NCBI GenBank assembly: GCA_964600785.1
Contig: CAZRKH010000091.1
Coordinates: 9,037 to 73,036, forward strand
Direction of reading: 5' to 3'
From: an uncultured Chitinophagaceae bacterium
GTDB lineage: Bacteria > Planctomycetota > Planctomycetia > Pirellulales > UBA1268
DNA: 64,000 bases
In this document: in pieces, positions 1-64,000 of the stretch
How positions within the stretch are numbered: position 1 is the first letter of the stretch
How the letters are laid out: each line of letters starts with the position of its first letter
Notes under the pieces: generated by a model
What the model was told of the DNA's origin: nothing
What the model saw: the letters and a program-made list of their open reading frames with translations, nothing else
The model's database searches: none
Program-made: the position numbers and the translations under genes

Positions 1-315
1 CGTGGCAATCCAATGACCACGTTCATCGGTCGTGACCGAGGCGGTGTCGTCGCCAAAAGACACGCTCACGCGGTCACCAGTGTCGGCGCGGCCCCAGATC
101 CGCACCGGCTGCGCCTGCTGCAGCACCATCCCGGAACCGAAGACTTCCGCCAGCTCGAACGTGCCGGCATGCGTGGGGCGTGCGGTGGCTGTGGTGAAGG
201 CCACGACCGCCAGGCCAATGGCGGCCGCCGCGGCCGACAGGTTTCCGTCCGCACCGCGACGATTGTGGGAGTCTCGGCGGCTGAAAGCTGAAGCGATGTT
301 CCACACATGCCTCAT
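1..315 (-). CDS. sialate O-acetylesterase-like protein, N-terminal fragment (continues beyond window start)
   Basis: Own translation from ATG 315..313 (minus strand): MRHVWNIASAFSRRDSHNRRGADGNLSAAAAAAIGLAVVAFTTATARPTHAGTFELAEVFGSGMVLQQAQPVRIWGRADTGDRVSVSFGDDTASVTTDERGHWIAT. It has an Ala-rich signal-like segment followed by the 'F..sMVLQ...PV.iWG.a..G..V.V.f....t.td..G.W' N-terminal pattern typical of sialate O-acetylesterase-type SGNH esterases. It is absent from the ORF track because no stop lies in the window. Confidence 0.5.
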   Translation of the reverse strand, partial: MRHVWNIASAFSRRDSHNRRGADGNLSAAAAAIGLAVVAFTTATARPTHAGTFELAEVFGSGMVLQQAQPVRIWGRADTGDRVSVSFGDDTASVTTDERGHWIAT

Positions 316-374
316 GATTGCTTGGTTCGCCTTACCCTTCAGAGAACCACATAAAGCAGATCCTCTGGCACTAC

Positions 375-469
375 GATCCGATGCGGGCGATCAAAGCCCA
401 CTTGAGCGATTCCCCAAAAAGCCGAGGTTTTTGGGCGTCGCCGATCGCCGCATCCTGCGGCGGCGGTAG
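375..469 (+). repeat. dispersed intergenic repeat family A, partial copy (lacks distal arm)
   Basis: The sequence ..gcgggcgatcaaagcccacttgagcgattccccaaaaagccgaggtttttgggcgtcgccgatcgccgcatcctgcggcggc.. aligns with the copies at 1853-1986, 19343-19495 and 24591-24756. It contains the CCCCAAAAA-N7-TTTTTGGG hairpin. Confidence 0.8.
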
Positions 470-573
470 TTGAAAAACCGACGGTCCCGGGCCCATCACC
501 CGCACTGCTTGGTGCCCCTACCCAGATTGCCTGGGTAGTGTGCTACTGTATACTTATTCTCTAGACGGCGTGA

Positions 574-1212
574 ATGCCTGTTTCCGCGAATCCGCGTTTC
601 AGCGAGGGTGCCGCTGCCATGGTCACAATTCCTGTTAACGCCCCGTCGCGGCATCGCATCTCGGTAGAGGCGTTTCATCGCATGGGCGAGACCGGCATCC
701 TCGGTCCCGCAGACCGGGTGGAGCTCATCGATGGGGAGATCATTGACATGTCGCCGAGCGGGGCTTTGCACGCAGCAATCGTCGACATGCTCGCCAGGCA
801 CTTCGGCCGCCATGCTCGAGAGTCTGTCTACATTCGCTGCCAAAACCCACTCCGTCTGGATGACATCAACGAGCCCGAGCCCGATATCGCGATCCTCCGG
901 CCCCGGGCCGACTTCTACACGACGGCCCATCCGGGGCCGGCGGATGTGCTGCTTGTCATCGAGGTTTCCGATACGAGCTTGGCCTACGACCTCGGCACGA
1001 AGGTGCCGCTCTATGCCCGGCACGGCATTCCGGAAGTCTGGGTGATCGACGCGGCCACGCGGCGGACGCGGGTGTTTCGCCAACCGATCGGTGGCACGTA
1101 TTCCCTCGACACGAGCGTCGAGCCGCACGAGCCGCTCTCGTGCGCCGGGCTGGTCGATGACGCCGCAGCTCCGGTGGTCGTCGAGTTGGCCCGGCTGCTA
1201 CCCATGGAGTGA
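574..1212 (+). CDS. Uma2 family (DUF820) restriction-endonuclease-fold protein
   Basis: 212-aa ORF with motifs ..VELIDGEIIDMSP..EPDIAILR..PADVLLVIEVSDTSLAYDLGTKVPLYARHGIPEVWVID.., characteristic of Uma2/DUF820. The start may instead be the ATG at 619. Confidence 0.75.
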   Translation: MPVSANPRFSEGAAAMVTIPVNAPSRHRISVEAFHRMGETGILGPADRVELIDGEIIDMSPSGALHAAIVDMLARHFGRHARESVYIRCQNPLRLDDINEPEPDIAILRPRADFYTTAHPGPADVLLVIEVSDTSLAYDLGTKVPLYARHGIPEVWVIDAATRRTRVFRQPIGGTYSLDTSVEPHEPLSCAGLVDDAAAPVVVELARLLPME

Positions 1213-1408
1213 CCCAATCCAAAGGCCAAAGGTGCCAGCCACCAAATCTGCGGCTCGTGACTGCCGGTGCCGGTGGCTCGCCGGGGTGCTTCCCGAGGTC
1301 GCTGAGCGCCGTCCGCGCGGTCTGGCGAGGGGCAGTTCGGGCTCTTTTCGTCTGGGCGGCGTGCTCGATTGCGGCTCTGCCCTCGTCACTGGGGCCAAGC
1401 ATCGCGAA

Positions 1409-1436
1409 GGCCGCCATTCGTGGCAGCCGCTTTTTT
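1409..1436 (+). terminator. putative intrinsic terminator
   Basis: GGCCGCCA-ttcg-TGGCAGCC (7 of 8 pairs) followed by gcTTTTTTc. It lies in an about 300-bp stretch (1213-1514) with no convincing coding frame. Confidence 0.35.
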
Positions 1437-1514
1437 CAGTTGAAATCCGGTGTCCGTGCTCGCGACGGTCACGCGGGCACAAAAAAGGTGGATTTGGTCG
1501 GCCCAGATAAGAGA

Positions 1515-1811
1515 TTGGCTGGATACGAAAACTTCAAGCGTTTGCCGCTTCCCCACTTTTTGCTTGCATTCAGTTCGTTGGTATTGGCGTCGGTGGACAT
1601 GGGGGTGGATTCAGTAGAAGTGAGCCTCTATTCTTTCAACAATCTGTGTTTTCAGGGCACGAACACCGGTGATTTTTCGGACTACTTTGATGTCCAAGGC
1701 GATACTCTCGTGGTCGTTCCTGAACCGTCGACGGCGTTGCTGCTGGGCTCGGGGCTGGCCGGGCTCCTCTCCTGCCGCAAACGCCGCCGTTCGAGCGCAA
1801 CGCACGAATAA
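1515..1811 (+). CDS. small PEP-CTERM sorting-domain protein (start uncertain)
   Basis: The C-terminus VVVPEPSTALLLGSGLAGLLSCRKRRR is a PEP-CTERM anchor: PEP motif, TM helix and basic tail. A TTG at 1515 would give the signal-like N-terminus (M)AGYENFKRLPLPHFLLAFSSLVLASV. An alternative start is the ATG at 1599. The DNA here is visibly lower in GC than its surroundings. The upstream part of track ORF 1209..1811 does not look coding. Confidence 0.5.
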   Translation: MAGYENFKRLPLPHFLLAFSSLVLASVDMGVDSVEVSLYSFNNLCFQGTNTGDFSDYFDVQGDTLVVVPEPSTALLLGSGLAGLLSCRKRRRSSATHE

Positions 1812-1852
1812 GGTGTGATTCGTGCCAGTCACGAGGCGTGGCTGAGCCTTCG

Positions 1853-1986
1853 CAGACTGTGGAACACGTCTGCCGCCGCAGGACGCGATCGGCGACACCC
1901 CAAGCCTCGGCTTTTTGGGAAGTTGCTCAAGTGGGCTTTGATCGCCCGCGTCCGCGTGCAGGGGTCCATGGAGGGCTTTTTCCACG
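1853..1986 (-). repeat. dispersed intergenic repeat family A, full copy (inverted orientation)
   Basis: cagactgtggaacacgtctgccgccgcaggacgcgatcggcgacaccccaagcctcggctttttgggaagttgctcaagtgggctttgatcgcccgcgtccgcgtgcaggggtccatggagggctttttccac. It fills the gap between the convergent genes ending at 1811 and 1993. Confidence 0.85.
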
Positions 1987-1992
1987 GGCGGT

Positions 1993-2196
1993 TCAGGCGA
2001 GGAAGTCGCGAAGTTGCGTGCGATTCTTGTCGCGAAACGAGTTGAGCTTCATCCGCATGAAGCCAGCCCCTTCGAGGGCCGTTGTGATGACCGAAAGGTC
2101 GCTGCGGCGGACAAGGATGTCCAAGTTCTGCGTGTTCCGCACGGCGGCGAGATCGACGTGGGTCACCCACACGGGCACGGCGTTGTCGCCGACCAT
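1993..2196 (-). CDS. hypothetical 67-aa protein, possible nucleotidyltransferase-fold remnant
   Basis: ATG at 2196. High GC3 throughout the frame. MVGDNAVPVWVTHVDLAAVRNTQNLDILVRRSDLSVITTALEGAGF.. loosely resembles the 'D.D.LV ... l...GF' core of minimal nucleotidyltransferases but is too short to be complete. Confidence 0.35.
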   Translation of the reverse strand: MVGDNAVPVWVTHVDLAAVRNTQNLDILVRRSDLSVITTALEGAGFMRMKLNSFRDKNRTQLRDFLA

Positions 2197-2270
2197 GGCG
2201 TGGCTACACAAGAAGATGCATATGAAGAATATTTTTGGGGCACGGCCGCCGCAGCGGGTGGTTGGGGACC

Positions 2271-3530
2271 TCAGGCGGTGTGTCGCGCAAGCAGCTGCCA
2301 GCAGACCAGCTGCATCCGCGGCAGGTGGAAAGGGCCCTTCCAGAGGCTGCCTTTGGCGGTGTGGGTGGGGGTGCCGTCCCGCCGGGCCCAGCCATACCAC
2401 TCGCCCTGCTCTGGGTCGGCCAGGTGGGCATGGGCCCAGGCATGGACCTTGGCATGCCAGTCACGGAAGGTTGCGTCGCCGGTGAGCGACCAGGCCATCA
2501 GCGTGGCGATCACCGCCTCGTTCTGGGGCCACCAGAACTTCATGTCATGCCAATACTCGGTGACCGGCTTGCCCAGCACGTCGCGGAAATAGAGGATCCC
2601 GCCGTATCCCTCGTCCCAGCCGATCTTCCAGCTCCAGCGGAGCATTGTCATACCCAGCTCGACCAGCGAGTCGTCGCCGCGGTCGACCCCCTCCTGCATC
2701 ATGAACCAGGCTCCTTCGATCGCGTGGCCGGGATTCACCAGCCGGCCGTCGGCATGATCCAGGAAGGTATTCCCGTCGGCGAGCACGTTCTCAAGCACCG
2801 CCTCGAGCTCCGGACGCACGAAGCGGGTTTGTATCGCGTCGATCGCCGCATCGACCCGGGCGTTGATCCGGGCATGACTCCGACCGATCCAATCGGCCGC
2901 CTGCCCGCCCGCAGCGCTGTCACGTATCGCGGTCTTGCCGAGGTGAGCCAGCGAGGCCCGCAGGGCCTGCCCGGTCCCGAGCACGATCATCGGGCCGCCG
3001 AAGCCGGCGGTGGCCCGCGTGGCGGTGATCTGCTTCGGCTCGATCCCACCAGGACTCTCCAGCCGCTCGCAGGCCCGCTCGAAGAGATCGACCGCCGCCA
3101 GGGCCCGCTTTGAATCCCCGCTCGTCGCGGCATAGGCGGCAAAGGCCATCGCCGCAAACATCTCCGAAAAGACATACCGCCGCTTGCGGACAGGCCGGCC
3201 GTCGCGGGTGAGAATGAAGAACATCCGCCCGTCGGAATCGAAGCCGTGCCGCTGGAGAAACTCCACGCACGAGCGGGCCCCGGCGAGCCAGTCTTCGCGG
3301 GGCTCCAGCTCGAGAGCCAGCGTGGCAAGCAGCCAGCCGAAGCGGCCCTGGAACCAGACGCTCTTGTCGGAGTCGTAAAGACCGCCGTCGCGATCGAGGC
3401 AGGTCAGCACCCCTCCGTGCTCGTGGTCGAGGCCGTGCCGCATCCAGAAGGGGAGCACGTTTTCAAGCAGTGCCTCGCGGTAGGTCTCGCGGAGGGCATC
3501 GAGGGGCAGGGGGGCGACGGGTCCGGGCAT
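2271..3530 (-). CDS. AGE-family epimerase/isomerase (N-acylglucosamine 2-epimerase-like)
   Basis: 419 aa. The N-terminus ..YREALLENVLPFWMRHGLDHEHGGVLTCLDRDGGLYDSDKSVWFQGRFGWLLA.. and the repeated (alpha/alpha)6 W/H-rich motifs are typical of the AGE/renin-binding-protein family. Confidence 0.85.
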   Translation of the reverse strand: MPGPVAPLPLDALRETYREALLENVLPFWMRHGLDHEHGGVLTCLDRDGGLYDSDKSVWFQGRFGWLLATLALELEPREDWLAGARSCVEFLQRHGFDSDGRMFFILTRDGRPVRKRRYVFSEMFAAMAFAAYAATSGDSKRALAAVDLFERACERLESPGGIEPKQITATRATAGFGGPMIVLGTGQALRASLAHLGKTAIRDSAAGGQAADWIGRSHARINARVDAAIDAIQTRFVRPELEAVLENVLADGNTFLDHADGRLVNPGHAIEGAWFMMQEGVDRGDDSLVELGMTMLRWSWKIGWDEGYGGILYFRDVLGKPVTEYWHDMKFWWPQNEAVIATLMAWSLTGDATFRDWHAKVHAWAHAHLADPEQGEWYGWARRDGTPTHTAKGSLWKGPFHLPRMQLVCWQLLARHTA

Positions 3531-3551
3531 GGCTGGATCCTGCAGGCGGGG

Positions 3552-5360
3552 CTACCGCTCGCCACCGGTGTCGAGCACGGCCATGAAGGCCTTCTGCGGG
3601 ATGTCGACACTCCCGATGCTCTTCATCCGCTTCTTGCCCTCCTTCTGCTTGGCCCAGAGCTTCTTCTTGCGGGAGATGTCGCCGCCGTAGCATTTGGCCG
3701 TGACGTTCTTGCGGAGTGCCGAGATCGTCTCGCGGGCGATGATCCGTGAACCGATCGCCGCCTGCAGGGCCACCTCAAACATGTGCCGGTCGATCTCGCC
3801 GCGGAGCTTCTTCACGATCGCCCGTCCGCGGCGGTCGGCATCACGGCGGTCGCAGATGATCGAGAGGGCATCGACCTTCTTGCCGCCCACGAGGATGTCG
3901 AGCCGCACGAGATCGGCCGGAAAATAGCCGAGCATCTCGTAGTCCATCGTGCCGTAGCCCTTGGTCACGCTCTTGAGCTTGTCGTGGAGGTCGTAGATCA
4001 CCTCGGCGAGCGGCAGGTCGAAAACGAGCATCGCGCGGGTCGGTGAGAGATACTCCGTTTTCAAAAAGGCACCGCGGCGGTCGGTGCACAGCTGCATGAT
4101 CGGCCCGATGTATTCCGCCGGCGTGATGAAGCTCGTCCGCACGATCGGCTGGCGGAACTCCTCGATCTGACCGGGATCGGGCACGTCCTGGGGGTTGGTG
4201 ATCTCCAGGGTCTCACCCTGGCTGGTGAGGATCTGGTAGGTGACGTTGGGGGCGGTCTGCACCAGGTCGAGATCCGATTCCTTCTCCAGCCGCTGCTGGA
4301 TGATCTCCATGTGCAGCAGCCCCAGGAAACCGCAGCGGAAGCCGAAGCCAAGAGCCTCGCTGCTCTCTGGCTGGTATTCGAAGGAGGGGTCGTTGATGCC
4401 AAGCTTTTCCAGTGCATCCCGGAGTTCCTCGAAGTTTTCGCCTTCGCTGGGGTAGAGCCCGCAGTAGACCATCCGCTGCGGCGGCTTGTACCCGGCCAGG
4501 GCCGCGGCCGCCTCCTCGCCGGGAACGGTCACGGTGTCGCCGATGTGGACCTGCTTGACGTCCTTGATGTTGCACACGAGGTAGCCCACCTGCCCCGCGG
4601 TGAGCTGCTCGCAGGGCCGCCGGGCAGGCACGAACTGGCCCAGCTCGATCACCTCGTGGGAGCTGCCGGTCCGCAGGAAACGGATCTTCTGGCCCTTGCG
4701 GATCGTGCCATCCACCAGGCGGATGTAGGTGATCGCCCCGCGGTAGGCGTCGTAGTGGCTGTCGAAGACCATCGCCCGCAGCACCCCCTCGGGGTCGCCG
4801 ACCGGCGGCGGGATCCGCTCCACGATTCTCCCGAGCAGTTCCTCGATGCCGATCCCCGCCTTGGCACTGGCGAGGATCACCTCGTCGGAGTCGATCCCCA
4901 GGCTCTGCTCCATCTCCTCGAGCACCTCGTCGACCCGGGCGTGGGTCAGGTCGATCTTGTTGATCACCGGCACGATCGCGAGGTCCTGGCCGATCGCGGC
5001 ATAGGCATTGGCCACCGTCTGGGCTTCGACCCCCTGGAAGGCGTCGACCAAAAGCACCGCGCCTTCGCAGCAGGCGAGGCTGCGGGAGACCTCGTAGTGG
5101 AAGTCGACATGCCCGGGCGTGTCGATCAGGTTCAGCTCATACCGCTCCCCCTGGTAGAGCCACTCCATCCGCACCGCCCGGGCCTTGATCGTGATCCCTC
5201 GCTGCCGCTCGAGTTCCATGTCGTCGAGCATCTGCTGCTTGAGCTGCCGCTTCTCGACGGTGCCGGTGTGCTCGAGCAGCCGGTCGGCGAGCGTGCTCTT
5301 GCCGTGGTCGATATGGGCCACGATCGAGAAGTTGCGGATGTGCTTGCAGTCGAAGGGCAT
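3552..5360 (-). CDS. lepA: translation elongation factor 4 (LepA)
   Basis: MPFDCKHIRNFSIVAHIDHGKSTLADRLL..DTPGHVDF..NKID.. with a full-length LepA C-terminal domain. I chose the ATG at 5360. The track ORF extends to 5531 but that extension is non-homologous. Confidence 0.95.
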   Translation of the reverse strand: MPFDCKHIRNFSIVAHIDHGKSTLADRLLEHTGTVEKRQLKQQMLDDMELERQRGITIKARAVRMEWLYQGERYELNLIDTPGHVDFHYEVSRSLACCEGAVLLVDAFQGVEAQTVANAYAAIGQDLAIVPVINKIDLTHARVDEVLEEMEQSLGIDSDEVILASAKAGIGIEELLGRIVERIPPPVGDPEGVLRAMVFDSHYDAYRGAITYIRLVDGTIRKGQKIRFLRTGSSHEVIELGQFVPARRPCEQLTAGQVGYLVCNIKDVKQVHIGDTVTVPGEEAAAALAGYKPPQRMVYCGLYPSEGENFEELRDALEKLGINDPSFEYQPESSEALGFGFRCGFLGLLHMEIIQQRLEKESDLDLVQTAPNVTYQILTSQGETLEITNPQDVPDPGQIEEFRQPIVRTSFITPAEYIGPIMQLCTDRRGAFLKTEYLSPTRAMLVFDLPLAEVIYDLHDKLKSVTKGYGTMDYEMLGYFPADLVRLDILVGGKKVDALSIICDRRDADRRGRAIVKKLRGEIDRHMFEVALQAAIGSRIIARETISALRKNVTAKCYGGDISRKKKLWAKQKEGKKRMKSIGSVDIPQKAFMAVLDTGGER

Positions 5361-5394
5361 CGGGATGCTGTCGCGGGGAATCACTCGGGCCTCT

Positions 5395-6426
5395 TCATCC
5401 GCCGCGGCCGGCGGCCCGGGCCAGGCCGGCGGCACCGATGTAGCCGGCGTCACCACCGAGAGTCGCATAACGGATCGTCGTCTGCTCGGCGAGCAGCGGG
5501 AAGGCCCGATCGCGAACCTCCTGTCGAACACGCTCGATGAAGGCCCGGCCGATCGGGTCGGCCTCCCGGCCGAACGTCATCGCCCCGCCGAGCACCACGC
5601 CCTCGGGGTCGATGATGTGCATCAGGTTGACGGTGCCGATGCCCAGCCAGCCGGCCGCCTCGAGGATCAGCTCCATCGCCGTCTCGTCTCCGGCCTTCGC
5701 CTCGCGGGCAATCACGATCGGCGTGATCGGCTTGCCGGTAGCGGCCACCGTGGCCAGCCGAGTGCCGAGGCCGGCGTGCACCGCCCCGCGGGCGGACTTC
5801 ACGAGAGCCGTGGCGCTGGCGTAGGCCTCGAGGTGACCCCGCTGCCCGCAGGGGCAAAGCCTCGCCTCCGGCGAGGTGTCGACGATGATGTGGCCGCACT
5901 CGGTGGCATGGCTGTGGTGGCCCTCCAGGCAGACCCCGTCGATCACCACCCCGCCACCGATCCCCGTGCCGAGCGTCCAGAAGACCATGCTCGCAAGGTC
6001 GCGGCCCGAGCCGATCCAATACTCGCCGTAGGCCGCGGCGGTGGCATCGTTGGCGAAGGTCACCGCGTGGTCACAGTGGGCCGACACCCGGTCGCGGATC
6101 GGGAAGTCTTCAAAGCCCGGCAGGTTGCCCGCATCGTGGATCACGCCGCTGGCAAGGTCCTGCGGCCCCGGGGTGCCCAGGCCCACCGTCGCGATTTCCC
6201 CAGGCTCGATGCCCGTCAGGGCAGCCAGGGTGGCCACGCAGCCGCCGAGCCTCGCCGCCACGTCCTCCGGCCCGCGGGCCACCTCCGTCGGCTCGGTGTG
6301 GTAGGCCAGCGTGCGGCCCTCGTCATCGACGAGCCCGGCTTTGATATTCGTGCCGCCAAGATCGAGCCCGACGGAGAAGGGTCGCACCGCTGCCGTCAGC
6401 GGAATCCACTGCGAACGGTCAGCCAC
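5395..6426 (-). CDS. ROK-family sugar kinase (glucokinase/N-acyl-hexosamine kinase type)
   Basis: Contains LDLGGTNIKAG (ATP-binding), ..GTGIGGGVV.. and the ROK zinc motif GHHSHATECGH...CPCGQRGHLE. There is no N-terminal HTH, so I call it a kinase rather than a repressor. Confidence 0.85.
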   Translation of the reverse strand: MADRSQWIPLTAAVRPFSVGLDLGGTNIKAGLVDDEGRTLAYHTEPTEVARGPEDVAARLGGCVATLAALTGIEPGEIATVGLGTPGPQDLASGVIHDAGNLPGFEDFPIRDRVSAHCDHAVTFANDATAAAYGEYWIGSGRDLASMVFWTLGTGIGGGVVIDGVCLEGHHSHATECGHIIVDTSPEARLCPCGQRGHLEAYASATALVKSARGAVHAGLGTRLATVAATGKPITPIVIAREAKAGDETAMELILEAAGWLGIGTVNLMHIIDPEGVVLGGAMTFGREADPIGRAFIERVRQEVRDRAFPLLAEQTTIRYATLGGDAGYIGAAGLARAAGRGG

Positions 6427-6462
6427 GCTGGTGCCTCGACCTCCTCATGCGGTCCGGGCCCG

Positions 6463-8262
6463 CTAACTGTCAGCCGGCAGCCGGCTGGTCTCCACGCTGG
6501 GCGTGGGTCCGGTGCAGGCCTTCATGAACTCGACGAGATCGGCCTTGTCCTGCTCGCTGAGCTTGAGCGGCCGGATCTTATCGCTGAGATGCGGGTTGGG
6601 ATGGCCGCCCTTGGCGTACCACTCCACCACCTCCTCGAGCGTGGCCACCGAGCCGTCATGCATGTAGGGTGCCGTGAGGGCCACGTTGCGGACCGTCGGT
6701 GTCTTGAAGGCACCGGTATCCGCGGGGTCTTTGGTCACGGCGAAGCGGCCGAGGTCGGGATTCTCCCTGTCCATCCCGATCCCGACATTGTGGTACTTCT
6801 CGTCGGCGAGGTTGGCACCCACGTGGCAGGCGGTGCAGTTGCCCTTCTCGCTGAAGAAGATGTCCCGCCCCCGCTTGGCCGACTCGCTCATCGGGTTGGC
6901 CTTGGCCCCGGCGGTGAGCATCGCATATTTCTCGGCAAGTTCGGGGTCGTCGGCGATGTCTTCCTCGTCGAGAGCCTCGAACGGACGCAACAGTTCGTTG
7001 TAGTCGTAGGGCGAGGGGGCCGTCACGATCGCCCGCTCAAAGGTGGCGATCGCGTCGCCCACGCGGTCGATCGTGAGTTCGCCGAAGATCGCCGCGAACT
7101 GCCGCGCGTAGACCGGCATCTCCGAGAGCCGCTTGACGACGCCCTCATGGGTGAAACCCATCTCGATCGGGTTGGCGATCGGGCCGACCGCCTGCTCCTC
7201 GAGCGAATCAACACGGCCGTCCCAAAACTGCTCGCCCGAGAGAATGCGGTTGTAGGCGACCGGCGAATTGCGGCCGCCCTGTTGGCCGTCGATGCCGACG
7301 CCGAACTGCGTGTGGGCGGTGTAGCCCTGATCGGGAGCGTGGCAGCTGGCACAGCTGACGGTCGAATCCTTGGAGAGCCGCGGATCGAAGTAGAGCTGGC
7401 GGCCCAGTTCAATCTTGGCCCGCGTGAGCGGATTCCGATCGATCCCCTGAATCTGGGTGGCACCAGCCGCCAGGCCCAGGGGAAGGACCGGATCAAGCTC
7501 GACGTGGTTGGCCGGGTCGGCGAGCCAACGGTCGATCTGCTCAAGCGTGATCAGGCCGCTGCCCGGCACCCCGGCGGTGAGTGCCGGGTCGCCGAGTTCC
7601 ACCTGCTCGCGGGGCATCCCAGCCGCCGCGGCCACCGCAGCCCGGGCCTTCTCGAGGGCCGCAGAGTCGCCCCCGCCGCCGGTCGCCTCCTTGACCCGCT
7701 CGATCGCCTTGCCGGCCGCCTCCTTGGTTTTTTCGACCGCGTCCTTCGCGGCCTCACCGGCCTTTCCAGCGGCCTCCTTGGCCGCCCCACCCGCCTCGCG
7801 GGCACCCTCGCCAGCCTTCCCGGCAGCCTCTTCAACCGCCTCCTTCACACTCTCGGCCGCCTCGCCGGCCTCCTTCTTCATCTCGGCGGCCTCTTTCTTC
7901 GAGGCCTCGATCACCTCCTCGGTCTTCTTCTCGACCGCCTCGGTCGCCTCGCCGGCCGACTTCTTGGCTTCATCGATCACGCGGTCGGCCTCGTCCTTGG
8001 CGGCATCGACCGCTTCCTTCGCCTTCTCGCCGAGCGTCTCGTCGGCCTTGCCCTCGCCGCCGTCGGCGGGCACCATCTCGATCTCTTCGACCTCCACCAC
8101 CTCTCCGGCGGGCTTCTTCGGTTCGGAGGGGGCACAGCCTGAAAGCAGCATGGCACACGGCAGCACGACGGCTGCAAGCATTCCCAGGCGGCGGCATGCA
8201 CCACGGTGCTCCCCGGGCTCAACAACGGACGGCTTCTCGGCCTCGGCATGGACACGTGACAT
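6463..8262 (-). CDS. di-haem cytochrome c peroxidase (CCP/MauG family) lipoprotein with long Lys/Glu/Ala-rich N-terminal extension
   Basis: Two haem-binding sites, CASCH and CTACH, in CCP-family context (..FDPRLSKDSTVSCASCHAPDQGYT.., ..GNCTACHVGANLADEKYHNVG.., ..FKTPTVRNVALTAPYMHDGS..). Lipobox LLSGC near the N-terminus. The start could be the ATG at 8181. Confidence 0.85.
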   Translation of the reverse strand: MSRVHAEAEKPSVVEPGEHRGACRRLGMLAAVVLPCAMLLSGCAPSEPKKPAGEVVEVEEIEMVPADGGEGKADETLGEKAKEAVDAAKDEADRVIDEAKKSAGEATEAVEKKTEEVIEASKKEAAEMKKEAGEAAESVKEAVEEAAGKAGEGAREAGGAAKEAAGKAGEAAKDAVEKTKEAAGKAIERVKEATGGGGDSAALEKARAAVAAAAGMPREQVELGDPALTAGVPGSGLITLEQIDRWLADPANHVELDPVLPLGLAAGATQIQGIDRNPLTRAKIELGRQLYFDPRLSKDSTVSCASCHAPDQGYTAHTQFGVGIDGQQGGRNSPVAYNRILSGEQFWDGRVDSLEEQAVGPIANPIEMGFTHEGVVKRLSEMPVYARQFAAIFGELTIDRVGDAIATFERAIVTAPSPYDYNELLRPFEALDEEDIADDPELAEKYAMLTAGAKANPMSESAKRGRDIFFSEKGNCTACHVGANLADEKYHNVGIGMDRENPDLGRFAVTKDPADTGAFKTPTVRNVALTAPYMHDGSVATLEEVVEWYAKGGHPNPHLSDKIRPLKLSEQDKADLVEFMKACTGPTPSVETSRLPADS

Positions 8263-8399
8263 CGATCAAAACTCCTCGAACGGGTATGCGAAAACCACCG
8301 ACCGTTTCGATTCCAGGCCGGACCAACCATCGCCCATAAGTGTAGGCGAGCCGGGCGGCGGAAAACAGACTGGCCGAAACCCCCGAGAGCCCTGAGGTT

Positions 8400-9065
8400 C
8401 TATCGCGAACGGCGGGCAGCCGGCAGGATCCGCCAGGCCATTCCCGCCACGCCGCCGCCGGCCAGCGGGCCGGCCAGACCGATCCAGAGCGTGGCGAAGT
8501 CGCCGCTGCCGACCGCCGAGGCGAGGGCCCTCGCGGGGTTCATGGCGGCCCCGGTCCAGGGGATCCCGGCGATCGCCAGCCCGGCAACCGCCAATCCGAC
8601 CACCAGCGGGGCCGCCCCGCCCATGCGGCCATCGACAACGCACGACAGGAAGGTCAAGGCCCAGACCGCCGCCAACACCGCCTCGACCACCACGGCCTTT
8701 GTCGGGTCGGCCAGCGAGAGTTCCCCGACCGGCAGGCCGACCGCCGTGCCCGCGTCGGCCAGCAGCCAGGCCGCCAGCCCTCCGGCGATCGCTCCACCGA
8801 GGCACTGCCCGACGAGGCACGCAACAAGCCTCGGCAGGCTCGCGTTGCCGGTGGCGAAGACCGCCAGCGTGACTGCCGGGTTGGCCTGCACCGCCCCCGC
8901 CCGGCCGAAGGCATACATCGCCGCCATCACTCCCAGGCCGTAGGCCAGGCCGCCCGCCAGCCTTCCGGCGTCGCCGTCGGTGCTGCCGCTGCTCGCCAGA
9001 ATCACCACCAGGCAGACCGCGAGCGATGCTGCCGCTTCGATGATCAGCCGCCTGAGGAGTTCCAT
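8400..9065 (-). CDS. MIP-family channel (aquaporin/glycerol facilitator-like)
   Basis: 221 aa and about 6 TM segments, with the two canonical NPA boxes (..VQANPAVTLA.. and ..AAMNPARALA..). Confidence 0.85.
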   Translation of the reverse strand: MELLRRLIIEAAASLAVCLVVILASSGSTDGDAGRLAGGLAYGLGVMAAMYAFGRAGAVQANPAVTLAVFATGNASLPRLVACLVGQCLGGAIAGGLAAWLLADAGTAVGLPVGELSLADPTKAVVVEAVLAAVWALTFLSCVVDGRMGGAAPLVVGLAVAGLAIAGIPWTGAAMNPARALASAVGSGDFATLWIGLAGPLAGGGVAGMAWRILPAARRSR

Positions 9066-9110
9066 CGGTGCTCGGCAAAACGGTGTGCGACCGCGATGGG
9101 GTCGCCTGAG

Positions 9111-9593
9111 TCAGCAGTTGAGCAGTTCGGCGTTGGCCAGCCAGACCAGTTCGCCCGCGTGGCCCAGCCCGTCATCGAGACGGATCGAGGCCACCGAGCC
9201 CTTCTGCATCCGCACCAACGCCGAGGTATTGCCGATGGCGGTGGCGACATGCCGCGAGACGCAGGGGTTGTGGCCCACCCAGGCGACCCGCATCGCCTCC
9301 TGCTCGAGCGTCCAGGCGGCGGTGGCATGCCAGTCGGAGCCCGGTGCGAGCAGATCGATCACCTCCAGTTCACAGCCACCAAGCCCGGCCGCCAGGATCT
9401 CCGCGGTCTCCCGGGCCCGCGGCAGCGGGCTTGTGGCGATCAGGTCGACCTGCATGCCGCCCTCGCGGAGCCGACGGGCCATCTTCTCAAACCGCCGGAT
9501 GCCCTTCTTGGTCAGCTGCCGCGAGAAGTCGGTGCCGTCGGCGGCCATGTCCTCGGCCCAGGCATGCCGCACGATGTAGAGATGGGTGGTCAT
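9111..9593 (-). CDS. histidine-phosphatase superfamily protein (SixA-like phosphohistidine phosphatase)
   Basis: MTTHLYIVRHAWAE... carries the RHG-type catalytic motif (here RHA), then ..ATSPLPRARETAEIL.. and ..VGHNP... ATG at 9593. The track ORF 5' extension was rejected. Confidence 0.75.
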   Translation of the reverse strand: MTTHLYIVRHAWAEDMAADGTDFSRQLTKKGIRRFEKMARRLREGGMQVDLIATSPLPRARETAEILAAGLGGCELEVIDLLAPGSDWHATAAWTLEQEAMRVAWVGHNPCVSRHVATAIGNTSALVRMQKGSVASIRLDDGLGHAGELVWLANAELLNC

Positions 9594-9719
9594 CGTGGCT
9601 ATCGCAACATCGCGGCTGGGAATCGGCAGGCGGCTCTCGTTCGCTGCGATTGTGCTTGCCGGCGACGTCGCGGGCAAACCCCTCACCGGCACGCCGGGTT
9701 CGGCAGGACACGCCGCAGC

Positions 9720-10697
9720 CTATTGCCGCCGCCAGAGCGTCGCCTCGTCGATGCCCAGGCGGCGGATCGCCCCGTCGGCCTCGGCCCTCCAGCGGCGGGC
9801 ATCGAGCGGGTAGCCGGCGGTGGGGGCGATGCCCGGAACCAGGCAGGCCCAGCGGCGGTTGAAGTGGTCCATCGCCATCTCGCGGACGAACTTTGCCGCC
9901 ATGCTTGCCAGGGCCACCGGCGGCCGTCGCTCCCCGCCCACGGAAAATCCGATCCATGTCGCCGCCGTATCCTGCGGGAAGAGCCCGGGTGCCGCGGCGA
10001 CCTCGTAGCTCGAACTGTCGGCCGCCTCGTTGAGCGTCTTGGCGACCCCGCCGAAGGCCCGGCCCACCGCGGCGGCATACCGCTTGCGACCGCCGTGGCG
10101 ATCGCAGTGGATTCTCGCCGGCCGGCGGCTGTCGTGACCGCGGACTCCGGCGGCGAGGGCGAGTGTCGTCCGCGAGAGGATGTCGGATTTGTTCTCGCCC
10201 GCCTCGAGCAGCCTGTTGAAGCAGGCCGGGTAGATGCCGTGGCACGCAAGCCCGACCAGCCGCACGCCCCCCGCTTCGAGCCGTCGGGCGATCGCTGCCG
10301 CGACGCTCTCGAGGGCGGCCGCGGCCGGGTCGTCGATCAGTTCGGCCTGCTCGATGCCCTCCCACTGCGTTCCCTCGCCGTCGGCCGGGTCGGGGGTGAT
10401 CCGGCCGACCGCCGCGGCGAGCGACCGCCACACCCGCGGCACGCTGCCGGAGATGATCGCGGCGGCGGCGAGCACGCCGCGGGCCAAGGGGCCGGCGGCC
10501 GGGTCGCCCCGCCGGAAGACCCGCTTGGAGTCGGCCCACACGATCCCGCCCTCGGCAAGGCCGCAAGCCACCGCCTCGGCGAGCCGATCGTCGGCCTGCC
10601 CGGCTGCCGCATCGACCTCCCAGGCGGTTGCCGCGACCACCAGCGGCCCGAGGTTGGGCCCGTAGCCGGCCTCGTCGGTGCCGATCACGAGCGTCAT
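9720..10697 (-). CDS. RNase HII-like (RNase H2 fold) protein, atypically long
   Basis: The N-terminus MTLVIGTDEAGYGPNLGPLVVAAT matches the RNase HII 'G.DEAGrGp..GP.v' catalytic Asp-Glu motif. The remaining about 280 aa is not confidently assignable. Its ATG overlaps the upstream gene's stop (ATGA at 10694-10697). Confidence 0.45.
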   Translation of the reverse strand: MTLVIGTDEAGYGPNLGPLVVAATAWEVDAAAGQADDRLAEAVACGLAEGGIVWADSKRVFRRGDPAAGPLARGVLAAAAIISGSVPRVWRSLAAAVGRITPDPADGEGTQWEGIEQAELIDDPAAAALESVAAAIARRLEAGGVRLVGLACHGIYPACFNRLLEAGENKSDILSRTTLALAAGVRGHDSRRPARIHCDRHGGRKRYAAAVGRAFGGVAKTLNEAADSSSYEVAAAPGLFPQDTAATWIGFSVGGERRPPVALASMAAKFVREMAMDHFNRRWACLVPGIAPTAGYPLDARRWRAEADGAIRRLGIDEATLWRRQ

Positions 10698-11200
10698 CCA
10701 CCACTCCCCGGATGCTGGCGGCAGTATTCGTAGATCGCGATCGCCGCGGAGGTTGCGGCATTGAGGCTGTGGGGCAGCCCCGCCATCGGGATCTCGGCCA
10801 CGCGGTCGAGCTTTGCGAGCACCTCCGGTTCGAGGCCGGTGCGTTCGTTGCCCACCACGAGGGCCGTCTTGTGAACGAAGGAGAATTCGAAAAGCGACTC
10901 CGACCCACTCGCCTGTTCAAGCCCCACCAGTTCATGGCCCTCCGCCCGCAGCCGATCGAGCACCGGTGGGAGGCTGCGGTGCACCTCGAGGACCACCTCG
11001 TCGGCTCCGTCACGGGCGATGCGTCGGTCGAGCCCGCCGGCGCCGCAGGCGATGACCCGGCCGATCCCGAAGCAGCCGCAGCTCCGCACGATATGGGAGA
11101 GGTTCACCCGGCTCCGCATCACGGCGCAGGCCACCACCAGGCCGCGGGCTTCCGCCGGGCGGCTCGGCGGGCGGTGGCGGACGTGTGCGAAACGAGGCAT
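10694..11200 (-). CDS. SpoU/TrmH-family RNA 2'-O-methyltransferase
   Basis: ..NLSHIVRSCGCFGIGRVI.., ..ALVVGNERTGLEPEVL.. and ..IPMAGLPHSLNAATSAAIAIYE are the three SPOUT motifs. ATG at 11200. Confidence 0.75.
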   Translation of the reverse strand: MPRFAHVRHRPPSRPAEARGLVVACAVMRSRVNLSHIVRSCGCFGIGRVIACGAGGLDRRIARDGADEVVLEVHRSLPPVLDRLRAEGHELVGLEQASGSESLFEFSFVHKTALVVGNERTGLEPEVLAKLDRVAEIPMAGLPHSLNAATSAAIAIYEYCRQHPGSGG

Positions 11201-11312
11201 CGCTGAGGACGGCGGGAATTCGCCGCGGTACGATTGGCGGCGGCGGTAATCCGATCCTAGCCGACCGTGGACAAAGTGACCCGCCGAACATCTCCCCGCA
11301 GGAACCGGCCCC

Positions 11313-11855
11313 ATGCGAACGCCCCTTGGAATCTCCGCGATCTGCCTGCTCGTGTCCGCTGCCGCCACGGCCGGCTGCCGAGAGGCCCCGCCGCCGGCGG
11401 TTACCCTGCAGGTGGTCGATCATGCCGGGCTGCTTGCGAAGGTCGAATCATTTCGCGGGAAGGTCGTGGTGCTCGACTGCTGGAGCACCTCCTGCCCGCC
11501 GTGCGTCAAGGAGTTTCCCAGGCTGCTGGAGTTGGCCGCGAGGTATCCCGACGACCTCGCCTGCCTCTCGCTCTCGCTCGACTACGAGGGGATCGGCGAT
11601 GTCGACGAGGTGATCCCTCGCGTCCGCGGCTTTCTCGAAAAGGTCGATGCCCGCATCACCAACCTCCTCTCCGGCGAGGAGGCCGACGCGATGCTCGACA
11701 AGCTCGAGCTGGTGAGCGTGCCAGGGGTGTTCGTCTACGGTCGCGACGGGAAGCTGCTCGAGCGGTATGACGACGACATGGCCGCCACGCGGTTGGGCCG
11801 CGGCTTTACCTACGAGGATGTCGAGCAGACGGTCCGGGACGCGATCGGGCCGTGA
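11313..11855 (+). CDS. TlpA/redoxin-family thiol:disulfide oxidoreductase lipoprotein
   Basis: Signal plus lipobox (..AAATAGC) and a thioredoxin-fold active site WSTSCPPCVKEFP. Confidence 0.8.
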   Translation: MRTPLGISAICLLVSAAATAGCREAPPPAVTLQVVDHAGLLAKVESFRGKVVVLDCWSTSCPPCVKEFPRLLELAARYPDDLACLSLSLDYEGIGDVDEVIPRVRGFLEKVDARITNLLSGEEADAMLDKLELVSVPGVFVYGRDGKLLERYDDDMAATRLGRGFTYEDVEQTVRDAIGP

Positions 11856-11893
11856 CGGCGGCGGGCCTGCGCGTGCTGCGGAGATGACAAGAC

Positions 11894-13864
11894 ATGATGC
11901 CCAGCCGAGTTCGAGATTTCCTGCCCTGGCTGCTGCTGGGGCTGCTGGCTCTCGTGGCGGGCTGGGGCCTCTGGTTTCCCGCCGAGCGGGAGGCCGACTT
12001 CGCCTTCATCAACGGCACGGAGCCGGAGAGCCTCGACCCGCAGCTGATCACCGGCCAGCCCGAGGGCCGGCTCGCCGCGGCGCTCTTCGAACGGCTCGTG
12101 CGGTGGGATCCCCGTTCCCTGGCGGTGATTCCCGGTTTGGCCGAGTCGTGGGAAGTCTCCGACGACGCCATGCGTTACAGCTTTACGCTCCGCGAGGCGG
12201 TCTGGTCCGACGGCACACCACTCGACGCGGAGTGCGTGGTCGCCTCGTGGCGACGGATGCTCGACCCGGCCACCGCGGCTGAATACGCCTATCAGCTGTG
12301 GGCGATCAAAGGCGCGAGGGCGTACAGCAGCGGCCGGATCGCCGGTGGTGACCCCGTCGAAATCGAGCTGGATCGGACCGATCCGGCCCGTCCGCACGGC
12401 CGCGGGCCTGTCCTGCGGGGCGTGGCGTCGTGGGTCGGGCCGGCAGGGCGGCTGCCGCCATTCGACGGCCCGCCCGATCCTGCGGCCGGGTGGTCAGCCG
12501 GCGAGGCCGGCTTCTTCGGCGGCGAGGGGGAGCAGGCCCGCGTGGTGGTGGTCGAGGGTGTCTGCTACGCGCCGCCGGATCACCCGCTCGTCGGCGAGGG
12601 ACGGGCGACCGCCGCCCGCGCCGTGCTGCCCGACTTCAAGAAGTCTGTCGGCATCGCCGCGGACGGACCCCGCAGGCTGCTGGTGACCCTCGAGCATTCC
12701 ACGCCCTACTTCCTCCACCTGTGCGGCTTCTATCCGCTCTCGCCGGTGCCGATCCATGTCATCGAGCAGCATGGCTCGCCGGCCTGGACCAAGCCCGGCA
12801 CCCTCGTGGCCAGCGGACCCTACCGTCTCGGCTTCCGCCGGCTGCGTGACCGGGTGCGGCTGATCCGCAACGACCGCTACTTCAATGCCGAGGCCACCAG
12901 GCTGAAGGTCGTCGACGCGATGGCGGTCGAGTCGGCGGCGACGGCCCTGGCTCTCTTTGAAACCGCCGCGGTCGACTGGTCGACGACACTGCCCCCCTTC
13001 GTGGCCCGCACCCTCGCCTCGCGTGGCGATGAGAGCCTGCGGCTCTCGGAGGAACTGACGATCGGCTTCTACCGCCTCAACACCACCCGGCCACCGCTCG
13101 ATGATGCCCGCGTGCGGCGGGCCCTCTCGCTGGCCCTCGATCGCCGGAGCATCGTGGATGCCGTCTACGGCCCCGGCGAGCCGGTCTCGCTGAGCTTCGT
13201 GCCCGCCGGGCTCGAGCAGGCGACCGGCTACCGCCCCGCCCAGACCGCCCCGAGGAACCCTGACGAGGCCCGCCGGCTGCTCGCGGAGGCCGGCTATCCT
13301 GGCGGCCGCGGCTTTCCGCGGATCACGATCAGTTTCAATGCCGACGAGGGCCATCAGATGGTCGCCGAGATCGCCCAGGCCCAGTGGAAGGAGGTGCTGG
13401 GGATCGACGCGGAACTCGCCTCGATGGAGTGGGGAGCCTTCCTCGATTCCCAGAGCCGTCTCGACTACTGGGTGGCCCGGGCAGGCTGGGTCGGCGATTA
13501 CGTCGACCCCAACACCTTCCTCGATCTGTTCGTCAGCGGCGGCGCCAACAACCAGACCGGCTTCGCCTCGTCCGACTACGATCGGCTGGTGGCCGACGCC
13601 GCGGAGGCGACCGACCCGGCGGTGCGACACGGGCTCTTCCACGAGGCCGAGGAAATTCTGATGCGGGAGCTTCCGGTGCTGCCTCTGTTCACCCGCACGA
13701 GCAAAAACCTGGTGGCCCCGTGGGTCGAGGGCTTCACCGACAACCCGCTCGACATTCATCCTCTCGACCGGCTCGGCGTCGATGCCGCGATGCGGCAGGA
13801 GGCCCGCCGCCGCCGCCGGCTGCCGGCGGGGCAGGCGGCAGCAGCCGTGGGGGTGACGCGATGA
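11894..13864 (+). CDS. ABC transporter substrate-binding protein, family 5 (peptide/nickel, OppA/DppA-like)
   Basis: 656 aa with an N-terminal TM/signal. Family-5 SBP motifs include ..INGTEPESLDPQ.., ..LVRWDP..LAESWEVSDD...YTFTLR....WSDG and ..FN.D..H...AE..Q..W...LGI...L..MEW..F. Confidence 0.85.
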   Translation: MMPSRVRDFLPWLLLGLLALVAGWGLWFPAEREADFAFINGTEPESLDPQLITGQPEGRLAAALFERLVRWDPRSLAVIPGLAESWEVSDDAMRYSFTLREAVWSDGTPLDAECVVASWRRMLDPATAAEYAYQLWAIKGARAYSSGRIAGGDPVEIELDRTDPARPHGRGPVLRGVASWVGPAGRLPPFDGPPDPAAGWSAGEAGFFGGEGEQARVVVVEGVCYAPPDHPLVGEGRATAARAVLPDFKKSVGIAADGPRRLLVTLEHSTPYFLHLCGFYPLSPVPIHVIEQHGSPAWTKPGTLVASGPYRLGFRRLRDRVRLIRNDRYFNAEATRLKVVDAMAVESAATALALFETAAVDWSTTLPPFVARTLASRGDESLRLSEELTIGFYRLNTTRPPLDDARVRRALSLALDRRSIVDAVYGPGEPVSLSFVPAGLEQATGYRPAQTAPRNPDEARRLLAEAGYPGGRGFPRITISFNADEGHQMVAEIAQAQWKEVLGIDAELASMEWGAFLDSQSRLDYWVARAGWVGDYVDPNTFLDLFVSGGANNQTGFASSDYDRLVADAAEATDPAVRHGLFHEAEEILMRELPVLPLFTRTSKNLVAPWVEGFTDNPLDIHPLDRLGVDAAMRQEARRRRRLPAGQAAAAVGVTR

Positions 13865-14781
13865 TCGGCTTTCTCATCCGCCGGGTCTGCTGGCTGGCCA
13901 TCACGCTGCTGGCGGTCTATACCGCCACCTTCTTTCTGATGCGGGCGGTGCCCGGCGGACCCTTCTCGGCGGAGCGACAGCCCCCGCCGGAGATCCGCGA
14001 GGCGATCGCCCGCCGTTACCAGCTGGATGCCCCCCTGGCCAGGCAGTACCTCGACGAACTCGGCCGGCTCATGTGGGGCGACATGGGAATGAGCTTCCGC
14101 CTGGCCGACTACTCGGTGGCCGAGGTGATCGCCGAGGGCTGGCCGGCGACCGCCACGCTCGGCGCGGTGGCGATCACGCTGGCGGTGCTCGTCGGCGGGG
14201 CGGCGGGGCTGCTCTCGGCGGCCCGGCCCGGCGGGATGGTCGACACGGCGGTGCGGGCGGTGGCGATGGTGGGCATCTCGGTGCCGAGCTTTGCCCTGGC
14301 GGGGCTGGCGGTGCTGCTGGTGGTCTACCGTTGGCGGCTGCTGCCGGCGGCGGGATGGGGCACGCTGCCACAACTGCTGCTGCCGGCCGGCTGTCTGGCG
14401 GCCGTCTATGCCGCCGAGGTGGCCAGGCTCGTGCGGTCGGGCGTCGTCGAGGCCCTCCAGAGCGACTGGGTCCGCACCGCGAGGGCCAAGGGGGCCGATC
14501 GAAAGCGGATTCTCCTGCACCATGCCCTGCGGGGGGCGGTCGGGCCGCTGGTGAGCTTTCTGGGTCCGGCGATCGCGGGCATCCTCACCGGCAGCGTGGT
14601 GGTGGAAAAAGTCTTCGCGATCCCCGGTATCGGCTACCACTTCATCGAGGCGGCCACCCAGCGTGACTACACCCTGGCGATGGGTCTGGTGCTGCTCTAC
14701 ACGCTGCTGTTGGGCATGACCGGGATCCTCGTCGACCTGGTGCAGGCGGCCCTCGACCCGCGGATCGAACTCCAGCGATAG
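13861..14781 (+). CDS. ABC transporter permease (OppB/DppB-like)
   Basis: MIGFLIRRVCWLAITLL.. with the binding-protein-dependent transport EAA loop ..SDWVRTARAKGADRKRILLHHALRGAV... Its ATG overlaps the SBP stop (ATGA at 13861-13864). Confidence 0.9.
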   Translation: MIGFLIRRVCWLAITLLAVYTATFFLMRAVPGGPFSAERQPPPEIREAIARRYQLDAPLARQYLDELGRLMWGDMGMSFRLADYSVAEVIAEGWPATATLGAVAITLAVLVGGAAGLLSAARPGGMVDTAVRAVAMVGISVPSFALAGLAVLLVVYRWRLLPAAGWGTLPQLLLPAGCLAAVYAAEVARLVRSGVVEALQSDWVRTARAKGADRKRILLHHALRGAVGPLVSFLGPAIAGILTGSVVVEKVFAIPGIGYHFIEAATQRDYTLAMGLVLLYTLLLGMTGILVDLVQAALDPRIELQR

Positions 14782-14795
14782 CAGGCCCCCAGGGC

Positions 14796-15854
14796 GTGGA
14801 TGACTCGATGCAGCCAACGGCCACCATCTCACCCGGCAGTTCCCCCTGGCTGTCGCTGCCGGCAAGCGGTCGGCTGGCGGCGGGCCTGCTTGCCTTGGCG
14901 GTGTTCGTGGCGGTCTTCGTGCCGCTGGCGCCGCTCCCCTCGCCGCGGCTGGTCGATACCTCGCGGACGCTCGAGCCTCCGCTGGCCGGAGCGGTGGTGG
15001 AGCGGCTGGCCGGCCTGGCCGCCCGCGAGGGAGAGCAGCCGGGCGTCTGGATCGAGCGAAACTTCGGCAGCCTGGGACCCTTCTCGCGGCTGCTGGTGCG
15101 GGCCCGGGTGGCACTCTTTGGCGACCTCGCCCTCTCCGGCCTGTTGGGCCGCGACGAACTCGGCCGCGACCTGCTGGCGAGGGTCGCCTGGGGGGCGAGG
15201 GTTTCCCTGGCGGCCGCGGCGGTGGCCGCGGCGGTGACGCTGGCAATCGGTGTGCCCTTCGGAGCAATCGCCGGCTGGGCGGGCGGCTGGATCGACGAGG
15301 CGATGATGCGGGCGGTTGACGTGCTCGACTCGATTCCACTGGTGTTCCTGGTGGTCTTCCTGGTGACGGTCCTCGGCGAAGACTCCGTGCGGCTCGCGCT
15401 GGACTCCCTGGGCATCGGCCGGCTGGCGATCTTCTTTTGCGTCGTGGGGGCGGTGAGCTGGCTGTCGATGGCCCGCATCGTCCGCGGTCGGGTGCTGAGC
15501 CTGCGGGATGCCTCGTTCGTGGAAGCCGCCCGGGCCGCCGGGGCCGGGCCGCTGCGGATGCTCTTTCGGCACGTCGTGCCGAACCTCGTGGGCACGGTGG
15601 TGGTCACCCTCTCGCTGACGGTGCCGCGGGTGATGCTCTTTGAGAGTTTTCTCTCGTTTCTCGGCCTGGGCGTGCAGCCGCCGGACGTCTCCTGGGGGCT
15701 CCTGGCGAATGCCGGTTTGCGGGCCTTGGTGCCGATCCAGCCGGCCTGGTGGCTCTTTGTCTTTCCCTGTGCCGCTTTGGCGGTGACCCTCCTGGCCCTC
15801 GGATTTCTCGGCGATGCCCTCGAGGCCGCCCTCGACCCGCGTCGGCGGAGGTGA
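14796..15854 (+). CDS. ABC transporter permease (OppC/DppC-like)
   Basis: ..LLGRDELGRDLLARVAWGARVSL.. and the EAA loop ..SFVEAARAAGAGPLRMLFRHVVPNL... No ATPase gene follows. Confidence 0.9.
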   Translation: MDDSMQPTATISPGSSPWLSLPASGRLAAGLLALAVFVAVFVPLAPLPSPRLVDTSRTLEPPLAGAVVERLAGLAAREGEQPGVWIERNFGSLGPFSRLLVRARVALFGDLALSGLLGRDELGRDLLARVAWGARVSLAAAAVAAAVTLAIGVPFGAIAGWAGGWIDEAMMRAVDVLDSIPLVFLVVFLVTVLGEDSVRLALDSLGIGRLAIFFCVVGAVSWLSMARIVRGRVLSLRDASFVEAARAAGAGPLRMLFRHVVPNLVGTVVVTLSLTVPRVMLFESFLSFLGLGVQPPDVSWGLLANAGLRALVPIQPAWWLFVFPCAALAVTLLALGFLGDALEAALDPRRRR

Positions 15855-15983
15855 CTGCCGGGGTCATCGGGTAGACTGCCAGCTCGACCCGCCGGCCGCA
15901 GGATGACCGCGGGCATGGGAACGAATCGGCCCTGGCCGGCTGCTGTCACGGGCCTGGCAGACCCCTCTGAGAGGAAGCGAGCG

Positions 15984-16625
15984 ATGGTGCGGATTGAGAA
16001 GCGGGGCGGCTGCTCCGGACGATGGCTTACAGCCCAGGTGATTCTGGCGGTGGCTGCCCTGGCCGGCGGCTGCTGGTCCGGCCGGCCGGCGAGGGTCGTG
16101 CCTCCGGCGATGGATCCGCAGACGGTCGTCGACGCGGTGATGCAAAAAGCCGATGCCAATGGTGATGGCCGGATCGCCGGGGATGAGTTTGATGCGTTGC
16201 CCGCGGTCGGGTTCGCCCGCGAAGCGTTCGACAGGGACGACGACAAGGCGATCTCCCGCGAAGAACTGCTCACCTGGCTGGAGGAGGTGAGGGAATCCCG
16301 CGTGGCGATCACCAGCTTCGCCGCGGAGATCAAGCACAAAGGGCGGCCGCTCTCGGGAGCCACGGTGCGACTGATTCCCGAGGAGGTGATGGGCGGCACC
16401 ATGCAGCAGGCCGAAGGCACCACCGACGAGAACGGCATGGCGATGGTCTCGATACCCGGCGGTGAGTATCCCGGTGTCAACTGCGGCCTCTACCGGGTCG
16501 AGGTCAGCGGTACCGGCAACGACGGCAAGCCGCTCCCGGCGGTCTACAATTCCCAGTCCCGGCTGGGTGTGTCCGTGGGCGGCGGTGCGATCGAACACGG
16601 GATGATCGTCTTCGACCTCGACTGA
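15984..16625 (+). CDS. lipoprotein with two EF-hand Ca-binding loops and a C-terminal carboxypeptidase-regulatory-like beta-sandwich
   Basis: ATG at 15984 preceded by GAGGAAG. Lipobox LAGGC. EF-hand loops DANGDGRIAGDE and DRDDDKAISREE. The C-terminus ..GATVRLIPEE..TTDENGMAMVSIPGG.Y.. is CarboxypepD_reg-like. Confidence 0.6.
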   Translation: MVRIEKRGGCSGRWLTAQVILAVAALAGGCWSGRPARVVPPAMDPQTVVDAVMQKADANGDGRIAGDEFDALPAVGFAREAFDRDDDKAISREELLTWLEEVRESRVAITSFAAEIKHKGRPLSGATVRLIPEEVMGGTMQQAEGTTDENGMAMVSIPGGEYPGVNCGLYRVEVSGTGNDGKPLPAVYNSQSRLGVSVGGGAIEHGMIVFDLD

Positions 16626-16668
16626 TCTGTTTGCCCTCCCGGCTCTGACGGCTATCAGGAGTGAACGC

Positions 16669-18519
16669 ATGCATGGCAGGTCCCAGCCCTCCACCCGCCG
16701 AGGGCGGCCGGTGATGGCAGCGGAGGGCCCGGCGGACCCGCCGCGGCCCGGCGACACGATCCGCGGGCCGCTGGCCTTCGGCCGCGAGACGCTCGAGTCG
16801 ATCGTGGTGGCCTTCACGCTGGCCCTCCTGTTTCGCTCGTTCGAGGCGGAGGCCTTCGTGATCCCCACCGGCTCGATGGCCCCCACACTCATGGGCCGCC
16901 ACAAGGATCTGGCCTGTGAAGCCTGCGGCTTTGAGGTGCAGGTCGGGGCCAGCCGCGAGGAGGACGACCAGTCGCAGTCGTGGCGGATGGAGCTTGGCCG
17001 GCTGGAGCGTGCCGCCGAGGGGCTCGAGCGTGCCGCCGATGACGACTCGCGGCCGCTTGACGTCCGCAGGCAGGCCCGCGAGAAGCTCGACGAGCTGCGG
17101 GCTCCGGGCGGCCCGCTCGACCGGCTCCGCACGCGGCTGGAGAAGAAGATGGTGCCGGTGGCCCGCTGCCCCAACTGCGGCTTCGAGACCCGCCTGCTGG
17201 AGCAGGACGGCGACGAGCTTGTCTACGACCCGCGGTTTCCCTCGTTCAGCGGCGACCGCATCCTCGTCAGCAAGATGGCCTACGACTTCGCCGAGCCCGA
17301 GCGGTTTGACGTGATCGTCTTCAAGTATCCCGAGGATGCGAAGATCAACTACATCAAACGGCTCGTGGGGCTGCCCGGCGAGACGATCTCGATCATCGAC
17401 GGTGATCTGTGGGTCAGCCGTGAAGGCGATCCCGAGCGGATCGTCCGCAAGCCGCCCGAAAAGCTCCTGGCGATGCTGCAGGTTGTCCACGACTCCCGCC
17501 ACCAGCCCCGGCAGCTCCGCGAGTCCGGCTGGCCGTCGCGGTGGACCGACTGGGCCGGTCCGGCCACCTGGCGGGTCCTCGGGAACGGATCTTTCGAGGT
17601 CGACTGCCGGCCCGGTGAGACCGCCACGCTTCGCTATCGACACCTCGTTGCCGACGAGGCTGTCTGGCGGAGGGTGGCCGACGGTGGCCGCATCGAGCAG
17701 GCTCCCGAGCCGCGGCTGATCGACGACTTCCAGCCCTACAACGCGATCCGCACGCGAAGCCACTGGGTGGGTGATCTGGCGGTGGAGTGTGAGCTCGAGG
17801 TCTCGGCGATCAGCGACAAGGCGGCCGCGGCTGTGCAGCTCGACCTGGTGGAGGGCGGGCTTCGGTATGCCTGTCGGATCGACCTGGCCAGCGGCGAGGC
17901 GACCCTCTCGATTCCGCGACAGCCGGGGGACCCCAATCCCGACGAGGGCCCTCCACGCGGCCGCACCGGCGTGCGGGGCAGCGGCCGTTGGCGGCTGCTT
18001 TTGGCCAACGTCGACGACCAGATCTCGCTGTTTGTCGACGGCAGTCCGGTCGCCTTCGATCGCTCCCGCGATTTCCAGCGGCAGGAGGATCCGGTCGAGC
18101 CCGAAACCTCGCCGCGGGAGCCGGGCGACGAAAGCCCCGGCGATCTCGCGCCGGCCGGTGTCACCGTTGCGGGGGCCGAGGCGACCATCCACCGGCTGCG
18201 GATGCTTCGTGACATCTTTTACATCGGCGCCTACGACCTGGGACGTCGGCCGGGCGAGCTTCTGGAGGACTCGCGGATCGACTACGACCTGGGGCCGGGT
18301 GAGTTCCTCGTGCTCGGCGACAACTCCGCGGCGAGCAAGGACAGCCGGCTCTGGGCGGAGGGCCATCATGTCGACCGTCATCTGCTTGTCGGCAGGGCCC
18401 TGCTGATCTTCTGGCCGCATCCCTGGCCGGCCTCCTGGGGCGTGACGGTGCCCATGGGCGGCTGGGAGTTGCGATTGCCTTTCTGGCCCAACTTCGCGAG
18501 GATGCGGCCGATCCGGTAA
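16669..18519 (+). CDS. lepB: signal peptidase I, long planctomycete-type form
   Basis: Catalytic boxes ..IPTGSMAPTL.. (Ser), ..GDRILVSK.., ..YIKRLVGLPGETI.. (Lys) and ..LVLGDNSAASKDSRLW.. are present. Large insertions give 616 aa. Confidence 0.85.
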   Translation: MHGRSQPSTRRGRPVMAAEGPADPPRPGDTIRGPLAFGRETLESIVVAFTLALLFRSFEAEAFVIPTGSMAPTLMGRHKDLACEACGFEVQVGASREEDDQSQSWRMELGRLERAAEGLERAADDDSRPLDVRRQAREKLDELRAPGGPLDRLRTRLEKKMVPVARCPNCGFETRLLEQDGDELVYDPRFPSFSGDRILVSKMAYDFAEPERFDVIVFKYPEDAKINYIKRLVGLPGETISIIDGDLWVSREGDPERIVRKPPEKLLAMLQVVHDSRHQPRQLRESGWPSRWTDWAGPATWRVLGNGSFEVDCRPGETATLRYRHLVADEAVWRRVADGGRIEQAPEPRLIDDFQPYNAIRTRSHWVGDLAVECELEVSAISDKAAAAVQLDLVEGGLRYACRIDLASGEATLSIPRQPGDPNPDEGPPRGRTGVRGSGRWRLLLANVDDQISLFVDGSPVAFDRSRDFQRQEDPVEPETSPREPGDESPGDLAPAGVTVAGAEATIHRLRMLRDIFYIGAYDLGRRPGELLEDSRIDYDLGPGEFLVLGDNSAASKDSRLWAEGHHVDRHLLVGRALLIFWPHPWPASWGVTVPMGGWELRLPFWPNFARMRPIR

Positions 18520-18595
18520 GTCAGGCCACACGGCCTGCGGGCGAGGCAGGGCAGCTGACTGCGGGGCCCGCAAGAGCCACCAGGGAAGGTGCAGG

Positions 18596-19342
18596 ATGTC
18601 GCTGTTGTGCGTGGAGGGCCTGGTCAAGATCTACGGCCGCCGGAGGGTGGTCGACGGGGTCGATTTCCACGTCGATCCCGGTGAGATCGTGGGCCTGCTG
18701 GGTCCCAACGGGGCGGGCAAGACGACCAGTTTCCGCATGACCTGCGGGATGGTGATCCCCGATGCCGGCCGGGTGCTGCTCGACGACAAGGAGATCACCG
18801 ATTGGCCGATGCATCGCCGGGCCCGGGACGGCGGCATGGGCTACCTGGCCCAGGAACAGAGCGTGTTCCGCAAGCTCACCGTCGAGCAGAATCTGCTGGC
18901 GATCATGGAACTCGTCGGCATGGACCGCCGCGAACGTCGCCGGCGGTGCGAGGAACTCCTCGAGCAGTTCGACATCACCAAGATCCGTCGCTCGATGGCC
19001 CAGACCTGCTCCGGCGGTGAGAAGCGACGGCTCGAGATCGCCCGCTGCCTGGTCACGGAGCCGCGAATCATCCTGCTCGACGAGCCGTTCACCGGCATCG
19101 ATCCGGTCACGATCCACTCAATCCAGAAGATCATCAAGGGCCTACGGGACGACGGGATCTCGATCCTGATCACCGATCACCGCGAGCGGGAGACGCTGGC
19201 GATCACCGACAGAAGCTACGTGATTCGTGCCGGATCGGTGCTCTGCCACGGCACGGCCGACGAAGTGCTCAACAACCCCGACGCCAAGAAGTATTACTTC
19301 GGCGAGAGCCCCGGCGGCAGCCCCGCCGAAGAGGCTGCCTAG
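18596..19342 (+). CDS. lptB: LPS export ABC transporter ATP-binding protein LptB
   Basis: Walker A GPNGAGKTT, signature SGGEKRRLEIARCL, Walker B ILLDEP and the LptB-typical ..MGYLAQEQSVFRKLTVEQNL... 248 aa. Confidence 0.9.
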   Translation: MSLLCVEGLVKIYGRRRVVDGVDFHVDPGEIVGLLGPNGAGKTTSFRMTCGMVIPDAGRVLLDDKEITDWPMHRRARDGGMGYLAQEQSVFRKLTVEQNLLAIMELVGMDRRERRRRCEELLEQFDITKIRRSMAQTCSGGEKRRLEIARCLVTEPRIILLDEPFTGIDPVTIHSIQKIIKGLRDDGISILITDHRERETLAITDRSYVIRAGSVLCHGTADEVLNNPDAKKYYFGESPGGSPAEEAA

Positions 19343-19495
19343 CAGACCGTGGAACACGGGAACACGTCTGCCGCCGCAGGATGCGGCGACAAGCGACCCC
19401 CAAAAACCTCGGCTTTTCGGGGAGTCGCTCAGGTGGGCTTTGTTCGCCCGCGTCCGCGGGCAGGGGGGGCCATGGGCCATGGAAGGCTTTTTCCA
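19343..19495 (-). repeat. dispersed intergenic repeat family A, full copy (inverted orientation)
   Basis: Starts immediately after (and shares) the lptB TAG stop: cTAGcagaccgtggaacac...ccccaaaaacctcggcttttcgggg...ggctttttccag. It fills the convergent gap to the ClC gene stop at 19526. Confidence 0.85.
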
Positions 19496-19525
19496 GGTGC
19501 AGGATCTGCTTGCGGCGCAACCAGC

Positions 19526-21391
19526 CTACCGGGTGGGAGTTCCCCGAGAGGCGGCACGCTGCTTCTCGTGGTCGAGGCGGCGGCGGTTGTAGGCTGCGAT
19601 CACCTCCTTGCGGCGGAGCACGCCAAGCAGTTTGCCCCGGTCATCCGGATCGACCACCGGCAGTTCATCGACGTTGAGGGAGGTGAACTTGCCGAGGGCC
19701 GTGTTGAGGTCATCGCCCGGGCGGACGGTGACCACCCGGCTCTTCATCACGTCACGGGCGTTGGCGATCTTCCAGATTGTGTCGTTGTAGAGGTAGCCGC
19801 GGACATCCTCCGAGGAGAAGATTCCGATCATCTTTCCGCCCGCGTCGACGACCGGGAAATACCGCTGGGTCGATTCGGCCAGAGCGTGCACGATGCCCTC
19901 GAGGGTGGTGCCCTCGTGGACCAGCTTCAGCGGCCGATCCTTGCGGTAGACATCCTCCACGTGGATTCCCTCGAGCACGTCGACGAAGAAGTCGCCCCGG
20001 TGGGCCGGAGAGTCGAGCCGGGTCGGCACCTGCTTGATGTAAAGCGTTCGCCGCCGACCGAGCAGGAAGGTCAGCGTGGAGACCCAGAGCGTCGGCAGCA
20101 GGAGCCCGTAGCCGCCGGTCATCTCGCTGACCATCAGGACCGTCGAGAGCGGGGCCCGGGCACAGCCGGAGAAGAAGCCGGCCATGCCCACGATCGCGAA
20201 GGCCTGCGGCTGCCGCACAAGCTCGGGCCACCAGTGGTGGAACGTCTGGTCCACCGCCGATCCGAGGCAGCCGCCGATCACCATCGACGGGCCGAAGACG
20301 CCGCCGGATCCACCGGAGCTGATTGTCAGCGAGGTGGTCAGAATCTTGACCATCGCCACGGCCACCAGCAGCGGCACGGCCACGTCGACCGAAGTGCCGA
20401 GGGTCTTTTGGAGCATGCCGTAGCCGCTGCCGAGCACGGCCAGGGCGTCGGTCTGCCGCCCGAAGCCGTGATACATGCCCAGGCCCACCAGGCCGGCCAG
20501 GGCCGCCCCGATCATCGGCCGCAGATGGGGCACCACCGGCAGCCGCTTGAAGAGATCGTGCATGCCGTAGAAGGTGCGGATGTAGAGCATGCCGGCGAGC
20601 ACCAGCACGATCGCCATCGCGCCGTAGGGGAGCAGTTCCAGCGGTGAGCCGACCTCGTAGGCCACGTGGCGGCCGAAGAGCGGCGTGAAACGCAATGAGG
20701 GGGGCAGCCAGAGGCAGAACACCGAGTAGGCGATTGCCGAGGCCATCGCCGCGGGCACGATCGCATCGCTCTCGAGATCGGCATCGCGGTAGAGAATCTC
20801 ACCGGCAAACACGGCCCCCGCCAGCGGCGCCCGGAAGATCGCGCCGACCCCGGCGCCCATGCCCGCGGCGAGCATGATCCGCCGGTCGCGGGCCGGCAGT
20901 CGCAGCAGTCCGCCGAGAAAGGATCCAAAGCCGGCACCGATCTGCGCGATCGGGCCCTCGCGGCCGGCTGAGCCGCCCGTGCCGAGGGTGATCGCCGAGG
21001 CGAGCGTTTTGACCAGCGGGATTCGGCCGCGGATCTCGCCGCGACGGTTGTGGAAGGCGTCGATCGCCGCGTCGGTGCCGTGCCCCTCCGCCTCCGGGGC
21101 GAGCGTGTAGACCAGCAGTCCGGAAGCGAGCCTGCCGGCGGCGATCACCCCCACCAGCACCCAGGGCCGCAGATCACCTTCGACCGGCTCAAAGATCGCC
21201 CCCTCCGCGGCCGCCTCGGCCGGTTCGAAGTGGGCGAGCCGGGCGAGGGAAAGGTGCTGCACCACCTGGCCCATGAGATGGAAGCCGATTCCGCCAACCC
21301 CCGCCACGAGGCCGATCACGGCGGAGAGCACAAACCACTTTCCGGTGGAGCGAAGTTCAAACTCTCGAATCGCGGATAGAAAGTAGTTCAC
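19526..21391 (-). CDS. ClC-family chloride channel/antiporter with C-terminal tandem CBS domains
   Basis: Selectivity motifs GSAGREGP, GAGVGAIFRAP and GGSGGVFGPS. The C-terminal about 140 aa has a CBS-pair pattern. Confidence 0.9.
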   Translation of the reverse strand: MNYFLSAIREFELRSTGKWFVLSAVIGLVAGVGGIGFHLMGQVVQHLSLARLAHFEPAEAAAEGAIFEPVEGDLRPWVLVGVIAAGRLASGLLVYTLAPEAEGHGTDAAIDAFHNRRGEIRGRIPLVKTLASAITLGTGGSAGREGPIAQIGAGFGSFLGGLLRLPARDRRIMLAAGMGAGVGAIFRAPLAGAVFAGEILYRDADLESDAIVPAAMASAIAYSVFCLWLPPSLRFTPLFGRHVAYEVGSPLELLPYGAMAIVLVLAGMLYIRTFYGMHDLFKRLPVVPHLRPMIGAALAGLVGLGMYHGFGRQTDALAVLGSGYGMLQKTLGTSVDVAVPLLVAVAMVKILTTSLTISSGGSGGVFGPSMVIGGCLGSAVDQTFHHWWPELVRQPQAFAIVGMAGFFSGCARAPLSTVLMVSEMTGGYGLLLPTLWVSTLTFLLGRRRTLYIKQVPTRLDSPAHRGDFFVDVLEGIHVEDVYRKDRPLKLVHEGTTLEGIVHALAESTQRYFPVVDAGGKMIGIFSSEDVRGYLYNDTIWKIANARDVMKSRVVTVRPGDDLNTALGKFTSLNVDELPVVDPDDRGKLLGVLRRKEVIAAYNRRRLDHEKQRAASRGTPTR

Positions 21392-21460
21392 CGAAGAGGG
21401 CTGCGGGGGGCAGGGCTGCGGGATCGAATGCTCCCACTATAGCAACCGTCCCGGGCCGAC

Positions 21461-22285
21461 TCAGGCGGGGATGCCTGTGGCCGCGGCCATCCCGTCGACC
21501 CGCACCGCCGGCAGGGGCAGCGGGTCGCCGTGGCGGGTGTCGGAATCGGCATCGATAAAGCTGTCCATGCCGACCAGTTCGATCCGTCCGTCATCGTGTT
21601 CCACCAGTGCCGAGCAGTGTTCCACCCAGTCGCCGCAGTTGTAGTAGGCGACCCCGTCGATCTCGCGGACGGCCGGCACGTGGATGTGCCCGCAGACCAC
21701 GCCGCTGCAGTCCTGCTGCAGGGTGTATTTGGCCACGAAGTGCTCGAAATCGTTGATGAAGTTGACCGCCCGCTTGACCCGCTTTTTGAGCATCGAACTG
21801 AACGACCAGTAGGGATAACCTGCCCAACGACGGACCATGTTCATCCATGAATTGAGGTGCAGGGCGGCCGTGTAGGCCCGGTCACCGAGATGGTAGACCC
21901 AGGCCGCGTGCTTGGTGAGGTGGTCGAAGCAGTCGCCGTGGATCACCAGCAGTTTGCGGCCGTCGGCGGTGTTGTGAATGAACTGGTCGGCCAGTTCCAT
22001 GTGCCCGAAGGTATGCGGTGAGAAGCCACGGAGAAATTCGTCGTGGTTGCCGGTGGCGTAGAAAACCTTGGTGCCTCGCTTGAGCATCCCCAAGATTCGT
22101 CGGATCACGAAACTCGCCGTGTCGTTCCAGACGAAGTTCCGCTTCAGCTTCCAGCCGTCGATGATGTCGCCGACGAGGTAGAGGCGATCCGGCTCGACCC
22201 GGCCGAGAAACTCAAAAAGTTCCTCGGTCCGCGAGAAGCCGCAGCCGAGATGGACATCCGAGATGAAGAGCGTACGGACTCTCAT
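21461..22285 (-). CDS. LpxH-family UDP-2,3-diacylglucosamine diphosphatase (calcineurin-like metallophosphoesterase)
   Basis: MRVRTLFISDVHLG...LYLVGDIIDGW...ATGNHDEF...VIHGDCFD...GHIH are the metallophosphoesterase motifs in LpxH/YbbF arrangement. Confidence 0.8.
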   Translation of the reverse strand: MRVRTLFISDVHLGCGFSRTEELFEFLGRVEPDRLYLVGDIIDGWKLKRNFVWNDTASFVIRRILGMLKRGTKVFYATGNHDEFLRGFSPHTFGHMELADQFIHNTADGRKLLVIHGDCFDHLTKHAAWVYHLGDRAYTAALHLNSWMNMVRRWAGYPYWSFSSMLKKRVKRAVNFINDFEHFVAKYTLQQDCSGVVCGHIHVPAVREIDGVAYYNCGDWVEHCSALVEHDDGRIELVGMDSFIDADSDTRHGDPLPLPAVRVDGMAAATGIPA

Positions 22286-22433
22286 GGCTTCCGCCTCCGT
22301 GCGGTCCCCGGGGTCGAGATTCCCTTGTCACGTGTTGCTAAAACCAGAACATCTCGAGAGTACCTTCCACGCAACGGCAGGACAGCGCGGGATTGGTGTG
22401 AGAATTCGATGAGCAGCCGGCCTCGAGGACGGC

Positions 22434-22730
22434 TCAGCCCTCGTCGGCCGCGGATTTTCCGCTCGAGGGGGCCATCGAGAGGCTCTTGAGGGTCACCACC
22501 GCTCCGACCGACATCAGCGCCAGGCCGAGCCAGCGTGGTGGCTGGACGACCTTGCGGCTGGCAACGGTCGGCCAGGGGCCCGGCCGGGTCGCCCCGCCTT
22601 CACCCATCTGCGCCGCGATGAAGCGGCTGGACCGTTCCGAGAGCGTGAAGGACTGCACCAGACGGAACTGGATGCCCAAAAAGAACAGCAGCAGCCCGAC
22701 GAGCAGGAAGTGATTCCGCTTGAGCTGCAT
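22434..22730 (-). CDS. small membrane protein (98 aa), unknown function
   Basis: ATG at 22730. Two predicted TM helices (NHFLLVGLLLFFLGIQF and WLGLALMSVGAVVTL). The upstream 314 aa of track ORF 22434..23672 is an Arg/Gly/Pro-rich artefact. Confidence 0.45.
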   Translation of the reverse strand: MQLKRNHFLLVGLLLFFLGIQFRLVQSFTLSERSSRFIAAQMGEGGATRPGPWPTVASRKVVQPPRWLGLALMSVGAVVTLKSLSMAPSSGKSAADEG

Positions 22731-23045
22731 CCTGATCCTCGTACAAATTCCTGACCGCAGATATCCCTCGGGAAAATCGTCCTCCCGGGGCCGGGCCGTC
22801 CAACGCCCGACGGACGCGACGGTTTTTCCGCAGGCAACGGCCAGGCGGGCAGGATCGCCCGCTCTCCTCGGCCGCCGAAGAAGGCGAGAACGTGGGAGCC
22901 TGGCAAACTGGGCAGGCTGCACGTGACGGTTCCGGAAATTTCTGGGGTAACGGTTGTTCCGGTGCCGATGATTCCGCCGTCGCCCTGTGGTGTCAGCCAA
23001 GGGCGGAAGGACCGTTCCTCGTTGCCAGCCCGAGCCGTAGCCTCG

Positions 23046-24590
23046 ATGCCCGACCGACATCGCTCCATCGAATTCGAACAATCCGCCCCCGCAGCACGTG
23101 GGCGGGGGCGGCTTGCCGGCAGTCTGCTGGCGGCCCTGGGCGGGTCGCTGGCATGGCTGACCTGTCTGGTGGCTGCCGCGGGGGACGTTGGCGAAGTGGC
23201 GACCGATTCCTCCACCGTGCCGATCGTGCCCTTTCGCGAGTTCGACCGGGGTGACCCGGCGACCCCGGTGGTCACGGCGGGACCCATCTTTGCCGACGAG
23301 CGGGCCATCGCCGAGAAGGGCCCGGTGTTTCCCGACATGTCGGTAGGCGAGCCGGCCATGCCGGCGGACACCGCAGCCGGACAGCCGGTTCGGCAGGCCT
23401 CCCACACGGTTGAGATTGTCGAGGAAGTTCGGTCGGCCCTCGTTGCCGATGAAGCCCACGACAGCGGACGGATCATCGTGGAAAACGCCGCCGAGGCCGC
23501 GGAGCCGTTGCCGGCCCCGATCCGGGATGTCTCGGCCGAGGCCGCCGAGGCGATGCAGCTCGACGAATCGTGGCTTGACGAGATGCCCGTTCCGCTGAGT
23601 TCGGGTGCCTGGTTCGGCAGCGGATACTGGTATGCCTCGGGTGAGTCGCTGTGGCTCGAGCGGAGTCGTCAATATCGAGTGAAGGTCAGCGAGGACCTCG
23701 CCAATGTCGACTTGCAGTATTTCTCGGCGGTCAAGCCCTTCGGCGTGGCCCCGGGGGCCCGGGCCACGATCGGCCGCTCGCTGGGCCGCGACTATCTCAA
23801 CCGCGACCGCTACTTCGAGTTCACCTACTACGGCGGGATGACCTACGAGGCCACCGACGGCTGGAACAGCCTGGTCCCCAACAGCCTCGTTTCGCCCCTC
23901 GGCCCGCTCGTGCCCGGCTTCAACGGGGCCGACTCGCAGGACAACTCACTCAATTCCGACTTCAACAGCTACGAGTGGAACTTCAAGCTTCGCCGCCGGC
24001 TCGGCCGCGACCAGGCAGTCCTGCTTCCCAACGGCGACTGGGCCAAGCATGCCGAGCGGGGCTTCCTGCCGGCGATCATGGTCGGGGTTCGGCTGGCCAG
24101 CATCGACGAGGATTTCAGCTACACCAGCCGACGCAATGGCGTCGACCCCTCGCTCTTCGGTGGCGACTACGTGGTCAACACCGAGAACTGGCTGTTGGGC
24201 ATGAACTTCGGCGGCGAGCTGATCAGTCAGAACGAGTTCTTCTATTGGGGCCTGCGGGGCCGTGGGGCTCCCTGCCTCGCCTTCAACTCCAACAACCAGA
24301 CCGCCGTCGGCGTCAACGTGGTCGACCCCGACTTCGTGGAGGGCACGGTCAACCGCGGCTCCTCCGCCACCCAGACCGGCCCGGGATTCATCGGTGATCT
24401 CTCGCTGCTTGCCGGCTGGAACATCACCCCCAATTTCTCGCTCAAAGCGGGCTATGAGTTTCTCTGGGTGGCGGGCATCGCCACCGCCACGCGGCAGTTC
24501 AACCTCGACAACCGCCGGGATAACCCGATCGACGGCGGTGGTCAGATCTTCTACCAGGGCCTCTCGTTCGGCTTCGAGGGCTCCTGGTAG
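23046..24590 (+). CDS. planctomycete outer-membrane beta-barrel protein (BBP7-like)
   Basis: ATG at 23046 gives a signal-like ..LAGSLLAALGGSLAWLTCLVAAAG. It has alternating aromatic/Gly beta-strand patterns, ..NFSLKAGYEFLWVAGIA.. and a terminal ..GLSFGFEGSW (aromatic C-terminus typical of OMP barrels). Confidence 0.55.
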   Translation: MPDRHRSIEFEQSAPAARGRGRLAGSLLAALGGSLAWLTCLVAAAGDVGEVATDSSTVPIVPFREFDRGDPATPVVTAGPIFADERAIAEKGPVFPDMSVGEPAMPADTAAGQPVRQASHTVEIVEEVRSALVADEAHDSGRIIVENAAEAAEPLPAPIRDVSAEAAEAMQLDESWLDEMPVPLSSGAWFGSGYWYASGESLWLERSRQYRVKVSEDLANVDLQYFSAVKPFGVAPGARATIGRSLGRDYLNRDRYFEFTYYGGMTYEATDGWNSLVPNSLVSPLGPLVPGFNGADSQDNSLNSDFNSYEWNFKLRRRLGRDQAVLLPNGDWAKHAERGFLPAIMVGVRLASIDEDFSYTSRRNGVDPSLFGGDYVVNTENWLLGMNFGGELISQNEFFYWGLRGRGAPCLAFNSNNQTAVGVNVVDPDFVEGTVNRGSSATQTGPGFIGDLSLLAGWNITPNFSLKAGYEFLWVAGIATATRQFNLDNRRDNPIDGGGQIFYQGLSFGFEGSW

Positions 24591-24756
24591 GTCGCCGATC
24601 GCGTCCTGCGGCGGCAGACGTGTTCCACGGTCTGCTATCTGCACGTGGAAAAAGCCCTCCGTGGCCTTTTTCCACTTGAGCGACTCCCCAAAAAGCCGAG
24701 GTTTTTGGGGGTCGCCGATCGCGTCCTGCGGCGGCAGACGTGTTCCACGGTCTGCT
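24591..24756 (+). repeat. repeat family A: composite copy (46-bp arm + complete element)
   Basis: gtcgccgatcgcgtcctgcggcggcagacgtgttccacggtctgcta occurs twice (24591-24636 and 24711-24756). The two copies flank the hairpins GTGGAAAAAG-N11-CTTTTTCCAC and CCCCAAAAA-gccgagg-TTTTTGGGG (24686-24710). The element abuts the stop of the + gene (24588-24590) and provides the TAG stop of the - gene (24755-24757). Confidence 0.9.
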
Positions 24757-26014
24757 ACGCGTCCGCGGCGACGGCCACGGCGGCAGCCTGGCCGGTGCTC
24801 GAGAGATTCACCGCCAGGGCCACCGGCGGGCGACCGGTGAGCGGTTCGCCGTGCACCACCTGCACCGGGCAGGCCGGGTCGGCCGTCTCGAAGTTGAGCG
24901 TCGGCAGCACGTCACCGCGGCCGAGGTCGAGCAGACTCGCGGCGAGTTCCACCGCGCCCCCGCCCGCGCCGAGGTGGCCGAAACGGCTCTTGAAGGCCGT
25001 CACCGGCACGTCGCCAAGTTCGGCCCGGATCGCCCCGGCCTCGATGCGGTCCATCTCCACAGTGCCGAGCCCGTGGGCGTTGACATGGCCGATCTCGTGC
25101 GGCTCGAGGTCGGCCACGGCCAGGGCCCCGCGGATTGCCGCCCGAAGTCCACGGCCCTCGATCGAGCCGCCGTGGGGCACCGGCTCGTGCCGTGCCACCA
25201 CCGAGAGCAGCCTGCCGTGAATCCTCGCACCGCGACGCATCGCATGCTCGAGTGACTCCAGCACGATCGCCCCGGCCCCTTCGCCGTTGACCATTCCGTC
25301 ACGGTCGCGGTCGAAGGGCCGTGAGGCCCGACGGCAGTCGTCGCGGCGGTGGGAAAGCTGGCATTCCCCACGGGCCACGATTGCCGTCGGGTCGAGGCGG
25401 CAGCCGGTGCCACCGGTGATCATCACGTCGGCCCAGCCACGTCGGATCACGCTGGCCGCCTCGGCGATCGCCAGCAGGCTCGAAACGTCGCCGAGCACGA
25501 TCGTGTTGTTGGGCCCCCGGGCGTCCTGGGCGATCGCGATGTGGGAGGCGGTCATGTTGGGCAGCAGCTTGAGCAGCCACAGCGGGTGGAGTTCGTCGGC
25601 GGCTGCGTCGGCCCAGCGGGTGAAATCGAAGCGGCCCTCGTGGATGCAGCGGCGATAGCTGCCCTCCAGATCGTGGGTGTCGGCGTAGATCATGTCGCTG
25701 CCGAAGACCACGCCGAAGCGTTCGGGCTCCACGCTGCCCGCCGGCAAGCCGGCATCGACCATCGCCAGATCGGCCGCGGCGAAGCCGAAGCAGATTTCGC
25801 GGCTCATCACCTTGAGGCTCTTGCGGGGCCGGACATAGAGCTTGGGGTCGAAGTCGACAATCTGGCCGCCGAATCCGACCTCCAGGGCCGATGGGTCGAA
25901 GGCCTCGATCGGACGAATGCCGCTGAGCCCGGCGTGAAGCTGCTCGCCGAAGGCCTCCAGGCCGACGCCGATGGGGCTGACGACGCCGAGTCCGGTGATC
26001 ACGATCTCTCGCAT
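24755..26014 (-). CDS. beta-ketoacyl-ACP synthase II-like protein lacking the catalytic cysteine (Cys to Asp)
   Basis: MREIVITGLGVVSPIG.. aligns along its length with FabF. The His-His-Lys residues are retained (HVNAHGLGT; AFKSRFGHLGAGGG). Where FabF has RGPsisiATACtSG this protein has RGPNNTIVLGDVSS. ATG at 26014. Confidence 0.8.
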   Translation of the reverse strand: MREIVITGLGVVSPIGVGLEAFGEQLHAGLSGIRPIEAFDPSALEVGFGGQIVDFDPKLYVRPRKSLKVMSREICFGFAAADLAMVDAGLPAGSVEPERFGVVFGSDMIYADTHDLEGSYRRCIHEGRFDFTRWADAAADELHPLWLLKLLPNMTASHIAIAQDARGPNNTIVLGDVSSLLAIAEAASVIRRGWADVMITGGTGCRLDPTAIVARGECQLSHRRDDCRRASRPFDRDRDGMVNGEGAGAIVLESLEHAMRRGARIHGRLLSVVARHEPVPHGGSIEGRGLRAAIRGALAVADLEPHEIGHVNAHGLGTVEMDRIEAGAIRAELGDVPVTAFKSRFGHLGAGGGAVELAASLLDLGRGDVLPTLNFETADPACPVQVVHGEPLTGRPPVALAVNLSSTGQAAAVAVAADA

Positions 26015-26165
26015 GGTCGCTGGAGGGGTCCGGGGGCCGAGGGACCGGCTCGGCCGCCGCCCCCGGGAATGGGATTCCTGCACGGTAAACCAAGCGGCCT
26101 CTCGCCGAAAGCCTCAGCCGCCGGCCCCGCCTGCTGTCGGCCGACCGAAACCGACCTGGGGGCGG

Positions 26166-27260
26166 TCAGCAGATCCGCGGCAGCTGCTCCCCGACCGGTA
26201 GCGGCACGACCCGGCTGCCCCCGATCGGCGTGCGTGCGGTGACCTTGCCGGCGGGCCGACGGGTGACCCGCCCGATGACCGCGGCGTTGCGACCCTCGGG
26301 CCGGGACCGCATCGCCTCGAGCAGCCTGCCTGCCTCGTCGCCGGCCACGATCGCCAGCAGTTTGCCCTCGTTGGCCACCAGCAGCGGGTCGAGCCCGAGC
26401 AGCTCGCAGGCCGAGGCCACTGCCGGGGCGACCGGCACCGCCGCATCGTCGATTTCGATGCCGACCGGCTCCCGGCCCGCGGCCCGCCTGGCGGCCGAGG
26501 CGAGGCTCGCGATTTCGTTGAGGCTCGTGGCCACACCGCCACGGGTGGGATCCCGCAGCAGCCGGATCCCGTCCGCCGCGGCGAGCATCTCCGCCACCAG
26601 ACCATGCAAGGCTGCGGTGTCGCTGGCGATCTCCGCCTCGAAGCCGAGGCCCTCCCGCAGGCTCATCACTGCCATCCCATGATCGGCGAGTGTCCCGCTG
26701 AGCACGACCGCATCGCCCGGCTCGATGCGGCCGGCGTCGAGATCGACCCCCTCGGGCACGACGCCAATCCCGGTGGTGTTGATGTAGACCCCGTCGCCGT
26801 GGCCCCGCTCGACGACCTTCGTGTCGCCCGCCACGATCCGCACGCCCGCCGCCGCCGCCGCCGCCGCCATGGCCGCGGTGATCCGCTCGAGATCCACGAT
26901 CGGCAGGCCTTCCTCGAGGATGAAGCCAACGGTCAGAAACCTCGGCACCGCGCCGCTCATCGCCAGGTCGTTGACGGTGCCGTTGACCGCCAGCTCGCCG
27001 ATCGAGCCGCCGGGAAAGAAGAGCGGCCGCACCACGAAGGAATCGGTCGAGCAGGCCAGGCGGCCGGGCAGCTCTCCGAGCACCGCCGAATCGCCGAGCC
27101 GCTCGAGCACGGGGTTGCCGAAGGCCGGCAGGAAGATTCGCTCGATCAGTTCCCCGGAGAGCAGCCCGCCCCCTCCGTGGCCGAGCACGATTCGCCCGGC
27201 AGAGCCGTCGGAGGTCGGGCAGGAGAACCCACTGAAGTCGATGGAAGCCCGCTCGCTCAT
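26166..27260 (-). CDS. hypE: hydrogenase maturation protein HypE
   Basis: ..RIVLGHGGGGLLSGELIE.., an AIR-synthase-like fold and the invariant C-terminal ..PRIC. Confidence 0.95.
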   Translation of the reverse strand: MSERASIDFSGFSCPTSDGSAGRIVLGHGGGGLLSGELIERIFLPAFGNPVLERLGDSAVLGELPGRLACSTDSFVVRPLFFPGGSIGELAVNGTVNDLAMSGAVPRFLTVGFILEEGLPIVDLERITAAMAAAAAAAGVRIVAGDTKVVERGHGDGVYINTTGIGVVPEGVDLDAGRIEPGDAVVLSGTLADHGMAVMSLREGLGFEAEIASDTAALHGLVAEMLAAADGIRLLRDPTRGGVATSLNEIASLASAARRAAGREPVGIEIDDAAVPVAPAVASACELLGLDPLLVANEGKLLAIVAGDEAGRLLEAMRSRPEGRNAAVIGRVTRRPAGKVTARTPIGGSRVVPLPVGEQLPRIC

Positions 27261-28343
27261 TTACCGGCCCGCGTGAAAGTAGGCGGCGCAGGCCCCTTCG
27301 CTGGAGACCATCGTCGCCCCCAGGGGCGTCCGCGGCGTGCACTCCCGGCCAAAGGCGGGGCACTCGTTGGGCTTGAGCGTGCCCTGGAGCACTTCCCCGC
27401 TGTGGCACAGCGGCGACTCCTCGGCCGGCTGGCCGGCCGCGGGAAACCGCCGCTGGGCATCAAAGCCGGCATAGGCCTCTGCCAGCTGCCAGCCGCTGGC
27501 GGGAATCGTGCCGATCCCCCGCCAGGCCCGGTCGACCGGTTCGAAGACCTCCGCGAGCACCGCCTGGGCCTCGCGGTTGCCCTCATCGGTGACTGCGCGG
27601 GCATAGGCATTCTCGACCTCGTGGCGACCCGCCTCGAGCTGGGCGATGGCGCGGCGGATCCCCTCGAGCAGGTCGAGCGGCTCGAAGCCGGTGATCACGA
27701 TTGGCACCCGGTGCGTCCGGCAGAGATCCGGATACTGCCAGATACCCATCACGCTGCAGACATGACCGGCCGCGAGGAAGGCATCGACCCGGCAGCCGGG
27801 AGAACGCATGATCGCGTCGATCGCCGGCGGCACGAGCACGTGCGAGACGATCGCCGAGAAGTTGGCAAGATCCCGGCTCGCGGCGAGCTTGATCGCCATC
27901 GCGTTGGCCGGGGCGGTGGTCTCGAAGCCGATCGCCAGAAAGACCACCTCGCGATCGGGATTCTCCGCAGCCAGCCGCACCGCATCGAGCGGCGAGTAGA
28001 CCACGCGGACATCCCCGCCGCGTCCCTTGACGTCGAACAGGTTTTCCCGGCTGCCCGGCACGCGGAGCATGTCGCCGAAGGAGCAGAAGATCACTTCCGG
28101 CCGGGCCGCGATCTCGATCGCCCGGTCGATCACCGACAGCGGGGTCACGCAGACCGGACAGCCGGGGCCGTGGATCATCTCCACGTTCTCGCCGAGCAGT
28201 TGATCGATACCGTTGCGGATGATCGAGTGGGTCTGGCCGCCGCAGACCTCCATGATCGCCCAGGGCCGGGTCGCACTGCGGCGGATCTCCGCCGCCAGCC
28301 TGCGGGCAGTGTCGGCATCGCGGTATTCGGTGAGGTACTTCAT
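27261..28343 (-). CDS. hypD: hydrogenase maturation protein HypD
   Basis: MKYLTEYRD...[21 protein letters not shown]...FETTAP....[10 protein letters not shown] are conserved HypD motifs. ATG at 28343 overlaps the hypC stop. Confidence 0.95.
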
Positions 28344-28612
28344 GGAGGGGTCTCGTCGGTGGCCCGCAGTTCCTCGAGTTCCTCCTCGAGGAGGCCGAGT
28401 TCTGCGAAGGTGGCAAGCGTCTGCCGGGCCGACTCCTCGTCGATGCGGCTGATCGCGAAGCCGACATGCACGATCGTGTAGTCGCCGACCTCGATCTCCG
28501 GCAGGTAGGCGAGGCAGACCTCCTTCACGACGCCGCCGAAGTCGACCTTCCCCATGCGGGTGCCGCGGTCCTCGTAGATCTCCCCGATGCGTCCGGGAAT
28601 CGCCAGGCACAT
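28340..28612 (-). CDS. hypC: hydrogenase maturation chaperone HypC/HupF family
   Basis: The N-terminus MCLAIPGRI (essential Cys2) and a 90-aa OB-fold size. Confidence 0.9.
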
Positions 28613-28615
28613 GCC

Positions 28616-29785
28616 TCACCTCCAGATCATCACGCGGTTGTTGCCGGAGTCGGCGATGGCGAGCGTGTCACCATGCTGGTGCAGCCCGTAGGGCCAGCAG
28701 AGCGAGTCGCTCGTCACCGCCTTCCAGTGATTTTCCCCTGCGGCGTCGAAATCTGGCTGGCCGAACACCGCGCGAGCCTCGCTGCCGGCGGTGACATTTG
28801 GCGGCAGCGGCCACTCGAGCACGCGGTTGTTGGCGGTGTCGGCCACCACAAGGAATCGTCCGTTGGCATTCTCGCCCCGGGAAAGCCCGTAGGGAAATCG
28901 CAGCCTCGCCGGTCCCTGCGGCCGGTAGGGAAACTCCCCGTTGGAGTCGAAGTCGGCCTGACCGAGGACGATCGTTGCCGGCATGTCGGCGGTCGGCTGC
29001 CCGGGAAACCCGAGGACCCGGTGGTTGCCCGCGTCGGCCACAAACAGCCAGGAGCGGTCACCGGCGATTCCATGGGGCCAGCGGAACGACGAGGCCGAAG
29101 GTGGTCCGCCGCGGTTCTCCTCGTGGGCTGAAAAGTCATCCTGGCCGAGCACGACATCCGCGGGACGGTCGTCCTCGGGCAGCCCGTTCCAGATCAGCAC
29201 CCGACGGTTGCCGGTGTCGGCCACGTGCAGCCGGCCGGCGATGAAGGCCAGACCGTAAGGCCAGCGGAGGCTGTCGGCGGCTGCTTCACCGCCGCGGTTG
29301 GGCTCGACCGCTTCAAGGTTCGGCTGGCCGAGGCAGCAGTCCGGCGGGGTGTCGCTTCGGGTGGGCAGTTCGTGCCACACCAGCACTCGGTGATGCCAGG
29401 CGTCGGCCACCAGCAGCCGTCCCTCGGCCACGATTGCCGCGGTGGGCAGATGCAGTCCGCCGGCCGGCCCGCGACCGGAAGCCGCCGGCCCCTCGGCCTC
29501 GAAGCCCGCCTGGCCGAGCACGATCGACGCGGCGGCGTGGTCCTCGGCGGGCAGGCCCTCCCAGATGAGCAGGCGGTGGTTGCCGGTGTCGCAAACGATC
29601 AGCCGCTGGTCGTCGAGCCACACGCCGCGGGGCGCGTAGAGCTGCGAAGCGGTCGGCATCGCCGCGGGCAGGGCCAGCCCGCCGGGAGCCGCCGCACCGA
29701 TCCAGCGGACCGGCCGCCGGCCCCCGGCATCCTCGCCGGCCGCCGTGGCGGACGGCGGTTCGACCGATGGCCCCTGTCTGCTCAT
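28616..29785 (-). CDS. six-bladed NHL-repeat beta-propeller protein (hydrogenase-locus accessory)
   Basis: Six repeats of the type ..L.VADTGNHRVLIW.. ([66 protein letters not shown]). ATG at 29785 overlaps the upstream stop (ATGA). Its stop lies 3 nt from the hypC start. Confidence 0.8.
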
Positions 29786-30681
29786 GACGGCCGCACCCAG
29801 ATCAGGCCCTCGCTGACCCGCAGCGGAAATGCTTCGAGCTGGCACTGCGGAGCGGTGAAGCATTCGCCGGAATCACTGTCGAAGCGGAAGCCGTGCCAGG
29901 GGCAGGTGATCGTGCCGCCCTCGTCGTCGCAGATACCACGCTCCAGCGGCATCCCGGCATGCGGGCAGGCATTCCGGAAGGCCCGCAGTCCGGCCCGGCT
30001 GGCGATCACAAGCACACTCGTCTCTCCCGCCTCGAAGGCCAGCAGCTCACCGGGCACGACCGCCTCGGCCGGCGGGCCGGCCATCCAGCCGGCCGCCTCG
30101 AGGCTCGCCTGATCGCCGGCGGGTGCCGGGGCGATCTGGAAGACCGCCGGCTCGGCGGCCAGCGGCTCGGCGGGCACCACCTCCACCCCCTCGATTTCCG
30201 GCACATGCTCTTTGAGTGATTCCTCCACGGTTGTGCGGAGCGTGACCGACGACATCGAGCATCCGTTGCAGCTGCCGGAGAGCTGCACGAAGGCTCGACC
30301 CTCGCGGACGTCGACCAAGGCCACGTCGCCACCGTGCGACTGGAGGTAGGGCCGTACCATTTCAATCACGCGTGCTACGCGGGTCTCGAGGTCGGCCCGC
30401 ACCAGGCCGTGCATCGCGAAGAGCGCATAGACCTCCGGCTCGGCGGCGAGTTCCAAGAGCAGCTCCTTGCCGCGAGGGTCGGCCTTGAGCAGCCGCACGA
30501 TCCTCGTCAGGCCCACCTTGTGAAACTCCTCGATCGCCGCCCGCAACGCGGTTGCCTTGCCGCGGTGCTCCGGCTCGAGGGCCGCCACCTCCGCCGCTGC
30601 CGCATCGACTGTCGCGGCGAGCCGCTCGAGATCGGCGGAGTGATCGGTCTGGTCGGGCTCGGCCTGATGATCGGTGGACAT
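29782..30681 (-). CDS. NifU(C-terminal Nfu)-Rieske [2Fe-2S] fusion protein (HucE/HhyE-like candidate)
   Basis: The central Nfu domain is ..IEMVRPYLQSHGGDVALVDV..AFVQLSGSCNGCSMSSVTLRTTVEESLKE... The C-terminal Rieske motifs are CPHAG...CPWHGFRFD. ATG at 30681. Confidence 0.8.
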   Translation of the reverse strand: MSTDHQAEPDQTDHSADLERLAATVDAAAAEVAALEPEHRGKATALRAAIEEFHKVGLTRIVRLLKADPRGKELLLELAAEPEVYALFAMHGLVRADLETRVARVIEMVRPYLQSHGGDVALVDVREGRAFVQLSGSCNGCSMSSVTLRTTVEESLKEHVPEIEGVEVVPAEPLAAEPAVFQIAPAPAGDQASLEAAGWMAGPPAEAVVPGELLAFEAGETSVLVIASRAGLRAFRNACPHAGMPLERGICDDEGGTITCPWHGFRFDSDSGECFTAPQCQLEAFPLRVSEGLIWVRPS

Positions 30682-30741
30682 GTGGGGGGATCGTTTGGGG
30701 TGTGCGGGTCCGAAGATTCTGTTGGCAGAGATCGGCAACGC

Positions 30742-31131
30742 TCAGACCGGCTGGTAGCCGGCCCGTTTGTCGAGGGTTTCGAGGGTCCTGGGGAGCAGCA
30801 CCGCGGCGAACACCGCCCGGGCGAGCAGGCCTGCCGCATCGCCGAGGGTTGCCGTGTCGGTCAGACCGTCAAACAGGTCGCGGTGCGGGAACACCGGCCG
30901 TCGGGCCAGCGCTGCGAGTACGAAGCAGGCCCCGTCAGGGTTGTCGAGCAGAAAATCGGCGAAGAAGGCGTCGGTGAATCCGCTCAGCCAGGTGCCTTCC
31001 CCCTCGGGGTCGTCCCGCAGCTTTTCCGCCGCGGCTTGCGGCCCGCGATGCCGCTCCTCGAGCCGGGCGGCATACCGCTCAGCGGCGGTCTCGAGGAGCA
31101 CGTCAAACTGTTGTCGCTGGTGGAGGTCCAT
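30742..31131 (-). CDS. hypothetical protein (129 aa) within hydrogenase operon
   Basis: ATG at 31131. Same strand and close spacing to its neighbours (41 and 60 nt gaps). I recognise no motif in it. Confidence 0.5.
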   Translation of the reverse strand: MDLHQRQQFDVLLETAAERYAARLEERHRGPQAAAEKLRDDPEGEGTWLSGFTDAFFADFLLDNPDGACFVLAALARRPVFPHRDLFDGLTDTATLGDAAGLLARAVFAAVLLPRTLETLDKRAGYQPV

Positions 31132-31172
31132 GGGGCATGTGGCTCCGCCGGGGCTGAGAGATCGTGGTGGAA

Positions 31173-32744
31173 TCAGAATAGTTCGTCGGCCCGCCCGCCC
31201 TCTCGGATCGCGTCGAGCTGCTGTTGGATCTGGTCGAGCAGTTGGCCGGTGGCCTGCGACTCCTCGCTGCATTCATAGGCACCGAACAGCCGGCGGGCTT
31301 CGGCGAGCTTCTCGATCGCCGGCTTGAAGATTCCCAGGTGGGCCAGGGCATTGGCCTGGTTGAAGAGCACCCTGGAATGGGCCACCGGGTCGCGGGCCCG
31401 AGACCTCACCTCCAGCACCTGCTCGTAGGCCTCGACGGCGTTGGCCAGGTTCTCTCTGGGGTGCGACGAGGGCAGGTATTGCAGGGCATTGGCCAGATTC
31501 ATCATCACGCTCGCCCAGCTGTCGGGATCCCGCTGGCGGTCACAGACTTCCAGAGCCCGGCGAAACGACTGCACGGCGATGCCCGTCCTCAGCTGATCGC
31601 TCGACTCGCCGCGGGGCATCGCCAGATAGGCCAGTCCGAGGCCGTTTTGGATCTGCCCGAACCATCCCGGACGGTTCTCGCGGTCGATGCCCGCCGCAAG
31701 GGCCCGCTGGTAGGCCTTGATCGCCTCGAGCAGCCCGCCCCGGCTGCCGGCGGCCGCGTGCTGGCGGGCCACGGCGAGCTTCATCCAGGCCTCCGCCTCG
31801 AGCAGCCCTCCCGCGGCGGCAGCGGCCAGTTCGGCGGCCTCGGCATACAACTCGCACAGTTCGCTCGGGGCTGTTTGCAGCGTGCCGGCCAGGTCAGCCC
31901 ACTGGATCAGCAGCGTCGCGGCAAACACCGGCGAGGGCTCGCGGGCCACCCTCAAGGCCCGTTCGAGCAGCTCGCAGGCCGCGGGCACGTTATCCCGCTC
32001 AATCGCGGCCGCCGCGGCGGTGAGGCCGGCAAGGGCCGCCAGTTCTCCATCGAGTGTGCCCACGGGCGGTGGCTCACCGCTGAGGCCGTGCGCAAAAGCG
32101 GCGATCTGGCCGAGTTCCTCAAGCCACGCATCGCCGGCTCGTGCGAGGTCTGCGAGGCTCTCGGGTGTGCCGCTGATCACGAAGCGGTTGTAGGCGTCCA
32201 GCGGTGTGTTGCCGTGAATCGCCGCAGCCGCCGCGGGCAGGTCACCCTCTGCGGCAAGCCTGAAGAACCGCCAGGCCCGCGGAACGGGCGTGTTCGCCTC
32301 GCCCCGCAGCAGGCCCGCGAGCGGCTCGCTCGCTTCGCCACTCTCCAGCGGCGGCAGCAGCAGATGCGAGGCTGGAAAGGGAAAGATGCCCACTGGCTGC
32401 GGCCGTGGCAGCCCGGCCGCGGCCAGGCCGACCCGCAGCCCGCCGGCCGACTCGTCCCAGACCGCGGTGTGGCAGCCGGTGGGCAGCTGGAAACCGAAGA
32501 CCTCCGCCACCAGCACGCTGCGGTCGCCGGCGGCGTTGCGTTGCTTGAGGATCAGGCCCCCGGCGGCATTGCCCCGGGTGGGCAAAAGCAGGAGTGTGTG
32601 CCGCTTGACGAGGGCCACCAGGGCGTCGTCGGGAAAGAACCGCTCCGCGTCGGCCCGCCGCAGGCGGAGGTAGCCGTCGGCGGCAATTTCGAGGCTGCAC
32701 TCCGCCGGCGGGGCGGGCGGGCTTGTTGTCTGGCTGCTCATCAC
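31173..32744 (-). CDS. TPR-like helical-repeat protein with distinct N-terminal domain (hydrogenase-locus accessory)
   Basis: The C-terminal about 250 aa shows TPR-like A/L/Y periodicity (..EAIKAYQRALAAGID.., ..AVQSFRRALEVCD.., ..AVEAYEQVLEV.., ..AIEKLAEARRLF..). The start (GTG 32744 or ATG 32741) overlaps the endopeptidase stop (GTGATGA). Confidence 0.65.
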   Translation of the reverse strand: MMSSQTTSPPAPPAECSLEIAADGYLRLRRADAERFFPDDALVALVKRHTLLLLPTRGNAAGGLILKQRNAAGDRSVLVAEVFGFQLPTGCHTAVWDESAGGLRVGLAAAGLPRPQPVGIFPFPASHLLLPPLESGEASEPLAGLLRGEANTPVPRAWRFFRLAAEGDLPAAAAAIHGNTPLDAYNRFVISGTPESLADLARAGDAWLEELGQIAAFAHGLSGEPPPVGTLDGELAALAGLTAAAAAIERDNVPAACELLERALRVAREPSPVFAATLLIQWADLAGTLQTAPSELCELYAEAAELAAAAAGGLLEAEAWMKLAVARQHAAAGSRGGLLEAIKAYQRALAAGIDRENRPGWFGQIQNGLGLAYLAMPRGESSDQLRTGIAVQSFRRALEVCDRQRDPDSWASVMMNLANALQYLPSSHPRENLANAVEAYEQVLEVRSRARDPVAHSRVLFNQANALAHLGIFKPAIEKLAEARRLFGAYECSEESQATGQLLDQIQQQLDAIREGGRADELF

Positions 32745-33223
32745 CCGACCTCCGCGGTGAGCCGGGCGAGCAGTCGCTCGGCGAGCCGATCGACCGCCGC
32801 ATCGACCGCGGGGGAGAGCCCTTCGCCCACCTCGTAGTTGACGCCTTCGATGAGGTAGGCGGTCACGCTCGCGGGGTAGTCGTCCTTGAGCAGCCAGCGG
32901 GCAAAGGCGATCGCATGGTCCCAGCGGAAGGCATGGAGGTTGATGCTGCCCAGGGGGGGCAGATTCTCAACCTCGTGGCCGGGCAGTTCGAAGGTCGCAC
33001 CGGGGTCGCTGCCGGAGGAGCAGGCATCGACCAGGATCACCTCCGGCACGCCTCGCATCTGGAAGGCGACGTCCATCCCGCCGGTGCCGCCGTCGGCACA
33101 CCGCACACCCACAGGCAGCCCCCGCTCCCAGAGCCGCCGGACCAGCACCGGCCCAGCCGCGTCGTCGCCCCGCAGCAGGTTGCCGCAGCCGATGACGAGC
33201 GTGCGGATCGGCCCGGAGTCCAT
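32741..33223 (-). CDS. [NiFe]-hydrogenase maturation endopeptidase (HyaD/HybD/HupD family)
   Basis: ..TLVIGCGNLLRGDDAAGPVL.....EVILVDA.....H.. are the family metal-ligand motifs (GDD, D, H). 160 aa. It starts 3 nt after the large-subunit stop. Confidence 0.9.
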   Translation of the reverse strand: MDSGPIRTLVIGCGNLLRGDDAAGPVLVRRLWERGLPVGVRCADGGTGGMDVAFQMRGVPEVILVDACSSGSDPGATFELPGHEVENLPPLGSINLHAFRWDHAIAFARWLLKDDYPASVTAYLIEGVNYEVGEGLSPAVDAAVDRLAERLLARLTAEVG

Positions 33224-33226
33224 CGC

Positions 33227-34852
33227 TCACCCCATCTCGCCGATCCGGAACTTCGCCAGTTCGCGGCCGGTCTTGCCGTCGAAGGTGTGCACCGTGCAGA
33301 CCAGGCAGGAGTCGTAGGAGCGGGCCACGTGGCCCATCTCCACCGGGTCGGTCGGGTCGGTGATCGGCGAGCCGATGAACGACTGCTCCATCGGCCCGTG
33401 CACGTCCTTGCCGTCCTGCGGGCCGATGTTCCAGGCTGTCGGTGTGACCACCTGGTAGTTCTCGATCTTGCCGTTCTCGATCACGATCCAGTCGGCGAGC
33501 GAGCCGCGGGCCGCCTCGGTGGCCCCAAAGCCCTTGCCGGAGGCGTGTTCCACCGGCTTGGTGTAGAAGTTTTCGTGGAGGTCAATTTCCGAGAGCCACT
33601 GCTGGGCGAGCTTGTAATACTTGCAGGCCTCGTGCATCCGGGCCATCACCCGCACCAGCACGCTCGGGCCGGCCTTGGTCACCGCATCGAGAAAGAGCGG
33701 GTCGAAATCCTGATGGGCCGCCGCTGCGGGCCTGCCCGCGATCACCTGCCGGGCCAGCGGCCCCGCCTCCAGTGGCATCGGCCCCTTGCCAGGCACCTCA
33801 TAGCGAGGGCTCTTGGCCCAGGAATACTTGCCCTCTTTGTGACCCTCGGCCGGATCGATCGGGTCGGTGACACCCTCCCAGGGATGCAGGTAGGTGTCAC
33901 CCCGGAAGAACGAATGGGCGGTACTCTCGCGGACATGCAGGTGGTCGAAGTCGTGAAACTCATCGCCATCGTAGACCCCGGCCCGGTTGATGAGGGCGGC
34001 ATTGCGGCCTTCGATCGTGGGTCGTTCGTAGAGTTCCGGCTGGAAGTAGGTGCCGGTGGCGAGAAATTTCCCGCAGCCGCCGCCGAAGCGATCGAGCCCG
34101 ATCGCCCTGGCGAAGTGCAGGAACATTCCGCAGTCGCTCCTCCGCTGGCTCTCGTTCTCTTCCGACCAGGCCCAGACATCGTCCCAGGTCTTGTTCTCCA
34201 TCCACCGCTCGATCGGGCAGCCGAGCCAGACCTTCTCCAGCCACTCCCGCTTCCAGTAGTCGAGAATTGCCGTGGCCCGGGTCACGTCGGAGAGGGTGGG
34301 GCCGCACATCACTCCGCCGGGGATCATGAAGCTCGAATGTGGCCACTGGCCACCGAAGATCGCGTAGACCTCCACCGGCTTGCCCGAGAGGGTCACTCCT
34401 GTCTCGTAGGAGGTACCCGTGAAGGGGGCGAACCGCCGCACGATCTCGTCGTATTCGGGCGCCGAGGCGTAGTTCTTGTTGGTCAGGTCGACGGCGAAGA
34501 GGGCATAGAACCACCGCGGGATCGACTGCAGGGTCTCGCAGCACTGACCGATGTTGCGAACCAGCGTCGCATTGCGGGGGACATGGGTCCGCCAGGCGGT
34601 GTCGAGGGCATAGGCGGCCTTGTAAAGATGGCTGCCCCCGCAGATGCCGCAGATGCGGGGCGTGACGATCAGGCCGGCCTGCGGATCCTTTCCCTTGAGG
34701 ATGATCTCGAAGCCGCGGAACATGCTCGCCTCGGTCCAGGCATCGGTGACGACACCGTCGGTGACCTCGATCCTGAGGTCGAGGTCACCCTCGACGCGGC
34801 CCAGCGGGCTGATCCGCATCGGAGTGGTGGTCGATTCGGTGGCGGTGGCCAT
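33227..34852 (-). CDS. [NiFe]-hydrogenase large subunit
   Basis: N-terminal RVEGDL, L1 motif TPRICGICGGSH and L2 motif RSYDSCLVCTVH, followed by a 19-aa C-terminal extension (TFDGKTGRELAKFRIGEMG) of the type removed by the endopeptidase. 541 aa. Confidence 0.95.
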   Translation of the reverse strand: MATATESTTTPMRISPLGRVEGDLDLRIEVTDGVVTDAWTEASMFRGFEIILKGKDPQAGLIVTPRICGICGGSHLYKAAYALDTAWRTHVPRNATLVRNIGQCCETLQSIPRWFYALFAVDLTNKNYASAPEYDEIVRRFAPFTGTSYETGVTLSGKPVEVYAIFGGQWPHSSFMIPGGVMCGPTLSDVTRATAILDYWKREWLEKVWLGCPIERWMENKTWDDVWAWSEENESQRRSDCGMFLHFARAIGLDRFGGGCGKFLATGTYFQPELYERPTIEGRNAALINRAGVYDGDEFHDFDHLHVRESTAHSFFRGDTYLHPWEGVTDPIDPAEGHKEGKYSWAKSPRYEVPGKGPMPLEAGPLARQVIAGRPAAAAHQDFDPLFLDAVTKAGPSVLVRVMARMHEACKYYKLAQQWLSEIDLHENFYTKPVEHASGKGFGATEAARGSLADWIVIENGKIENYQVVTPTAWNIGPQDGKDVHGPMEQSFIGSPITDPTDPVEMGHVARSYDSCLVCTVHTFDGKTGRELAKFRIGEMG

Positions 34853-34865
34853 GGGGTTCTCCTGT

Positions 34866-35837
34866 TCAGACGACGAACATGTCTTCCTTGGTCCAGCGGG
34901 GGGCGGCGAGCTTGGCGGCAGCGGCGTGGGCGAGGTAGCTCAGTTTGCCGGTGCCGGTCTGGCCGTCCTGGGGGATCACGCCGGCGATCTTCTGGGTCTT
35001 GAAGACCGTGCCGGGCATCAGGTCGTAGAAGGGAAACTCCGGCTCGGTGCAGCCGGTGCAGGGCATCCCCGCCCGGGTCTTCGACGACTGCCTGTTCCAG
35101 AGGATCCGATTGCAGGGGGAGTGGGTCATCGGCCCGCGGCAGCCAAATTCGTAGAACAGACAGCCGGTTCGCGTGCCCTGGCCGAACTCCTGGGTGTGCT
35201 GTTTGTATTCGTAGAACTGCACGCGGGTACAGCCGGTCTGGGTGAAGGTCTTGAAGAAAGTCTGCGGCCGCTGCAGATCATCCAGGGCGATGTCACCGGC
35301 CCGTCCGCTGGCGATCGCCACGAGGATCTGCGTGACCCAATCGGGATGGGCGGGGCAGCCGGGAATGTTGATCACCGGCAGCCCCCACTTGCTCTTGAAG
35401 CCCGCCCCGAGATAGCCGCCGCGGTTCTTCTTGAGGTATTGCAGCCCGGTTGAATCGGAGGGGTTCGGCGCGGTCGCCGGGATGCCGCCCCAGCAGGCGC
35501 AGTCACCCAGGGCGACCACGGCATTGGCCACGCCGGAAAGTTCCGCCACCCACTCCTTCATCGGTCGGTCGGCAAACATGTTGAAGCGGCCGGTGCCGTG
35601 GGGCGCCTGGATGACGGTGCCCTCGAAAACGAAAATGTCGAGCTGTCGCCTGCCCGCGATGATGTCGCCGAGCATCGACTTGACATGGTCGCCCAACTCC
35701 AGGCCCAGCGAGGGATGCCAGAGCACGTCGATCCCGAAGTCGGTCACCAGGTCGCATGCGCTCGGCTCCTCGGCATTGAGAAACGACATCGTGTTGCCGC
35801 TGCAGGCGCCGCCCTGCAGCCAGAGAAGCGTGGCCAT
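34866..35837 (-). CDS. [NiFe]-hydrogenase small subunit, no Tat signal peptide
   Basis: The ATG at 35837 gives MATLLWLQGGACSGNTMS.. with no twin-arginine leader. FeS-ligand blocks are GDCACWGG, PGCPAHP and ..GCLFYEFGCRGPMTHSPC...MPCTGCTEP. 323 aa. The rest of the 822-aa track ORF is antisense to hypA/hypB. Confidence 0.9.
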   Translation of the reverse strand: MATLLWLQGGACSGNTMSFLNAEEPSACDLVTDFGIDVLWHPSLGLELGDHVKSMLGDIIAGRRQLDIFVFEGTVIQAPHGTGRFNMFADRPMKEWVAELSGVANAVVALGDCACWGGIPATAPNPSDSTGLQYLKKNRGGYLGAGFKSKWGLPVINIPGCPAHPDWVTQILVAIASGRAGDIALDDLQRPQTFFKTFTQTGCTRVQFYEYKQHTQEFGQGTRTGCLFYEFGCRGPMTHSPCNRILWNRQSSKTRAGMPCTGCTEPEFPFYDLMPGTVFKTQKIAGVIPQDGQTGTGKLSYLAHAAAAKLAAPRWTKEDMFVV

Positions 35838-35985
35838 GATTGTGCTCGCTATGCGGGTGAGGCGGGTGAGGCTCGGTGGTGCTGTGACGTCTCCGGAAGC
35901 CACACGAGGTCGCCTGGCGGCATCCGCCCTGAGCCCCGGCGGTGAATCGCACCCAATCCCTGACGCCGCTAGATTATAGGGGAGC

Positions 35986-36007
35986 GTGTTTCTCGATTGC
36001 AAAACAC
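35986..36007. promoter_or_regulatory. inverted repeat GTGTTT-N10-AAACAC in divergent hydrogenase/hypAB control region
   Basis: Perfect 6-bp arms at 35986-35991 and 36002-36007. It lies 29 nt upstream of the hypA ATG, in the 198-bp gap between divergent operons. Confidence 0.25.
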
Positions 36008-36035
36008 CCCGGCTCACGCCGCCTCGGAGGCCGCC

Positions 36036-36386
36036 ATGCACGAACTCTCGATCGCCACACGGCTGGTGGAAATGGTCGGCGAGCAGCTGGCTGCCAGCGG
36101 CGGGCGGGCCGGCAGGATCACCCTCCGGATCGGCCGGCTCTCCTGTGTCCACGAAGACTCGCTGCGGTTTTCCTTCGATCTGGTCCGCGAGGGGACCCCC
36201 GCGTCCGAGGCCACGCTCGAGATCGTGCAGCTTCCGGTGCGGGTCTATTGCCAGCGGTGCGATGACGAGTTTGAACTGCCGGGAATCCAGCGATTCATCT
36301 GCCCGTCCTGCGGCAGGCCCAGCGGCGACATCCGCCAGGGCCGGGAGCTCGACTTGGAGTCGATCGAAGTCCTCGAGACGACATGA
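36036..36386 (+). CDS. hypA: hydrogenase nickel-insertion protein HypA
   Basis: MHELSI (MHE nickel site) and a zinc ribbon CQRC...CPSCG. GGAGG lies 6 nt upstream of the ATG at 36036. Confidence 0.9.
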   Translation: MHELSIATRLVEMVGEQLAASGGRAGRITLRIGRLSCVHEDSLRFSFDLVREGTPASEATLEIVQLPVRVYCQRCDDEFELPGIQRFICPSCGRPSGDIRQGRELDLESIEVLETT

Positions 36387-36449
36387 CGGCATGACGACAT
36401 CAATCCGACACGAACCTGCAGAAACGCCACCAACCTGGAGAATTCCCGC

Positions 36450-37172
36450 ATGAGCCCCGCGTCTGACACCGCCTGTGGCCCCCGCATCCTCGAGGTGCGG
36501 ACGAAAATCCTCAAAAAGAACGACGAACTCGCCCGCGAGATGCGGCACCGCTTCGAGGCGGCCGGTGTGCTGGTGGTCAACATGGTCTCGAGCCCCGGCA
36601 CCGGCAAGACCTCGCTGCTCACCGAAACCCTGCGTCGGCTGCATGCGGCCGGTGAGCCGACCGCCGCGGTGGTGGGCGATCTCGAGACCGACAACGACGC
36701 CCGTCGGCTCGCCGAGAGCGGCGTGCCGGTGCGGCAGATCATGACCCACGGGCTGTGCCATCTGGAGGCGGACATGCTCCAGGCGGAGCTGGATGCCTGG
36801 CGGGCCGAGGGCCTCGGGGTCGAGAGCCTGCGGTATCTCTTCGTGGAGAACGTGGGCAATCTCGTCTGCCCGACGAGCTGGGATCTCGGAGAGTCGGTGC
36901 GTGCGGCGCTGCTCTCGGTGACCGAGGGGGAAGACAAGCCGCTGAAATACCCCGGCCTCTTCAACACCGCCGACGTCGCCGTGATCACCAAGGCCGATCT
37001 GGCCGATGCCTGCGAGTTTGACCGGGGCTTGGCAATGGCCAACATCGAGCGGGTCCGGCCCGGCATGCCGGTGATCGAGACGAGCATCAAGTCGGCCGCG
37101 GGGATCGACGAGTGGCTCGCGATCCTCGCTGAGCAGCGGGAGCGACTGGTTGAGGGCCGTGCGGGGGCCTGA
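36450..37172 (+). CDS. hypB: hydrogenase nickel-insertion GTPase HypB
   Basis: P-loop SSPGTGKTSLL, ..ENVGNLVCP.. and ..ITKADL.. (G-domain motifs of the HypB/UreG SIMIBI class). Confidence 0.9.
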   Translation: MSPASDTACGPRILEVRTKILKKNDELAREMRHRFEAAGVLVVNMVSSPGTGKTSLLTETLRRLHAAGEPTAAVVGDLETDNDARRLAESGVPVRQIMTHGLCHLEADMLQAELDAWRAEGLGVESLRYLFVENVGNLVCPTSWDLGESVRAALLSVTEGEDKPLKYPGLFNTADVAVITKADLADACEFDRGLAMANIERVRPGMPVIETSIKSAAGIDEWLAILAEQRERLVEGRAGA

Positions 37173-37182
37173 CTGCCGAACC

Positions 37183-38754
37183 TCAGGGCAACACCCGCTC
37201 GCCGACGGCGGTGTTGAGCTGGAACATCGAGCGGCGGTGTCGCACCAGGGCCTCGAGATACTGTCTCGAGATCTCGCCGTAGGCCCGCTGAGCCTCGATC
37301 TTCGAGATCGTGCCGGCCGCGCCCGGTTCGGCACCCCGCAGGGCGAGTTCCAGGTTTTCCCGGGCCGCCGGAAGGATCTCCTCCTCGATCCGCCCGAGCG
37401 TCGCGAGCGTCACGTCGTAGGCCGCCTCGGCCCGCTGCACCTCGAGCATCACCTGCCGTTCGAGATTGGCCAATTGGGACCTCGTCTGCAGCACGGTGTG
37501 TTCGGCCCGGGCGATGTTGCCCTGGTTGCGATTGAAGACCGGCAAGGGAAGCGTGCCCCCCATCGCCCAGGAGTAGGAGGCGCGGTCGCCGGGATCGAGG
37601 CCCTCCTGGGCGGTGAACGGCTGGTAGAGCAGGAAGGCATCGTCCATGCGATTGGCCCGGGCCAGCCGCACCTCCGAACGGGCCCGCTCGACGCCCAGGC
37701 GGAACGCCACCAGGTCGGGCCGGCAGGCCTGAGCGCGTGCCACGAGTTCGTTGACTGGGGGAATCTGCAGCCGCTGCGAGCGGAGCCGGCCGCGGATCGG
37801 GAATGTTTCCGCCTCTTCCGGCGGGATTGCAAGCAGCGCCGCGAGGGTTCGCATCGCGTCGTCGTAGGTCTCCCGGGTCTCGAGCAGCGTGAGGTCGGTG
37901 CTGTCGATCTGAATCTCGACATTGTTGACCTCGGTCTGGTTCAGTTCACCCCGCTGCACGCGGGCCTCGGTGGCCCGCTTCTGTATCTCCAGATTCTCCA
38001 TGCCCGCCTCGAGAAAACGGATCGAGGCTCGTGCCGCCAGCACGTCGGCCCAGGCCGTGTAGAGGTTGTCGATCTGGATCCGCACCGCATCCTGAAAGAG
38101 GGCCTCGGTGACCCGCTGGGCACGGGTTGCCACGTCGATCCGCCGCTGCCGCTTGTTGTTGATGTCGAGCGGCAGCGTGATGTTGGCGTCGTACTGCGTC
38201 GGCCCGCCACCGCTGCCGGCGAAATTGCCATACGGCACCATCGAGGCGTCGGTGTAGATCAGGGGATTGCCCCGCAGGCCGGCGGTCAGCAGGTCGGCCC
38301 TGGCTTTTGATATTTCCATTTCCTGGGCGCGGAGTTCGAGGTTCTGGCTCAAGAGCCGCTCGATCGCCTCGGCGATCGTCATCCCGTCGGCCGGCTCGGG
38401 AATGATCGCCTCGGGCTGCCCCAGCCGGCCGCCGAGGGGCAGCGGTTCGGCCTCCCCGGCCACCGGCGAGAATGATTCGATTCTGACCACCGGTTCGGGC
38501 TTGAAGGGCTCCGGCGGCTGGGTGATCCCCCGCGGAACGCGGGGATAGTTCGGGCCCGGTCCGACCGGAATCACCGCCTCGATCTGGCCGCCGCCGTCGA
38601 TGTCGACCGCCCCGCTGGCTCCCGGCGGTGGCGGCAGGGGAGAGGCGGACGGATCACCCGGATCGGCCCCGGCAGGCGACGACGCCAGGCAGACCAGCAG
38701 GCAGCCGCAGGCAACCCGGGCGGCCGAAAGCGGGCTCGTCTGCTGGCGGTTCAT
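37183..38754 (-). CDS. TolC-family outer-membrane efflux protein
   Basis: Signal plus Pro-rich linker, then the two OEP repeats (..TIAEAIERLLSQNLELRAQEMEISKARADLLTAG.. / ..LVARAQACRPDLVAFRLGVERARSEVRLA..). Confidence 0.8.
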   Translation of the reverse strand: MNRQQTSPLSAARVACGCLLVCLASSPAGADPGDPSASPLPPPPGASGAVDIDGGGQIEAVIPVGPGPNYPRVPRGITQPPEPFKPEPVVRIESFSPVAGEAEPLPLGGRLGQPEAIIPEPADGMTIAEAIERLLSQNLELRAQEMEISKARADLLTAGLRGNPLIYTDASMVPYGNFAGSGGGPTQYDANITLPLDINNKRQRRIDVATRAQRVTEALFQDAVRIQIDNLYTAWADVLAARASIRFLEAGMENLEIQKRATEARVQRGELNQTEVNNVEIQIDSTDLTLLETRETYDDAMRTLAALLAIPPEEAETFPIRGRLRSQRLQIPPVNELVARAQACRPDLVAFRLGVERARSEVRLARANRMDDAFLLYQPFTAQEGLDPGDRASYSWAMGGTLPLPVFNRNQGNIARAEHTVLQTRSQLANLERQVMLEVQRAEAAYDVTLATLGRIEEEILPAARENLELALRGAEPGAAGTISKIEAQRAYGEISRQYLEALVRHRRSMFQLNTAVGERVLP

Positions 38755-38884
38755 CGGTCGGTGTCCTGCGGCGAGGGCTGCGTGTGCGGACGATTCTCCT
38801 GGCGAATCGACCCTGCGGGTCGTATCGATGATATCGGTCGTGCCGGCCCGGGGCCTTGAAAGCGTTTCGGCTGCCGAGTCGAGC

Positions 38885-39640
38885 TCAGAAAGAGCCCAGA
38901 TTGAAGTTCACAAACGCCCCGAACGGCCCGACACCGATATTCATGCCCGAGGAACGCTGGGTGTCGGAGAACGGCGGCGAGCCATCGGCGTTGCCGCCGC
39001 GGTAGGGGGAGTAGGCCGCGGCGCGGCTACGGGAGGCGGCCGCGGCCGCGGAGGCGGCGGCTGTCTGCTGGCGGTTGGTGTCGGCCGCCTCGGCAAGGGC
39101 CTGCCGTCGCTCGTCGAAGGCCTGCTGACGCTGGCCGAGGGTGGCCCGCTTCCGGCCGATCCGGTCGATCTCCTGCTGCAGCTGGGCCGCCGACATCGAC
39201 GCGGCGTCGGGAAGCTGGCGGAGCTCCGTCGCCCGCTTGCGGTCGGACATCACCGAGAGATACTCCCCCAGCCAGGCCTTGGCGTCGCGGGCCTCGGGGG
39301 TTTCCAGGATCGCGAGCTTGGCGTCGAGGTCGTCGAGGAGATACTCGAGTTCCGCCGCAGTCATGGCCATCACCCGCTCGTTGAAGTCGGCCTTGATTCG
39401 GGCCACCTCCTGCGGCGTGTAGATCTGCTGGCTGTCGAGCCACTGGCCAAACTCGAAGATCGCCCGCTGCCAGCGATCGCCGTGCATGATCTCGGCCCGC
39501 CGGGCGAGGTCGTCATCGGCGGCGGCGGCCGGCTCGGCGGCGGCCGTGCTTCCGGCAAGCACGACGGAAAAAATCGTCGCGGCTGCGGCGATGGGGAGCC
39601 GGAAGCGGGACAATGCGCGGGTGAGGGCATGTCGGGTCAT
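38885..39640 (-). CDS. secreted coiled-coil protein, unknown function
   Basis: ATG at 39640 overlaps the upstream stop (ATGA). It has a signal peptide (..IAAAATIFSVVLAGSTAAA), a Q/R/E/A-rich helical middle and a Gly/aromatic C-terminus ..GMNIGVGPFGAFVNFNLGSF. Confidence 0.55.
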   Translation of the reverse strand: MTRHALTRALSRFRLPIAAAATIFSVVLAGSTAAAEPAAAADDDLARRAEIMHGDRWQRAIFEFGQWLDSQQIYTPQEVARIKADFNERVMAMTAAELEYLLDDLDAKLAILETPEARDAKAWLGEYLSVMSDRKRATELRQLPDAASMSAAQLQQEIDRIGRKRATLGQRQQAFDERRQALAEAADTNRQQTAAASAAAAASRSRAAAYSPYRGGNADGSPPFSDTQRSSGMNIGVGPFGAFVNFNLGSF

Positions 39641-40608
39641 CGTGATCCTTGCGGCGTGGGGGCATTGCCCGACTTGCGGAGCATGATCAGGTCGACCGGC
39701 GGGATGCGGTCGTCGCCGATGTCGGTCGGCAGCGACTGCCATCGGCAGCGGTTTGGGCCATCGGGGGTGTAGATGTTCAGCGAGGTGTGCTGTGTGCCGT
39801 CGGGATCGATGGTGCGGGCCTCGGCCACCCAGCTGCGGCCCTCGCGGTGCCATTCGGCCTCGCCGCGGGTGCCGTCGGAGCCGAACTTCCAGGAGTGGAT
39901 CGTTTTGCCGATCGGATCCCAGCCGATCCACTGCGTGACCCGCATCGGCGGAGCCTCGGCCGAGCGGGTGATCTTCATCACGCGAACCAGGTAGCTGCGG
40001 CTCTCGTTCCAGCGGGCGGCAACCTCGATCGCCGGGCCGGCTCCGTTCTCGGCCGAGTCGTCGCCGTCGGCGTCGTCGACCACCCGCCAGCTGCCGGTCA
40101 TCCAGTCGAGATCGGCCAGGGTCGCTCGGCCGTCTGCCGGTTCGACGGCAGCCTCCCGCACCGCGGCGAGTTTCCAGCGGCCTTCGTGGCGAACCCAGGT
40201 CGCCGCGAATCGTCCCCGCAGCGGCTCACCCTCGGGAGGCAGAATCTCCACGCTGCCGTCCTCGATGGCGGTGTCCGGCCCGAGAAAGCGGATCGACGTT
40301 TCGGTCATTCGGATGCGGGGCAGGGCGGCGGCACCGGCCGCTGCGGCCACCTCGCCGGCGGGAATCCGGTTGCCATCGGCATCGACGATGTCGCCCTCGG
40401 GCATCCACAGCGAGGCGAGGGTGCGGCCATCCCCCGCCTCAACCGCCTCGCGATAGGCCTTGGAGGCGGCATGAATCGCCGCGGTGTCATCGGCCACAGC
40501 GAGTTGACCAACGACTGACAGGCCGAGCAACACCAACACAGCCTGCGGCAACGCAGCCTGCGGCTTGCCACCCTCGGCCGAGGTTCTCCGCCTGCCTTTG
40601 AAATGCAT
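39637..40608 (-). CDS. secreted tandem NTF2-like (SnoaL/DUF4440-type) protein
   Basis: Signal peptide, then two repeats with a DUF4440-like pattern (..AIHAASKAYREAVEAGDGRTLASLWMPEGDIV... and ..DLDWMTGSWRVV..). Confidence 0.55.
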   Translation of the reverse strand: MHFKGRRRTSAEGGKPQAALPQAVLVLLGLSVVGQLAVADDTAAIHAASKAYREAVEAGDGRTLASLWMPEGDIVDADGNRIPAGEVAAAAGAAALPRIRMTETSIRFLGPDTAIEDGSVEILPPEGEPLRGRFAATWVRHEGRWKLAAVREAAVEPADGRATLADLDWMTGSWRVVDDADGDDSAENGAGPAIEVAARWNESRSYLVRVMKITRSAEAPPMRVTQWIGWDPIGKTIHSWKFGSDGTRGEAEWHREGRSWVAEARTIDPDGTQHTSLNIYTPDGPNRCRWQSLPTDIGDDRIPPVDLIMLRKSGNAPTPQGSR

Positions 40609-40758
40609 TCCGTCCTCTGAACGATACTTGGCTTGAAGTAGTTGGCGTGCGACGGCATCAAATTAGGTCTGGACGCCAATCGGATTGTAGCCCGCAGTCT
40701 TGGGCGAATCACCCGCGTAGAGTATTGAGCCGCCGAGGGGCGGGTCGCAGTCGCCTTT

Positions 40759-43194
40759 TCACCGTCGTGCCAGCACCGCTTGGCCCAGCGAGAGCCCGCC
40801 GTCGTTGGGGGGCACGCGGTGGTGGGTGAGCACCGCGAGGCCCGCCTGGTCGAGCCGGGCGATTGTCAGCTCCGTGAGCCGCGCATTTTGAAAGACGCCA
40901 CCCGTCAGGCCCACGGCTTCGGCGGCACAGCCCGCCGCGAGACGAACGGCCACCGCCGCGATTCCATCGGCCACCGCTTGATGGAAGGCCGCCGCAATGG
41001 CTTCCGGCGGCTCGCCGGCGGCCGCATCGCGGGTCATCGTGTCGATGAGTTGCTGCCAGCCGAGTGAGAACACCGCGTCAGAAGCCCCTGCGTGGGTGCC
41101 GGCTGGATGCGTGCTCGTGCTATTTTTGTCGGCTGCCTCGGGCAGGGAGAAGGCGTAGCGGAGCTTTCCGCTGCCGGCCGGATTCCCGCTTGCGGCCGCC
41201 TCCAGCCGCATCGCCGGCTCGGCTTCGTAGTGGGCATGGTGGCAGAGACCCGTGATCGAGGCGACCGCATCAAACAGGCGGCCCATGCTCGTCGTGGGCA
41301 GGCAGTTGAAGCCGCTGGCCAGCTGGCGGTGAACCACAGCCAGTTCCCGGGGGCCCGCGGGCGGCCCTCCCGGCCAGAGCCGGCACCTGTCGGCGGCGGG
41401 CATGATGCCAGCCGCGGACGCCACCGCCAGGGCGGTTCGCCAGGGATGGCGAATCGCTGCATCGCCCCCGGGCAGCGGAAAGGGAGCCAGGCGGGCCGCC
41501 AGCCGGGCCCGGCCCCGCTCGACCACGAAAAACTCACCGCCGGCGATCGTGCCGTCACGGGCATAGCCGGTGCCATCGAAGCAGGCCACCACCACGGCTC
41601 CGGCGGAGATGCCCAGGCCGTGTTCGGCCAGAAGCGAGGCCGCATGGGCCTCGTGGTGCTGCAGCTGCACCAGCGGAATCCCTCGGGCCGTGGCAAATTC
41701 GCGGGCCCAGCCAGTCGAGAGATAGCCGGGGTGCAGATCGGCGGCCACCCGCTCAGGAGCAATCCCGAAGAGCTTCATCAGATGCTCGGCGGCGCCGGAG
41801 AGCGCCTCGAGTGACTCCGGGCTGCCAAGGTCGCCGATATGCTGGCTGAGGATCGCCTCGCGGCCGCGTGCCAGGCAGAGCGTGGCCTTGAGTTCCCCGC
41901 CCACGGCGAGCACCGCCGGGCCGTCATCGGCGAGCCGGATCGGCAGCGGGGCGAAGCCGCGGCTGCGGCGGACCGGCACCGCCGTTCCCGCCACGCACCG
42001 CACCACCGAGTCGTCGCAGGCGACGTGGATCGGCCGGTCATGCAGCAGGAAGGCGTCGGCCAGTCCGGCCAGGCGTGTCACGGCCTCTCGATTCTCGCGG
42101 GCGATCGGCTCCTCCGAAAGGTTGCCTGAGGTCATCACCAGCGGTGGCAGGCCCTCACAGAGCATCGCGTGCAGCGGTGTGTAGGGGAGCATCACGCCGA
42201 GAAAGCCGTTGCCCGCGGCGGCCAGTTCGGCCACGACGAGCCCTTCGCCGTGCGGCCTCCCTTCGCCGTGCGGCACCCCTTCGCCGTGCGGCATTTTGAG
42301 CAGCACGATTGCTTTGGCCGGATCGGTCAGCAGACGGGCCTCTTGCTCGCTGATCGCGGCCAGCCTGCGGGCCGTCGCCAGGGAGTCTGCCATCACCGCC
42401 AGCGGCTTGCTGCCGCGGCCCTTGCGGGCCCGCAGCCGGGCGACCGCCTGCGGGTTGGTCGCGTCGCAGGCGAGATGAAAGCCGCCGAGACCCTTGATCG
42501 CCAGAATCCCGCCGGCCAGCAGCCGCGAGCGGGCGTCGGCAATCGCCGTCTCGCCGAGGCGGCCGGCGGCGGGCCGTTCGATGGTCAGGCCTCCGGCCTC
42601 GTCAGCCGCGGCCAGCCAGACCACCGGCCCGCAGTCCGGGCAGGCAATCGGCTGGGCGTGGAAGCGGCGGTCGGCGGGGTCGGTGTATTCGCTACGGCAG
42701 GCCTCGCACATCGCAAAGCGGTCCATCGTGGTCCGCGGACGGTCATAGGGCAGGGCGGTGATGATCGTGTAGCGGGGGCCGCAGTCGGTGCAGTTGGTGA
42801 ACGGGTAACGGTGGCGGCGGGCGGTGGCATCGGCGACCTCGGCGGCACAGGCGGGGCAGGTGGCGATGTCGGGTGGCAGCGTGGCATGCCCCTCGGCGAT
42901 CGGGTCACCGTGGCGGCCGCTTGCCAGGATCGCAAAGCCCTCCTCGACGCCCAGCGGAGAAAGCGGCTGTTGGTGCATCGCCTCGATCACCGCCAAAGGC
43001 GGCCGCTCGCGGCCGATCGCCGCGCTGAATTCCGCAATGCTCTGCGGCTCCCCCTCGACCTCGATCGTCACGCCATCGGCATCGTTCTCCACCCAGCCAG
43101 ACAGGCCGTGACGACGGGCCAGCCGCCAGATGAAGGGACGAAAGCCGACCCCCTGCACGATGCCGGTGATGCGGAGCCTGCGGCGTGCGGTCAT
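40759..43194 (-). CDS. hypF: carbamoyltransferase HypF
   Basis: Acylphosphatase domain (..GIVQGVGFRPFIWRLA..), two CxxC-x18-CxxC zinc fingers (CPAC..C.DCGPRY / CEAC..CPDCGP), a YrdC-like domain and a Kae1-like domain. 811 aa. Confidence 0.95.
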   Translation of the reverse strand: MTARRRLRITGIVQGVGFRPFIWRLARRHGLSGWVENDADGVTIEVEGEPQSIAEFSAAIGRERPPLAVIEAMHQQPLSPLGVEEGFAILASGRHGDPIAEGHATLPPDIATCPACAAEVADATARRHRYPFTNCTDCGPRYTIITALPYDRPRTTMDRFAMCEACRSEYTDPADRRFHAQPIACPDCGPVVWLAAADEAGGLTIERPAAGRLGETAIADARSRLLAGGILAIKGLGGFHLACDATNPQAVARLRARKGRGSKPLAVMADSLATARRLAAISEQEARLLTDPAKAIVLLKMPHGEGVPHGEGRPHGEGLVVAELAAAGNGFLGVMLPYTPLHAMLCEGLPPLVMTSGNLSEEPIARENREAVTRLAGLADAFLLHDRPIHVACDDSVVRCVAGTAVPVRRSRGFAPLPIRLADDGPAVLAVGGELKATLCLARGREAILSQHIGDLGSPESLEALSGAAEHLMKLFGIAPERVAADLHPGYLSTGWAREFATARGIPLVQLQHHEAHAASLLAEHGLGISAGAVVVACFDGTGYARDGTIAGGEFFVVERGRARLAARLAPFPLPGGDAAIRHPWRTALAVASAAGIMPAADRCRLWPGGPPAGPRELAVVHRQLASGFNCLPTTSMGRLFDAVASITGLCHHAHYEAEPAMRLEAAASGNPAGSGKLRYAFSLPEAADKNSTSTHPAGTHAGASDAVFSLGWQQLIDTMTRDAAAGEPPEAIAAAFHQAVADGIAAVAVRLAAGCAAEAVGLTGGVFQNARLTELTIARLDQAGLAVLTHHRVPPNDGGLSLGQAVLARR

Positions 43195-43273
43195 GGTGGC
43201 CCTCGGGGTCGCCGTCTACCATACCCCGGCACCCGCCCCAATCGCCGCCATCGTTCAAAGCCCCACCGCCCCG

Positions 43274-43723
43274 ATGCCCATCTTCGACTACCGCTTCACT
43301 GTCGACGCGCCGCTCGAGGCGGTGCGGGACTTCCACCGCGACACCTCGGCTCTCAAGAAGCTCACGCCCCCGCCGACCTTCGTGCAGCTGCACGAAATCG
43401 AGCCGATGGCCGAGGGATCCGTCTCACGTTTCACGCTCTGGCTCGGTCCGCTACCGATTCCCTGGAAGGCGGTCCACCGCGACGTCACCGACCGCGGCTT
43501 CACCGACATCCAGGCCGAGGGCCCGGCGGCCAGATGGGAACACACGCATACCTTCACGCCACTCGCTGCCGATCGCACGGAAATCGACGAACACATCGAG
43601 TTTGCCCACCGGCCCGGCTGGCGTGGGCTGCTTACACGGCTGCTGTTCTCCCGGCCAAACCTGCTGGTGATGTTCGGCTATCGTCGCTGGGTGACCCGGC
43701 GGAGCCTGAGTCAGCCACGGTGA
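43274..43723 (+). CDS. SRPBCC-superfamily (START/cyclase-dehydrase-like) protein
   Basis: MPIFDYRFTVDAPLEAVRDFHRDTSALKKLTPPP...W.H.H.F.. is typical of the small SRPBCC ligand-binding fold. ATG at 43274. Confidence 0.65.
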   Translation: MPIFDYRFTVDAPLEAVRDFHRDTSALKKLTPPPTFVQLHEIEPMAEGSVSRFTLWLGPLPIPWKAVHRDVTDRGFTDIQAEGPAARWEHTHTFTPLAADRTEIDEHIEFAHRPGWRGLLTRLLFSRPNLLVMFGYRRWVTRRSLSQPR

Positions 43724-43892
43724 GGCGGCTGAACACCCCGTCGCGGGCCCGCTCGAGCCGCCGTTGGTACCAGTCGAGCCGCATCAGCTGCATCGAGGAT
43801 GGCCTGCCGTAGCGAATGCGTGAGATGTCGATCTCGCGGGCGAGTCGGTCTCGCTCGTCGATCAGGCGGCGAATCGGTTCGGTGGTGGCCAT
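43632..43892 (-). CDS. possible small helical protein (86 aa)
   Basis: High GC3 for the first about 55 codons from the ATG at 43892 (MATTEPIRRLIDERDRLAREIDISRIRYGRPSSMQLMRLDWYQRRLERARDG..). The tail overlaps the convergent SRPBCC gene by 92 nt. No homology recognised. Confidence 0.3.
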   Translation of the reverse strand: MATTEPIRRLIDERDRLAREIDISRIRYGRPSSMQLMRLDWYQRRLERARDGVFSRLTVADSGSAGSPSDDSRTSPAGLAGRTAAV

Positions 43893-44063
43893 GGCGGAAT
43901 GCCTGCAAGGGGTGCGGGCTGTGTCGGTCATGACGACGGTGCCATGACGCTCCGCCGGTCGATACGCGGCGACGACGCGGATGGTTCACCGATGGGGTAC
44001 CCTTGCAGCGAGGGAGGCCGGCGTGGCCCGACGGCATCCCGCACGGCATCCCGGAGCGGATCA

Positions 44064-45754
44064 ATGCGGTTTTTCGTGGGCATCCTCGCGTCGCTGGCCC
44101 GCACCCGGCGGCAGCGGCGAAATCTGCGGCTGCTGGGCTGGATGGCGGGGGTCTTCATCGGGCTCTTGGCCGTCTTCAGTGTGATCTTCCACTGGCTGAT
44201 GGCCCGAGAGGGGCAGCAGCATTCCTGGGTCACGTCGGTCTATTGGACCTTCGTCACGATGTCGACGCTCGGCTTCGGCGACATCACCTTCGAGTCCGAC
44301 GCCGGGCGGCTGTTCACGATCGTCGTGCTGATCACCGGCACGATCTTCCTCCTGGTGCTGCTGCCGTTTACTTTCATTCAGTTCTTTTTCCTGCCGTGGA
44401 TGGAGGCGAGCGAGGCGGCCGGCACGCCGCGAAAGATTCCCGCCGAGGTTCGCGACCATGTCGTGCTCACTCGTCTGGGACCGGTGGAGGAGTCGCTCGT
44501 GCGGCTGCTGACCTCCGGCGGTATCGAGCACTGCCTGGTGGTCGAGGATCATGTCGAGGCCGGCCGGATACTCGATGCGGGCTACCGGGTGATGGTCGGG
44601 CCGCTCGATGATCCGGCGACCTACCGGAATGCCCGCATCTCGCAGGCGGCGTTGGTGGCCACCACGCTCGGCGACACCACCAACACCAACGTCACCTTCA
44701 CCGTCCGCGAGGTGAACGCCGCGATCCCGATCGTGGCCACCGCCGCAAGCGAAGCCACGATCGACATCCTCACGATGGCCGGCTGCACGCAGGTCCTGCA
44801 GCTGGGCCGGATGCTCGGCGAGGCGATGGCCCGGCGGCTGCTCGGCCGCGACGGCCGCAGCCGCGTGGTGGGCCGCTTCGACGACCTGCTCATCGCCGAG
44901 GCCTCCGCCAAGGCCACGCCGCTGGTGGGACGCACGCTCGGCGAGATCGGCCTCAGGCAGGCGACCGGTGCCAGCGCCGTGGGGGTCTGGTATCGCGGGC
45001 ACTTTCGGAACGCCGGCCCCGACACGCTCCTGCACGGCTCGAGCCTGTTGGTGCTTGCCGGCAGCCGCGAGCAGCTCGCCCGCTATGACGAACTCTTCGG
45101 GCTGCCTTCGAAGGCCTCTGGCCTGGCGGTGATCATCGGCGGTGGTCGGGTGGGGAGAGCCGCGGCGGCGGCCCTAGCCGCCGAGGGGCAGGACTACCGC
45201 CTGGTGGAGAAGAACGCCGCACGGATCCTCGATCCGCCCGCAGTGTCCATGGCGATGCCGCCGAGCGGGCGGTGCTCGAGGCGGCCGGCCTCGACGACTG
45301 CTCGGCGGTGATGATCACCACCCACGACGACGACACCAACATCTACCTCACGCTCTATTGCCGCAAGCTGCGGCCAGACGTGCAGATCATCGCCCGCTCC
45401 AACCGCGAGCGGAACATCGAAACCCTGCACCGTGCCGGAGCCGACTTCGTGGTCTCCTACGCGACCTTCGCCTCGACCATGATCTACAACCTGCTGCGGC
45501 GGATCGACATCCTGACGGTGGCCGAGGGGCTGCATGTCTTCCGGCTCGACACCCCGCGGGAACTCTGGGGCCGCACGCTCGCCGAGGCCGGCATCCGCCG
45601 CGGCACCGGCTGCAGCGTGATCGCGGTGGGCCGCGACGACCACTTCGATGGCAACCCCGACTCCGAAAGAAAACTCGACCCCGGCGACGACCTTGTGCTC
45701 GTGGGCGATGCCGCCGCCGAGCAGCGGTTCATGCGGCGGTATGGCCGGGGCTAG
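44064..45754 (+). pseudogene. 2TM K+ channel with two RCK (TrkA-N/TrkA-C) modules, reading frame broken near 45240
   Basis: Pore signature TMSTLGFGDI. RCK1 spans 44460-45100. RCK2 starts GLAVIIGGGRVGRAAAAAL..YRLVEKNAARILDPPA in frame 0 and continues (S)VHGDAAERAVLEAAGLDDCSAVMITTHDDDTN.. in frame -1 (track ORFs 43899..45311 and 45272..45754). Confidence 0.75.
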
Positions 45755-46211
45755 CGGCCTCGTCGGCATCGGCCGCCAGTTCCCGCCGTCGCCGGATTGA
45801 CGCGTCGATGCTGCCCGGCCCGGCCCCCACCGCGACGATGAAGACCATCGCGCCACCGAGGGCGAGGTTTTTCATGAACTGAATCAACTGTTCCTGCCGC
45901 GCTTCGGCCGGGAGGTTCCAGAAGTCGTGGTAGTAGTAGGTGGCCGCCGCGAGAAACACCAGCAGCAGGAAGGCCCCGAGGCGGGCCTTGAAGCCGATCG
46001 CCACCGATATCCCACCGAGGATCATGAAGCCGATCGCCCCGGCGAGGAGCACTTCCGTCAGCGGGAAGCCCTCCATCTGCATGCCCTTGGCCTTCATGCC
46101 CTCCACGACTCCCGCGAAGGTGGGCACCTTCCCGACGGCGCTTACCAGGAAGATCGTCGCGATCATCAGCCTGCCGAGCAGGGCCAGCACGCCACGAATG
46201 AAGCCCATCAC
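45729..46211 (-). CDS. DoxX-family membrane protein
   Basis: 160 aa and 4 TM helices. ..LLGRLMIATIFLVSAVGK......GGAMV are DoxX features. Confidence 0.8.
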   Translation of the reverse strand: MMGFIRGVLALLGRLMIATIFLVSAVGKVPTFAGVVEGMKAKGMQMEGFPLTEVLLAGAIGFMILGGISVAIGFKARLGAFLLLVFLAAATYYYHDFWNLPAEARQEQLIQFMKNLALGGAMVFIVAVGAGPGSIDASIRRRRELAADADEAASPGHTAA

Positions 46212-46281
46212 ACCACTCCTCGGTCGATCGATTCCGTCGCCGTCGCCAGGGCGAAGTATAGGTCGTCGGGCCGCAGATTGT

Positions 46282-48747
46282 TCAATGCCGGAAAAAGGGG
46301 AGAGCCACCTTCACCGGAAGTTCGCTCCATGGCAGCGACAAACGCTCGGCATCGATCGTGGTCGGCTGCCGCAGGGTGAGCAGGAGCGGTTCAGGGGGGA
46401 GCCATGCGGCGGCCAGTTCGAAGCCGTCCTCGCGGGGCCGTAGCGTGAGCGTGCAGGGACGGCTGGCTCGCTCGATTGGCAGCCCTGCGGGCAATGGCTC
46501 GGCGGGATCGAAAATTGCCAGCGTGATCACGCCGCTCTCGGGGTGGGTGAGGGCATGCAGCCCGCCACGTGCGGCCACCACGCGAATTGCCGGCTGTGAG
46601 CCGCTGAGCGATTCGGCAAAGGCCGCCGTCTCTTCGTCGGACGCACCCGGCAGGATGGAGTAGATCGTGGCGGGTGCCGTCCCGTCCGGCTCCGGCGGGT
46701 GTTCGATCCAGGCCAGGTCAAACCAGCCCTCGCGAGGAACGTAGCGGCCGGAGATGCTCGCCAGATCCGCCGCGGGCAGCGGCTCGCCCGACACCGTCCA
46801 CCGCTTCCAGTCGATCGGCGAGGTCTCGCCCTCGCGGAGATGGCGATCGTAGAGCAGCAGTTGTGATTGCAGCCGTCGCGCCGTCTGCAACATGCCGCCG
46901 CTGTCCGGATGCACGCAGTAGACCGTGCCGTGACGATCCCGCACCGATCGGCCGCCGCCGGGATGCTCGCACACCGTCGGGGCCGCCTGGCGTGCCGGGT
47001 CGCGGTCTTCCTCGGCCGCGGCTGCCGGCCATTGAAAGAGCGTGGTCGCCGGCGTCGCGTCGGCCGATGAGGCGGGAATGCCGGCCACCCGCGGCCGCGG
47101 CTTGGCGGGGTCGTCCGGCATGATCCCGCTGATGACCATCGTCATTCGCCCACCGACGGCGTGGAGACTTTTGCGGAATGCCGGCCCGGGGCCGACGATC
47201 TGCTCGAGGGCCCAGCAGCCCGCATCGCCCAGGCTCGAGGCCACCGCCATGCCGCTGTTGGTCACGAAGGTGTTGTGCCTGCGGCTGAAGAGCCTCGAGG
47301 CGGGGCGAGTCTCCGAAGTGGCTCCGGGGATCAGCGACCAGTCGAAGCCCTGCTCGAGACCGTAGCCGAGCCCCGGCTCCCGGGCGTTGCCGTCGTCCGT
47401 GGCGATCACCAGTCCGCCGCGGCGGACGAAAATCGAGTAGTTGTTGGCCTGCGTCCAGGTGTAGATCTCGTGCTTGCCGGTAAAAGGCGAAAGGCCGCTG
47501 ACCACCGCGGTCCAGCCGGGCCGACGAACGATCATCGTCCCGCCGCGATTGACCGGCCAGATGCCCACCAGTGGCTGCCGCGAGCGTGGAACATGCGCGA
47601 AGGCCTCGCCGCGGGCAGCCTCGGGATACATGGCCGCGAGCACCTCCGCGGCGGGCAGCCAGACCCCGCCGCCGGGCTCGCCGGGCTCGTCGGGGGACTC
47701 GTCTGGGGACTCGTCTGGAGACTCGTCTGGACCCAAGAGGGCGGCAGTCCGCAGAAGATCGACGGTCATCCGCTCGATTGTCGGGAGGTTACCGGAGCGG
47801 CCGGCGACGTTGAAGGGAGCCACGCCGCCTGCGTTGTCGGCGAGCACCGCCGCCACCATTGCCGCCCGCCGCAGGTGGTCACGCGAGGCCGACGAGAGTG
47901 AGAGCCCCGCCGTGCGCCAGCGGACGAGGGCATCGAGAAACCGGGGCAGAGAGTAGCTGGCATAGGCGTAGTGCCAGATGCCGTGGTGGATGATCGCCCC
48001 GTCGGCGGAAAAGGTTTTTCCGCAGCGGACGAGGGCGTCGACATACGCTGCCACGCGGCCGATCATCGCCTCCTGCTCGTCGCCCTCCAGCAGCGTGGGC
48101 ACCCAGGGCAGAAACGAGACCATCGCCTTGAGGTGGTCCATCTGCACGTCCGGCTCAGCCTGCTCGTGGTTCCAGGCGAAGAGGTCGTAGAGCACTTCGG
48201 CCAGGGCGGCCCGTTCGTCGGCCGCAAGCCGCATCGCCTCGGCCATCACACGGAGGTAGTCGGGCAGCCCGTAGACGGGGAAAGCGGGCCGGCCTCGTGG
48301 CGTCGGGCCGCCCCGCCGCCATCGCCACCATTCGCCGACGAAGTGTCGCACCTGCCTGCCGAGGAGTTCCCGCAGCTGCTCCTGGCCGGCCGCGTCGGCC
48401 CGCGGCATCGCCCGAGCGACCGCCTCGATGGACCGGAAAAATGCGGCCAGCTGTGGCGAGGTCTGTTCGCTCGTGAAGAGCCGTCGAAACTCCGCAGCGG
48501 CCGCGTCACTTGTTTCGATCCGCCAGGCCAGGTCGTTCGCAGCCAGCAGGCTTTCGAGCGTGTCGTCGGGCAGGCCCCCGCCGGCTGCAGCCGGCACCAA
48601 CGGAAAGGCCTCGACCACCCGCCGGCAGACCGCGGGCCGGTCGGTGATCGCCAGCGAGGGAGTCCACTCGCTCCAAGGATCGGCAGCAGACCCCGGGGCG
48701 GCGACGAGCAGCGAGAATGTTCCCGCGATCTGCCATGCCAGCGGCAT
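46282..48747 (-). CDS. secreted polysaccharide lyase family 8-like protein
   Basis: The ATG at 48747 gives the signal MPLAWQIAGTFSLLVAAPGSA. The block ..FSADGAIIHHGIWHYAYASYSL.. matches the PL8 'DGSfi.H.....Y.g.YG' catalytic His/Tyr region. Size and beta-sandwich-like C-terminal domains are consistent with PL8. The family call is tentative. Confidence 0.5.
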   Translation of the reverse strand: MPLAWQIAGTFSLLVAAPGSAADPWSEWTPSLAITDRPAVCRRVVEAFPLVPAAAGGGLPDDTLESLLAANDLAWRIETSDAAAAEFRRLFTSEQTSPQLAAFFRSIEAVARAMPRADAAGQEQLRELLGRQVRHFVGEWWRWRRGGPTPRGRPAFPVYGLPDYLRVMAEAMRLAADERAALAEVLYDLFAWNHEQAEPDVQMDHLKAMVSFLPWVPTLLEGDEQEAMIGRVAAYVDALVRCGKTFSADGAIIHHGIWHYAYASYSLPRFLDALVRWRTAGLSLSSASRDHLRRAAMVAAVLADNAGGVAPFNVAGRSGNLPTIERMTVDLLRTAALLGPDESPDESPDESPDEPGEPGGGVWLPAAEVLAAMYPEAARGEAFAHVPRSRQPLVGIWPVNRGGTMIVRRPGWTAVVSGLSPFTGKHEIYTWTQANNYSIFVRRGGLVIATDDGNAREPGLGYGLEQGFDWSLIPGATSETRPASRLFSRRHNTFVTNSGMAVASSLGDAGCWALEQIVGPGPAFRKSLHAVGGRMTMVISGIMPDDPAKPRPRVAGIPASSADATPATTLFQWPAAAAEEDRDPARQAAPTVCEHPGGGRSVRDRHGTVYCVHPDSGGMLQTARRLQSQLLLYDRHLREGETSPIDWKRWTVSGEPLPAADLASISGRYVPREGWFDLAWIEHPPEPDGTAPATIYSILPGASDEETAAFAESLSGSQPAIRVVAARGGLHALTHPESGVITLAIFDPAEPLPAGLPIERASRPCTLTLRPREDGFELAAAWLPPEPLLLTLRQPTTIDAERLSLPWSELPVKVALPFFRH

Positions 48748-49094
48748 GTTGAAACGATTCTGGAAGCGGTGGGCTGGGAACACGCGGATGGCGGCAGGGT
48801 CGGAAGGCGGGACAGTCGAAGGGGGAGATCATTCAGCCGGCTGCCGGCTGCGGTCAGTCCAGCGGAAGGCCGCAAGCACTCCGAGCACGGCAAGCCCATC
48901 GATCATCGCACGCAGCCGCGGGGGCCTGAGTCGTCGGGCTTGGTGGTCGACCGTGCGCGAGCGGGAACCGTGTCTGAAGGTGCCTGATTTGCTTGCGGGC
49001 GACCAAACCCTACACTCTTGCAACCGGCCTGCTCGAGGGCCGAACGTTTGCACGTCCTTTATCCTTATCCCCGAGATTCCACGGAGTGACAACC

Positions 49095-49301
49095 ATGGCC
49101 GACGCAGACAGCCTTTCCTGGCCCGATCTTGCCATCGGGCTCTATGACCGCCTGACCGGGCGAAACGCCGAGATCACCTACGAGTTTGACGACATGCACA
49201 TCAAAATCCCGAGCCAGACCGGTGCGGGGGCCCAGCATGCCGAATGGGTGCTCAGTGGCACGATCAAGATTCGCACGCGAGACGCCTCGTCCCCAAACTG
49301 A
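49095..49301 (+). CDS. small protein (68 aa), 0-frame product of candidate frameshift gene
   Basis: ATG at 49095 with GGAG 9 nt upstream. Good GC3. MADADSLSWPDLAIGLYDRLTGRNAEITYEFDDMHIKIPSQTGAGAQHAEWVLSGTIKIRTRDASSPN. Confidence 0.6.
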   Translation: MADADSLSWPDLAIGLYDRLTGRNAEITYEFDDMHIKIPSQTGAGAQHAEWVLSGTIKIRTRDASSPN

Positions 49302-49346
49302 TCCCGACCGGCAGGCTCACGGGCACGCTCGATGGCCTGCCGGTCG
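49292..49346 (+). other. candidate -1 ribosomal frameshift cassette (slippery heptamer + spacer + stem-loop)
   Basis: tcC CCA AAC TGA: the X_XXY_YYZ heptamer is at 49292-49298 and the 0-frame stop at 49299-49301. A 6-nt spacer follows, then a perfect 12-bp stem CGACCGGCAGGC (49305-49316) / GCCTGCCGGTCG (49335-49346). Confidence 0.45.
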
Positions 49347-49564
49347 AAATCGTGGCTTCCGAGCGGGGTATCACGCTCTCGCTGGCGAGCGTCCGCTCGC
49401 TTGTACCGCTGTCACGGTCGGCCCGTCAGGCCGGCGGCGTGCTTGCGGTGTTGCGTCATGCGGCGATCCCGCTGGATGTCCGTCTCTTCTCAACGGTCAG
49501 CCTGCCGGTGTTGCCGCAGCCGCACTGGCTCGTGCGGCTGGTCATGCCTGGACACGCCTCCTGA
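49298..49564 (+). CDS. -1-frame continuation (88 codons) of the 49095 ORF; no convincing independent start
   Basis: The frame -1 codons ctg atc ccg acc ggc agg ctc acg ggc acg ctc gat ggc ctg ccg gtc.. have GC3 16/18, whereas the same frame upstream of 49292 has poor GC3. The only canonical in-frame starts are ATG 49244 (in the poor-GC3 part) and GTG 49352 (no SD). Confidence 0.5.
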   Translation: MIPTGRLTGTLDGLPVEIVASERGITLSLASVRSLVPLSRSARQAGGVLAVLRHAAIPLDVRLFSTVSLPVLPQPHWLVRLVMPGHAS

Positions 49565-50317
49565 GAGTGACACGCTCGCTCCCGTGGCCACCCCGACGAC
49601 CAGGCCGAAGAGCCAGCGGCTCCGTGGCCGTGTGAAGCCACCGAATCGCCAGGCCGCCAGGCCCGCGAGTCCGCCGGCAGTCAAGGCGATCACCGACTCC
49701 GCCTGGGCGATCTGCTCGACGGGCAGCCGTGATACAGACTGCCTCGCTACCCAGCCGATCGTTGCCACCGCGGGCACGGCGAGCATCGCCACCGCGGCGG
49801 CCCGCCGTCGCAGGGGCACCGCCAGCGGGCCGGGGGTCCAGCGGATCACCACGGCGATTCCCAGGCCGACCGCCGCTGCACACAGCGGGGCGGGGAGGTG
49901 CCGTGCGAGCCACTGCTGAGGTGGCAGGCCGGCCACATGCAGGCTCGCGAGGCTTGCCGCGGCCACCGCGGGAATGATTGCCGCGGTGGCCAGCCGGCTC
50001 TGCCGGGGAATGTCGAAGGCCGAGGCAAACCAGACCAATCCGAGGGCCACGGTTGCATCGAGGACCCATTGGTAGGGGGGCAGGCCGGCCATTCCGCCGC
50101 TGCCACCCACCCAGTCGAGCAGAGGCCCGACCGCCCCGCGGAGAGGATCGTCATCGGGCACGCCCACGAAGAATCCGGCAAAGACCCGCAGGCCAAAGGC
50201 GGCGAAGGGGATCAGTCCGGCGAGCAGTTCCAGCCGTCGTGGCAGCCGCGGCAACGCCGCGGCCCATATTGCCGTCCACAAAACGGTGAACAGGATCAGC
50301 CGCACGCCGGGCATCAT
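49490..50317 (-). CDS. polytopic membrane protein, unknown function
   Basis: 275 aa with 6-7 hydrophobic segments. It starts 12 nt downstream of the tRNA-Val. Its 3' end overlaps the convergent -1-frame ORF by 75 nt. Confidence 0.45.
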   Translation of the reverse strand: MMPGVRLILFTVLWTAIWAAALPRLPRRLELLAGLIPFAAFGLRVFAGFFVGVPDDDPLRGAVGPLLDWVGGSGGMAGLPPYQWVLDATVALGLVWFASAFDIPRQSRLATAAIIPAVAAASLASLHVAGLPPQQWLARHLPAPLCAAAVGLGIAVVIRWTPGPLAVPLRRRAAAVAMLAVPAVATIGWVARQSVSRLPVEQIAQAESVIALTAGGLAGLAAWRFGGFTRPRSRWLFGLVVGVATGASVSLSGGVSRHDQPHEPVRLRQHRQADR

Positions 50318-50328
50318 GAAGCCAACAG

Positions 50329-50402
50329 TGGGCGATAAAGGACTCGAACCTTTGACCCCCAGCTTGTCGAGCTGGTGCTCTAACCAACTGAGCTAATCGC
50401 CC
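50329..50402 (-). tRNA. tRNA-Val (anticodon GAC)
   Basis: Manual cloverleaf: GGGCGAT TA GCTC AGTTGGTTA GAGC A CCAGC TCGACAA GCTGG GGGTC AAAGG TTCGAGT CCTTT ATCGCCC A. No CCA is encoded. Position 33 reads C instead of the usual U. Confidence 0.9.
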
Positions 50403-51534
50403 GCAAAGCCATACCACGTGCTGGATCGTGGACGACTTGCGTGCCTGAAGTCTCGCGCACACGCTCCGCCGAGTCAAGCAGGCCGCGGGCGGTGCGGAGG
50501 GCGGCGGCTGAGCCGTCGGCGGCTCCGACGGCGATCGGCCCCCGCCACCAGGAAAGCACCCGGCCGGTGGCCGCCACCGGGAAGGTCGCCGTGAAGCCGA
50601 CGATCGCCCCACCGGCGTAGAGCGTCTGGCCGAGGGCGTGGCCGAGTTCGGCGGCAGTCGACTTCCGTCGGCCCTCGCCGCTTGGAGCGATCGCCGCCAC
50701 CCGACCGGCATCGCGGAGGTGACGCTCCTGGAAAAACCGCATTGCCGACTCGCCGGCCGTCTCCAGGAAGGTGCGGTCGGTGATGAAGCCGACCATGCCG
50801 CCCACCAGCGGAATCCTCGCGACGAGTTCGTCGGCCAGTTCGTCGGCCACGACGTCGCGTCCGGCCTGCACGGCGAGGGTGTCGGAGTCGAGTCCGCCGC
50901 CATCGGGCGCGTCGAGTGCGGCGTGCAGCCGCTCCAGGATCGCCCCCCGCTGCGGCGGCTGCTCGGTGAGACCAAGGTCGAGCAGGTCGAAGAGCATCGC
51001 CCGGTCGACCGGGCGGTCGAGCGCGTAGCCGTAGCAGTGGGCGAGCTTGGTGATCATCGTGAAGGTGGTCACCAGCTGAAACGGTAGCCGGCCCACCACG
51101 GCGCTGCCGAACTGCCGCATCACCAGGCCGCGTCCGGCGCTGATGTGTTCCGCCTCGCGGATCACCGCCATCGCCAGGCGGTCGCATTCCTCCAGCGGTG
51201 CCCGCCGCAGGGCCGGCAGGTCCCAGCCGCCGTCGGCAAGATGGGTCTTTTTCCAGGAGCTCATCCGCGTTTCGGCCAGCCGATCGATCAGGTCGATTGC
51301 CCGGCGGACGACGCTGCGGGGCACAACCCTCCGCACCGCCCAGGCGATCGGCACGGTCACGGCATCGATCGCGGCGGTGATCCGGCTCGGGCCGGTGCTT
51401 TTCCAGGCGGCGATACGGCGGACCTGCTCGGCTTCGTAGGGCGTCAGGGTCGGCTGGCTGCCGTTGCTCGAAGGGCTGCAGGCGTGGTCGGAGTTTTCGG
51501 GAGTCATGGGAGTCATGGGAGTCATGGCAGTCAT
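50380..51534 (-). CDS. EcsC-family protein
   Basis: ..LTPYEAEQVRRIAAWKSTGPSRITAAIDAVTVPIAW.. and the central ..TKLAHCYGY.. resemble the EcsC family (PF12787-type). The N-terminus MTAMTPMTPMTP is encoded by 9-bp repeats. The last 23 nt overlap the tRNA-Val gene. Confidence 0.55.
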   Translation of the reverse strand: MTAMTPMTPMTPENSDHACSPSSNGSQPTLTPYEAEQVRRIAAWKSTGPSRITAAIDAVTVPIAWAVRRVVPRSVVRRAIDLIDRLAETRMSSWKKTHLADGGWDLPALRRAPLEECDRLAMAVIREAEHISAGRGLVMRQFGSAVVGRLPFQLVTTFTMITKLAHCYGYALDRPVDRAMLFDLLDLGLTEQPPQRGAILERLHAALDAPDGGGLDSDTLAVQAGRDVVADELADELVARIPLVGGMVGFITDRTFLETAGESAMRFFQERHLRDAGRVAAIAPSGEGRRKSTAAELGHALGQTLYAGGAIVGFTATFPVAATGRVLSWWRGPIAVGAADGSAAALRTARGLLDSAERVRETSGTQVVHDPARGMALRAISSVG

Positions 51535-51574
51535 GGGGTCATGGGGTCATGGGGTCATGGGGTCATGGGGTCAT
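51499..51574 (-). repeat. tandem array (ATGACCCC)x5 (ATGACTGCC)x1 (ATGACTCCC)x3
   Basis: Read on the minus strand from 51574. The ATG spacing is 8,8,8,8,8,9,9,9. The last four ATGs are in frame with and form the start of the EcsC-like ORF. Confidence 0.95.
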
Positions 51575-51657
51575 GGCACCACTCGGTTCGGGAGACGCCG
51601 ACGCGGTCGACGGACTGCAGCAGAGAATACCCTGCCAGGCGGCTGGAATCCTGCCGG

Positions 51658-52209
51658 TCACTCCCGGGGGTGAGCCTGCCGCCACTCTCTCGGTGGGATC
51701 GGATCGTCCGCCGCCCACAGCCCGCGTCGGCCGCGGCGGGCCTGGCGTTCGGCGGCCAGCAGATCGCCGTCGGGAGCGTAGCCGTCAAAGACCCAGGCGT
51801 GGCCCTCGGCGACCATGCGGCGATTGATGTTGTCGCCCTCCAACCAGAGCGTGCCCAGCAGCCGCCCGAAGCGATCGCGGGCCTTCCCCTCCACGCCCAC
51901 GCGGCGGCCCCCGACCGCCCGCTCGAGGGCCGCGGTCGCCGCCCGGCCGTGGGGCTGGGCAAACTCCGGGGCGTCAATGCCCTTCAGACGAATCTTCGTC
52001 TCGCGACCCAGCGAATCGCGGCAGGTGACGGTATCGCCATCGTGCACGATCGCCACCTGCCATGTGGCGAGGCCTGCCGGAGCCGCAGGCGGGCTGAAGC
52101 CGAACCGTTCGCGGCACTCCCCCAAAAGCGAGGCGGCCGCGACGAGAAGCGCCACGAAAATTCCACCCGGCCCAAGGCCGCGTGGAAGCCGGATCGTTCG
52201 CCCAGGCAT
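51658..52209 (-). CDS. thermonuclease (staphylococcal nuclease, SNase) family protein
   Basis: ..VHDGDTVTC......[11 protein letters not shown]...P.G..A......V....V........DRFGRLLG.....G.NIN..MV..G.AW are SNase OB-fold catalytic motifs. ATG at 52209 with a signal/TM. Confidence 0.8.
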
Positions 52210-52336
52210 CGCTGCTGCCGCTCCTGCGGGTTCGTCTCGCACTTGTTCGCCGCCAGCCGGCTTCCGATACTCACGGTGTTCGTGGCGGGCCTTGCAGCCG
52301 TTGCCTGCCGAGCCCGCAGCCCGCCAAGGAGCCCGC

Positions 52337-54340
52337 ATGCCCACCGTTCGCCTTGCCGACCGATCTCCTCGAGATTACCCGGCGGGTTGCCGGGTTGCCG
52401 ACTGCCTCGCTGACCTGCCTCAGAAGCCGGGACCGATCGCCGCGGTGCTCGATGGCAAGACGGTCGGCCTCGATGCCCCCGTGCCGGAGGGCGTGGCGAC
52501 CATCGAGCCGCTGTATGCGGGCGACTCGCGGGCCCTGCCGGTGATGCGGCATTCCGCGGCCCACGTGATGGCCCGGGCGGTGATGCGGCTGTTCGACGGC
52601 GTTGAACTGGCCTTCGGGCCGACGGTGGGCGAGGGCTTTTACTACGACATGCGGGCACAGCAGCCGATCACCGAGGACGACCTGCCGCGGATCGAGGAGG
52701 AGATGCGGAAGATCATCGAGGCCGACGAGGCCTTCGAGCGGCTGGAGTTGGGCCGTGAGGAGGCGATCGGCGTCGTCCGCGATCTCCATCAGCCGTTGAA
52801 GGTGGAGCACATCGAGACCGGCCTGGCCGATCATCCCACGCTCTCGTTTTACCGGCAGGGCGAGTTTCTCGACCTCTGTCGCGGGCCCCACGTGCCCGGC
52901 CCTGGCTGCATCGCTGCGTTCAAGCTCACGAGCCTCGCCGGGGCCTACTGGAAAGGGGATGCCAGCCGCGAGCAGCTGCAGCGTCTCTACGGCACGGCCT
53001 GGTTCTCCCAGGAGGATCTCGACGCCTACCTCGCCCGGCTTGAAGAGGCCCGCAAGCGGGACCACCGCCTGCTTGGCAAGCAGCTCGACCTGTTCACCAC
53101 CAGCCCCCTGGTCGGCTCGGGGCTCGTGCTCTGGATGCCCAAGGGGGCCACGATCCGCGGCGTGCTCGAGGGCTTCGTGCGGGAGGAGCTTGCCCGGCGG
53201 GGCTACGAGCCCGTCTACACGCCCCACATCGGCAAGGTCGATCTCTACAAGATCTCGGGCCACTATCCCTACTACGCCGAGAGCCAGTTTCGGCCGATTC
53301 TGCAGTCGGAGGACGAGCAGTATCTGCTCAAGCCGATGAACTGCCCGCACCACACGATGATCTACAAGGCCCGGCCCCGCAGCTACCGCGACCTGCCGCT
53401 GCGGCTGGCGGGGGTTGGGACGGGCTATCGCTACGAACAGTCGGGGGAGCTTGGCGGCATGACCCGGGTTCGTGGCTTCACCCAGGACGACGCCCACATC
53501 TTTTGCACGCCCGAGCAGGTCGAACAGGAGGTGGCCGGCTGCATCGAGTTCACCCTCGCGGTGCTCGAGAGCCTGGCCTTTGACAACTTCCGGGTGCGGC
53601 TGGGATTTCGCGATCCCGCCGAGGACAAGTATGTCGGGCCGCCGGAGCGGTGGGACGAGGCGGAGGCCGCGATCGAGCGTGTGGCCCGCCGCATGAAACT
53701 TCCCGGCTGCGAGCCTGAGCCGGGGGAGGCGGCCTTCTACGGGCCCAAGATCGACTTTGTGGTGGCCGATTCGCTCGGCCGCGAGTGGCAGCTCGGCACA
53801 GTGCAGCTCGACTACAACCTGCCGAGCCCGGAGCGGTTTGGCCTGGAATACGTCGGGGCCGACAACGGCCGCCACACGCCGGTCATGATCCACCGGGCGC
53901 CGCTGGGCAGCCTGGAGCGGTTCGTGGGGGTGCTGATCGAGCACTTTGCGGGGGCTTTCCCGCTGTGGTTGGCACCGGAGCAGGTGCGGGTGATTCCGGT
54001 GAGTGCCAAGAGCGAGGACTATGCCCGCCGCATCAAGGCGAGGCTCGAGGAGGCGGGTCTGCGGGCCACGGTCGATCTCGCCGCGGAGAAACTTGGTGCG
54101 AAGATTCGCCAGGCACAGCTGGAGCTCGTGCCGATGATGGCCGTGTGCGGTCCCCGCGACGAGGCGGCCGGCACGGTCAGCCTTCGCGACCGCGTCGAGG
54201 GGGATCTCGGGGCGATGCCGCTGGAAGAGGCGGTCATGCAGCTGGTCGACGAGGTGGCCCGTCGGGCGGTGCGACACAAGCCCAAGCCGTTGGATGTTCG
54301 CCCCGCGGTGCCCGCAGCCGCCGGTGGCGGGGACTACTGA
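52337..54340 (+). CDS. thrS: threonine--tRNA ligase
   Basis: The ATG at 52337 is preceded by AAGGAG. It has a TGS domain, an editing-domain HxxxH (RHSAAHVMA), class II motifs (..MNCPHH.., ..[26 protein letters not shown].., ..GTVQLDY..) and an anticodon-binding domain. Confidence 0.95.
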
Positions 54341-54348
54341 GTTCGGCC

Positions 54349-54708
54349 ATGCCCCGCTTTGTCCTGCTCGAGCACGTGGGGGCCCCGGACGATCCCGCCG
54401 GCCGGCACTTCGATCTTCTCCTCGAGGAGGGCCAGGCCTGCCGCAGCTGGCGACTGGCAGCGATTCCCGCAGCAGGGCATCCGGTCGCGGCAGTGGGCCT
54501 CCAGCCGCATCGGCTGGCCTGGCTCGATCACGTCGCGGGGCCGGTCTCTGGTGGCCGCGGCCATGCCCGGCGGGTCGACGCGGGCAGCTACGAGGTCGTC
54601 AAGAGCGATGAGCCCTCCGGGCGGCTGTGCGTCGTGCTCGGCGGCAGCCTCCTTGGCGGCCGGCTCACGATCGCCGGTGGCGAGGCCACGCTCGAGACTG
54701 TGGTCTAG
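54349..54708 (+). CDS. stand-alone LigD 3'-phosphoesterase-like domain protein (LigD_N/PF13298-type)
   Basis: MPRFVLLEHVGAPDDPAGRHFDLLLE......WRL..........A..L.PHRLAWLDH.G.VSGGRG...RVD.G.Y is the typical core of the DNA ligase D phosphoesterase module. Confidence 0.65.
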   Translation: MPRFVLLEHVGAPDDPAGRHFDLLLEEGQACRSWRLAAIPAAGHPVAAVGLQPHRLAWLDHVAGPVSGGRGHARRVDAGSYEVVKSDEPSGRLCVVLGGSLLGGRLTIAGGEATLETVV

Positions 54709-54732
54709 GCCGGGAAGCGTCGCGGCCGCGTG

Positions 54733-54768
54733 GAAAAATCGCTCCCGTCCCCATTTTTTTGGGGGGGT
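54733..54768 (+). repeat. 36-bp mini-repeat (family B) between convergent genes
   Basis: gaaaaatcgctcccgtccccatttttttgggggggt is identical to 57913-57948. Its last base is the first base of the stop codon triplet of the minus-strand gene. Confidence 0.9.
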
Positions 54769-56303
54769 CAGCCGATCTCGCCCTGGTCGAGGCAGTAGTC
54801 GATCAGGGCCTCGCGGGTGCCGATCGGAATTGTCTTTCGCTTCGCTTCGGCCGACTCCAGCAGCCGGCGGAGCTTGAGGTACCGACGGCCCCCTGACTGG
54901 GCGTCGTAACTGTTGAAGGCGATCCGGAACCGCCGCTCGGGGTCGACCGGCTTGCCGGCAAAGAGAAACCGTTCGGGCCGGCCCTGGGGGTCGAGCGAAA
55001 TCTCGAAGGGCCACAGCGTCCGGTCCGACCGCCGCACGTCGGCATCCTCACGAACCACGTCCACCAGCTGCCGGCCGGTCAGCTCGGCAACGACCAGCGT
55101 GTTTTCATAGGGAATGATCTTCCAGCAATCGGCCACCGTCAGTTCGCCGGCGGGGATCGTGCCGGTGCCGAAGGAGCCGTGGAAGACCCCGTTGACCGGA
55201 GCCTTCTGCTTGGCAAGTGCCGCCGCGAAGGCTTCGCACAACAGCACCACCAGCGGGCAGCCACGGCCGCGGGCGGTGATCGGACCGGCCACCCGGCAGA
55301 CGGTGCGGGCCAGCTCGGCATCAGAGGCCGCCAGCGCCGGCTCGGCCAGCTGCATCACCAGCGGGTCGGGCTCGAAGCGGTCGTCCATCAGGATCGTGAA
55401 GGCCTGCCGCTGCACCAGCTTGCGGCTGGCGGTGTCGAAGGTGAGGTCGACCCGTCCGCAGTGGATGCCGAAGTAGCTCGCCTGTGAACAGAGCGTGTCG
55501 TGGAGCATCCAGGAGGGCTGGTTTTGGTGGGAGTGGCCGGCGAGGTAGATGTCGACATCGTCGGTCTCGCGGAGAATTTCACGGACGGGATTGGCATAGT
55601 CATCCTGGAACCGCCAGCCCATGTGGCCGGTCACGACCACGGCGTCGGCCCCCTCGCCGCGGGCCTCGCGGACCGCCGTGGCGAGGGCCTTGGCCGGATC
55701 GGTCGGCTCGATGCCGCCGAGCAATGCCGGAGGCAGCCAGTAGGGGAGCCCCGGTGTGACAAGCCCCACGACGGCGATCTTGAAACCACCGACATCGTGC
55801 ATCCGCCAGGGGCGAATCTTTTCCCAGGCTCCATCAAACTCGCCGGCTGTTCGCTCTCCGCGGCGGAGGTTGCCGGTGAGCACTGCCGGCTTGGACGCGG
55901 CAAGGTTGGCCTCGAGTACCTCCGGGCCCCAGTCGAAGTCGTGGTTGCCGAGCGTCCAGGCGTCGTAGCCGAGTCGGCCGAGCAGGTCGACCATCAGGCT
56001 CCCCTTGGTGGCGTGGCTGGCAGGCGTGCCCTGATAGAGGTCGCCGACGTCAAGGGTCAGTGAATCAGGCAGGGCCTTCCGCCAGCCGCGGATGCAGCTG
56101 GCACAGCGGGCGAAGCCGCCCACGTCGGACAGGCCGTCGTAGGTTTTTGTAGGCCGGATGTGGCCGTGGAGATCGGTGGTGTGGAAGATCGAGATTGTCG
56201 TGGCCCGGCCACGCTCCGCGGCCACGCTCGCGGCGGGCCACGCGGCGGCGGTGGCGGCGGCGGTCGAGCCGAGGAGGAACGATCGGCGTGAAAGCTCCGG
56301 CAT
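54768..56303 (-). CDS. Tat-exported bifunctional metallophosphatase/5'-nucleotidase
   Basis: The ATG at 56303 gives [23 protein letters not shown] (twin-arginine signal). Motifs are ..FHTTDLHGH.., ..DVGDLYQG.., ..LGNHDFDWG.. and ..TGHMG... The C-terminal domain is 5'-nucleotidase-type. Confidence 0.85.
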
Positions 56304-56490
56304 CGGTAAGAACCCTTCGCGAACTCGTTTGGGCCGGAACGGGACCGGTCCGTCCGGTCTGGCCGAGGTGGATGGCCTCCGGAGAGCGTATAGTACCCGC
56401 TGGAGGCCGGGATGCCCGGCGAATTTATTGATTTCTGACACGCATTCGCGGCCGGTGTGCCGCGGTGGCAGCCCCGAGGAGTCGCCGTCG

Positions 56491-57903
<1,413 letters not shown>

Positions 57904-57912
57904 ACCCCCGCT

Positions 57913-57948
57913 GAAAAATCGCTCCCGTCCCCATTTTTTTGGGGGGGT
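57913..57948 (+). repeat. 36-bp mini-repeat (family B) between convergent genes
   Basis: Identical to 54733-54768. It sits between the glnA stop (57901-57903) and the stop of the minus-strand SDR gene (57948-57950). Confidence 0.9.
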
Positions 57949-58721
57949 TACCAGACGGTTTTGCCGCCGTTGACGGCGATTGTCTGGCCGGTCACGAAGG
58001 CCGCCTCGTCGCTCGCGAGATAGGTCACCGCCCAGCCGACATCCTCCGGCGTGCCCCAGCGACCCATCGGCACGCTTGCCAGGTAGGCATCCTTCATCGC
58101 CTGCGGATCCTTCTCGTGCCGTTCGACCGGAACCCAGCCGGGAGCCACCATGTTGACGGTGATTCCGTGGGGTGCCAGTTCGTTGGCCATGCTCCGCGAC
58201 CAGCCGGTCTGGCCCCCCTTGGCCGCCACATAGGCGGAGAAGGGAGCCACGCCGAGCAGGAAGACCTCGCTGGTGATGTTCACAAACCGGCCGTGGCCGC
58301 GGGCCTTCATCGAGGGCAACGCCCGGCGGGCAAGCAGGTACGGGCTCTTCACGAAAAAGTCGAGCATCTGCTGGTAGAAGGCCCAGTCGTAGTCCTCGAT
58401 CGGCTTGAGCGGCTGGTCGGGCGTGGCGTTGGCGACCACGATATCGACCGGTCCGAGCGAGCCCTCGGCCGCCGTGAAGATCGCGTCGACACCAGCCTCG
58501 GTGGAGGCATCGCCGTGGGCGAGCGTGGCGGTGATCCCCTCGGACTCCAGTTCGGCAAGGGTGGCCTCCCCCCGCTCCCGCGAGTTGAAATAGTTGATTG
58601 CGACCCGGGCTCCGGCCCGGCCCAGGCAGCGGGCGGTGGCCCGGCCGAGCCCCTTGGAGGAGCCGGTCACGACGGCCACGCGGCCGGCGAGCGAGAAGGG
58701 GATTGCGGCGGGTTGGGACAT
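57948..58721 (-). CDS. SDR-family oxidoreductase (FabG-like)
   Basis: Cofactor motif TGSSKGLGRA. Catalytic S...YVAAK (SAYVAAKGG). ..GITVNMVAPG... 257 aa. Confidence 0.9.
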   Translation of the reverse strand: MSQPAAIPFSLAGRVAVVTGSSKGLGRATARCLGRAGARVAINYFNSRERGEATLAELESEGITATLAHGDASTEAGVDAIFTAAEGSLGPVDIVVANATPDQPLKPIEDYDWAFYQQMLDFFVKSPYLLARRALPSMKARGHGRFVNITSEVFLLGVAPFSAYVAAKGGQTGWSRSMANELAPHGITVNMVAPGWVPVERHEKDPQAMKDAYLASVPMGRWGTPEDVGWAVTYLASDEAAFVTGQTIAVNGGKTVW

Positions 58722-58772
58722 CAGTGTCTCCGGGGTTGTGTTGAGCGTTTCGGACCGAGTCGCGACGGCGTG

Positions 58773-59942
58773 TCAGCGAACCGCCGGGGCCCACGCCTCG
58801 GTCAGGTGGTGGATGATGCCCGCCACCGCCCCTTGCCGTTTGCTCGAACGGGTGGGGGTGATCGTGCAGTCGGCAAGCGATGCGGTCAACGTCCGCTGGC
58901 GGACCCGCTCGAGCACCGGGGCAAACCGCTCCGGCGACCCTGGCAGGAGCCTGCCGTGCACGAACAGGGCCGTGGGGTTGAAGGTGTTGATCACCGCGGC
59001 GATGGCGATGGCGAGGTATTCGCCGACCGTGCCGACCGGGCCGGTGAAATCGGCCGGTCGCTCCGCGAGCAGGGTCTCGACGGCGTCCACGTCGAGCCGC
59101 CGCCCCTCCTGCTGCGACACCATCCGCACGACCGCCGCATCGGTGGCAAGCGTTTCGAGGCAGCCGCGATTGCCGCAGCCGCAGCGCTCGCCGGCGGGCA
59201 TGACCGTGATGTGCCCGATCTCTCCCGCCATGCCGCTGTGGCCACCGAGGAGTTCGCCGCCGCTCATCACGCCCAGCCCCAGCCCTGCGGCCACGTCGAG
59301 CATCGCAAAGTCGTCCAGCCCCCGAGCCTCGCCGCAGAGCCGCTCGGCCAGGCAGAGGCCGTCGGTCTCCTGAAGCAGACGACAGTTGACACCCAGCCTG
59401 TCCTCGAGATCACGGGCCGGGTTCCGCTTGTCGAGGATGTGGAGGTTGGGCGAGAAGACGATCTCCGCAAGTCGCTTGTTGACAAGCCCCGGCACGCTGA
59501 CCCCGACTCCCAGTGGCGGGGCGGCCGTCAGATCGAGCAGATCACGACATTCGCGGGTGATCCGGTCGAGGAGCCTGTCGTAGTCAACCGGTGTGGCAAA
59601 GCGACGGGTGTCGTCGTCGCAGACCTTGCCGTCAAGACCGGCGGCCACGACGCAGCAGGTCGTGGCATCGATCACCACGCCGAGCACGGTCGCGGTGTCG
59701 GACGCCATTCGCACCAGCCGTCCGGGCCGGCCGAGCGTGGGCACGACCGGGTCGAGCTCCTCGAGGAGCCCGTGCTTGAGCAGCGAATCGATGGCCTTGG
59801 AGACCGTGGGTGCAGTCAGCCCCGAGGCCCGCGTCAGCATCGCTCGCGATGCCGGCCCCTGCTGCTGGATCACTTCGAGCAATCGCCGTTCGTTGATCCG
59901 GCGAAGCAGCGTCGACTCGATGCGGTTGTTCGTCAGGGGCAT
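58773..59942 (-). CDS. ROK-family transcriptional regulator (NagC/XylR-like)
   Basis: An N-terminal winged HTH (..LLEVIQQQGPASRAMLTRASGLTAPTVSKAIDSLLKHGLL..) plus a ROK sugar-kinase-like domain with the zinc motif GHITVMPAGERCGCGNRGCLE. ATG at 59942; the track ORF begins at a TTG at 59960. Confidence 0.8.
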   Translation of the reverse strand: MPLTNNRIESTLLRRINERRLLEVIQQQGPASRAMLTRASGLTAPTVSKAIDSLLKHGLLEELDPVVPTLGRPGRLVRMASDTATVLGVVIDATTCCVVAAGLDGKVCDDDTRRFATPVDYDRLLDRITRECRDLLDLTAAPPLGVGVSVPGLVNKRLAEIVFSPNLHILDKRNPARDLEDRLGVNCRLLQETDGLCLAERLCGEARGLDDFAMLDVAAGLGLGVMSGGELLGGHSGMAGEIGHITVMPAGERCGCGNRGCLETLATDAAVVRMVSQQEGRRLDVDAVETLLAERPADFTGPVGTVGEYLAIAIAAVINTFNPTALFVHGRLLPGSPERFAPVLERVRQRTLTASLADCTITPTRSSKRQGAVAGIIHHLTEAWAPAVR

Positions 59943-59960
59943 GAACGGGGCATGAAACAA

Positions 59961-60010
59961 GTCAGCTTTCGAGTCAGCTTTCGAGCCGAGAACCCTTCGC
60001 CACCGGTGGC
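59961..60010. promoter_or_regulatory. operator-like elements: tandem GTCAGCTTTCGA x2 and palindrome GCCACCGGTGGC
   Basis: The direct 12-mers are at 59961-59972 and 59973-59984. The perfect 12-bp palindrome is at 59999-60010. All lie in the divergent ROK-regulator / PSD1 intergenic region. Confidence 0.3.
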
Positions 60011-60033
60011 GACATCCCCGGCAAAGCCATGCG

Positions 60034-60061
60034 TTGCCATTTATTTAGCGTCGTTTAGAAT
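60034..60061 (+). promoter_or_regulatory. sigma70-like promoter candidate
   Basis: TTGCCA (60034-60039), a 16-nt spacer and TAGAAT (60056-60061), in an AT-rich patch 60 nt upstream of the ATG at 60122. Confidence 0.25.
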
Positions 60062-60121
60062 ACAAGGACGAAGTGCGACACGACAACCGCCTCCCGCGGT
60101 TTTCACTCCGGCTCCGGATCA

Positions 60122-62494
60122 ATGCATCGCTCGGCGACATCGTTGCGACTGCTGATGGCCGCCGCCTGTCTGTGGCCGGCGGCGGGCGTTGCGGCAGCGA
60201 GCGACTTCGCCCGTGATATCCAGCCGCTGCTCGCCCGACGCTGCTATGCCTGCCACGGCCCCGAGACCCAGGAGGCGGGCCTGCGGCTCGACGACCCGGC
60301 TGCGGCAACCGCCGAACTCGACAGCGGCATGCGGGCGATCGTGCCGGGCGACGCCGCCGGGAGTGAACTGCTGGTGCGAATCAGCTCCGGAGATCCCGAC
60401 GTGCGGATGCCGCCGGAGGGGCCACGGCTCAAGGCCGAAGAGATTGCCGCTCTCGAACAGTGGATCGTCGCCGGCGGCCAGTGGGAGGCCCACTGGGCAT
60501 TTCGACCGCTCGAGCGGCCTCAGCCTCCGGCAACCCCCGGGAAGCCGTCGGCCAATCCGGTCGATGCGTTCATCGACGCGGGGCTGGCTGCCCGCGGACT
60601 GGCCCGCTCGGGCGAGGCCGACAAGGCGACGCTTCTGCGGCGGGCCAGCTATTCCGTGACCGGCCTGCCTCCCAGCGAACAGGAGATGCATGACTTTCTG
60701 GCCGACGACTCCGCCACGGCCTGGGAAACGGTCGTTGATCGGCTGCTCGCCTCTCCGCATTACGGCGAACACTGGGCCCGTCATTGGCTCGATCTCGTCC
60801 GCTACGCCGAGACCAACTCCTTCGAACGCGACGGCGTCAAGCCCCATGCCTGGCGGTATCGCGACTACGTGATCCGGGCCCTCAACGACGACAAGCCCTA
60901 CGACCGGTTCGTGATCGAGCAGCTTGCCGGCGACGAACTGGCCGAGCCCACCGCCGACTCGCTCGTCGCCACCGGCTACTACCGGCTCGGCCTCTGGGAC
61001 GACGAGCCGGCCGACAAGCTTCAGGCACGCTACGACGACCTCGACGACCTCGTCTCGACAACCGGGCAGGTGTTCCTGGGCCTCACGATCAACTGTGCCC
61101 GCTGTCATGATCACAAGATCGATCCGATTTCGCAGCGTGACTACTACGCGATGCTGGCGTTCTTCAACAACGTCACGCCGATGGGTGGCCGGCAGATGAA
61201 CCCCGCCTTCATCGAGCGGCCGCTGCCGATCGAAGGGAGCACGCCGGCTGCGGCCCGCCATGCCGTCGAAGAACGCAATCGTCGCCTGGCCGAGGCCAAG
61301 GCCGCCATCGCCGCGATCAACAAGCGAATCGAGGAGCATGGCGAGCAGGCGCTCGACGACCTCGCCCGCCGGGACCTGGCCGGCTGGAAAAAAACGCTCG
61401 CTGATCTCGAGGCGGCAACCGCCCGCCAGCCCAAGGCGCTGGTGGTGAGTGAATACGGTTCGACCCCACCGGAGACGTTTGTCCTCGCCCGCGGCAATCC
61501 CCACGCCGACAAGCTGCCCGAGGGGCGGGTGGAGCCGGCCTTTCCCGAGGTCCTCGAGCCGCCTGACCCGCAGATCGCCGCCCCGGCCGACGGCAGATCG
61601 ACCGGCCGTCGGCTGGCCCTGGCCCGCTGGATCGCCTCGCCCGAGAACCCGCTGACCGCCCGTGTCGTGGCCAATCGGGTCTGGCAGCATCACTTTGGCC
61701 GGGGCATCGTCCGCAGCCCCAACAACTTCGGCCTGATGGGCGACCCGCCGACCCACCCCGAGCTGCTCGACTGGCTGGCCACCGAACTGATTGCAGGAGG
61801 CTGGCGGCTCAAGCCGCTCCACAAAACGATCCTCATGTCGCGGGCCTACCGTGCGTCGTCCCGGGCGGTTGCAGAATCGCTTGCCGCCGACCCGCTCAAC
61901 GACGCCTGCTGGCGATTCGACATGCGTCGGCTGGCCGCCGAGGAGCTTCGCGACTCGATTCATGTCGCCAGTGGGGCCTTCAACCCGAAGATGTTCGGCC
62001 CTGGCGTCTACCCCGAACTGCCCGCGGCCGTGCTGGCCACCCAGTCGCGGCCCGGCGACGGCTGGGGGAGTTCGCCGCCGGCCGAGCAGGCCCGCCGCAG
62101 CATCTACATCCACGTCAAGCGGTCGCTGCTGACGCCGATCCTCACGAGCTTCGACCTCGCCGATACCGACACGGCATGCCCGGTGCGGTTTGTCACCACC
62201 CAGCCAACCCAGGCCCTCGGCATGATCAACGGCGGGTTTCTCCATCGGCAGGCCAGGGTCTTCGCCGACCGCGTGCGGCGGGAGGTGGGCGGGCCGGACG
62301 CCGACCAGACCGAGGCGATGGTCCGCCGCGCGATCGAGCTGGCGCTCGTGCGGCCGGCGAGTGACACGGAGGTCAGCCGCGGCGTCGCCCTGATCGATGA
62401 ACTCGAAGCCACCGATGGTGTCGGCCCCGGACGGTCCTTTGAGCTCTACTGCCTGATGGTCCTCAACCTCAACGAGTTTGTTTACCTCGACTGA
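60122..62494 (+). CDS. PSCyt1/PSCyt2/PSD1 (planctomycete cytochrome c, DUF1549, DUF1553) domain protein
   Basis: Signal peptide. ..IQPLLARRCYACHGPETQEAGLRLD.. (PSCyt1 CxxCH), ..HWAF.P.. (DUF1549) and C-terminal ..FDL.D......R..T.TP.QAL..MN.. (DUF1553/PSD1). 790 aa. Confidence 0.9.
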   Translation: MHRSATSLRLLMAAACLWPAAGVAAASDFARDIQPLLARRCYACHGPETQEAGLRLDDPAAATAELDSGMRAIVPGDAAGSELLVRISSGDPDVRMPPEGPRLKAEEIAALEQWIVAGGQWEAHWAFRPLERPQPPATPGKPSANPVDAFIDAGLAARGLARSGEADKATLLRRASYSVTGLPPSEQEMHDFLADDSATAWETVVDRLLASPHYGEHWARHWLDLVRYAETNSFERDGVKPHAWRYRDYVIRALNDDKPYDRFVIEQLAGDELAEPTADSLVATGYYRLGLWDDEPADKLQARYDDLDDLVSTTGQVFLGLTINCARCHDHKIDPISQRDYYAMLAFFNNVTPMGGRQMNPAFIERPLPIEGSTPAAARHAVEERNRRLAEAKAAIAAINKRIEEHGEQALDDLARRDLAGWKKTLADLEAATARQPKALVVSEYGSTPPETFVLARGNPHADKLPEGRVEPAFPEVLEPPDPQIAAPADGRSTGRRLALARWIASPENPLTARVVANRVWQHHFGRGIVRSPNNFGLMGDPPTHPELLDWLATELIAGGWRLKPLHKTILMSRAYRASSRAVAESLAADPLNDACWRFDMRRLAAEELRDSIHVASGAFNPKMFGPGVYPELPAAVLATQSRPGDGWGSSPPAEQARRSIYIHVKRSLLTPILTSFDLADTDTACPVRFVTTQPTQALGMINGGFLHRQARVFADRVRREVGGPDADQTEAMVRRAIELALVRPASDTEVSRGVALIDELEATDGVGPGRSFELYCLMVLNLNEFVYLD

Positions 62495-62538
62495 ACCGCC
62501 CCGCGTCGGCCCCTCGCCCACCGTTGGAGACTCGCGTC

Positions 62539-64000
62539 ATGCCATCCCCCGCACGTCCGCAGACCCGGCCACGCCCGCAGGGACAGTTCTGCCGCCGCAC
62601 CCGCCGGGAGTTTTTCTGGGAGGCCGGGGCCTCCTTCACCGGCCTGGCCCTGGCCGGCCTGCTCGATGAGCGATTTTTTGCTCGGCAGACGCACGCCGCC
62701 ACCGGAATTCCCTTCGACAATCCGCTCGCCGCCAAGCCGCCGATGTTCGCCCCCAAGGCGAAGAGCGTGATCTTCCTGTTCATGTACGGAGGCCCGAGCC
62801 ACGTCGACACCTTCGACTACAAGCCTGCCCTCTATCCGCTCGACGGCAAGACGATTCCGGTCAAAACGAAGGGGCGGGGAGGCGAGCGGAACAAGGGGCG
62901 GGTCGTCGGCCCCAAGTGGAAGTTCAAGCAATACGGCAAGTGCGGCAAGTGGGTCAGCGACCTGTTTCCCAACATCGCCCGCCATGTCGACAAGATTGCC
63001 TTCCTGCACTCGATGACGGCCGACTCGCCGATTCACGGCTCCGCGATGCTCCAGATGAACTCGGGCAAGCTCCAGTCGGGAGCGCCCTGCCTCGGCTCCT
63101 GGGCCAACTACGGCCTGGGCAGCGTCAACGACAACCTGCCCGGGTTCGTGGTCATGCTCGATCCGACCGGCGGGCCGATCTCGGGGGCCAAGAACTGGTC
63201 GAGCGGGTACATGCCCGCCACCTACCAGGGCACGATTCTGCGGAGCAAGGGGCCGCCGATCCTCGATCTTGCCCCGCCTGACGACATGCCACTCGAGGCC
63301 CAGCGAGCGATGCTCGATGCCCTGCGGGAGGCCAACACGGCCCACCTGCTCTCCCGCGGCGACAACAGTGAGCTGGCCGCCCGGATCGCCTCCTACGAGC
63401 TGGCCTGGAAGATGCAGGAACACGCTCCGGAGGCGGTCGATCTGGCGAGTGAGACCGATGAGACGACGCGGCTCTACGGGCTCGACAATCCCCGCACCGC
63501 CGACTTCGGCCGCCGCTGCCTGCTGGCCCGGCGGCTCGTCGAGCGGGGCGTGCGGTTTGTCCAGCTCTATTCCGGCGGGGCCCACAACGACGACAACTGG
63601 GATGCCCACGGCGATCTCGTGAAAAACCACGAGTTCCACGCCGGTAACACCGACCGGCCGATCGCCGCTTTGCTCGAAGACCTCCAGCGGCGGGGCCTCT
63701 TGGACGAGACCCTCGTGATCTGGGGGGGCGAATTCGGCCGGCAGCCGACGGCCGAATACGCCAAGGGCACCGGCCGCGACCACAACGCCTACGGATTCAC
63801 AATGTGGATGGCTGGCGGCGGCATCAAGGGGGGCGTGAGCGTGGGCGAGACCGACGAGCTCGGTTCGGCCGCGATCTCGCCGGGGCCGGGGCACGGCAAC
63901 GAAGACAAGCCCGGCTTCCACGTCAAGCGGCTCCATGCCACGGTGCTGCACCTGCTCGGCCTCGACCCCAACCGGCTGGCCTACTTCTTCGGCGGCCTCG
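62539..64000 (+). CDS. DUF1501 (sulfatase-fold) protein, Tat signal, 3' end beyond window
   Basis: Own translation from ATG 62539: MPSPARPQTRPRPQGQFCRRTRREFFWEAGASFTGLALAGLL...KSVIFLFMYGGPSHVDTFDYKP...HSMTADSPIHGSA...GGEFGRQP.....GRDHN..GFTMWMAGGGIKGG. It is the classic partner of PSD1 proteins. It is not in the ORF track because no stop lies in the window. Confidence 0.9.
   Translation, partial: MPSPARPQTRPRPQGQFCRRTRREFFWEAGASFTGLALAGLLDERFFARQTHAATGIPFDNPLAAKPPMFAPKAKSVIFLFMYGGPSHVDTFDYKPALYPLDGKTIPVKTKGRGGERNKGRVVGPKWKFKQYGKCGKWVSDLFPNIARHVDKIAFLHSMTADSPIHGSAMLQMNSGKLQSGAPCLGSWANYGLGSVNDNLPGFVVMLDPTGGPISGAKNWSSGYMPATYQGTILRSKGPPILDLAPPDDMPLEAQRAMLDALREANTAHLLSRGDNSELAARIASYELAWKMQEHAPEAVDLASETDETTRLYGLDNPRTADFGRRCLLARRLVERGVRFVQLYSGGAHNDDNWDAHGDLVKNHEFHAGNTDRPIAALLEDLQRRGLLDETLVIWGGEFGRQPTAEYAKGTGRDHNAYGFTMWMAGGGIKGGVSVGETDELGSAAISPGPGHGNEDKPGFHVKRLHATVLHLLGLDPNRLAYFFGGL

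Follow-up and report, generated by a model that had tools for sequence, protein, structure and literature searches.

How does a hydrogenase of the Huc type reach membrane quinone in a genome that lacks HucM? Huc serves as the structural model for bacteria that live on atmospheric hydrogen, and the HucM stalk has been presented as its route to membrane quinone. HucM, a tetrameric stalk of the DUF1641 type, is both the scaffold of the Huc octamer and the conduit for menaquinone from the membrane, and the M. smegmatis holoenzyme is a HucM-built, membrane-tethered oligomer of 833 kDa (PMC10017518). Here we analyze a hydrogenase locus in a stretch of 64,000 nucleotides (the window) from a planctomycete MAG. 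Judged from its sequence, this locus very probably encodes an O2-insensitive uptake hydrogenase of the Huc type (group 2a) with a full maturation set, in a lineage from which HucM has been lost, and we propose that the enzyme works as free HucS2L2. Apart from the loss of HucM, the locus is an ordinary member of the well-described Huc family. What is new here is the absence of HucM from this clade, together with substitutions at the HucS interface.

A complete operon with a full maturation set

An earlier, sequence-only reading of this DNA had described a complete hydrogenase operon with divergent hypA-hypB. An ORF check of the window found all twelve of its genes intact, ten on the minus strand plus hypA-hypB (Table 1). 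To these we add hypF, which had been missed; its presence in the window makes the maturation set complete. hypF lies 3.6 kb beyond hypB, with three unrelated genes in between. In related planctomycete loci it adjoins hypB, whereas here it is detached.

The minus-strand genes had also been described as joined mostly by short overlaps or gaps of less than 15 nt. This holds for junctions with 4-nt overlaps or gaps of 0 to 13 nt, with the exception of the 41 nt that separate the TPR gene from the gene for a 129-residue protein. The NifU-Rieske gene has two candidate starts, a TTG at 30738 or an ATG at 30681. Within the 11.5-kb locus, a sigma-70-like promoter match was found only in the spacer between hucS and hypA.

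Table 1. Features of the hydrogenase locus and its surroundings, in window coordinates
Feature	Position	Strand	Evidence or remark
hypE	26166-27260	-	Pfam AIRS + AIRS_C
hypD	27261-28343	-	Pfam HypD 6.4e-148
hypC	28340-28612	-	Pfam HupF_HypC 1.9e-27
NHL-repeat propeller protein, 389 aa	28616-29785	-	Pfam NHL 7e-19
hucE-like NifU-Rieske fusion	29782-30738	-	Pfam NifU 1.4e-24, Rieske 3.8e-16
Conserved Huc-associated helical protein, 129 aa	30742-31131	-	Homologues in ~40 Huc loci
TPR-like Huc accessory protein, 523 aa	31173-32744	-	Weak TPR_12 match
Hydrogenase maturation endopeptidase, 160 aa	32741-33223	-	Pfam HycI; TIGR00072 E 1.6e-35
hucL, large subunit, 541 aa	33227-34852	-	E 5.8e-262 vs 7UUS_A, ~75% identity; Pfam NiFeSe_Hases
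hucS, small subunit, 323 aa	34866-35837	-	E 1e-174 vs 7UUR_D, full length, ~76% identity
hucS/hypA divergent control region, 198 bp	35838-36035		
Sigma-70-like promoter match	36002-35973	-	
hypA	36036-36386	+	Pfam HypA 6.3e-30
hypB	36450-37172	+	Pfam cobW/HypB/UreG 1.4e-16
hypF, 811 aa, complete	40759-43194	-	Acylphosphatase, two HypF zinc fingers, YrdC, Kae1-like domains
PSCyt1/PSCyt2/PSD1 planctomycete-type gene	60122-62494		Same contig

The enzyme is of the Huc type

In a PDB sequence search, the best matches of both subunits were to M. smegmatis Huc (Table 1). Group 1 enzymes came next (1e-66 and 6e-30); the group 1h enzyme 5AA5 was matched at only 6.6e-34 by the large subunit and 1.7e-27 by the small subunit, and group 3 enzymes at 1e-17 to 1e-20. 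This gap in E values identifies the enzyme as Huc/2a and rules out groups 1h, 2b, and 3. Thus, of the two types that had been considered, Huc/2a stands and 1h does not, and the search did not place the enzyme among sensory or bidirectional hydrogenases. The class is set by similarity to PDB sequences, our own HucS+HucL tree being built from Huc-type sequences only. Group 1h Hhy (Cupriavidus necator, PDB 5AA5) is alike in being a cytosolic, Tat-less, O2-insensitive uptake enzyme with NHL- and FeS-type accessory genes, but its similarity is distant and the window locus is not a member of that group.

The predicted HucS and HucL align end to end, at about 75% identity, with their orthologues in M. 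smegmatis, the subunits of an enzyme of known structure (Hyd1; PDB 7UTD, 7UUR, 7UUS; Grinter et al. 2023, PMC10017518). The large subunit has the length, the L1 motif RICGICGGSH, the L2 motif DSCLVCTVH, and the 19-residue C-terminal tail previously described for it. Both motifs are identical in M. smegmatis HucL. This includes the serine of L2, which had been taken for a deviation and is therefore part of the normal Huc motif. HucL His172 aligns with His166 of the M. smegmatis protein. The tail follows His522 and would be removed by the protease. Sensory enzymes of groups 2b and 2c are recognized by the lack of a cleavable tail and of an endopeptidase; here the tail is present and a gene for a HycI-family protease lies directly downstream, in keeping with the earlier exclusion of group 2b.

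HucS starts with MATLLW, and its second residue aligns with the first residue of the HucS chain deposited for M. smegmatis. The start proposed in the sequence-only reading, without a twin-arginine leader, thus coincides with the native N terminus, and the HucS alignment begins at residue 1 in all 80 relatives listed. No Tat leader was found in the 198-bp spacer: the sole other in-frame upstream start there, a GTG, would lengthen the protein by 22 residues without supplying a twin arginine. M. smegmatis Huc likewise has no Tat signal. All cysteine positions match those of M. smegmatis HucS, as does Asn15 in the sequence ACSGN. By analogy with that enzyme we infer three [3Fe-4S] clusters in HucS, the cluster types being taken from PMC10017518. 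Lys212, Tyr229, and Tyr301, which contact menaquinone in the published M. smegmatis structure, are also conserved.

The gene order hucS-hucL-protease-TPR-129aa-hucE-NHL-hypCDE is common to Huc loci of the five phyla compared (Planctomycetota, Acidobacteriota, Gemmatimonadota, Chloroflexota, and Actinomycetota, the last with Mycolicibacterium), which bears out the synteny with mycobacterial Huc. The same accessory genes were associated with group 2a by Islam et al. 2020 (PMC7784904). Compared with M. smegmatis, the protease, TPR, HucE, NHL, and hypCDE genes stand in equal order, whereas the window differs in its divergent hypA-hypB and detached hypF, in the lack of hucM from the genome, and in a HucS altered at positions 209, 214, 293, 297, and 306. 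A further difference is the 129-residue helical protein encoded between the TPR gene and hucE, which was undetected in mycobacterial loci and may exist there in divergent form.

HucM is absent from the host genome and its clade

HucM defines the M. smegmatis holoenzyme and not group 2a, which is classified by HucL. A search with a HucM HMM (hmmsearch --max) recovered HucM in 54 related loci and gave no match in the host genome, where DUF1641 likewise gave nothing above the cut-off. The profile found no match in eight genomes of the clade, namely, the host genome and seven related ones (G000-G006 and G591), with controls at 1e-61 to 1e-83. The HucM-less planctomycete genomes are all MAGs, 92 to 97% complete. 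HucM was also not found in one complete Acidobacteriaceae chromosome. The sequence-only reading had overlooked the absence of HucM.

In sister planctomycete Huc loci, hucM lies between hypA and hucS, often with a nickel-transporter-like gene; the spacing between hypA and hucS is merely 198 to 218 bp in the window and in one relative (L009). The HucM-bearing planctomycete loci (L010 from Pirellulaceae, L017 from Pirellula sp., L013, L014, and L019) resemble the window in falling within the same phylum-level HucSL clade, with 83 to 87% HucS identity, and in their operon order and divergent hypA-hypB. They differ in that hucM heads a divergent hucM-hypA-hypB unit and in that a nickel-transporter-like membrane gene usually lies directly upstream of hucS. 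In the HucS+HucL tree, the HucM-less planctomycete enzymes group together in a single clade, and the HucM-bearing planctomycete clade is its sister. hucM was lost once, at the base of the HucM-less clade.

Could HucM or an equivalent stalk be present and have been missed, the enzyme then being a standard stalked oligomer? We consider this unlikely. The host genome (2.8 Mb in 143 contigs, 92% complete) leaves room for an unassembled gene, but eight independent genomes of the clade agree in lacking HucM, the place where hucM lay ancestrally is now an unbroken spacer of 198 bp, and the Acidobacteriaceae chromosome without HucM is complete. A very divergent scaffold could escape the HucM profile, as archaeal HysM shares only 18% identity with HucM and yet folds alike (PMC11018855). 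Two further lines of evidence, the genes around HucM-less loci and the residues of the HucS interface, are given below.

It is very improbable that the locus is now decaying or silent, a remnant whose role in energy conservation ended with the loss of HucM. Huc is patchy even inside the family, with a same-genus genome lacking it, and the nickel-transporter-like gene found ahead of hucS in most relatives is no longer there in the host genome but on a separate contig (C75). Nonetheless, all 13 genes are intact and tightly coupled, and the catalytic and quinone-site residues are all conserved. Further, hucS shows a dN/dS of 0.05 to 0.14 at a dS of about 0.65 within the HucM-less clade; the gene has been under strong purifying selection since HucM was lost.

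Accessory proteins and candidate substitutes for HucM

A TPR-like homologue occupies the equivalent position across Huc loci of all phyla examined, the position of the NHL gene is conserved across the Huc loci compared, and the NifU-Rieske (hucE-like) gene is placed as in mycobacterial Huc loci. NCBIfam provided no specific names for these accessory proteins. The 129-residue protein had no Pfam, NCBIfam, or PDB sequence match. Its AlphaFold model has a pLDDT of 93 and found no significant fold match in the PDB (best E value, 1.3). We asked whether this protein could be a HucM analogue in disguise, but its co-occurrence with HucM in most loci led us to reject the idea.

A second candidate was a His-rich membrane protein, whose gene immediately precedes hucS in five of the relatives without HucM. 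It resembles a nickel/cobalt permease and matches only DsbD_2, weakly. As a replacement anchor it was also rejected, since it is found in HucM-bearing planctomycete loci too and is encoded on another contig here.

With the exception of hypF, no gene flanking the locus in the window recurs around the HucM-less loci. The lack of any other gene conserved there argues against a stalk that had merely been missed.

HucS is altered near the quinone and HucM interface

Six HucS positions (142, 209, 214, 293, 297, and 306), each at least 90% conserved in 40 HucM-linked HucS sequences, are altered in the HucM-less planctomycete clade. The window HucS carries Y209, H214, Q293, and G297 of this HucM-less signature. 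Bound menaquinone has been placed between residues 298 to 311 of HucS and 63 to 78 of HucM (PMC13433803). Five of the six positions lie beside K212 or in or next to the 298-311 helix (hypergeometric P = 1.8e-4, for a region defined after the positions had been seen). HucS has changed, then, at positions predicted to flank the quinone site and the HucM-contacting helix.

Positions 209, 293, and 297 are altered too in an independent HucM-less clade of Mycobacterium-like sequences (overlap P = 6e-4) and in the complete HucM-less Acidobacteriaceae chromosome. HucS of the HucM-bearing planctomycete loci keeps F209, P293, and D297, and the HucM-linked residues are likewise kept in L015, whose genome has HucM elsewhere. 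That the interface residues track the absence of HucM is a further argument against a missed stalk. One genome (G451, 73% identity) points the other way: it has no detectable HucM, yet keeps P293 and D297, and the signature fails for it. In three further genomes (G591, G501, and G487) the signature called HucM status correctly, although this check may not be independent because the three may be the GTDB species representatives behind loci from which the signature was derived.

Proposed working of a Huc enzyme without HucM

The enzyme would lie on the cytoplasmic side and oxidize H2, probably to trace concentrations. Electrons would pass via the three putative [3Fe-4S] clusters to menaquinone and then into aerobic respiration; a heme-copper oxidase (COX1) is encoded in the host genome. 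The attribution of high H2 affinity and O2 insensitivity is an extrapolation from one characterized enzyme, which is about 75% identical. HucM-less enzymes may act as independent HucS2L2 units, gaining access to quinone either by docking directly on the membrane or via an unrecognized partner. In M. smegmatis, deletion of hucM abolishes the oligomer and leaves the enzyme active (PMC10017518). Activity without HucM was thus already known, coupling to respiration without it being what is proposed here.

A broader proposal seems to us evenly balanced: that stalkless Huc is functional in the planctomycete clade, independently in the Mycobacterium-like clade, and in some Acidobacteriota and Verrucomicrobiota, that its remodelled surface docks the membrane, and that F209, P293, and D297 form the patch on which HucM docks. 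If stalkless Huc is indeed functional, long-range delivery of quinone through HucM would be dispensable, and if the docking patch is correctly placed, stalked and unstalked Huc could be separated by sequence alone. A long-maintained, natural Huc without HucM, with recurrent changes in the presumed docking surface, makes the necessity of the stalk directly testable, and the changes at 209, 293, and 297 supply candidate contact residues for mutagenesis.

A related situation has been described for NDH-2 of Bacillota, where some clades need the DUF1641 tube Ncp/YjlC for quinone and others bind the membrane directly, and where the enzyme surface differs with and without the scaffold (PMC13524794, PMC13433803). 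NDH-2 belongs to another enzyme family, and the scaffold was gained there, whereas it was lost here. Direct membrane binding is a state of some NDH-2 clades; for Huc it is proposed.

Distribution and origin of the locus

HucS and HucL are 75 to 83% identical between phyla, and one close relative bears the implausible label 'Candidatus Kuenenia', which raises the question of whether the contig was mis-binned and the hydrogenase comes from a different phylum (Actinomycetota or Acidobacteriota, for example). This is the least probable of the alternatives considered. The hydrogenase contig also encodes the PSCyt1/PSCyt2/PSD1 planctomycete-type protein, GC content varies little along the window (0.62 to 0.71), and every one of the nearest HucS relatives (83 to 94% identity) comes from a MAG labelled Pirellulales or Planctomycetaceae; these MAGs stem from independent studies, and the relatives form one clade. 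Among the flanking genes that had been cited as planctomycete-type, the PSD1-type gene holds, whereas the BBP7 match is weak and below the cut-off (E value, 5e-4).

Close relatives of the locus occur in more than 582 species, and it therefore belongs to a known kind. The planctomycete host had been regarded as unusual. Group 2a was in fact already catalogued for the phylum, with 1 genome in the 2020 survey of Islam et al. (PMC7784904), and is now found in at least 13 species-level Planctomycetota MAGs. The trait is rare all the same: among 400 other Planctomycetota genomes sampled evenly, 1 had Huc at comparable similarity, as did 4 of 200 sampled genomes of the order. From these sequences, trace-H2 oxidation likely extends to small-genome planctomycetes, as a rare accessory trait.

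Classification of the window hydrogenase

PDB sequence searches align both structural subunits end to end with Huc, the group 2a [NiFe]-hydrogenase of Mycobacterium smegmatis, at ~75% identity (HucL, E = 5.8e-262; HucS, E = 1e-174). Group 1 enzymes match at 1e-66 or worse, the group 1h structure 5AA5 at 6.6e-34 and 1.7e-27, and group 3 enzymes only at 1e-17 to 1e-20. The Huc matches, far above those to groups 1h and 3, support the cytosolic uptake enzyme of Huc/group 2a type proposed in the sequence-only reading, and the large subunit does not cluster with sensory or bidirectional enzymes. M. smegmatis HucL has the same RICGICGGSH and DSCLVCTVH motifs as the window HucL; the L2 serine, earlier flagged as a departure, is therefore the Huc motif itself. 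HucS begins where mycobacterial HucS begins, and the one other in-frame start upstream (GTG, +22 residues) adds no twin arginine, indicating that a hidden Tat leader is absent. All cysteines and the Asn of ACSGN match M. smegmatis HucS, whose three clusters are all [3Fe-4S] (PMC10017518). The menaquinone-contacting Lys212, Tyr229, and Tyr301 of HucS are conserved, as is the equivalent of HucL His166.

Open reading frame listing and Pfam scans recovered every gene previously listed and one that had been overlooked, hypF, which makes the hypABCDEF maturation set complete inside the window. Junctions from hucS to hypE are 4-nt overlaps or gaps of 0 to 13 nt, with a sole exception of 41 nt, and a 198-bp spacer separates hypA from hucS. 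Since hypF adjoins hypB in related planctomycete loci, the three unrelated genes between them here look like an insertion. A single sigma-70-like promoter match was found across the 11.5-kb locus, ~135 nt ahead of hucS, where it overlaps a GTGTTT-N10-AAACAC dyad. No Pfam or NCBIfam family covers the 129-amino-acid protein, and its confident all-helical model (pLDDT 93) resembles no PDB fold significantly; its own, well-conserved family, found in ~40 of the Huc loci across most phyla sampled, has a mean column identity of 50% over 29 sequences and an invariant QQF near the N terminus.

Features of the window locus and related loci
Feature	Position	Strand	Remarks
hucS	34866-35837	-	ORF listing, Pfam
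hucL	33227-34852	-	ORF listing, Pfam
HycI-type endopeptidase, then TPR-like protein		-	ORF listing, Pfam
129-aa protein	30742-31131	-	no family match
NifU-Rieske fusion (hucE), NHL propeller, hypC, hypD, hypE, in that order		-	ORF listing, Pfam
hypA	36036-36386		divergent from hucS
hypB			divergent from hucS
TolC-like, coiled-coil, DUF4440/NTF2-like genes	37183-40608	-	between hypB and hypF
hypF	40759-43194	-	811 aa, complete
Promoter match	35973-36002	-	TTGCAA-18-TATAAT, 10/12
His-rich membrane protein	L006 4154-5074; L007 1558-2451; L008 9011-9925; L010 8963-9865; others		related Huc loci
His-rich membrane protein	window genome (G000), contig C75:47505-48746	-	moved to another contig
Second [NiFe]-hydrogenase	window genome, contig C137, about 10234-14700	-	four genes: FeS subunit, FAD/NAD-type subunit, 266-aa small subunit, large subunit (RICGICPVAY, DPCISCATH)

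Distribution of related loci

Relatives occur in >582 species (scan of one genome per species). The nearest, at 83 to 94% HucS identity, are metagenome-assembled genomes (MAGs) labelled Pirellulales, Planctomycetaceae, or Pirellulaceae, followed by Acidobacteriota, Gemmatimonadota, Chloroflexota, and Actinomycetota. Loci from all five phyla share the order hucS-hucL-protease-TPR-129aa-hucE-NHL-hypCDE, bearing out the suggestion that the accessory genes are of the Huc kind; the associations also match those given by Islam et al. 2020, who found group 2a enzymes in 13 phyla, including one Planctomycetota genome (PMC7784904). As first described, the locus is a correctly identified, ordinary member of a known family.

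Huc is rare within the phylum: a close copy is present in 0 to 1 of 400 evenly sampled other Planctomycetota genomes and Huc in 4/200 of an order-level sample, and it is absent from one genome of the same genus. A PSCyt1/PSCyt2/PSD1 protein encoded on the same contig and the even GC content along the window argue against mis-binning. The public record of one relative, L007 (CAZOMJ010000034.1), names it "uncultured Candidatus Kuenenia sp."; since its Huc locus shares 91% identity with that of the window and nests in the Pirellulales-labelled clade, this label is probably wrong.

Absence of HucM

In M. smegmatis, the gene directly upstream of hucS encodes a third subunit, HucM; its tetrameric stalk serves the 833-kDa oligomer as scaffold and carries menaquinone 94 Å from the membrane (PMC10017518). 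A hidden Markov model (HMM) built on HucM from four actinobacterial loci detects homologues, carrying a DUF1641 domain, in 54 related loci, 7 of them planctomycete, where hucM heads a divergent hucM-hypA-hypB unit. In the window genome, this HMM gave no match, nor did a broader one searched with filters off, and Pfam DUF1641 gave nothing above cut-off. Whole-genome profile searches likewise found no HucM in the window genome, six relatives (L006-L009, L012, and L027), or G591, a genome of the same family; positive controls were recovered at 1e-61 to 1e-83. That these genomes carry a scaffold too divergent for such profiles is unlikely.

Only 198 to 218 bp separate hypA and hucS in the window and L009, and other HucM-less relatives carry at this site, on the hucS strand, the gene for a His-rich protein with several membrane passes, an HTLLGPDH motif, and a His-rich loop. 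In most Huc loci of planctomycetes this gene immediately precedes hucS, and its product is probably a nickel/cobalt permease. We rejected it as a HucM replacement because it also occurs in HucM-bearing loci and elsewhere in the window genome.

A tree of HucS+HucL unites the planctomycete enzymes and splits them into HucM-bearing and HucM-less clades, the window falling in the latter, which implies a single loss. Within the HucM-less clade, hucS dN/dS is 0.05 to 0.14 at dS ~0.65, so the enzyme has been maintained since that loss. Mycobacterium-like MAGs form a second, independent HucM-less clade. HucM is also missing genome-wide from a complete Acidobacteriaceae chromosome and a Chthoniobacterales MAG. 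The Mycobacterium-like clade (L054, L056, L057, L058, L068, L077, and L080) is long-branched, and its structural genes have neither hypAB upstream nor hypCDE downstream; HucM was not found in the whole genome of L077.

HucS changes beside the presumed HucM interface

In 40 HucM-linked sequences, 221 HucS positions show a conservation of 90% or more. The planctomycete HucM-less clade departs from this pattern at six of them (142, 209, 214, 293, 297, and 306), five of which flank Lys212 or sit in or beside helix 298-311 (hypergeometric P = 1.8e-4, the region having been defined after the positions were seen). This helix holds the quinone together with HucM 63-78 (PMC13433803). Substitutions at positions 209, 293, and 297 recur in the Mycobacterium-like HucM-less clade (overlap P = 6e-4) and the Acidobacteriaceae chromosome, and Asp297 is replaced in the Chthoniobacterales MAG. 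Locus L015, whose HucM lies on another contig of its genome, keeps Phe209, Pro293, and Asp297. The motif correctly predicted HucM status in 3/3 further genomes, which may duplicate species representatives among the loci already analysed, so that the check is perhaps not independent: FYEYKQ with GTG at 295-297 accompanies HucM absence, and FFEYKQ with GTDH at 295-298 its presence. An exception is genome G451, with a more distant enzyme (73% identity).

This clade-wide absence of HucM with recurrent HucS interface changes is the new element; we found no statement of it in the literature searched. One recent survey places hydrogenase-linked DUF1641 genes in Firmicutes and Actinobacteria only; we find them also in Planctomycetota, Acidobacteriota, Gemmatimonadota, Chloroflexota, and Rhodothermales loci.

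Proposed function without HucM

The window genome has an intact Huc core, a conserved quinone site, a full maturation set, and no HucM; it also encodes a haem-copper oxidase. Its Huc would oxidize H2 in the cytoplasm, probably with the high H2 affinity and O2 insensitivity of the model enzyme, and would pass electrons via menaquinone to aerobic respiration. The simplest reading of quinone access is that HucS2L2 docks directly on the membrane via the surface otherwise under HucM. Deletion of hucM in M. smegmatis leaves an active enzyme and abolishes the oligomer (PMC10017518), which fits HucM-free catalysis and does not address respiratory coupling. NDH-2 of Bacillota resembles Huc in that the DUF1641 scaffold is present in some enzymes and missing in others (PMC13524794, PMC13433803).

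On contig C137 the window genome encodes a second [NiFe]-hydrogenase, whose gene content suggests an NAD(P)-linked bidirectional enzyme of group 3b.

Follow-up and report, generated by a model that had tools for sequence, protein, structure and literature searches.

The open reading frame at 34866-35837 on the minus strand of the window (the whole 64,000-nucleotide stretch of DNA that was analysed) is, as judged from sequence comparison, an ordinary HucS orthologue, i.e. the small subunit of a Tat-less, cytosolic uptake hydrogenase of group 2a (Huc type). With this assignment, the best explanation of its ligand set is that the protein very probably carries three [3Fe-4S] clusters. The asparagine and glutamine at the ligand positions and the all-[3Fe-4S] relay of Huc have already been published and are not new. 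The locus may tentatively be regarded as a HucM-independent variant of Huc: HucM would have been lost at least twice, in Planctomycetota and in Mycobacteriaceae, each time with the same six changes in HucS, and the quinone would be reached differently.

Assignment of HucS and layout of the locus

The product of the reading frame was compared with the HucS of Mycobacterium smegmatis (MSMEG_2262; 7UUR, 7UTD, 7UUS, 8DQV) using HMMER. Residues 2-323 aligned with residues 1-322 of 7uur_D/7utd_B (E = 1e-174) without a single gap, 236 of the 322 positions being identical (73%), and the two proteins share their length and residue numbering. The motifs GGACSGNTMSF and TFTQTGCTRVQF are the same in both. 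The Pfam domains Oxidored_q6 and NiFe_hyd_SSU_C were found in the product. Translation of the minus-strand frame gave the N-terminus MATLLWLQGGACSGNTMSF; the protein starts with MATLLWLQGG, which is aligned with residue 1 of mature HucS, and has no Tat signal, the in-frame stretch upstream of the start being a spurious high-GC reading frame. The neighbouring genes were assigned as follows.

34866-35837, minus strand: hucS, small subunit of a group 2a [NiFe]-hydrogenase, 323 amino acids, no Tat leader (HucS match and Pfam)
33227-34852, minus strand: hucL, large subunit, 541 amino acids (E = 6e-262 to HucL, 7uus_A)
32741-33223, minus strand: hydrogenase maturation endopeptidase (PF01750, TIGR00072)
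28616-32744, minus strand: Huc accessory block, with the same gene order in relatives across phyla; its genes are the next four
31173-32744, minus strand: TPR-like protein
30742-31272, minus strand: reading frame of 176 amino acids without a family match
29782-30738, minus strand: NifU-Rieske fusion of the HucE type
28616-29863, minus strand: NHL-repeat protein
26166-28619, minus strand: hypD (extended at its N-terminus, where hypC is probably included) and hypE
35838-35996, no strand: divergent intergenic region of 159 bp between hucS and hypA, without a hucM-like gene
35997-37172, plus strand: hypA (35997-36386) and hypB (36450-37172)
40759-43194, minus strand: hypF

Orthology with HucS is concluded from the E value, the ungapped alignment over 322 residues, the common ligand motifs and the HucL match. 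In HucL the L1 motif RICGICGGSH (66-75) and the L2 motif DSCLVCTVH (514-522) are intact, the latter being followed by a C-terminal tail of 19 amino acids. The set of accessory genes typical of Huc (endopeptidase, TPR, NifU-Rieske/HucE, NHL and hyp genes) is present in the window, and its order agrees with the group 2a locus layout and the association of HucE with NHL described previously (PMC7784904). The window thus shares with M. smegmatis Huc the HucL partner, the accessory genes and the absence of a Tat leader, and differs from it in its host, a planctomycete, probably of the Pirellulales, rather than an actinobacterium.

The nearest relatives of the window HucS, at most 94% identical, are encoded in metagenome-assembled genomes (MAGs) of Pirellulales/Planctomycetota, and in the HucS tree the protein falls inside a planctomycete clade of a multi-phylum group 2a radiation. 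The distribution of the enzyme is patchy. In a survey of 20 related genomes a Huc-type small subunit was found in just one (G012, of the same family and a different genus, with a HucS 92% identical) and in none of the five congeners, which suggests horizontal gain or repeated loss.

Two details of the hyp region were also recorded. The hypD reading frame (27261-28619) is 452 amino acids long and its HypD domain begins at about residue 95-104; the part before it is probably a separate hypC or the result of a mis-extended start. Positions 37183-40608, between hypB and hypF, contain genes for a TolC-like protein, a secreted coiled-coil protein and a protein of the DUF4440/NTF2-like type. Since hypF directly adjoins hypB in the closest relatives (L001, L003), these genes seem to have been inserted into the hyp region.

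Iron-sulfur ligands and cluster type

The ligand positions were identified by HMMER alignment with the small subunit of Desulfovibrio fructosovorans (1yqw_A) and by a MAFFT alignment with seven diverse small subunits. Both placed the same residues in the same columns: Asn15 under the second cysteine of ECTGC and Gln200 under the histidine of VHDNC.

35793-35795, minus strand: Asn15, codon AAC, at the position of the second proximal-cluster cysteine (HMMER and MAFFT)
35238-35240, minus strand: Gln200, codon CAG, at the position of the distal-cluster histidine (HMMER and MAFFT)
35355-35804, minus strand: span of the proximal cysteines C12 (35802-35804), C113 (35499-35501) and C161 (35355-35357), also containing the non-ligand Cys115
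35049-35231, minus strand: distal cysteines C203, C226 and C233, medial cysteines C242, C260 and C263, together with Lys253, K212 and Y229

Codons and columns alike therefore bear out the two substitutions claimed in the initial annotation, as well as its statement that the other cysteine ligands are present and that the medial site has three: all nine were found, at 12/113/161 (proximal), 203/226/233 (distal) and 242/260/263 (medial). The fourth medial position, equivalent to Pro238 in the D. fructosovorans alignment, is Lys253. Mutation of Pro238 to Cys turns the medial cluster into a [4Fe-4S] cluster (PMC6695573). The pattern of group 2a small subunits, namely Cys to Asn, His to Gln and Pro to Lys, is thus present in full as N15, Q200 and K253, and the complete set C12-x2-N15, C113, C161, Q200-x2-C203, C226, C233, C242, K253, C260 and C263 is shared with M. 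smegmatis HucS.

The periplasmic group 1 enzymes (D. fructosovorans 1YQW, D. gigas 1FRV and D. vulgaris MF 1H2R) have the same fold, the same order of the twelve ligand positions and a three-cysteine medial cluster; in contrast to the window protein, to which they are about 30-35% identical, they have a Tat leader, Cys at position 15, His at position 200 and [4Fe-4S] clusters at the proximal and distal sites.

The three clusters of the group 1h enzyme Hhy are all [4Fe-4S]. This group (Hhy/HofK, Cupriavidus necator, 5AA5) likewise comprises high-affinity, O2-insensitive enzymes that act on atmospheric H2 and have a non-cysteine residue at one proximal position, but this residue is Asp instead of Asn, the distal His is kept and the match to the window protein reached merely E = 1.7e-27. 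Representatives with Asp in column 15 and His in column 200 were also seen in the search of all library representatives. More generally, small subunits less than about 50% identical had C or D in column 15 and H in column 200; the hits of this search were mostly fragments, informative only for the states of these two columns below that identity.

Among the 80 closest genomic relatives (74-94% identical, from at least eight phyla including Planctomycetota, Acidobacteriota, Gemmatimonadota, Chloroflexota, Actinomycetota, Verrucomicrobiota, Rhodothermota and others) neither N15 nor Q200 varies, and the same holds for C12, C113 and C161; just 147 of the 323 HucS columns are invariant in this set. 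A second set, independent of the first and made up of 120 representatives (90% clusters), has both residues in all 117 members that cover the positions. Such invariance across 80/80 relatives and 117/117 representatives points to selection rather than drift, in keeping with the earlier view that the substitutions are not random. The proposal would have been weakened had HucS-type sequences differed here, or had a nearby residue been able to complete a set of four ligands; all of them share Asn15 and Gln200, and the sole spare ligand nearby, Cys115, has a counterpart in M. smegmatis HucS.

Cys115 (35493-35495, in DCACWGG) lies two residues past C113. It is kept in 77 of the 80 close relatives, and its column holds Thr in two more distant representatives that are 71-75% identical. 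The idea that it could be a concealed fourth ligand of the proximal cluster was rejected: the M. smegmatis protein has the same cysteine (DCACFGG) and the map shows a [3Fe-4S] cluster.

For M. smegmatis Huc, three [3Fe-4S] clusters in HucS were established by cryo-EM at 1.52 Å resolution and by EPR, and the exclusively [3Fe-4S] relay was tied to tuning of the enzyme potential for atmospheric H2 (Grinter et al., 2023; PMC10017518). This agrees with the description of that structure in the initial annotation. Its suggestion of a possible all-[3Fe-4S] relay in the window protein is supported by homology to a HucS of 73% identity with identical ligand motifs. The rule from which it had argued, that three ligands per site denote a [3Fe-4S] cluster, is unsafe when used alone, since the HupS of Nostoc punctiforme with the same Asn and Gln has been reported to contain two [4Fe-4S] clusters.

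The HupS case is one ground for an alternative in which Asn15 and Gln200 are true fourth ligands, through O or N, so that the proximal and distal clusters would be [4Fe-4S] and the medial cluster alone [3Fe-4S]. HupS, also of group 2a, has the proximal Asn, distal Gln and medial Lys of the window protein (Cys to Asn at proximal position 2, His to Gln at distal position 1 and Pro to Lys at the medial site; 2014, Table 1, PMC4070099). According to reviews, EPR of the heterologously expressed protein gave two [4Fe-4S] clusters and one [3Fe-4S] cluster (PMC4463661, PMC6695573) despite the strictly conserved Gln, and the absolute conservation of the two residues, which shows that their side chains are important, would be equally compatible with ligation and with second-sphere tuning. 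Native Huc, however, with identical motifs and 73% identity, has three [3Fe-4S] clusters at 1.52 Å, and when reduced with H2 it gives no EPR component of a reduced [4Fe-4S]+ cluster (PMC10017518). The window protein is also much nearer to HucS than the HupS proteins of cyanobacteria would seem to be: these proteins, whose Asn/Gln state was taken from the literature, form a separate group 2a radiation (PMC7784904), and none occurred among the 80 closest genomic relatives or the 120 representatives. Ligation by Asn15 and Gln200 is accordingly regarded as unlikely; given the HupS report, cluster nuclearity may depend on context or preparation. That the two residues reflect neutral drift or decay of a non-functional hydrogenase gene is considered negligible in probability, the reasons being an unbroken frame, intact Ni-Fe motifs and other ligands, the constancy of both residues over at least eight phyla, and a maturation operon that is complete and keeps its synteny; no evidence in favour of decay was found.

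With the three-[3Fe-4S] assignment, the Ni-Fe site of HucL would split H2 and the electrons would then pass along three high-potential [3Fe-4S] clusters in HucS. Each site would offer only three cysteines, its fourth position being Asn15 at the proximal, Lys253 at the medial and Gln200 at the distal cluster. As the potential of a [3Fe-4S] cluster would be higher than that of a [4Fe-4S] cluster, the enzyme would be biased towards H2 oxidation at trace H2, and electrons would leave the distal cluster for menaquinone at K212/Y229/Y301. The cluster types, potentials and electron acceptor given here for the window organism are predictions by homology.

HucM and the surroundings of the quinone site

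In M. smegmatis, HucM (DUF1641) is encoded directly upstream of hucS; it scaffolds an 833-kDa oligomer, HucS8L8M4, arranged around the DUF1641 stalk, and pipes menaquinone from the membrane (PMC10017518). Compared with that holoenzyme, the window enzyme keeps the contacts to the menaquinone head group (K212, Y229 and Y301 of Huc are K, Y and Y, and Y301 is kept in 80/80 relatives), whereas HucM is missing from both locus and genome. Searches of the 92%-complete genome that contains the window gave no match with mycobacterial HucM, with a profile built from 54 HucM loci or with PF07849. A tblastn search of the whole window, the hucS-hypA interval included, with five planctomycete HucM-like queries disclosed no hucM remnant, all hits being noise off the locus with E ≥ 0.019. 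HucM itself was identified in a Mycolicibacterium locus by its match to 7uus_Q (E = 1.3e-51).

HucM-like genes were found in the loci of 54 of the 80 relatives. The usual layout outside Actinomycetota is a hucM-hypA-hypB operon divergent from hucS; in the window, unlike most relatives, hypA lies 159 bp from hucS and no hucM-like gene precedes it. In ten other genomes whose Huc loci lack hucM (four Planctomycetota, five Mycobacteriaceae and one unclassified actinomycetote of the same clade as the Mycobacteriaceae) DUF1641 was absent genome-wide in 10/10, and it was detected in all six hucM-positive control genomes. The 176-residue reading frame at 30742-31272 was considered as a replacement for HucM and rejected, since it matched nothing in PDB, Pfam or NCBIfam and is also encoded in HucM-bearing loci.

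The HucM-like proteins outside Actinomycetota are about 280-300 amino acids long and align with mycobacterial HucM in two stretches arranged in tandem (L005, L006, L008, L009, L011, L012, L014, L024 and others). This suggests an internal duplication with a single C-terminal DUF1641 motif.

In the HucS tree most of the HucM-less loci (L001-L004, L007, L022 and a subset of L045-L075) are gathered in two separate clades, one of seven planctomycetes including the window and one of 14 members mostly labelled Mycobacteriaceae. Each has 100/100 support and a long stem, and the sequences around it in the tree are HucM-positive ones from the same phylum. Three loci without a flanking hucM (L010, L015 and L061) fall outside both clades and were assessed at the locus level. 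Record titles suggest that many of the MAGs in the two clades come from freshwater lakes; the genomes are small (2.8-3.8 Mb).

HucS columns that distinguish each HucM-less clade from HucM-positive sequences were counted, 13 in the planctomycete clade and nine in the mycobacterial clade. Six are changed in both (209, 285, 292, 293, 297 and 298), against 0.36 expected by chance (hypergeometric p ≈ 9e-8). The corresponding positions in the window are given below.

34935-34964, minus strand: HucS residues 292-301, GQTGTGKLSY, leading up to the menaquinone-binding Tyr301 and differing from the HucM-associated consensus VP[ET]G[TS]DH..Y
34944-34964, minus strand: codons of residues 292-298
34983-34985, minus strand: codon of residue 285
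35211-35213, minus strand: codon of residue 209

The changes F209Y and S285A are common to the two clades; V292, P293 and D297 are replaced, and H298 has become K or Q. None of the 54 HucM-positive sequences departs from P293 or D297. Relative to the HucM-associated consensus the window protein carries F209Y, S285A, V292G, P293Q, D297G and H298K. In the independent 120 representatives F209 co-occurs with P293/D297, and Y209 with their replacement. No such convergence was seen in HucL, where none of the distinctive columns (seven and nine) is shared between the two clades.

The six columns flank K212 and Y301 and border the HucS segment 298-311, which together with HucM residues 63-78 forms the menaquinone pocket (PMC13433803). 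From their location they are candidate positions of a HucM/quinone interface. A parallel is provided by NDH-2, in which enzymes that dock onto a DUF1641 tube have a different C-terminus from enzymes binding directly to the membrane (PMC13524794). Since the window genome lacks HucM, the quaternary structure and quinone delivery of M. smegmatis Huc cannot be transferred to the window enzyme unchanged. The data suggest that quinone might be reached, for example, by free HucS2L2 lobes whose C-terminal segment, being more basic, would dock them directly to the membrane.

The remodelled surroundings of the quinone site at 209, 285 and 292-298, the missing DUF1641/HucM gene and the Rieske-type protein encoded in the operon would also accord with a relay that is all-[3Fe-4S] as in Huc and, without HucM, feeds a protein partner (NifU-Rieske/HucE-like) from the distal cluster instead of menaquinone. 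We consider this improbable, because the three residues that hold the menaquinone head group are all kept and because HucE-type proteins are also encoded in HucM-bearing loci, so that they are not a specific replacement in HucM-less ones. Loss of HucM with differently organized access to quinone is put forward at the tentative level stated at the outset. The papers found to mention HucM contained no description of HucM-less Huc clades, which is not proof of novelty.

Implications for Huc-type hydrogenases

The window HucS adds one planctomycete orthologue to an enzyme for which Planctomycetota are already among the 13 phyla listed, and the observation on its cluster ligands re-derives a published result on group 2a small subunits and the Huc relay. 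If natural HucM-less lineages of Huc are real, they would offer a ready-made comparison for the role of the DUF1641 scaffold in oligomerization and in the extraction of quinone from the membrane, and they could pinpoint which residues of HucS are responsible for binding HucM or for reaching the membrane directly.

What the first reader, a model, noticed from the sequence alone, without database searches (positions are those of the whole stretch)
49095..49564. Candidate programmed -1 ribosomal frameshift joining a 68-aa ORF to an 88-codon extension in a gene of unknown function
The 0-frame ORF (ATG 49095, GGAG 9 nt upstream) ends ...tcg tcC CCA AAC TGA. C_CCA_AAC (49292-49298) fits the X_XXY_YYZ simultaneous-slippage pattern in the correct phase.

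It is followed directly by the 0-frame stop, then a 6-nt spacer, then a perfect 12-bp G+C-rich stem (49305-49316 pairing with 49335-49346, 18-nt loop). That is the canonical spacing for a -1 PRF stimulator.

The coding signal (third-position GC) switches from frame 0 to frame -1 exactly at the heptamer. It then runs 88 codons to the TGA at 49562-49564. The -1 frame has no credible start of its own.

The outcome would be two nested products of 68 aa and about 156 aa sharing an N-terminus. This is the logic of dnaX, IS3 transposases and phage G/GT chaperones. Neither half resembles those families or anything I recognise, and no phage or IS genes are nearby.

Alternative explanation: a 1-nt indel (real or assembly error) in the C4A3 run. 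That is not negligible, because the K+ channel gene at 45240 also has a -1 frame break without any slippery motif.
Basis: partly seen in the sequence, partly recalled or inferred. Interest (0 to 1): 0.75.

Follow-up and report, generated by a model that had tools for sequence, protein, structure and literature searches.

The report
Conserved -1 ribosomal frameshift in Planctomycetota
A small, unannotated gene most likely uses a slippery CCCAAAC site, an adjacent stop codon and an RNA hairpin to make both a 68-residue and a 156-residue protein, and the same signal recurs in about 70 other Planctomycetota genomes, so it is a real, apparently undescribed case of programmed frameshifting in a cellular gene.

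Summary

- **ORF1:** it runs from the ATG at 49095 and ends ...tcC CCA AAC TGA.
- **Hairpin:** a 12 to 13 bp G+C-rich hairpin starts 6 nt after the heptamer. Its energy is -35.4 kcal/mol, z -5.8 against shuffles.
- **-1 frame:** it stays open for 88 codons.
- **Heptamer conservation:** of 81 loci (80 related Planctomycetota loci plus the window), 69 end ORF1 with CCCAAA[C/A/G/T] followed directly by a stop. Two more keep the heptamer with the stop moved by 1 to 2 codons.
- **Synonymous sites:** the Pro codon is always CCA, although CCA is only 13% of Pro codons elsewhere in these genes. The preceding codon always ends in C, whichever of eight amino acids it encodes.
- **Hairpin conservation:** 60 of 67 distinct sites have a hairpin at the same position, and 66 of 67 fold better than synonymous recodings.
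- **ORF2:** the -1 extension is a conserved protein. In 23 of 67 sites it has no start codon.
- **Sister lineages:** where the heptamer is missing, the same ORF2 has its own ATG or GTG start and no strong hairpin.
- **Artefact and mobile elements:** a sequencing indel is excluded, and there is no phage or IS signature.
- **Function:** both halves match no known family or fold. About half of the loci have an NmrA/DUF2867 gene next door.
- **Status:** the held literature does not describe this case, and there is no experimental proof yet.

The parts
49083..49086 (+). Shine-Dalgarno-like GGAG, 8 nt upstream of the ORF1 start
   Evidence: Read directly in the sequence.
49095..49301 (+). ORF1 in frame 0: 68 aa (MADADSLSWPDLAIGLYDRLTGRNAEITYEF...IRTRDASSPN) plus the TGA stop. 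This is the short product.
   Evidence: There are 67 homologues in the 5.8-billion-protein collection, most covering only this part. Substitutions between close relatives fall 123, 80 and 729 on codon positions 1, 2 and 3.
49292..49298 (+). Slippery heptamer C_CCA_AAC in X_XXY_YYZ phase
   Evidence: CCCAAAN sits at this position, directly before the stop, in 69 of 81 loci: 51 end in C, 11 in A, 6 in G and 1 in T. The synonymous positions are invariant.
49299..49301 (+). Frame-0 stop codon TGA directly after the heptamer
   Evidence: All 69 heptamer-plus-stop sites have a stop here by definition: TGA 47, TAA 13, TAG 9. Two further loci that keep the heptamer have the stop 1 to 2 codons later.
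49305..49346 (+). Stimulatory hairpin. The 5' arm is 49305-49317 and the 3' arm is 49334-49346 (12 Watson-Crick pairs plus one G-U). The 16-nt loop contains a small inner helix.
   Evidence: MFE -35.4 kcal/mol, z -5.77. A hairpin starts 1 to 6 nt after the stop in 60 of 67 distinct sites, and 66 of 67 fold better than synonymous recodings, mean z -1.78. Pairing is 82-83%, with changes on both sides in 6 of 13 and 9 of 14 pairs.
49298..49564 (+). ORF2 in the -1 frame: 88 codons (LIPTGRLTGTLDGLPVEIVASERG...PHWLVRLVMPGHAS) plus TGA. It is read only after the shift. The long product is 156 aa, with junction ...DASSPN|LIPTGR...
   Evidence: The protein is conserved across loci at 21-58% identity, with motif GRLxGxLDGRP...LRR. 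Substitutions fall 253, 168 and 477 on -1-frame codon positions 1, 2 and 3. The window has no ATG, GTG or TTG between the heptamer and the conserved motif.

Best explanation
This is a programmed -1 ribosomal frameshift site in a chromosomal gene of a Planctomycetota bacterium.

**Proposed mechanism (inferred).** Ribosomes translate ORF1 from the ATG at 49095. When CCA (Pro) is in the P site and AAC (Asn) is in the A site, the hairpin that starts 6 nt downstream sits at the mRNA entrance and hinders translocation. A fraction of ribosomes then slip one base back, with tRNA-Pro moving from CCA to CCC and tRNA-Asn from AAC to AAA.

**Products (inferred).** Ribosomes that do not slip meet the TGA at once and release the 68-aa protein. 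Ribosomes that slip read CTG ATC CCG ... for another 88 codons and release a 156-aa fusion with the same N-terminal domain. The site would therefore fix the ratio of a short form to a long form.

**Evolution (inferred).** Sister lineages encode ORF2 as a separate, translationally coupled gene. This suggests that ORF1 and ORF2 work together as a pair and that the frameshift replaced separate initiation.

**What is shown.** The sequence elements are present. They are conserved at the nucleotide level. The hairpin stability exceeds what the encoded protein requires. ORF2 is a conserved coding region. Many loci lack an ORF2 start codon.

**What is not shown.** The slippage event, its efficiency, the interaction between ORF1 and ORF2, and the cellular function remain unknown. 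The only functional lead is frequent adjacency to an NmrA-like/DUF2867 gene.
For: 1. **Anatomy in the window** matches the canonical signal.
2. **Heptamer recurrence.** In 69 of 81 loci ORF1 ends CCCAAA[C/A/G/T] plus a stop, and 2 more keep the heptamer. Two more distant members do too.
3. **Selection at the RNA level.** The Pro codon is CCA at all 69 sites, against 13% CCA among 504 other Pro codons of these ORFs. The preceding codon ends in C at all 69 sites while encoding D, R, S, G, A, N, V or L. Only the seventh base (Z) varies.
4. **Hairpin position and stability.** A hairpin starts 1 to 6 nt after the stop in 60 of 67 sites. Mean energy is -24.8 kcal/mol against -18.5 for recodings that keep the protein, and 66 of 67 lie below their control mean. 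Pairing is 82-83% against 9-55% for slid controls, with changes on both sides in 6 of 13 and 9 of 14 pairs. One example is AGG/CTG in the window against CGN/CGG elsewhere, which changes Arg to Leu in the 3' arm.
5. **ORF2 is a real coding region.** This rests on the protein alignment, an HMM that finds it downstream of ORF1 even in loci without the heptamer, and excess substitution at the third codon position.
6. **No conserved ORF2 start.** 23 of 67 sites, the window included, have no ATG, GTG or TTG before the conserved motif, and none has an SD-like motif there. By my count, about 22 loci have -1-frame stops just upstream of the heptamer. Only 7 proteins in the 5.8-billion-protein collection match ORF2, so gene callers rarely call it.
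7. **Natural controls.** Six loci without the heptamer give ORF2 its own ATG or GTG. There the equivalent RNA folds weakly, -12.9 to -18.4 kcal/mol with z +0.9 to -1.5. The heptamer group over the same stretch has mean -24.3 and z -1.73.
8. **Known shiftiness.** C_CCA_AAG is documented as highly shift-prone in E. coli (PMC5009743).
Against: - **No direct evidence.** No peptide, ribosome-profiling or reporter data were available.
- **Weaker A-site codon.** The commonest A-site codon, AAC, shifts less well than AAG in E. coli (own knowledge). Its efficiency in Planctomycetota is unknown.
- **Possible starts.** 44 of 67 sites have an ATG, GTG or TTG within three codons after the heptamer, and sister lineages do initiate ORF2 separately. 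Reinitiation could therefore contribute in some genomes.
- **Qualified covariation support.** The arms encode conserved Gly-Arg and Gly-Arg-Pro. The sequences were also split into two groups by their own predicted pairing register, which favours the test.
- **Missing hairpins.** About 7 of 67 sites lack a hairpin at the standard position.
- **Unknown function.** It is not known why a fusion would be needed.
Confidence: 0.85

Rival explanations
1. ORF1 and ORF2 are two separate genes. ORF2 is translated by termination-reinitiation or translational coupling at a near-cognate or canonical start just after the ORF1 stop. No frameshift occurs and no fusion protein is made.
For: - In related lineages ORF2 does have its own start. 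Examples are TGAaATG in L056, L060, L062 and L063, a GTGA overlap in L076, L078 and L082, and an ATG 26 nt before the ORF1 stop in L085.
- The third -1-frame codon after the heptamer is NTG in 60 of 67 sites, and 44 of 67 have ATG, GTG or TTG within three codons.
Against: - It does not explain why CCCAAA, the preceding C and the CCA codon are invariant at synonymous positions.
- It does not explain why the stop must abut the heptamer.
- 23 of 67 sites, the window included (CTG ATC CCG), have no canonical start, and 0 of 67 have an SD-like motif.
- NTG is simply what Leu, Val or Met codons look like.
- The hairpin would bury such a start. The hairpin is strong only where the heptamer is present.
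Confidence: 0.09
2. The frame break is a 1-nt indel in the C4A3 run, either an assembly error or a recent pseudogenising mutation of a single-frame gene.
For: - The site is a short homopolymer junction.
- The same window has another frame break, in a K+ channel/TrkA-like gene near 45240-45310.
- One database protein, P0002, is a single-frame fusion.
Against: - The same two-frame layout with the same heptamer occurs in 69 to 71 of 81 independent assemblies from different studies and sequencing projects, including an isolate genome.
- The 150 best hits listed (of 256) in a search of 1.84 billion representative proteins include no clean single-frame orthologue.
- P0002 differs from its conspecific locus L035 by two separate 1-nt homopolymer deletions, so it is itself the likely error.
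Confidence: 0.01
3. ORF2 is not translated in this genome. The hairpin is an mRNA-stability or termination element after a 68-aa gene, and the open -1 frame is a by-product of high G+C content.
For: - The genome is about 68% G+C, so long spurious ORFs are common.
- Frame 0 also has high GC3 (0.73) in the ORF2 region.
Against: - The -1 frame is open for 70 to 98 codons even in relatives with 43-50% G+C.
- It encodes a conserved protein, and substitutions fall mostly on the third codon position.
- No T-run follows the hairpin and no terminator-like site is found.
Confidence: 0.02

Closest known systems
E. coli copA / CopA(Z) -1 frameshift (slippery C_CCA_AAG)
   Same: It has the same XXXYYY core (CCCAAA) in a chromosomal bacterial gene, a structured RNA downstream, and two products with a shared N-terminus. 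C_CCA_AAG is listed as highly shift-prone in E. coli, and copA frameshifting is described in PMC5009743. Six loci of this family use exactly CCCAAAG.
   Different: In copA the shift leads almost at once to a stop, so the shifted product is the short one. Here the shifted product is the long one. The copA stimulator is reported to be a pseudoknot (own knowledge), whereas no pseudoknot signal was found here. There is no sequence relationship to copA (no Pfam hit).
Phage lambda-type tail assembly chaperones G/GT
   Same: The logic is identical: an abundant short protein and a rarer C-terminally extended fusion made by a -1 shift near the end of the first ORF, with the shared N-terminal domain thought to allow co-assembly (own knowledge).
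   Different: There is no phage context. PHROGs gives no hit and 2.9 million viral contigs contain no relative. The gene is chromosomal and conserved across a phylum. The heptamer and protein families differ. Here the stop directly abuts the heptamer and a strong hairpin follows.
IS3/IS911-family transposase OrfA/OrfAB frameshift
   Same: A -1 shift near the end of the upstream ORF fuses it to a downstream ORF that lacks its own efficient start, and a downstream stem-loop stimulates the shift (own knowledge).
   Different: There are no transposase domains and no terminal inverted repeats. The gene has a stable chromosomal position, often next to an NmrA/DUF2867 gene. The heptamer is C_CCA_AAN rather than A_AAA_AAG. 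No conserved upstream SD-like stimulator is present: an AGGA-type motif in 20 of 62 sites, arising from Lys/Gln/Glu-Asp codons.
dnaX tau/gamma frameshift
   Same: It is a cellular bacterial gene in which a -1 shift at a heptamer followed by a stem-loop yields two products in a set ratio (own knowledge; PMC5009743).
   Different: In dnaX the shift truncates the protein, whereas here it extends it. dnaX uses A_AAA_AAG plus an upstream SD. The proteins are unrelated.

Membership tests
Canonical -1 programmed ribosomal frameshift cassette | X_XXY_YYZ heptamer in the phase of the upstream ORF | tested here: met
   C_CCA_AAC at 49292-49298 is in phase with the ATG at 49095. In-phase CCCAAAN occurs in 71 of 81 loci.
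Canonical -1 programmed ribosomal frameshift cassette | Heptamer conserved at the nucleotide level, including synonymous positions | tested here: met
   CCA is used at 69 of 69 sites against 13% elsewhere in these ORFs. The preceding codon's third base is C at 69 of 69 sites across 8 amino acids, against 35% C at third positions overall. Caveat: the 69 sites were selected for carrying CCCAAA, so the fair statement is 69 of 81 loci.
Canonical -1 programmed ribosomal frameshift cassette | Stable RNA structure 5 to 9 nt downstream of the heptamer | tested here: met
   In the window the spacer is 6 nt and the energy is -35.4 kcal/mol, z -5.77. The stem starts 4 to 9 nt after the heptamer in 60 of 67 sites, and 66 of 67 are more stable than synonymous recodings.
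Canonical -1 programmed ribosomal frameshift cassette | Structure kept by compensatory substitutions | tested here: met
   There are two pairing registers. Pairing is 83% and 82% of cells, against 9-55% in slid controls. Changes on both sides occur in 6 of 13 and 9 of 14 pairs. The covariation score was reached by 0 of 500 and 2 of 500 shuffles. Caveat: the groups were chosen by predicted register, and the arms encode conserved residues.
Canonical -1 programmed ribosomal frameshift cassette | Downstream ORF in the -1 frame is a conserved coding region without a conserved start of its own | tested here: met
   ORF2 alignment and HMM. Codon-position bias of substitutions is 253, 168 and 477. 23 of 67 sites have no start and 0 of 67 have an SD-like motif.
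Canonical -1 programmed ribosomal frameshift cassette | Trans-frame protein actually produced | not testable with these tools
   This needs proteomics, ribosome profiling or a reporter assay.
Phage tail assembly chaperone G/GT | Homology to tail chaperones and a position between the major tail and tape-measure genes in a phage or prophage | tested here: not met
   PHROGs gives no hit for either half. Viral contigs hold no relative. The window neighbours are an unannotated 833-aa ORF, a 275-aa ORF with no Pfam hit (its sequence reads as hydrophobic), tRNA-Val and an EcsC-family protein.
IS3/IS1-type transposase frameshift | Transposase (HTH/DDE) domains and terminal inverted repeats | tested here: not met
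   No Pfam or NCBIfam hits. No flanking terminal inverted repeats beyond chance G+C-rich matches.
dnaX or copA recoding genes | Homology of the protein to DnaX or to CopA/HMA domains | tested here: not met
   No Pfam, NCBIfam or PDB sequence hit. Foldseek found no significant match (best E 0.3 for the fusion, 0.03 for ORF2).

The most novel reading that the evidence does not exclude
The site may be more than a fixed-ratio device. It could be an ancient, phylum-wide regulatory switch in which the fraction of ribosomes entering ORF2 responds to cell state, through the hairpin, tRNA modification or release-factor availability at the abutting stop. That would tune the stoichiometry of a two-protein module working with the neighbouring NmrA-like/DUF2867 (redox or NAD(P)-sensing type) protein. 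Lineages that reverted to separate initiation would be natural experiments in exchanging recoding for ordinary coupling.
Probability: 0.12. Interest if true: 0.85.

Novelty: new member of a known kind. Interest (0 to 1): 0.68.

Why it matters
- **Rarity.** Conserved -1 frameshifting in ordinary chromosomal bacterial genes is known for only a handful of cases, such as dnaX and copA. Most examples are in phages and insertion sequences.
- **What this adds.** This would add a case that is old enough to be shared by Planctomycetia and Phycisphaerae and that sits in a protein family with no annotation.
- **Built-in controls.** Sister lineages express the same downstream ORF from its own start and have lost both heptamer and hairpin. 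That makes the evolution of recoding directly testable.
- **Annotation.** ORF2 is missed or mis-started by gene callers in nearly all genomes: only 7 matching proteins exist in a 5.8-billion-protein collection.
- **Model system.** It gives a defined, short signal (heptamer, abutting stop, simple hairpin) for studying frameshifting in a phylum whose translation is poorly studied.

Tried and rejected
- **Family and structure searches.** Pfam, NCBIfam, PADLOC, PHROGs and PDB sequence searches of both halves and of divergent relatives found nothing significant. The AlphaFold2 model of the fusion had pLDDT 69.7 and pTM 0.59, and the ORF2 model had pLDDT 77.7. Foldseek against PDB and viral structures gave no meaningful match: best E 0.3 and 0.04 for the fusion and 0.03 for ORF2 (AcrVA5, TM 0.36). 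Function could not be assigned.
- **Rfam.** No known frameshift element or other RNA family lies over 49000-49700.
- **Pseudoknot.** The window has a 6-nt complement between the loop and downstream sequence. Across 59 sites, however, the longest such match averages 4.34 nt against 4.24 nt for shuffles, so there is no conserved pseudoknot.
- **Single consensus structure.** RNAalifold on all 67 sites gave almost nothing (-0.89 kcal/mol), because the stem uses two pairing registers. Splitting the sites by register resolved this.
- **Upstream SD-like stimulator, as in dnaX.** It is present in only 20 of 62 sites and is explained by Lys/Gln/Glu-Asp codons.
- **Intrinsic terminator or promoter.** None was found.
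- **IS-type inverted repeats.** None was found.
- **Literature.** Searches for CCCAAAC with frameshift, and for frameshifting with Planctomycetes or Planctomycetota, found no description of this case.
- **NmrA/DUF2867 neighbour in the window.** It is absent.

Full report
**1. The observation**

The sequence is as described. GGAG lies at 49083-49086 and ATG at 49095. ORF1 has 68 codons ending tcC CCA AAC TGA. The heptamer C_CCA_AAC is at 49292-49298 and the stop at 49299-49301.

Positions 49305-49316 pair perfectly with 49335-49346. The -1 frame is open from 49298 to the TGA at 49562-49564, which is 88 codons.

The RNA from 49299 to 49352 folds to -35.4 kcal/mol, against -17.6 +/- 3.1 for dinucleotide shuffles. 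That is z -5.77, with 0 of 200 shuffles as stable.

Three small corrections apply.
- The 6-nt spacer between heptamer and stem includes the stop codon.
- An ATG exists in the -1 frame at 49244. It arises from the conserved Glu-Trp codons and has no convincing SD.
- The GC3 switch is real but modest. GC3 is 0.78 for frame 0 in ORF1 and 0.82 for frame -1 in ORF2, but frame 0 still reaches 0.73 in the ORF2 region.

**2. Homologues**

A search with the conceptual 156-aa fusion found 67 proteins. Most are 85-105 aa and cover only the ORF1 part. Many of them end in ...Pro-Asn or ...Pro-Lys. Among database homologues of standard length, 37 of 79 end in PN or PK.

A scan of one genome per GTDB species found at least 467 relatives. 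The best 80 loci were fetched. Nearly all are Planctomycetota:
- Pirellulales, Planctomycetaceae and Isosphaeraceae;
- Phycisphaerales;
- the isolate Aeoliella straminimaris.

**3. Conservation of the site**

Of 81 loci, counting the window, 69 end ORF1 with CCCAAAN followed directly by a stop.
- The seventh base is C in 51, A in 11, G in 6 and T in 1.
- The stop is TGA in 47, TAA in 13 and TAG in 9.
- The -1 frame stays open for about 70 to 98 further codons.
- L013 and L020 keep the in-phase heptamer with the stop moved by 1 to 2 codons.
- Two more distant members fetched separately, L087 and L088, also have C_CCA_AAC, a stop and a hairpin.

The conservation is at the RNA level.
- The Pro codon is always CCA, although CCA is only 13% of the other Pro codons in these ORFs.
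- The preceding codon always ends in C while encoding eight different amino acids.
- Only the seventh base, the one a slippery site allows to vary, changes.

The loci range from 43% to 72% G+C.

**4. The hairpin**

The 67 distinct sites align without gaps.
- Folded individually, 60 of 67 have their main helix starting 1 to 6 nt after the stop.
- Mean energy is -24.8 kcal/mol, against -18.5 for recodings that keep the -1-frame protein.
- 66 of 67 lie below their control mean. Mean z is -1.78, and z is -3.83 for the window.

The helix uses two pairing registers, so a single consensus fold fails. Within each register group:
- 83% and 82% of cells pair, against 9-55% when partners are slid;
- 6 of 13 and 9 of 14 pairs show changes on both sides.

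One example is the window's AGG/CTG against CGN/CGG elsewhere. This changes Arg to Leu in the 3' arm while keeping the pair.

Two caveats apply. The groups were defined by predicted register, and the arms encode conserved Gly-Arg and Gly-Arg-Pro.

There is no conserved pseudoknot, no Rfam match and no terminator.

**5. ORF2 is a real coding region without a conserved start**

- The -1 extensions align as a protein with motif GRLxGxLDGRP...LRR, at 21-58% identity to the window.
- Between close relatives, substitutions fall 253, 168 and 477 on -1-frame codon positions 1, 2 and 3. For ORF1 in frame 0 the figures are 123, 80 and 729.
- Between the heptamer and the conserved motif, 23 of 67 sites have no ATG, GTG or TTG. 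The window (CTG ATC CCG) is one of them. None has an SD-like motif.
- By my count from the 'up' column, about 22 loci have a -1-frame stop within a few codons upstream of the heptamer.
- Only 7 proteins in the 5.8-billion-protein collection match ORF2.
- The 150 best hits listed (of 256 at E <= 0.001) in a search of 1.84 billion representative proteins include no clean single-frame fusion.
- P0002, the one apparent fusion, differs from its conspecific locus L035 by two homopolymer deletions. It is probably a sequencing error.

**6. Natural controls**

An HMM of ORF2 finds it downstream of ORF1 even where the heptamer is missing. In those lineages ORF2 has its own start:
- TGAaATG in the +1 frame in L056, L060, L062 and L063;
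- a GTGA overlap in the -1 frame in L076, L078 and L082;
- an ATG 26 nt before the ORF1 stop in L085.

In the six such loci among the 80, the RNA that encodes the equivalent residues folds weakly. Energies are -12.9 to -18.4 kcal/mol and z is +0.9 to -1.5. The heptamer group over the same stretch has mean -24.3 and z -1.73.

So the heptamer, the abutting stop and the hairpin occur together, and all are absent where ORF2 can be initiated normally.

**7. Mechanism**

The best explanation is canonical simultaneous-slippage -1 frameshifting at C_CCA_AAN. The slip occurs with the heptamer in the P and A sites, stimulated by the hairpin 6 to 7 nt downstream. It yields a 68-aa product and a 156-aa product.

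C_CCA_AAG is documented as highly shift-prone in E. coli (PMC5009743).

The role of the invariably adjacent stop is inferred. It either merely defines the short product or adds to the shift by slowing decoding.

Rival explanations are:
- reinitiation without a frameshift, about 0.09;
- an untranslated ORF2, about 0.02;
- an indel or assembly artefact, about 0.01.

Conservation of the heptamer at synonymous positions counts against the first. Protein conservation and codon-position bias count against the second. Recurrence in about 70 independent assemblies counts against the third.

**8. Function**

Neither half matches Pfam, NCBIfam, PADLOC, PHROGs or PDB sequences.

The AlphaFold2 models are of moderate confidence. 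The fusion has pLDDT 69.7. ORF1 is predicted as a helix plus a long beta-hairpin. ORF2 is a small alpha/beta domain with pLDDT 77.7. They have no significant structural neighbours.

The family has no relatives in viral contigs and shows no IS features.

The only contextual lead is an NmrA-like/NAD_binding_10 + DUF2867 gene.
- It lies directly downstream on the same strand in 36 of 71 loci with enough sequence.
- It is nearby in several others, including distant lineages.
- It is absent from this window.

**9. Comparison and novelty**

The product logic (short form plus extended fusion) matches phage G/GT and IS3 OrfA/OrfAB. The heptamer core matches E. coli copA. The protein belongs to none of those families.

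Searches of the held literature found no description of this case. The GeneTack survey included only two Planctomycetes genomes.

I classify it as a new member of a known kind. The mechanism is canonical. The gene family, its phylum-wide age and its natural non-frameshifting controls are new. Experimental confirmation is still needed.

Noticed in passing
window 43899-45754 (+): A K+ channel/TrkA-like gene is split into two overlapping ORFs, 43899-45311 and 45272-45754, with the frame break near 45240-45310. No slippery motif was examined. It may be a real pseudogene or an assembly indel.
   Followed up: partly
L045:3500-6115, L082:3749-5110, L088:3066-4616, L085:3873-4993 and others: An NmrA-like/NAD_binding_10 + DUF2867 gene lies directly downstream of the ORF1-ORF2 pair in 36 of 71 loci. 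It is divergent upstream in 7 more, and it is split into DUF2867 and SDR genes in a distant lineage. It is not present in the window.
   Followed up: partly
L012 and L013 (same MAG, JBGSRO01): One genome has two copies of the module. L012 is canonical. L013 keeps CCCAAAC but has TGA changed to TGC, so the stop lies 2 codons later. One search reports only about 45 open -1-frame codons there, counted from the displaced stop. It may be a decaying paralogue.
   Followed up: no
L076 and L078, ORF1 end: ORF1 ends GAT TTG GGC ACG TGA. This contains an in-phase T_TTG_GGC and a GTGA start/stop overlap leading into ORF2 in the -1 frame. It is unclear whether this is coupling or a different shift site.
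   Followed up: no
L081:3250-3610: In this distant relative ORF2 lies in the +1 frame with no start codon nearby. The residues 'SPN' appear in the +1 frame just where ORF1 stops. This may be an indel in the assembly or a different recoding event.
   Followed up: no
window 49307-49320 and 49496-49509: The 5' arm of the hairpin is also 93% complementary (14 nt) to a stretch 175 nt downstream inside ORF2, which is a near copy of the 3' arm (GCCTGCCGGT). This may be an alternative pairing or chance in G+C-rich sequence.
   Followed up: no
window 49490-49564: The last 25 codons of ORF2 overlap, on the opposite strand, the 3' end of a convergent 275-aa ORF (49490-50317) that has no Pfam hit and a hydrophobic-looking sequence.
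   Followed up: no
P0002 versus L035:968-1039: The only apparent single-frame ORF1-ORF2 fusion in the databases differs from its conspecific genome by two 1-nt deletions in homopolymer runs (A4 to A3, CC to C). It is most likely a sequencing error.
   Followed up: partly
window 50328-50402 (-) and 50380-51534 (-): A tRNA-Val(GAC) gene and an EcsC-family protein lie just downstream of the locus. The listed 384-aa EcsC ORF overlaps the tRNA by about 20 nt, so its true stop or start may differ.
   Followed up: no
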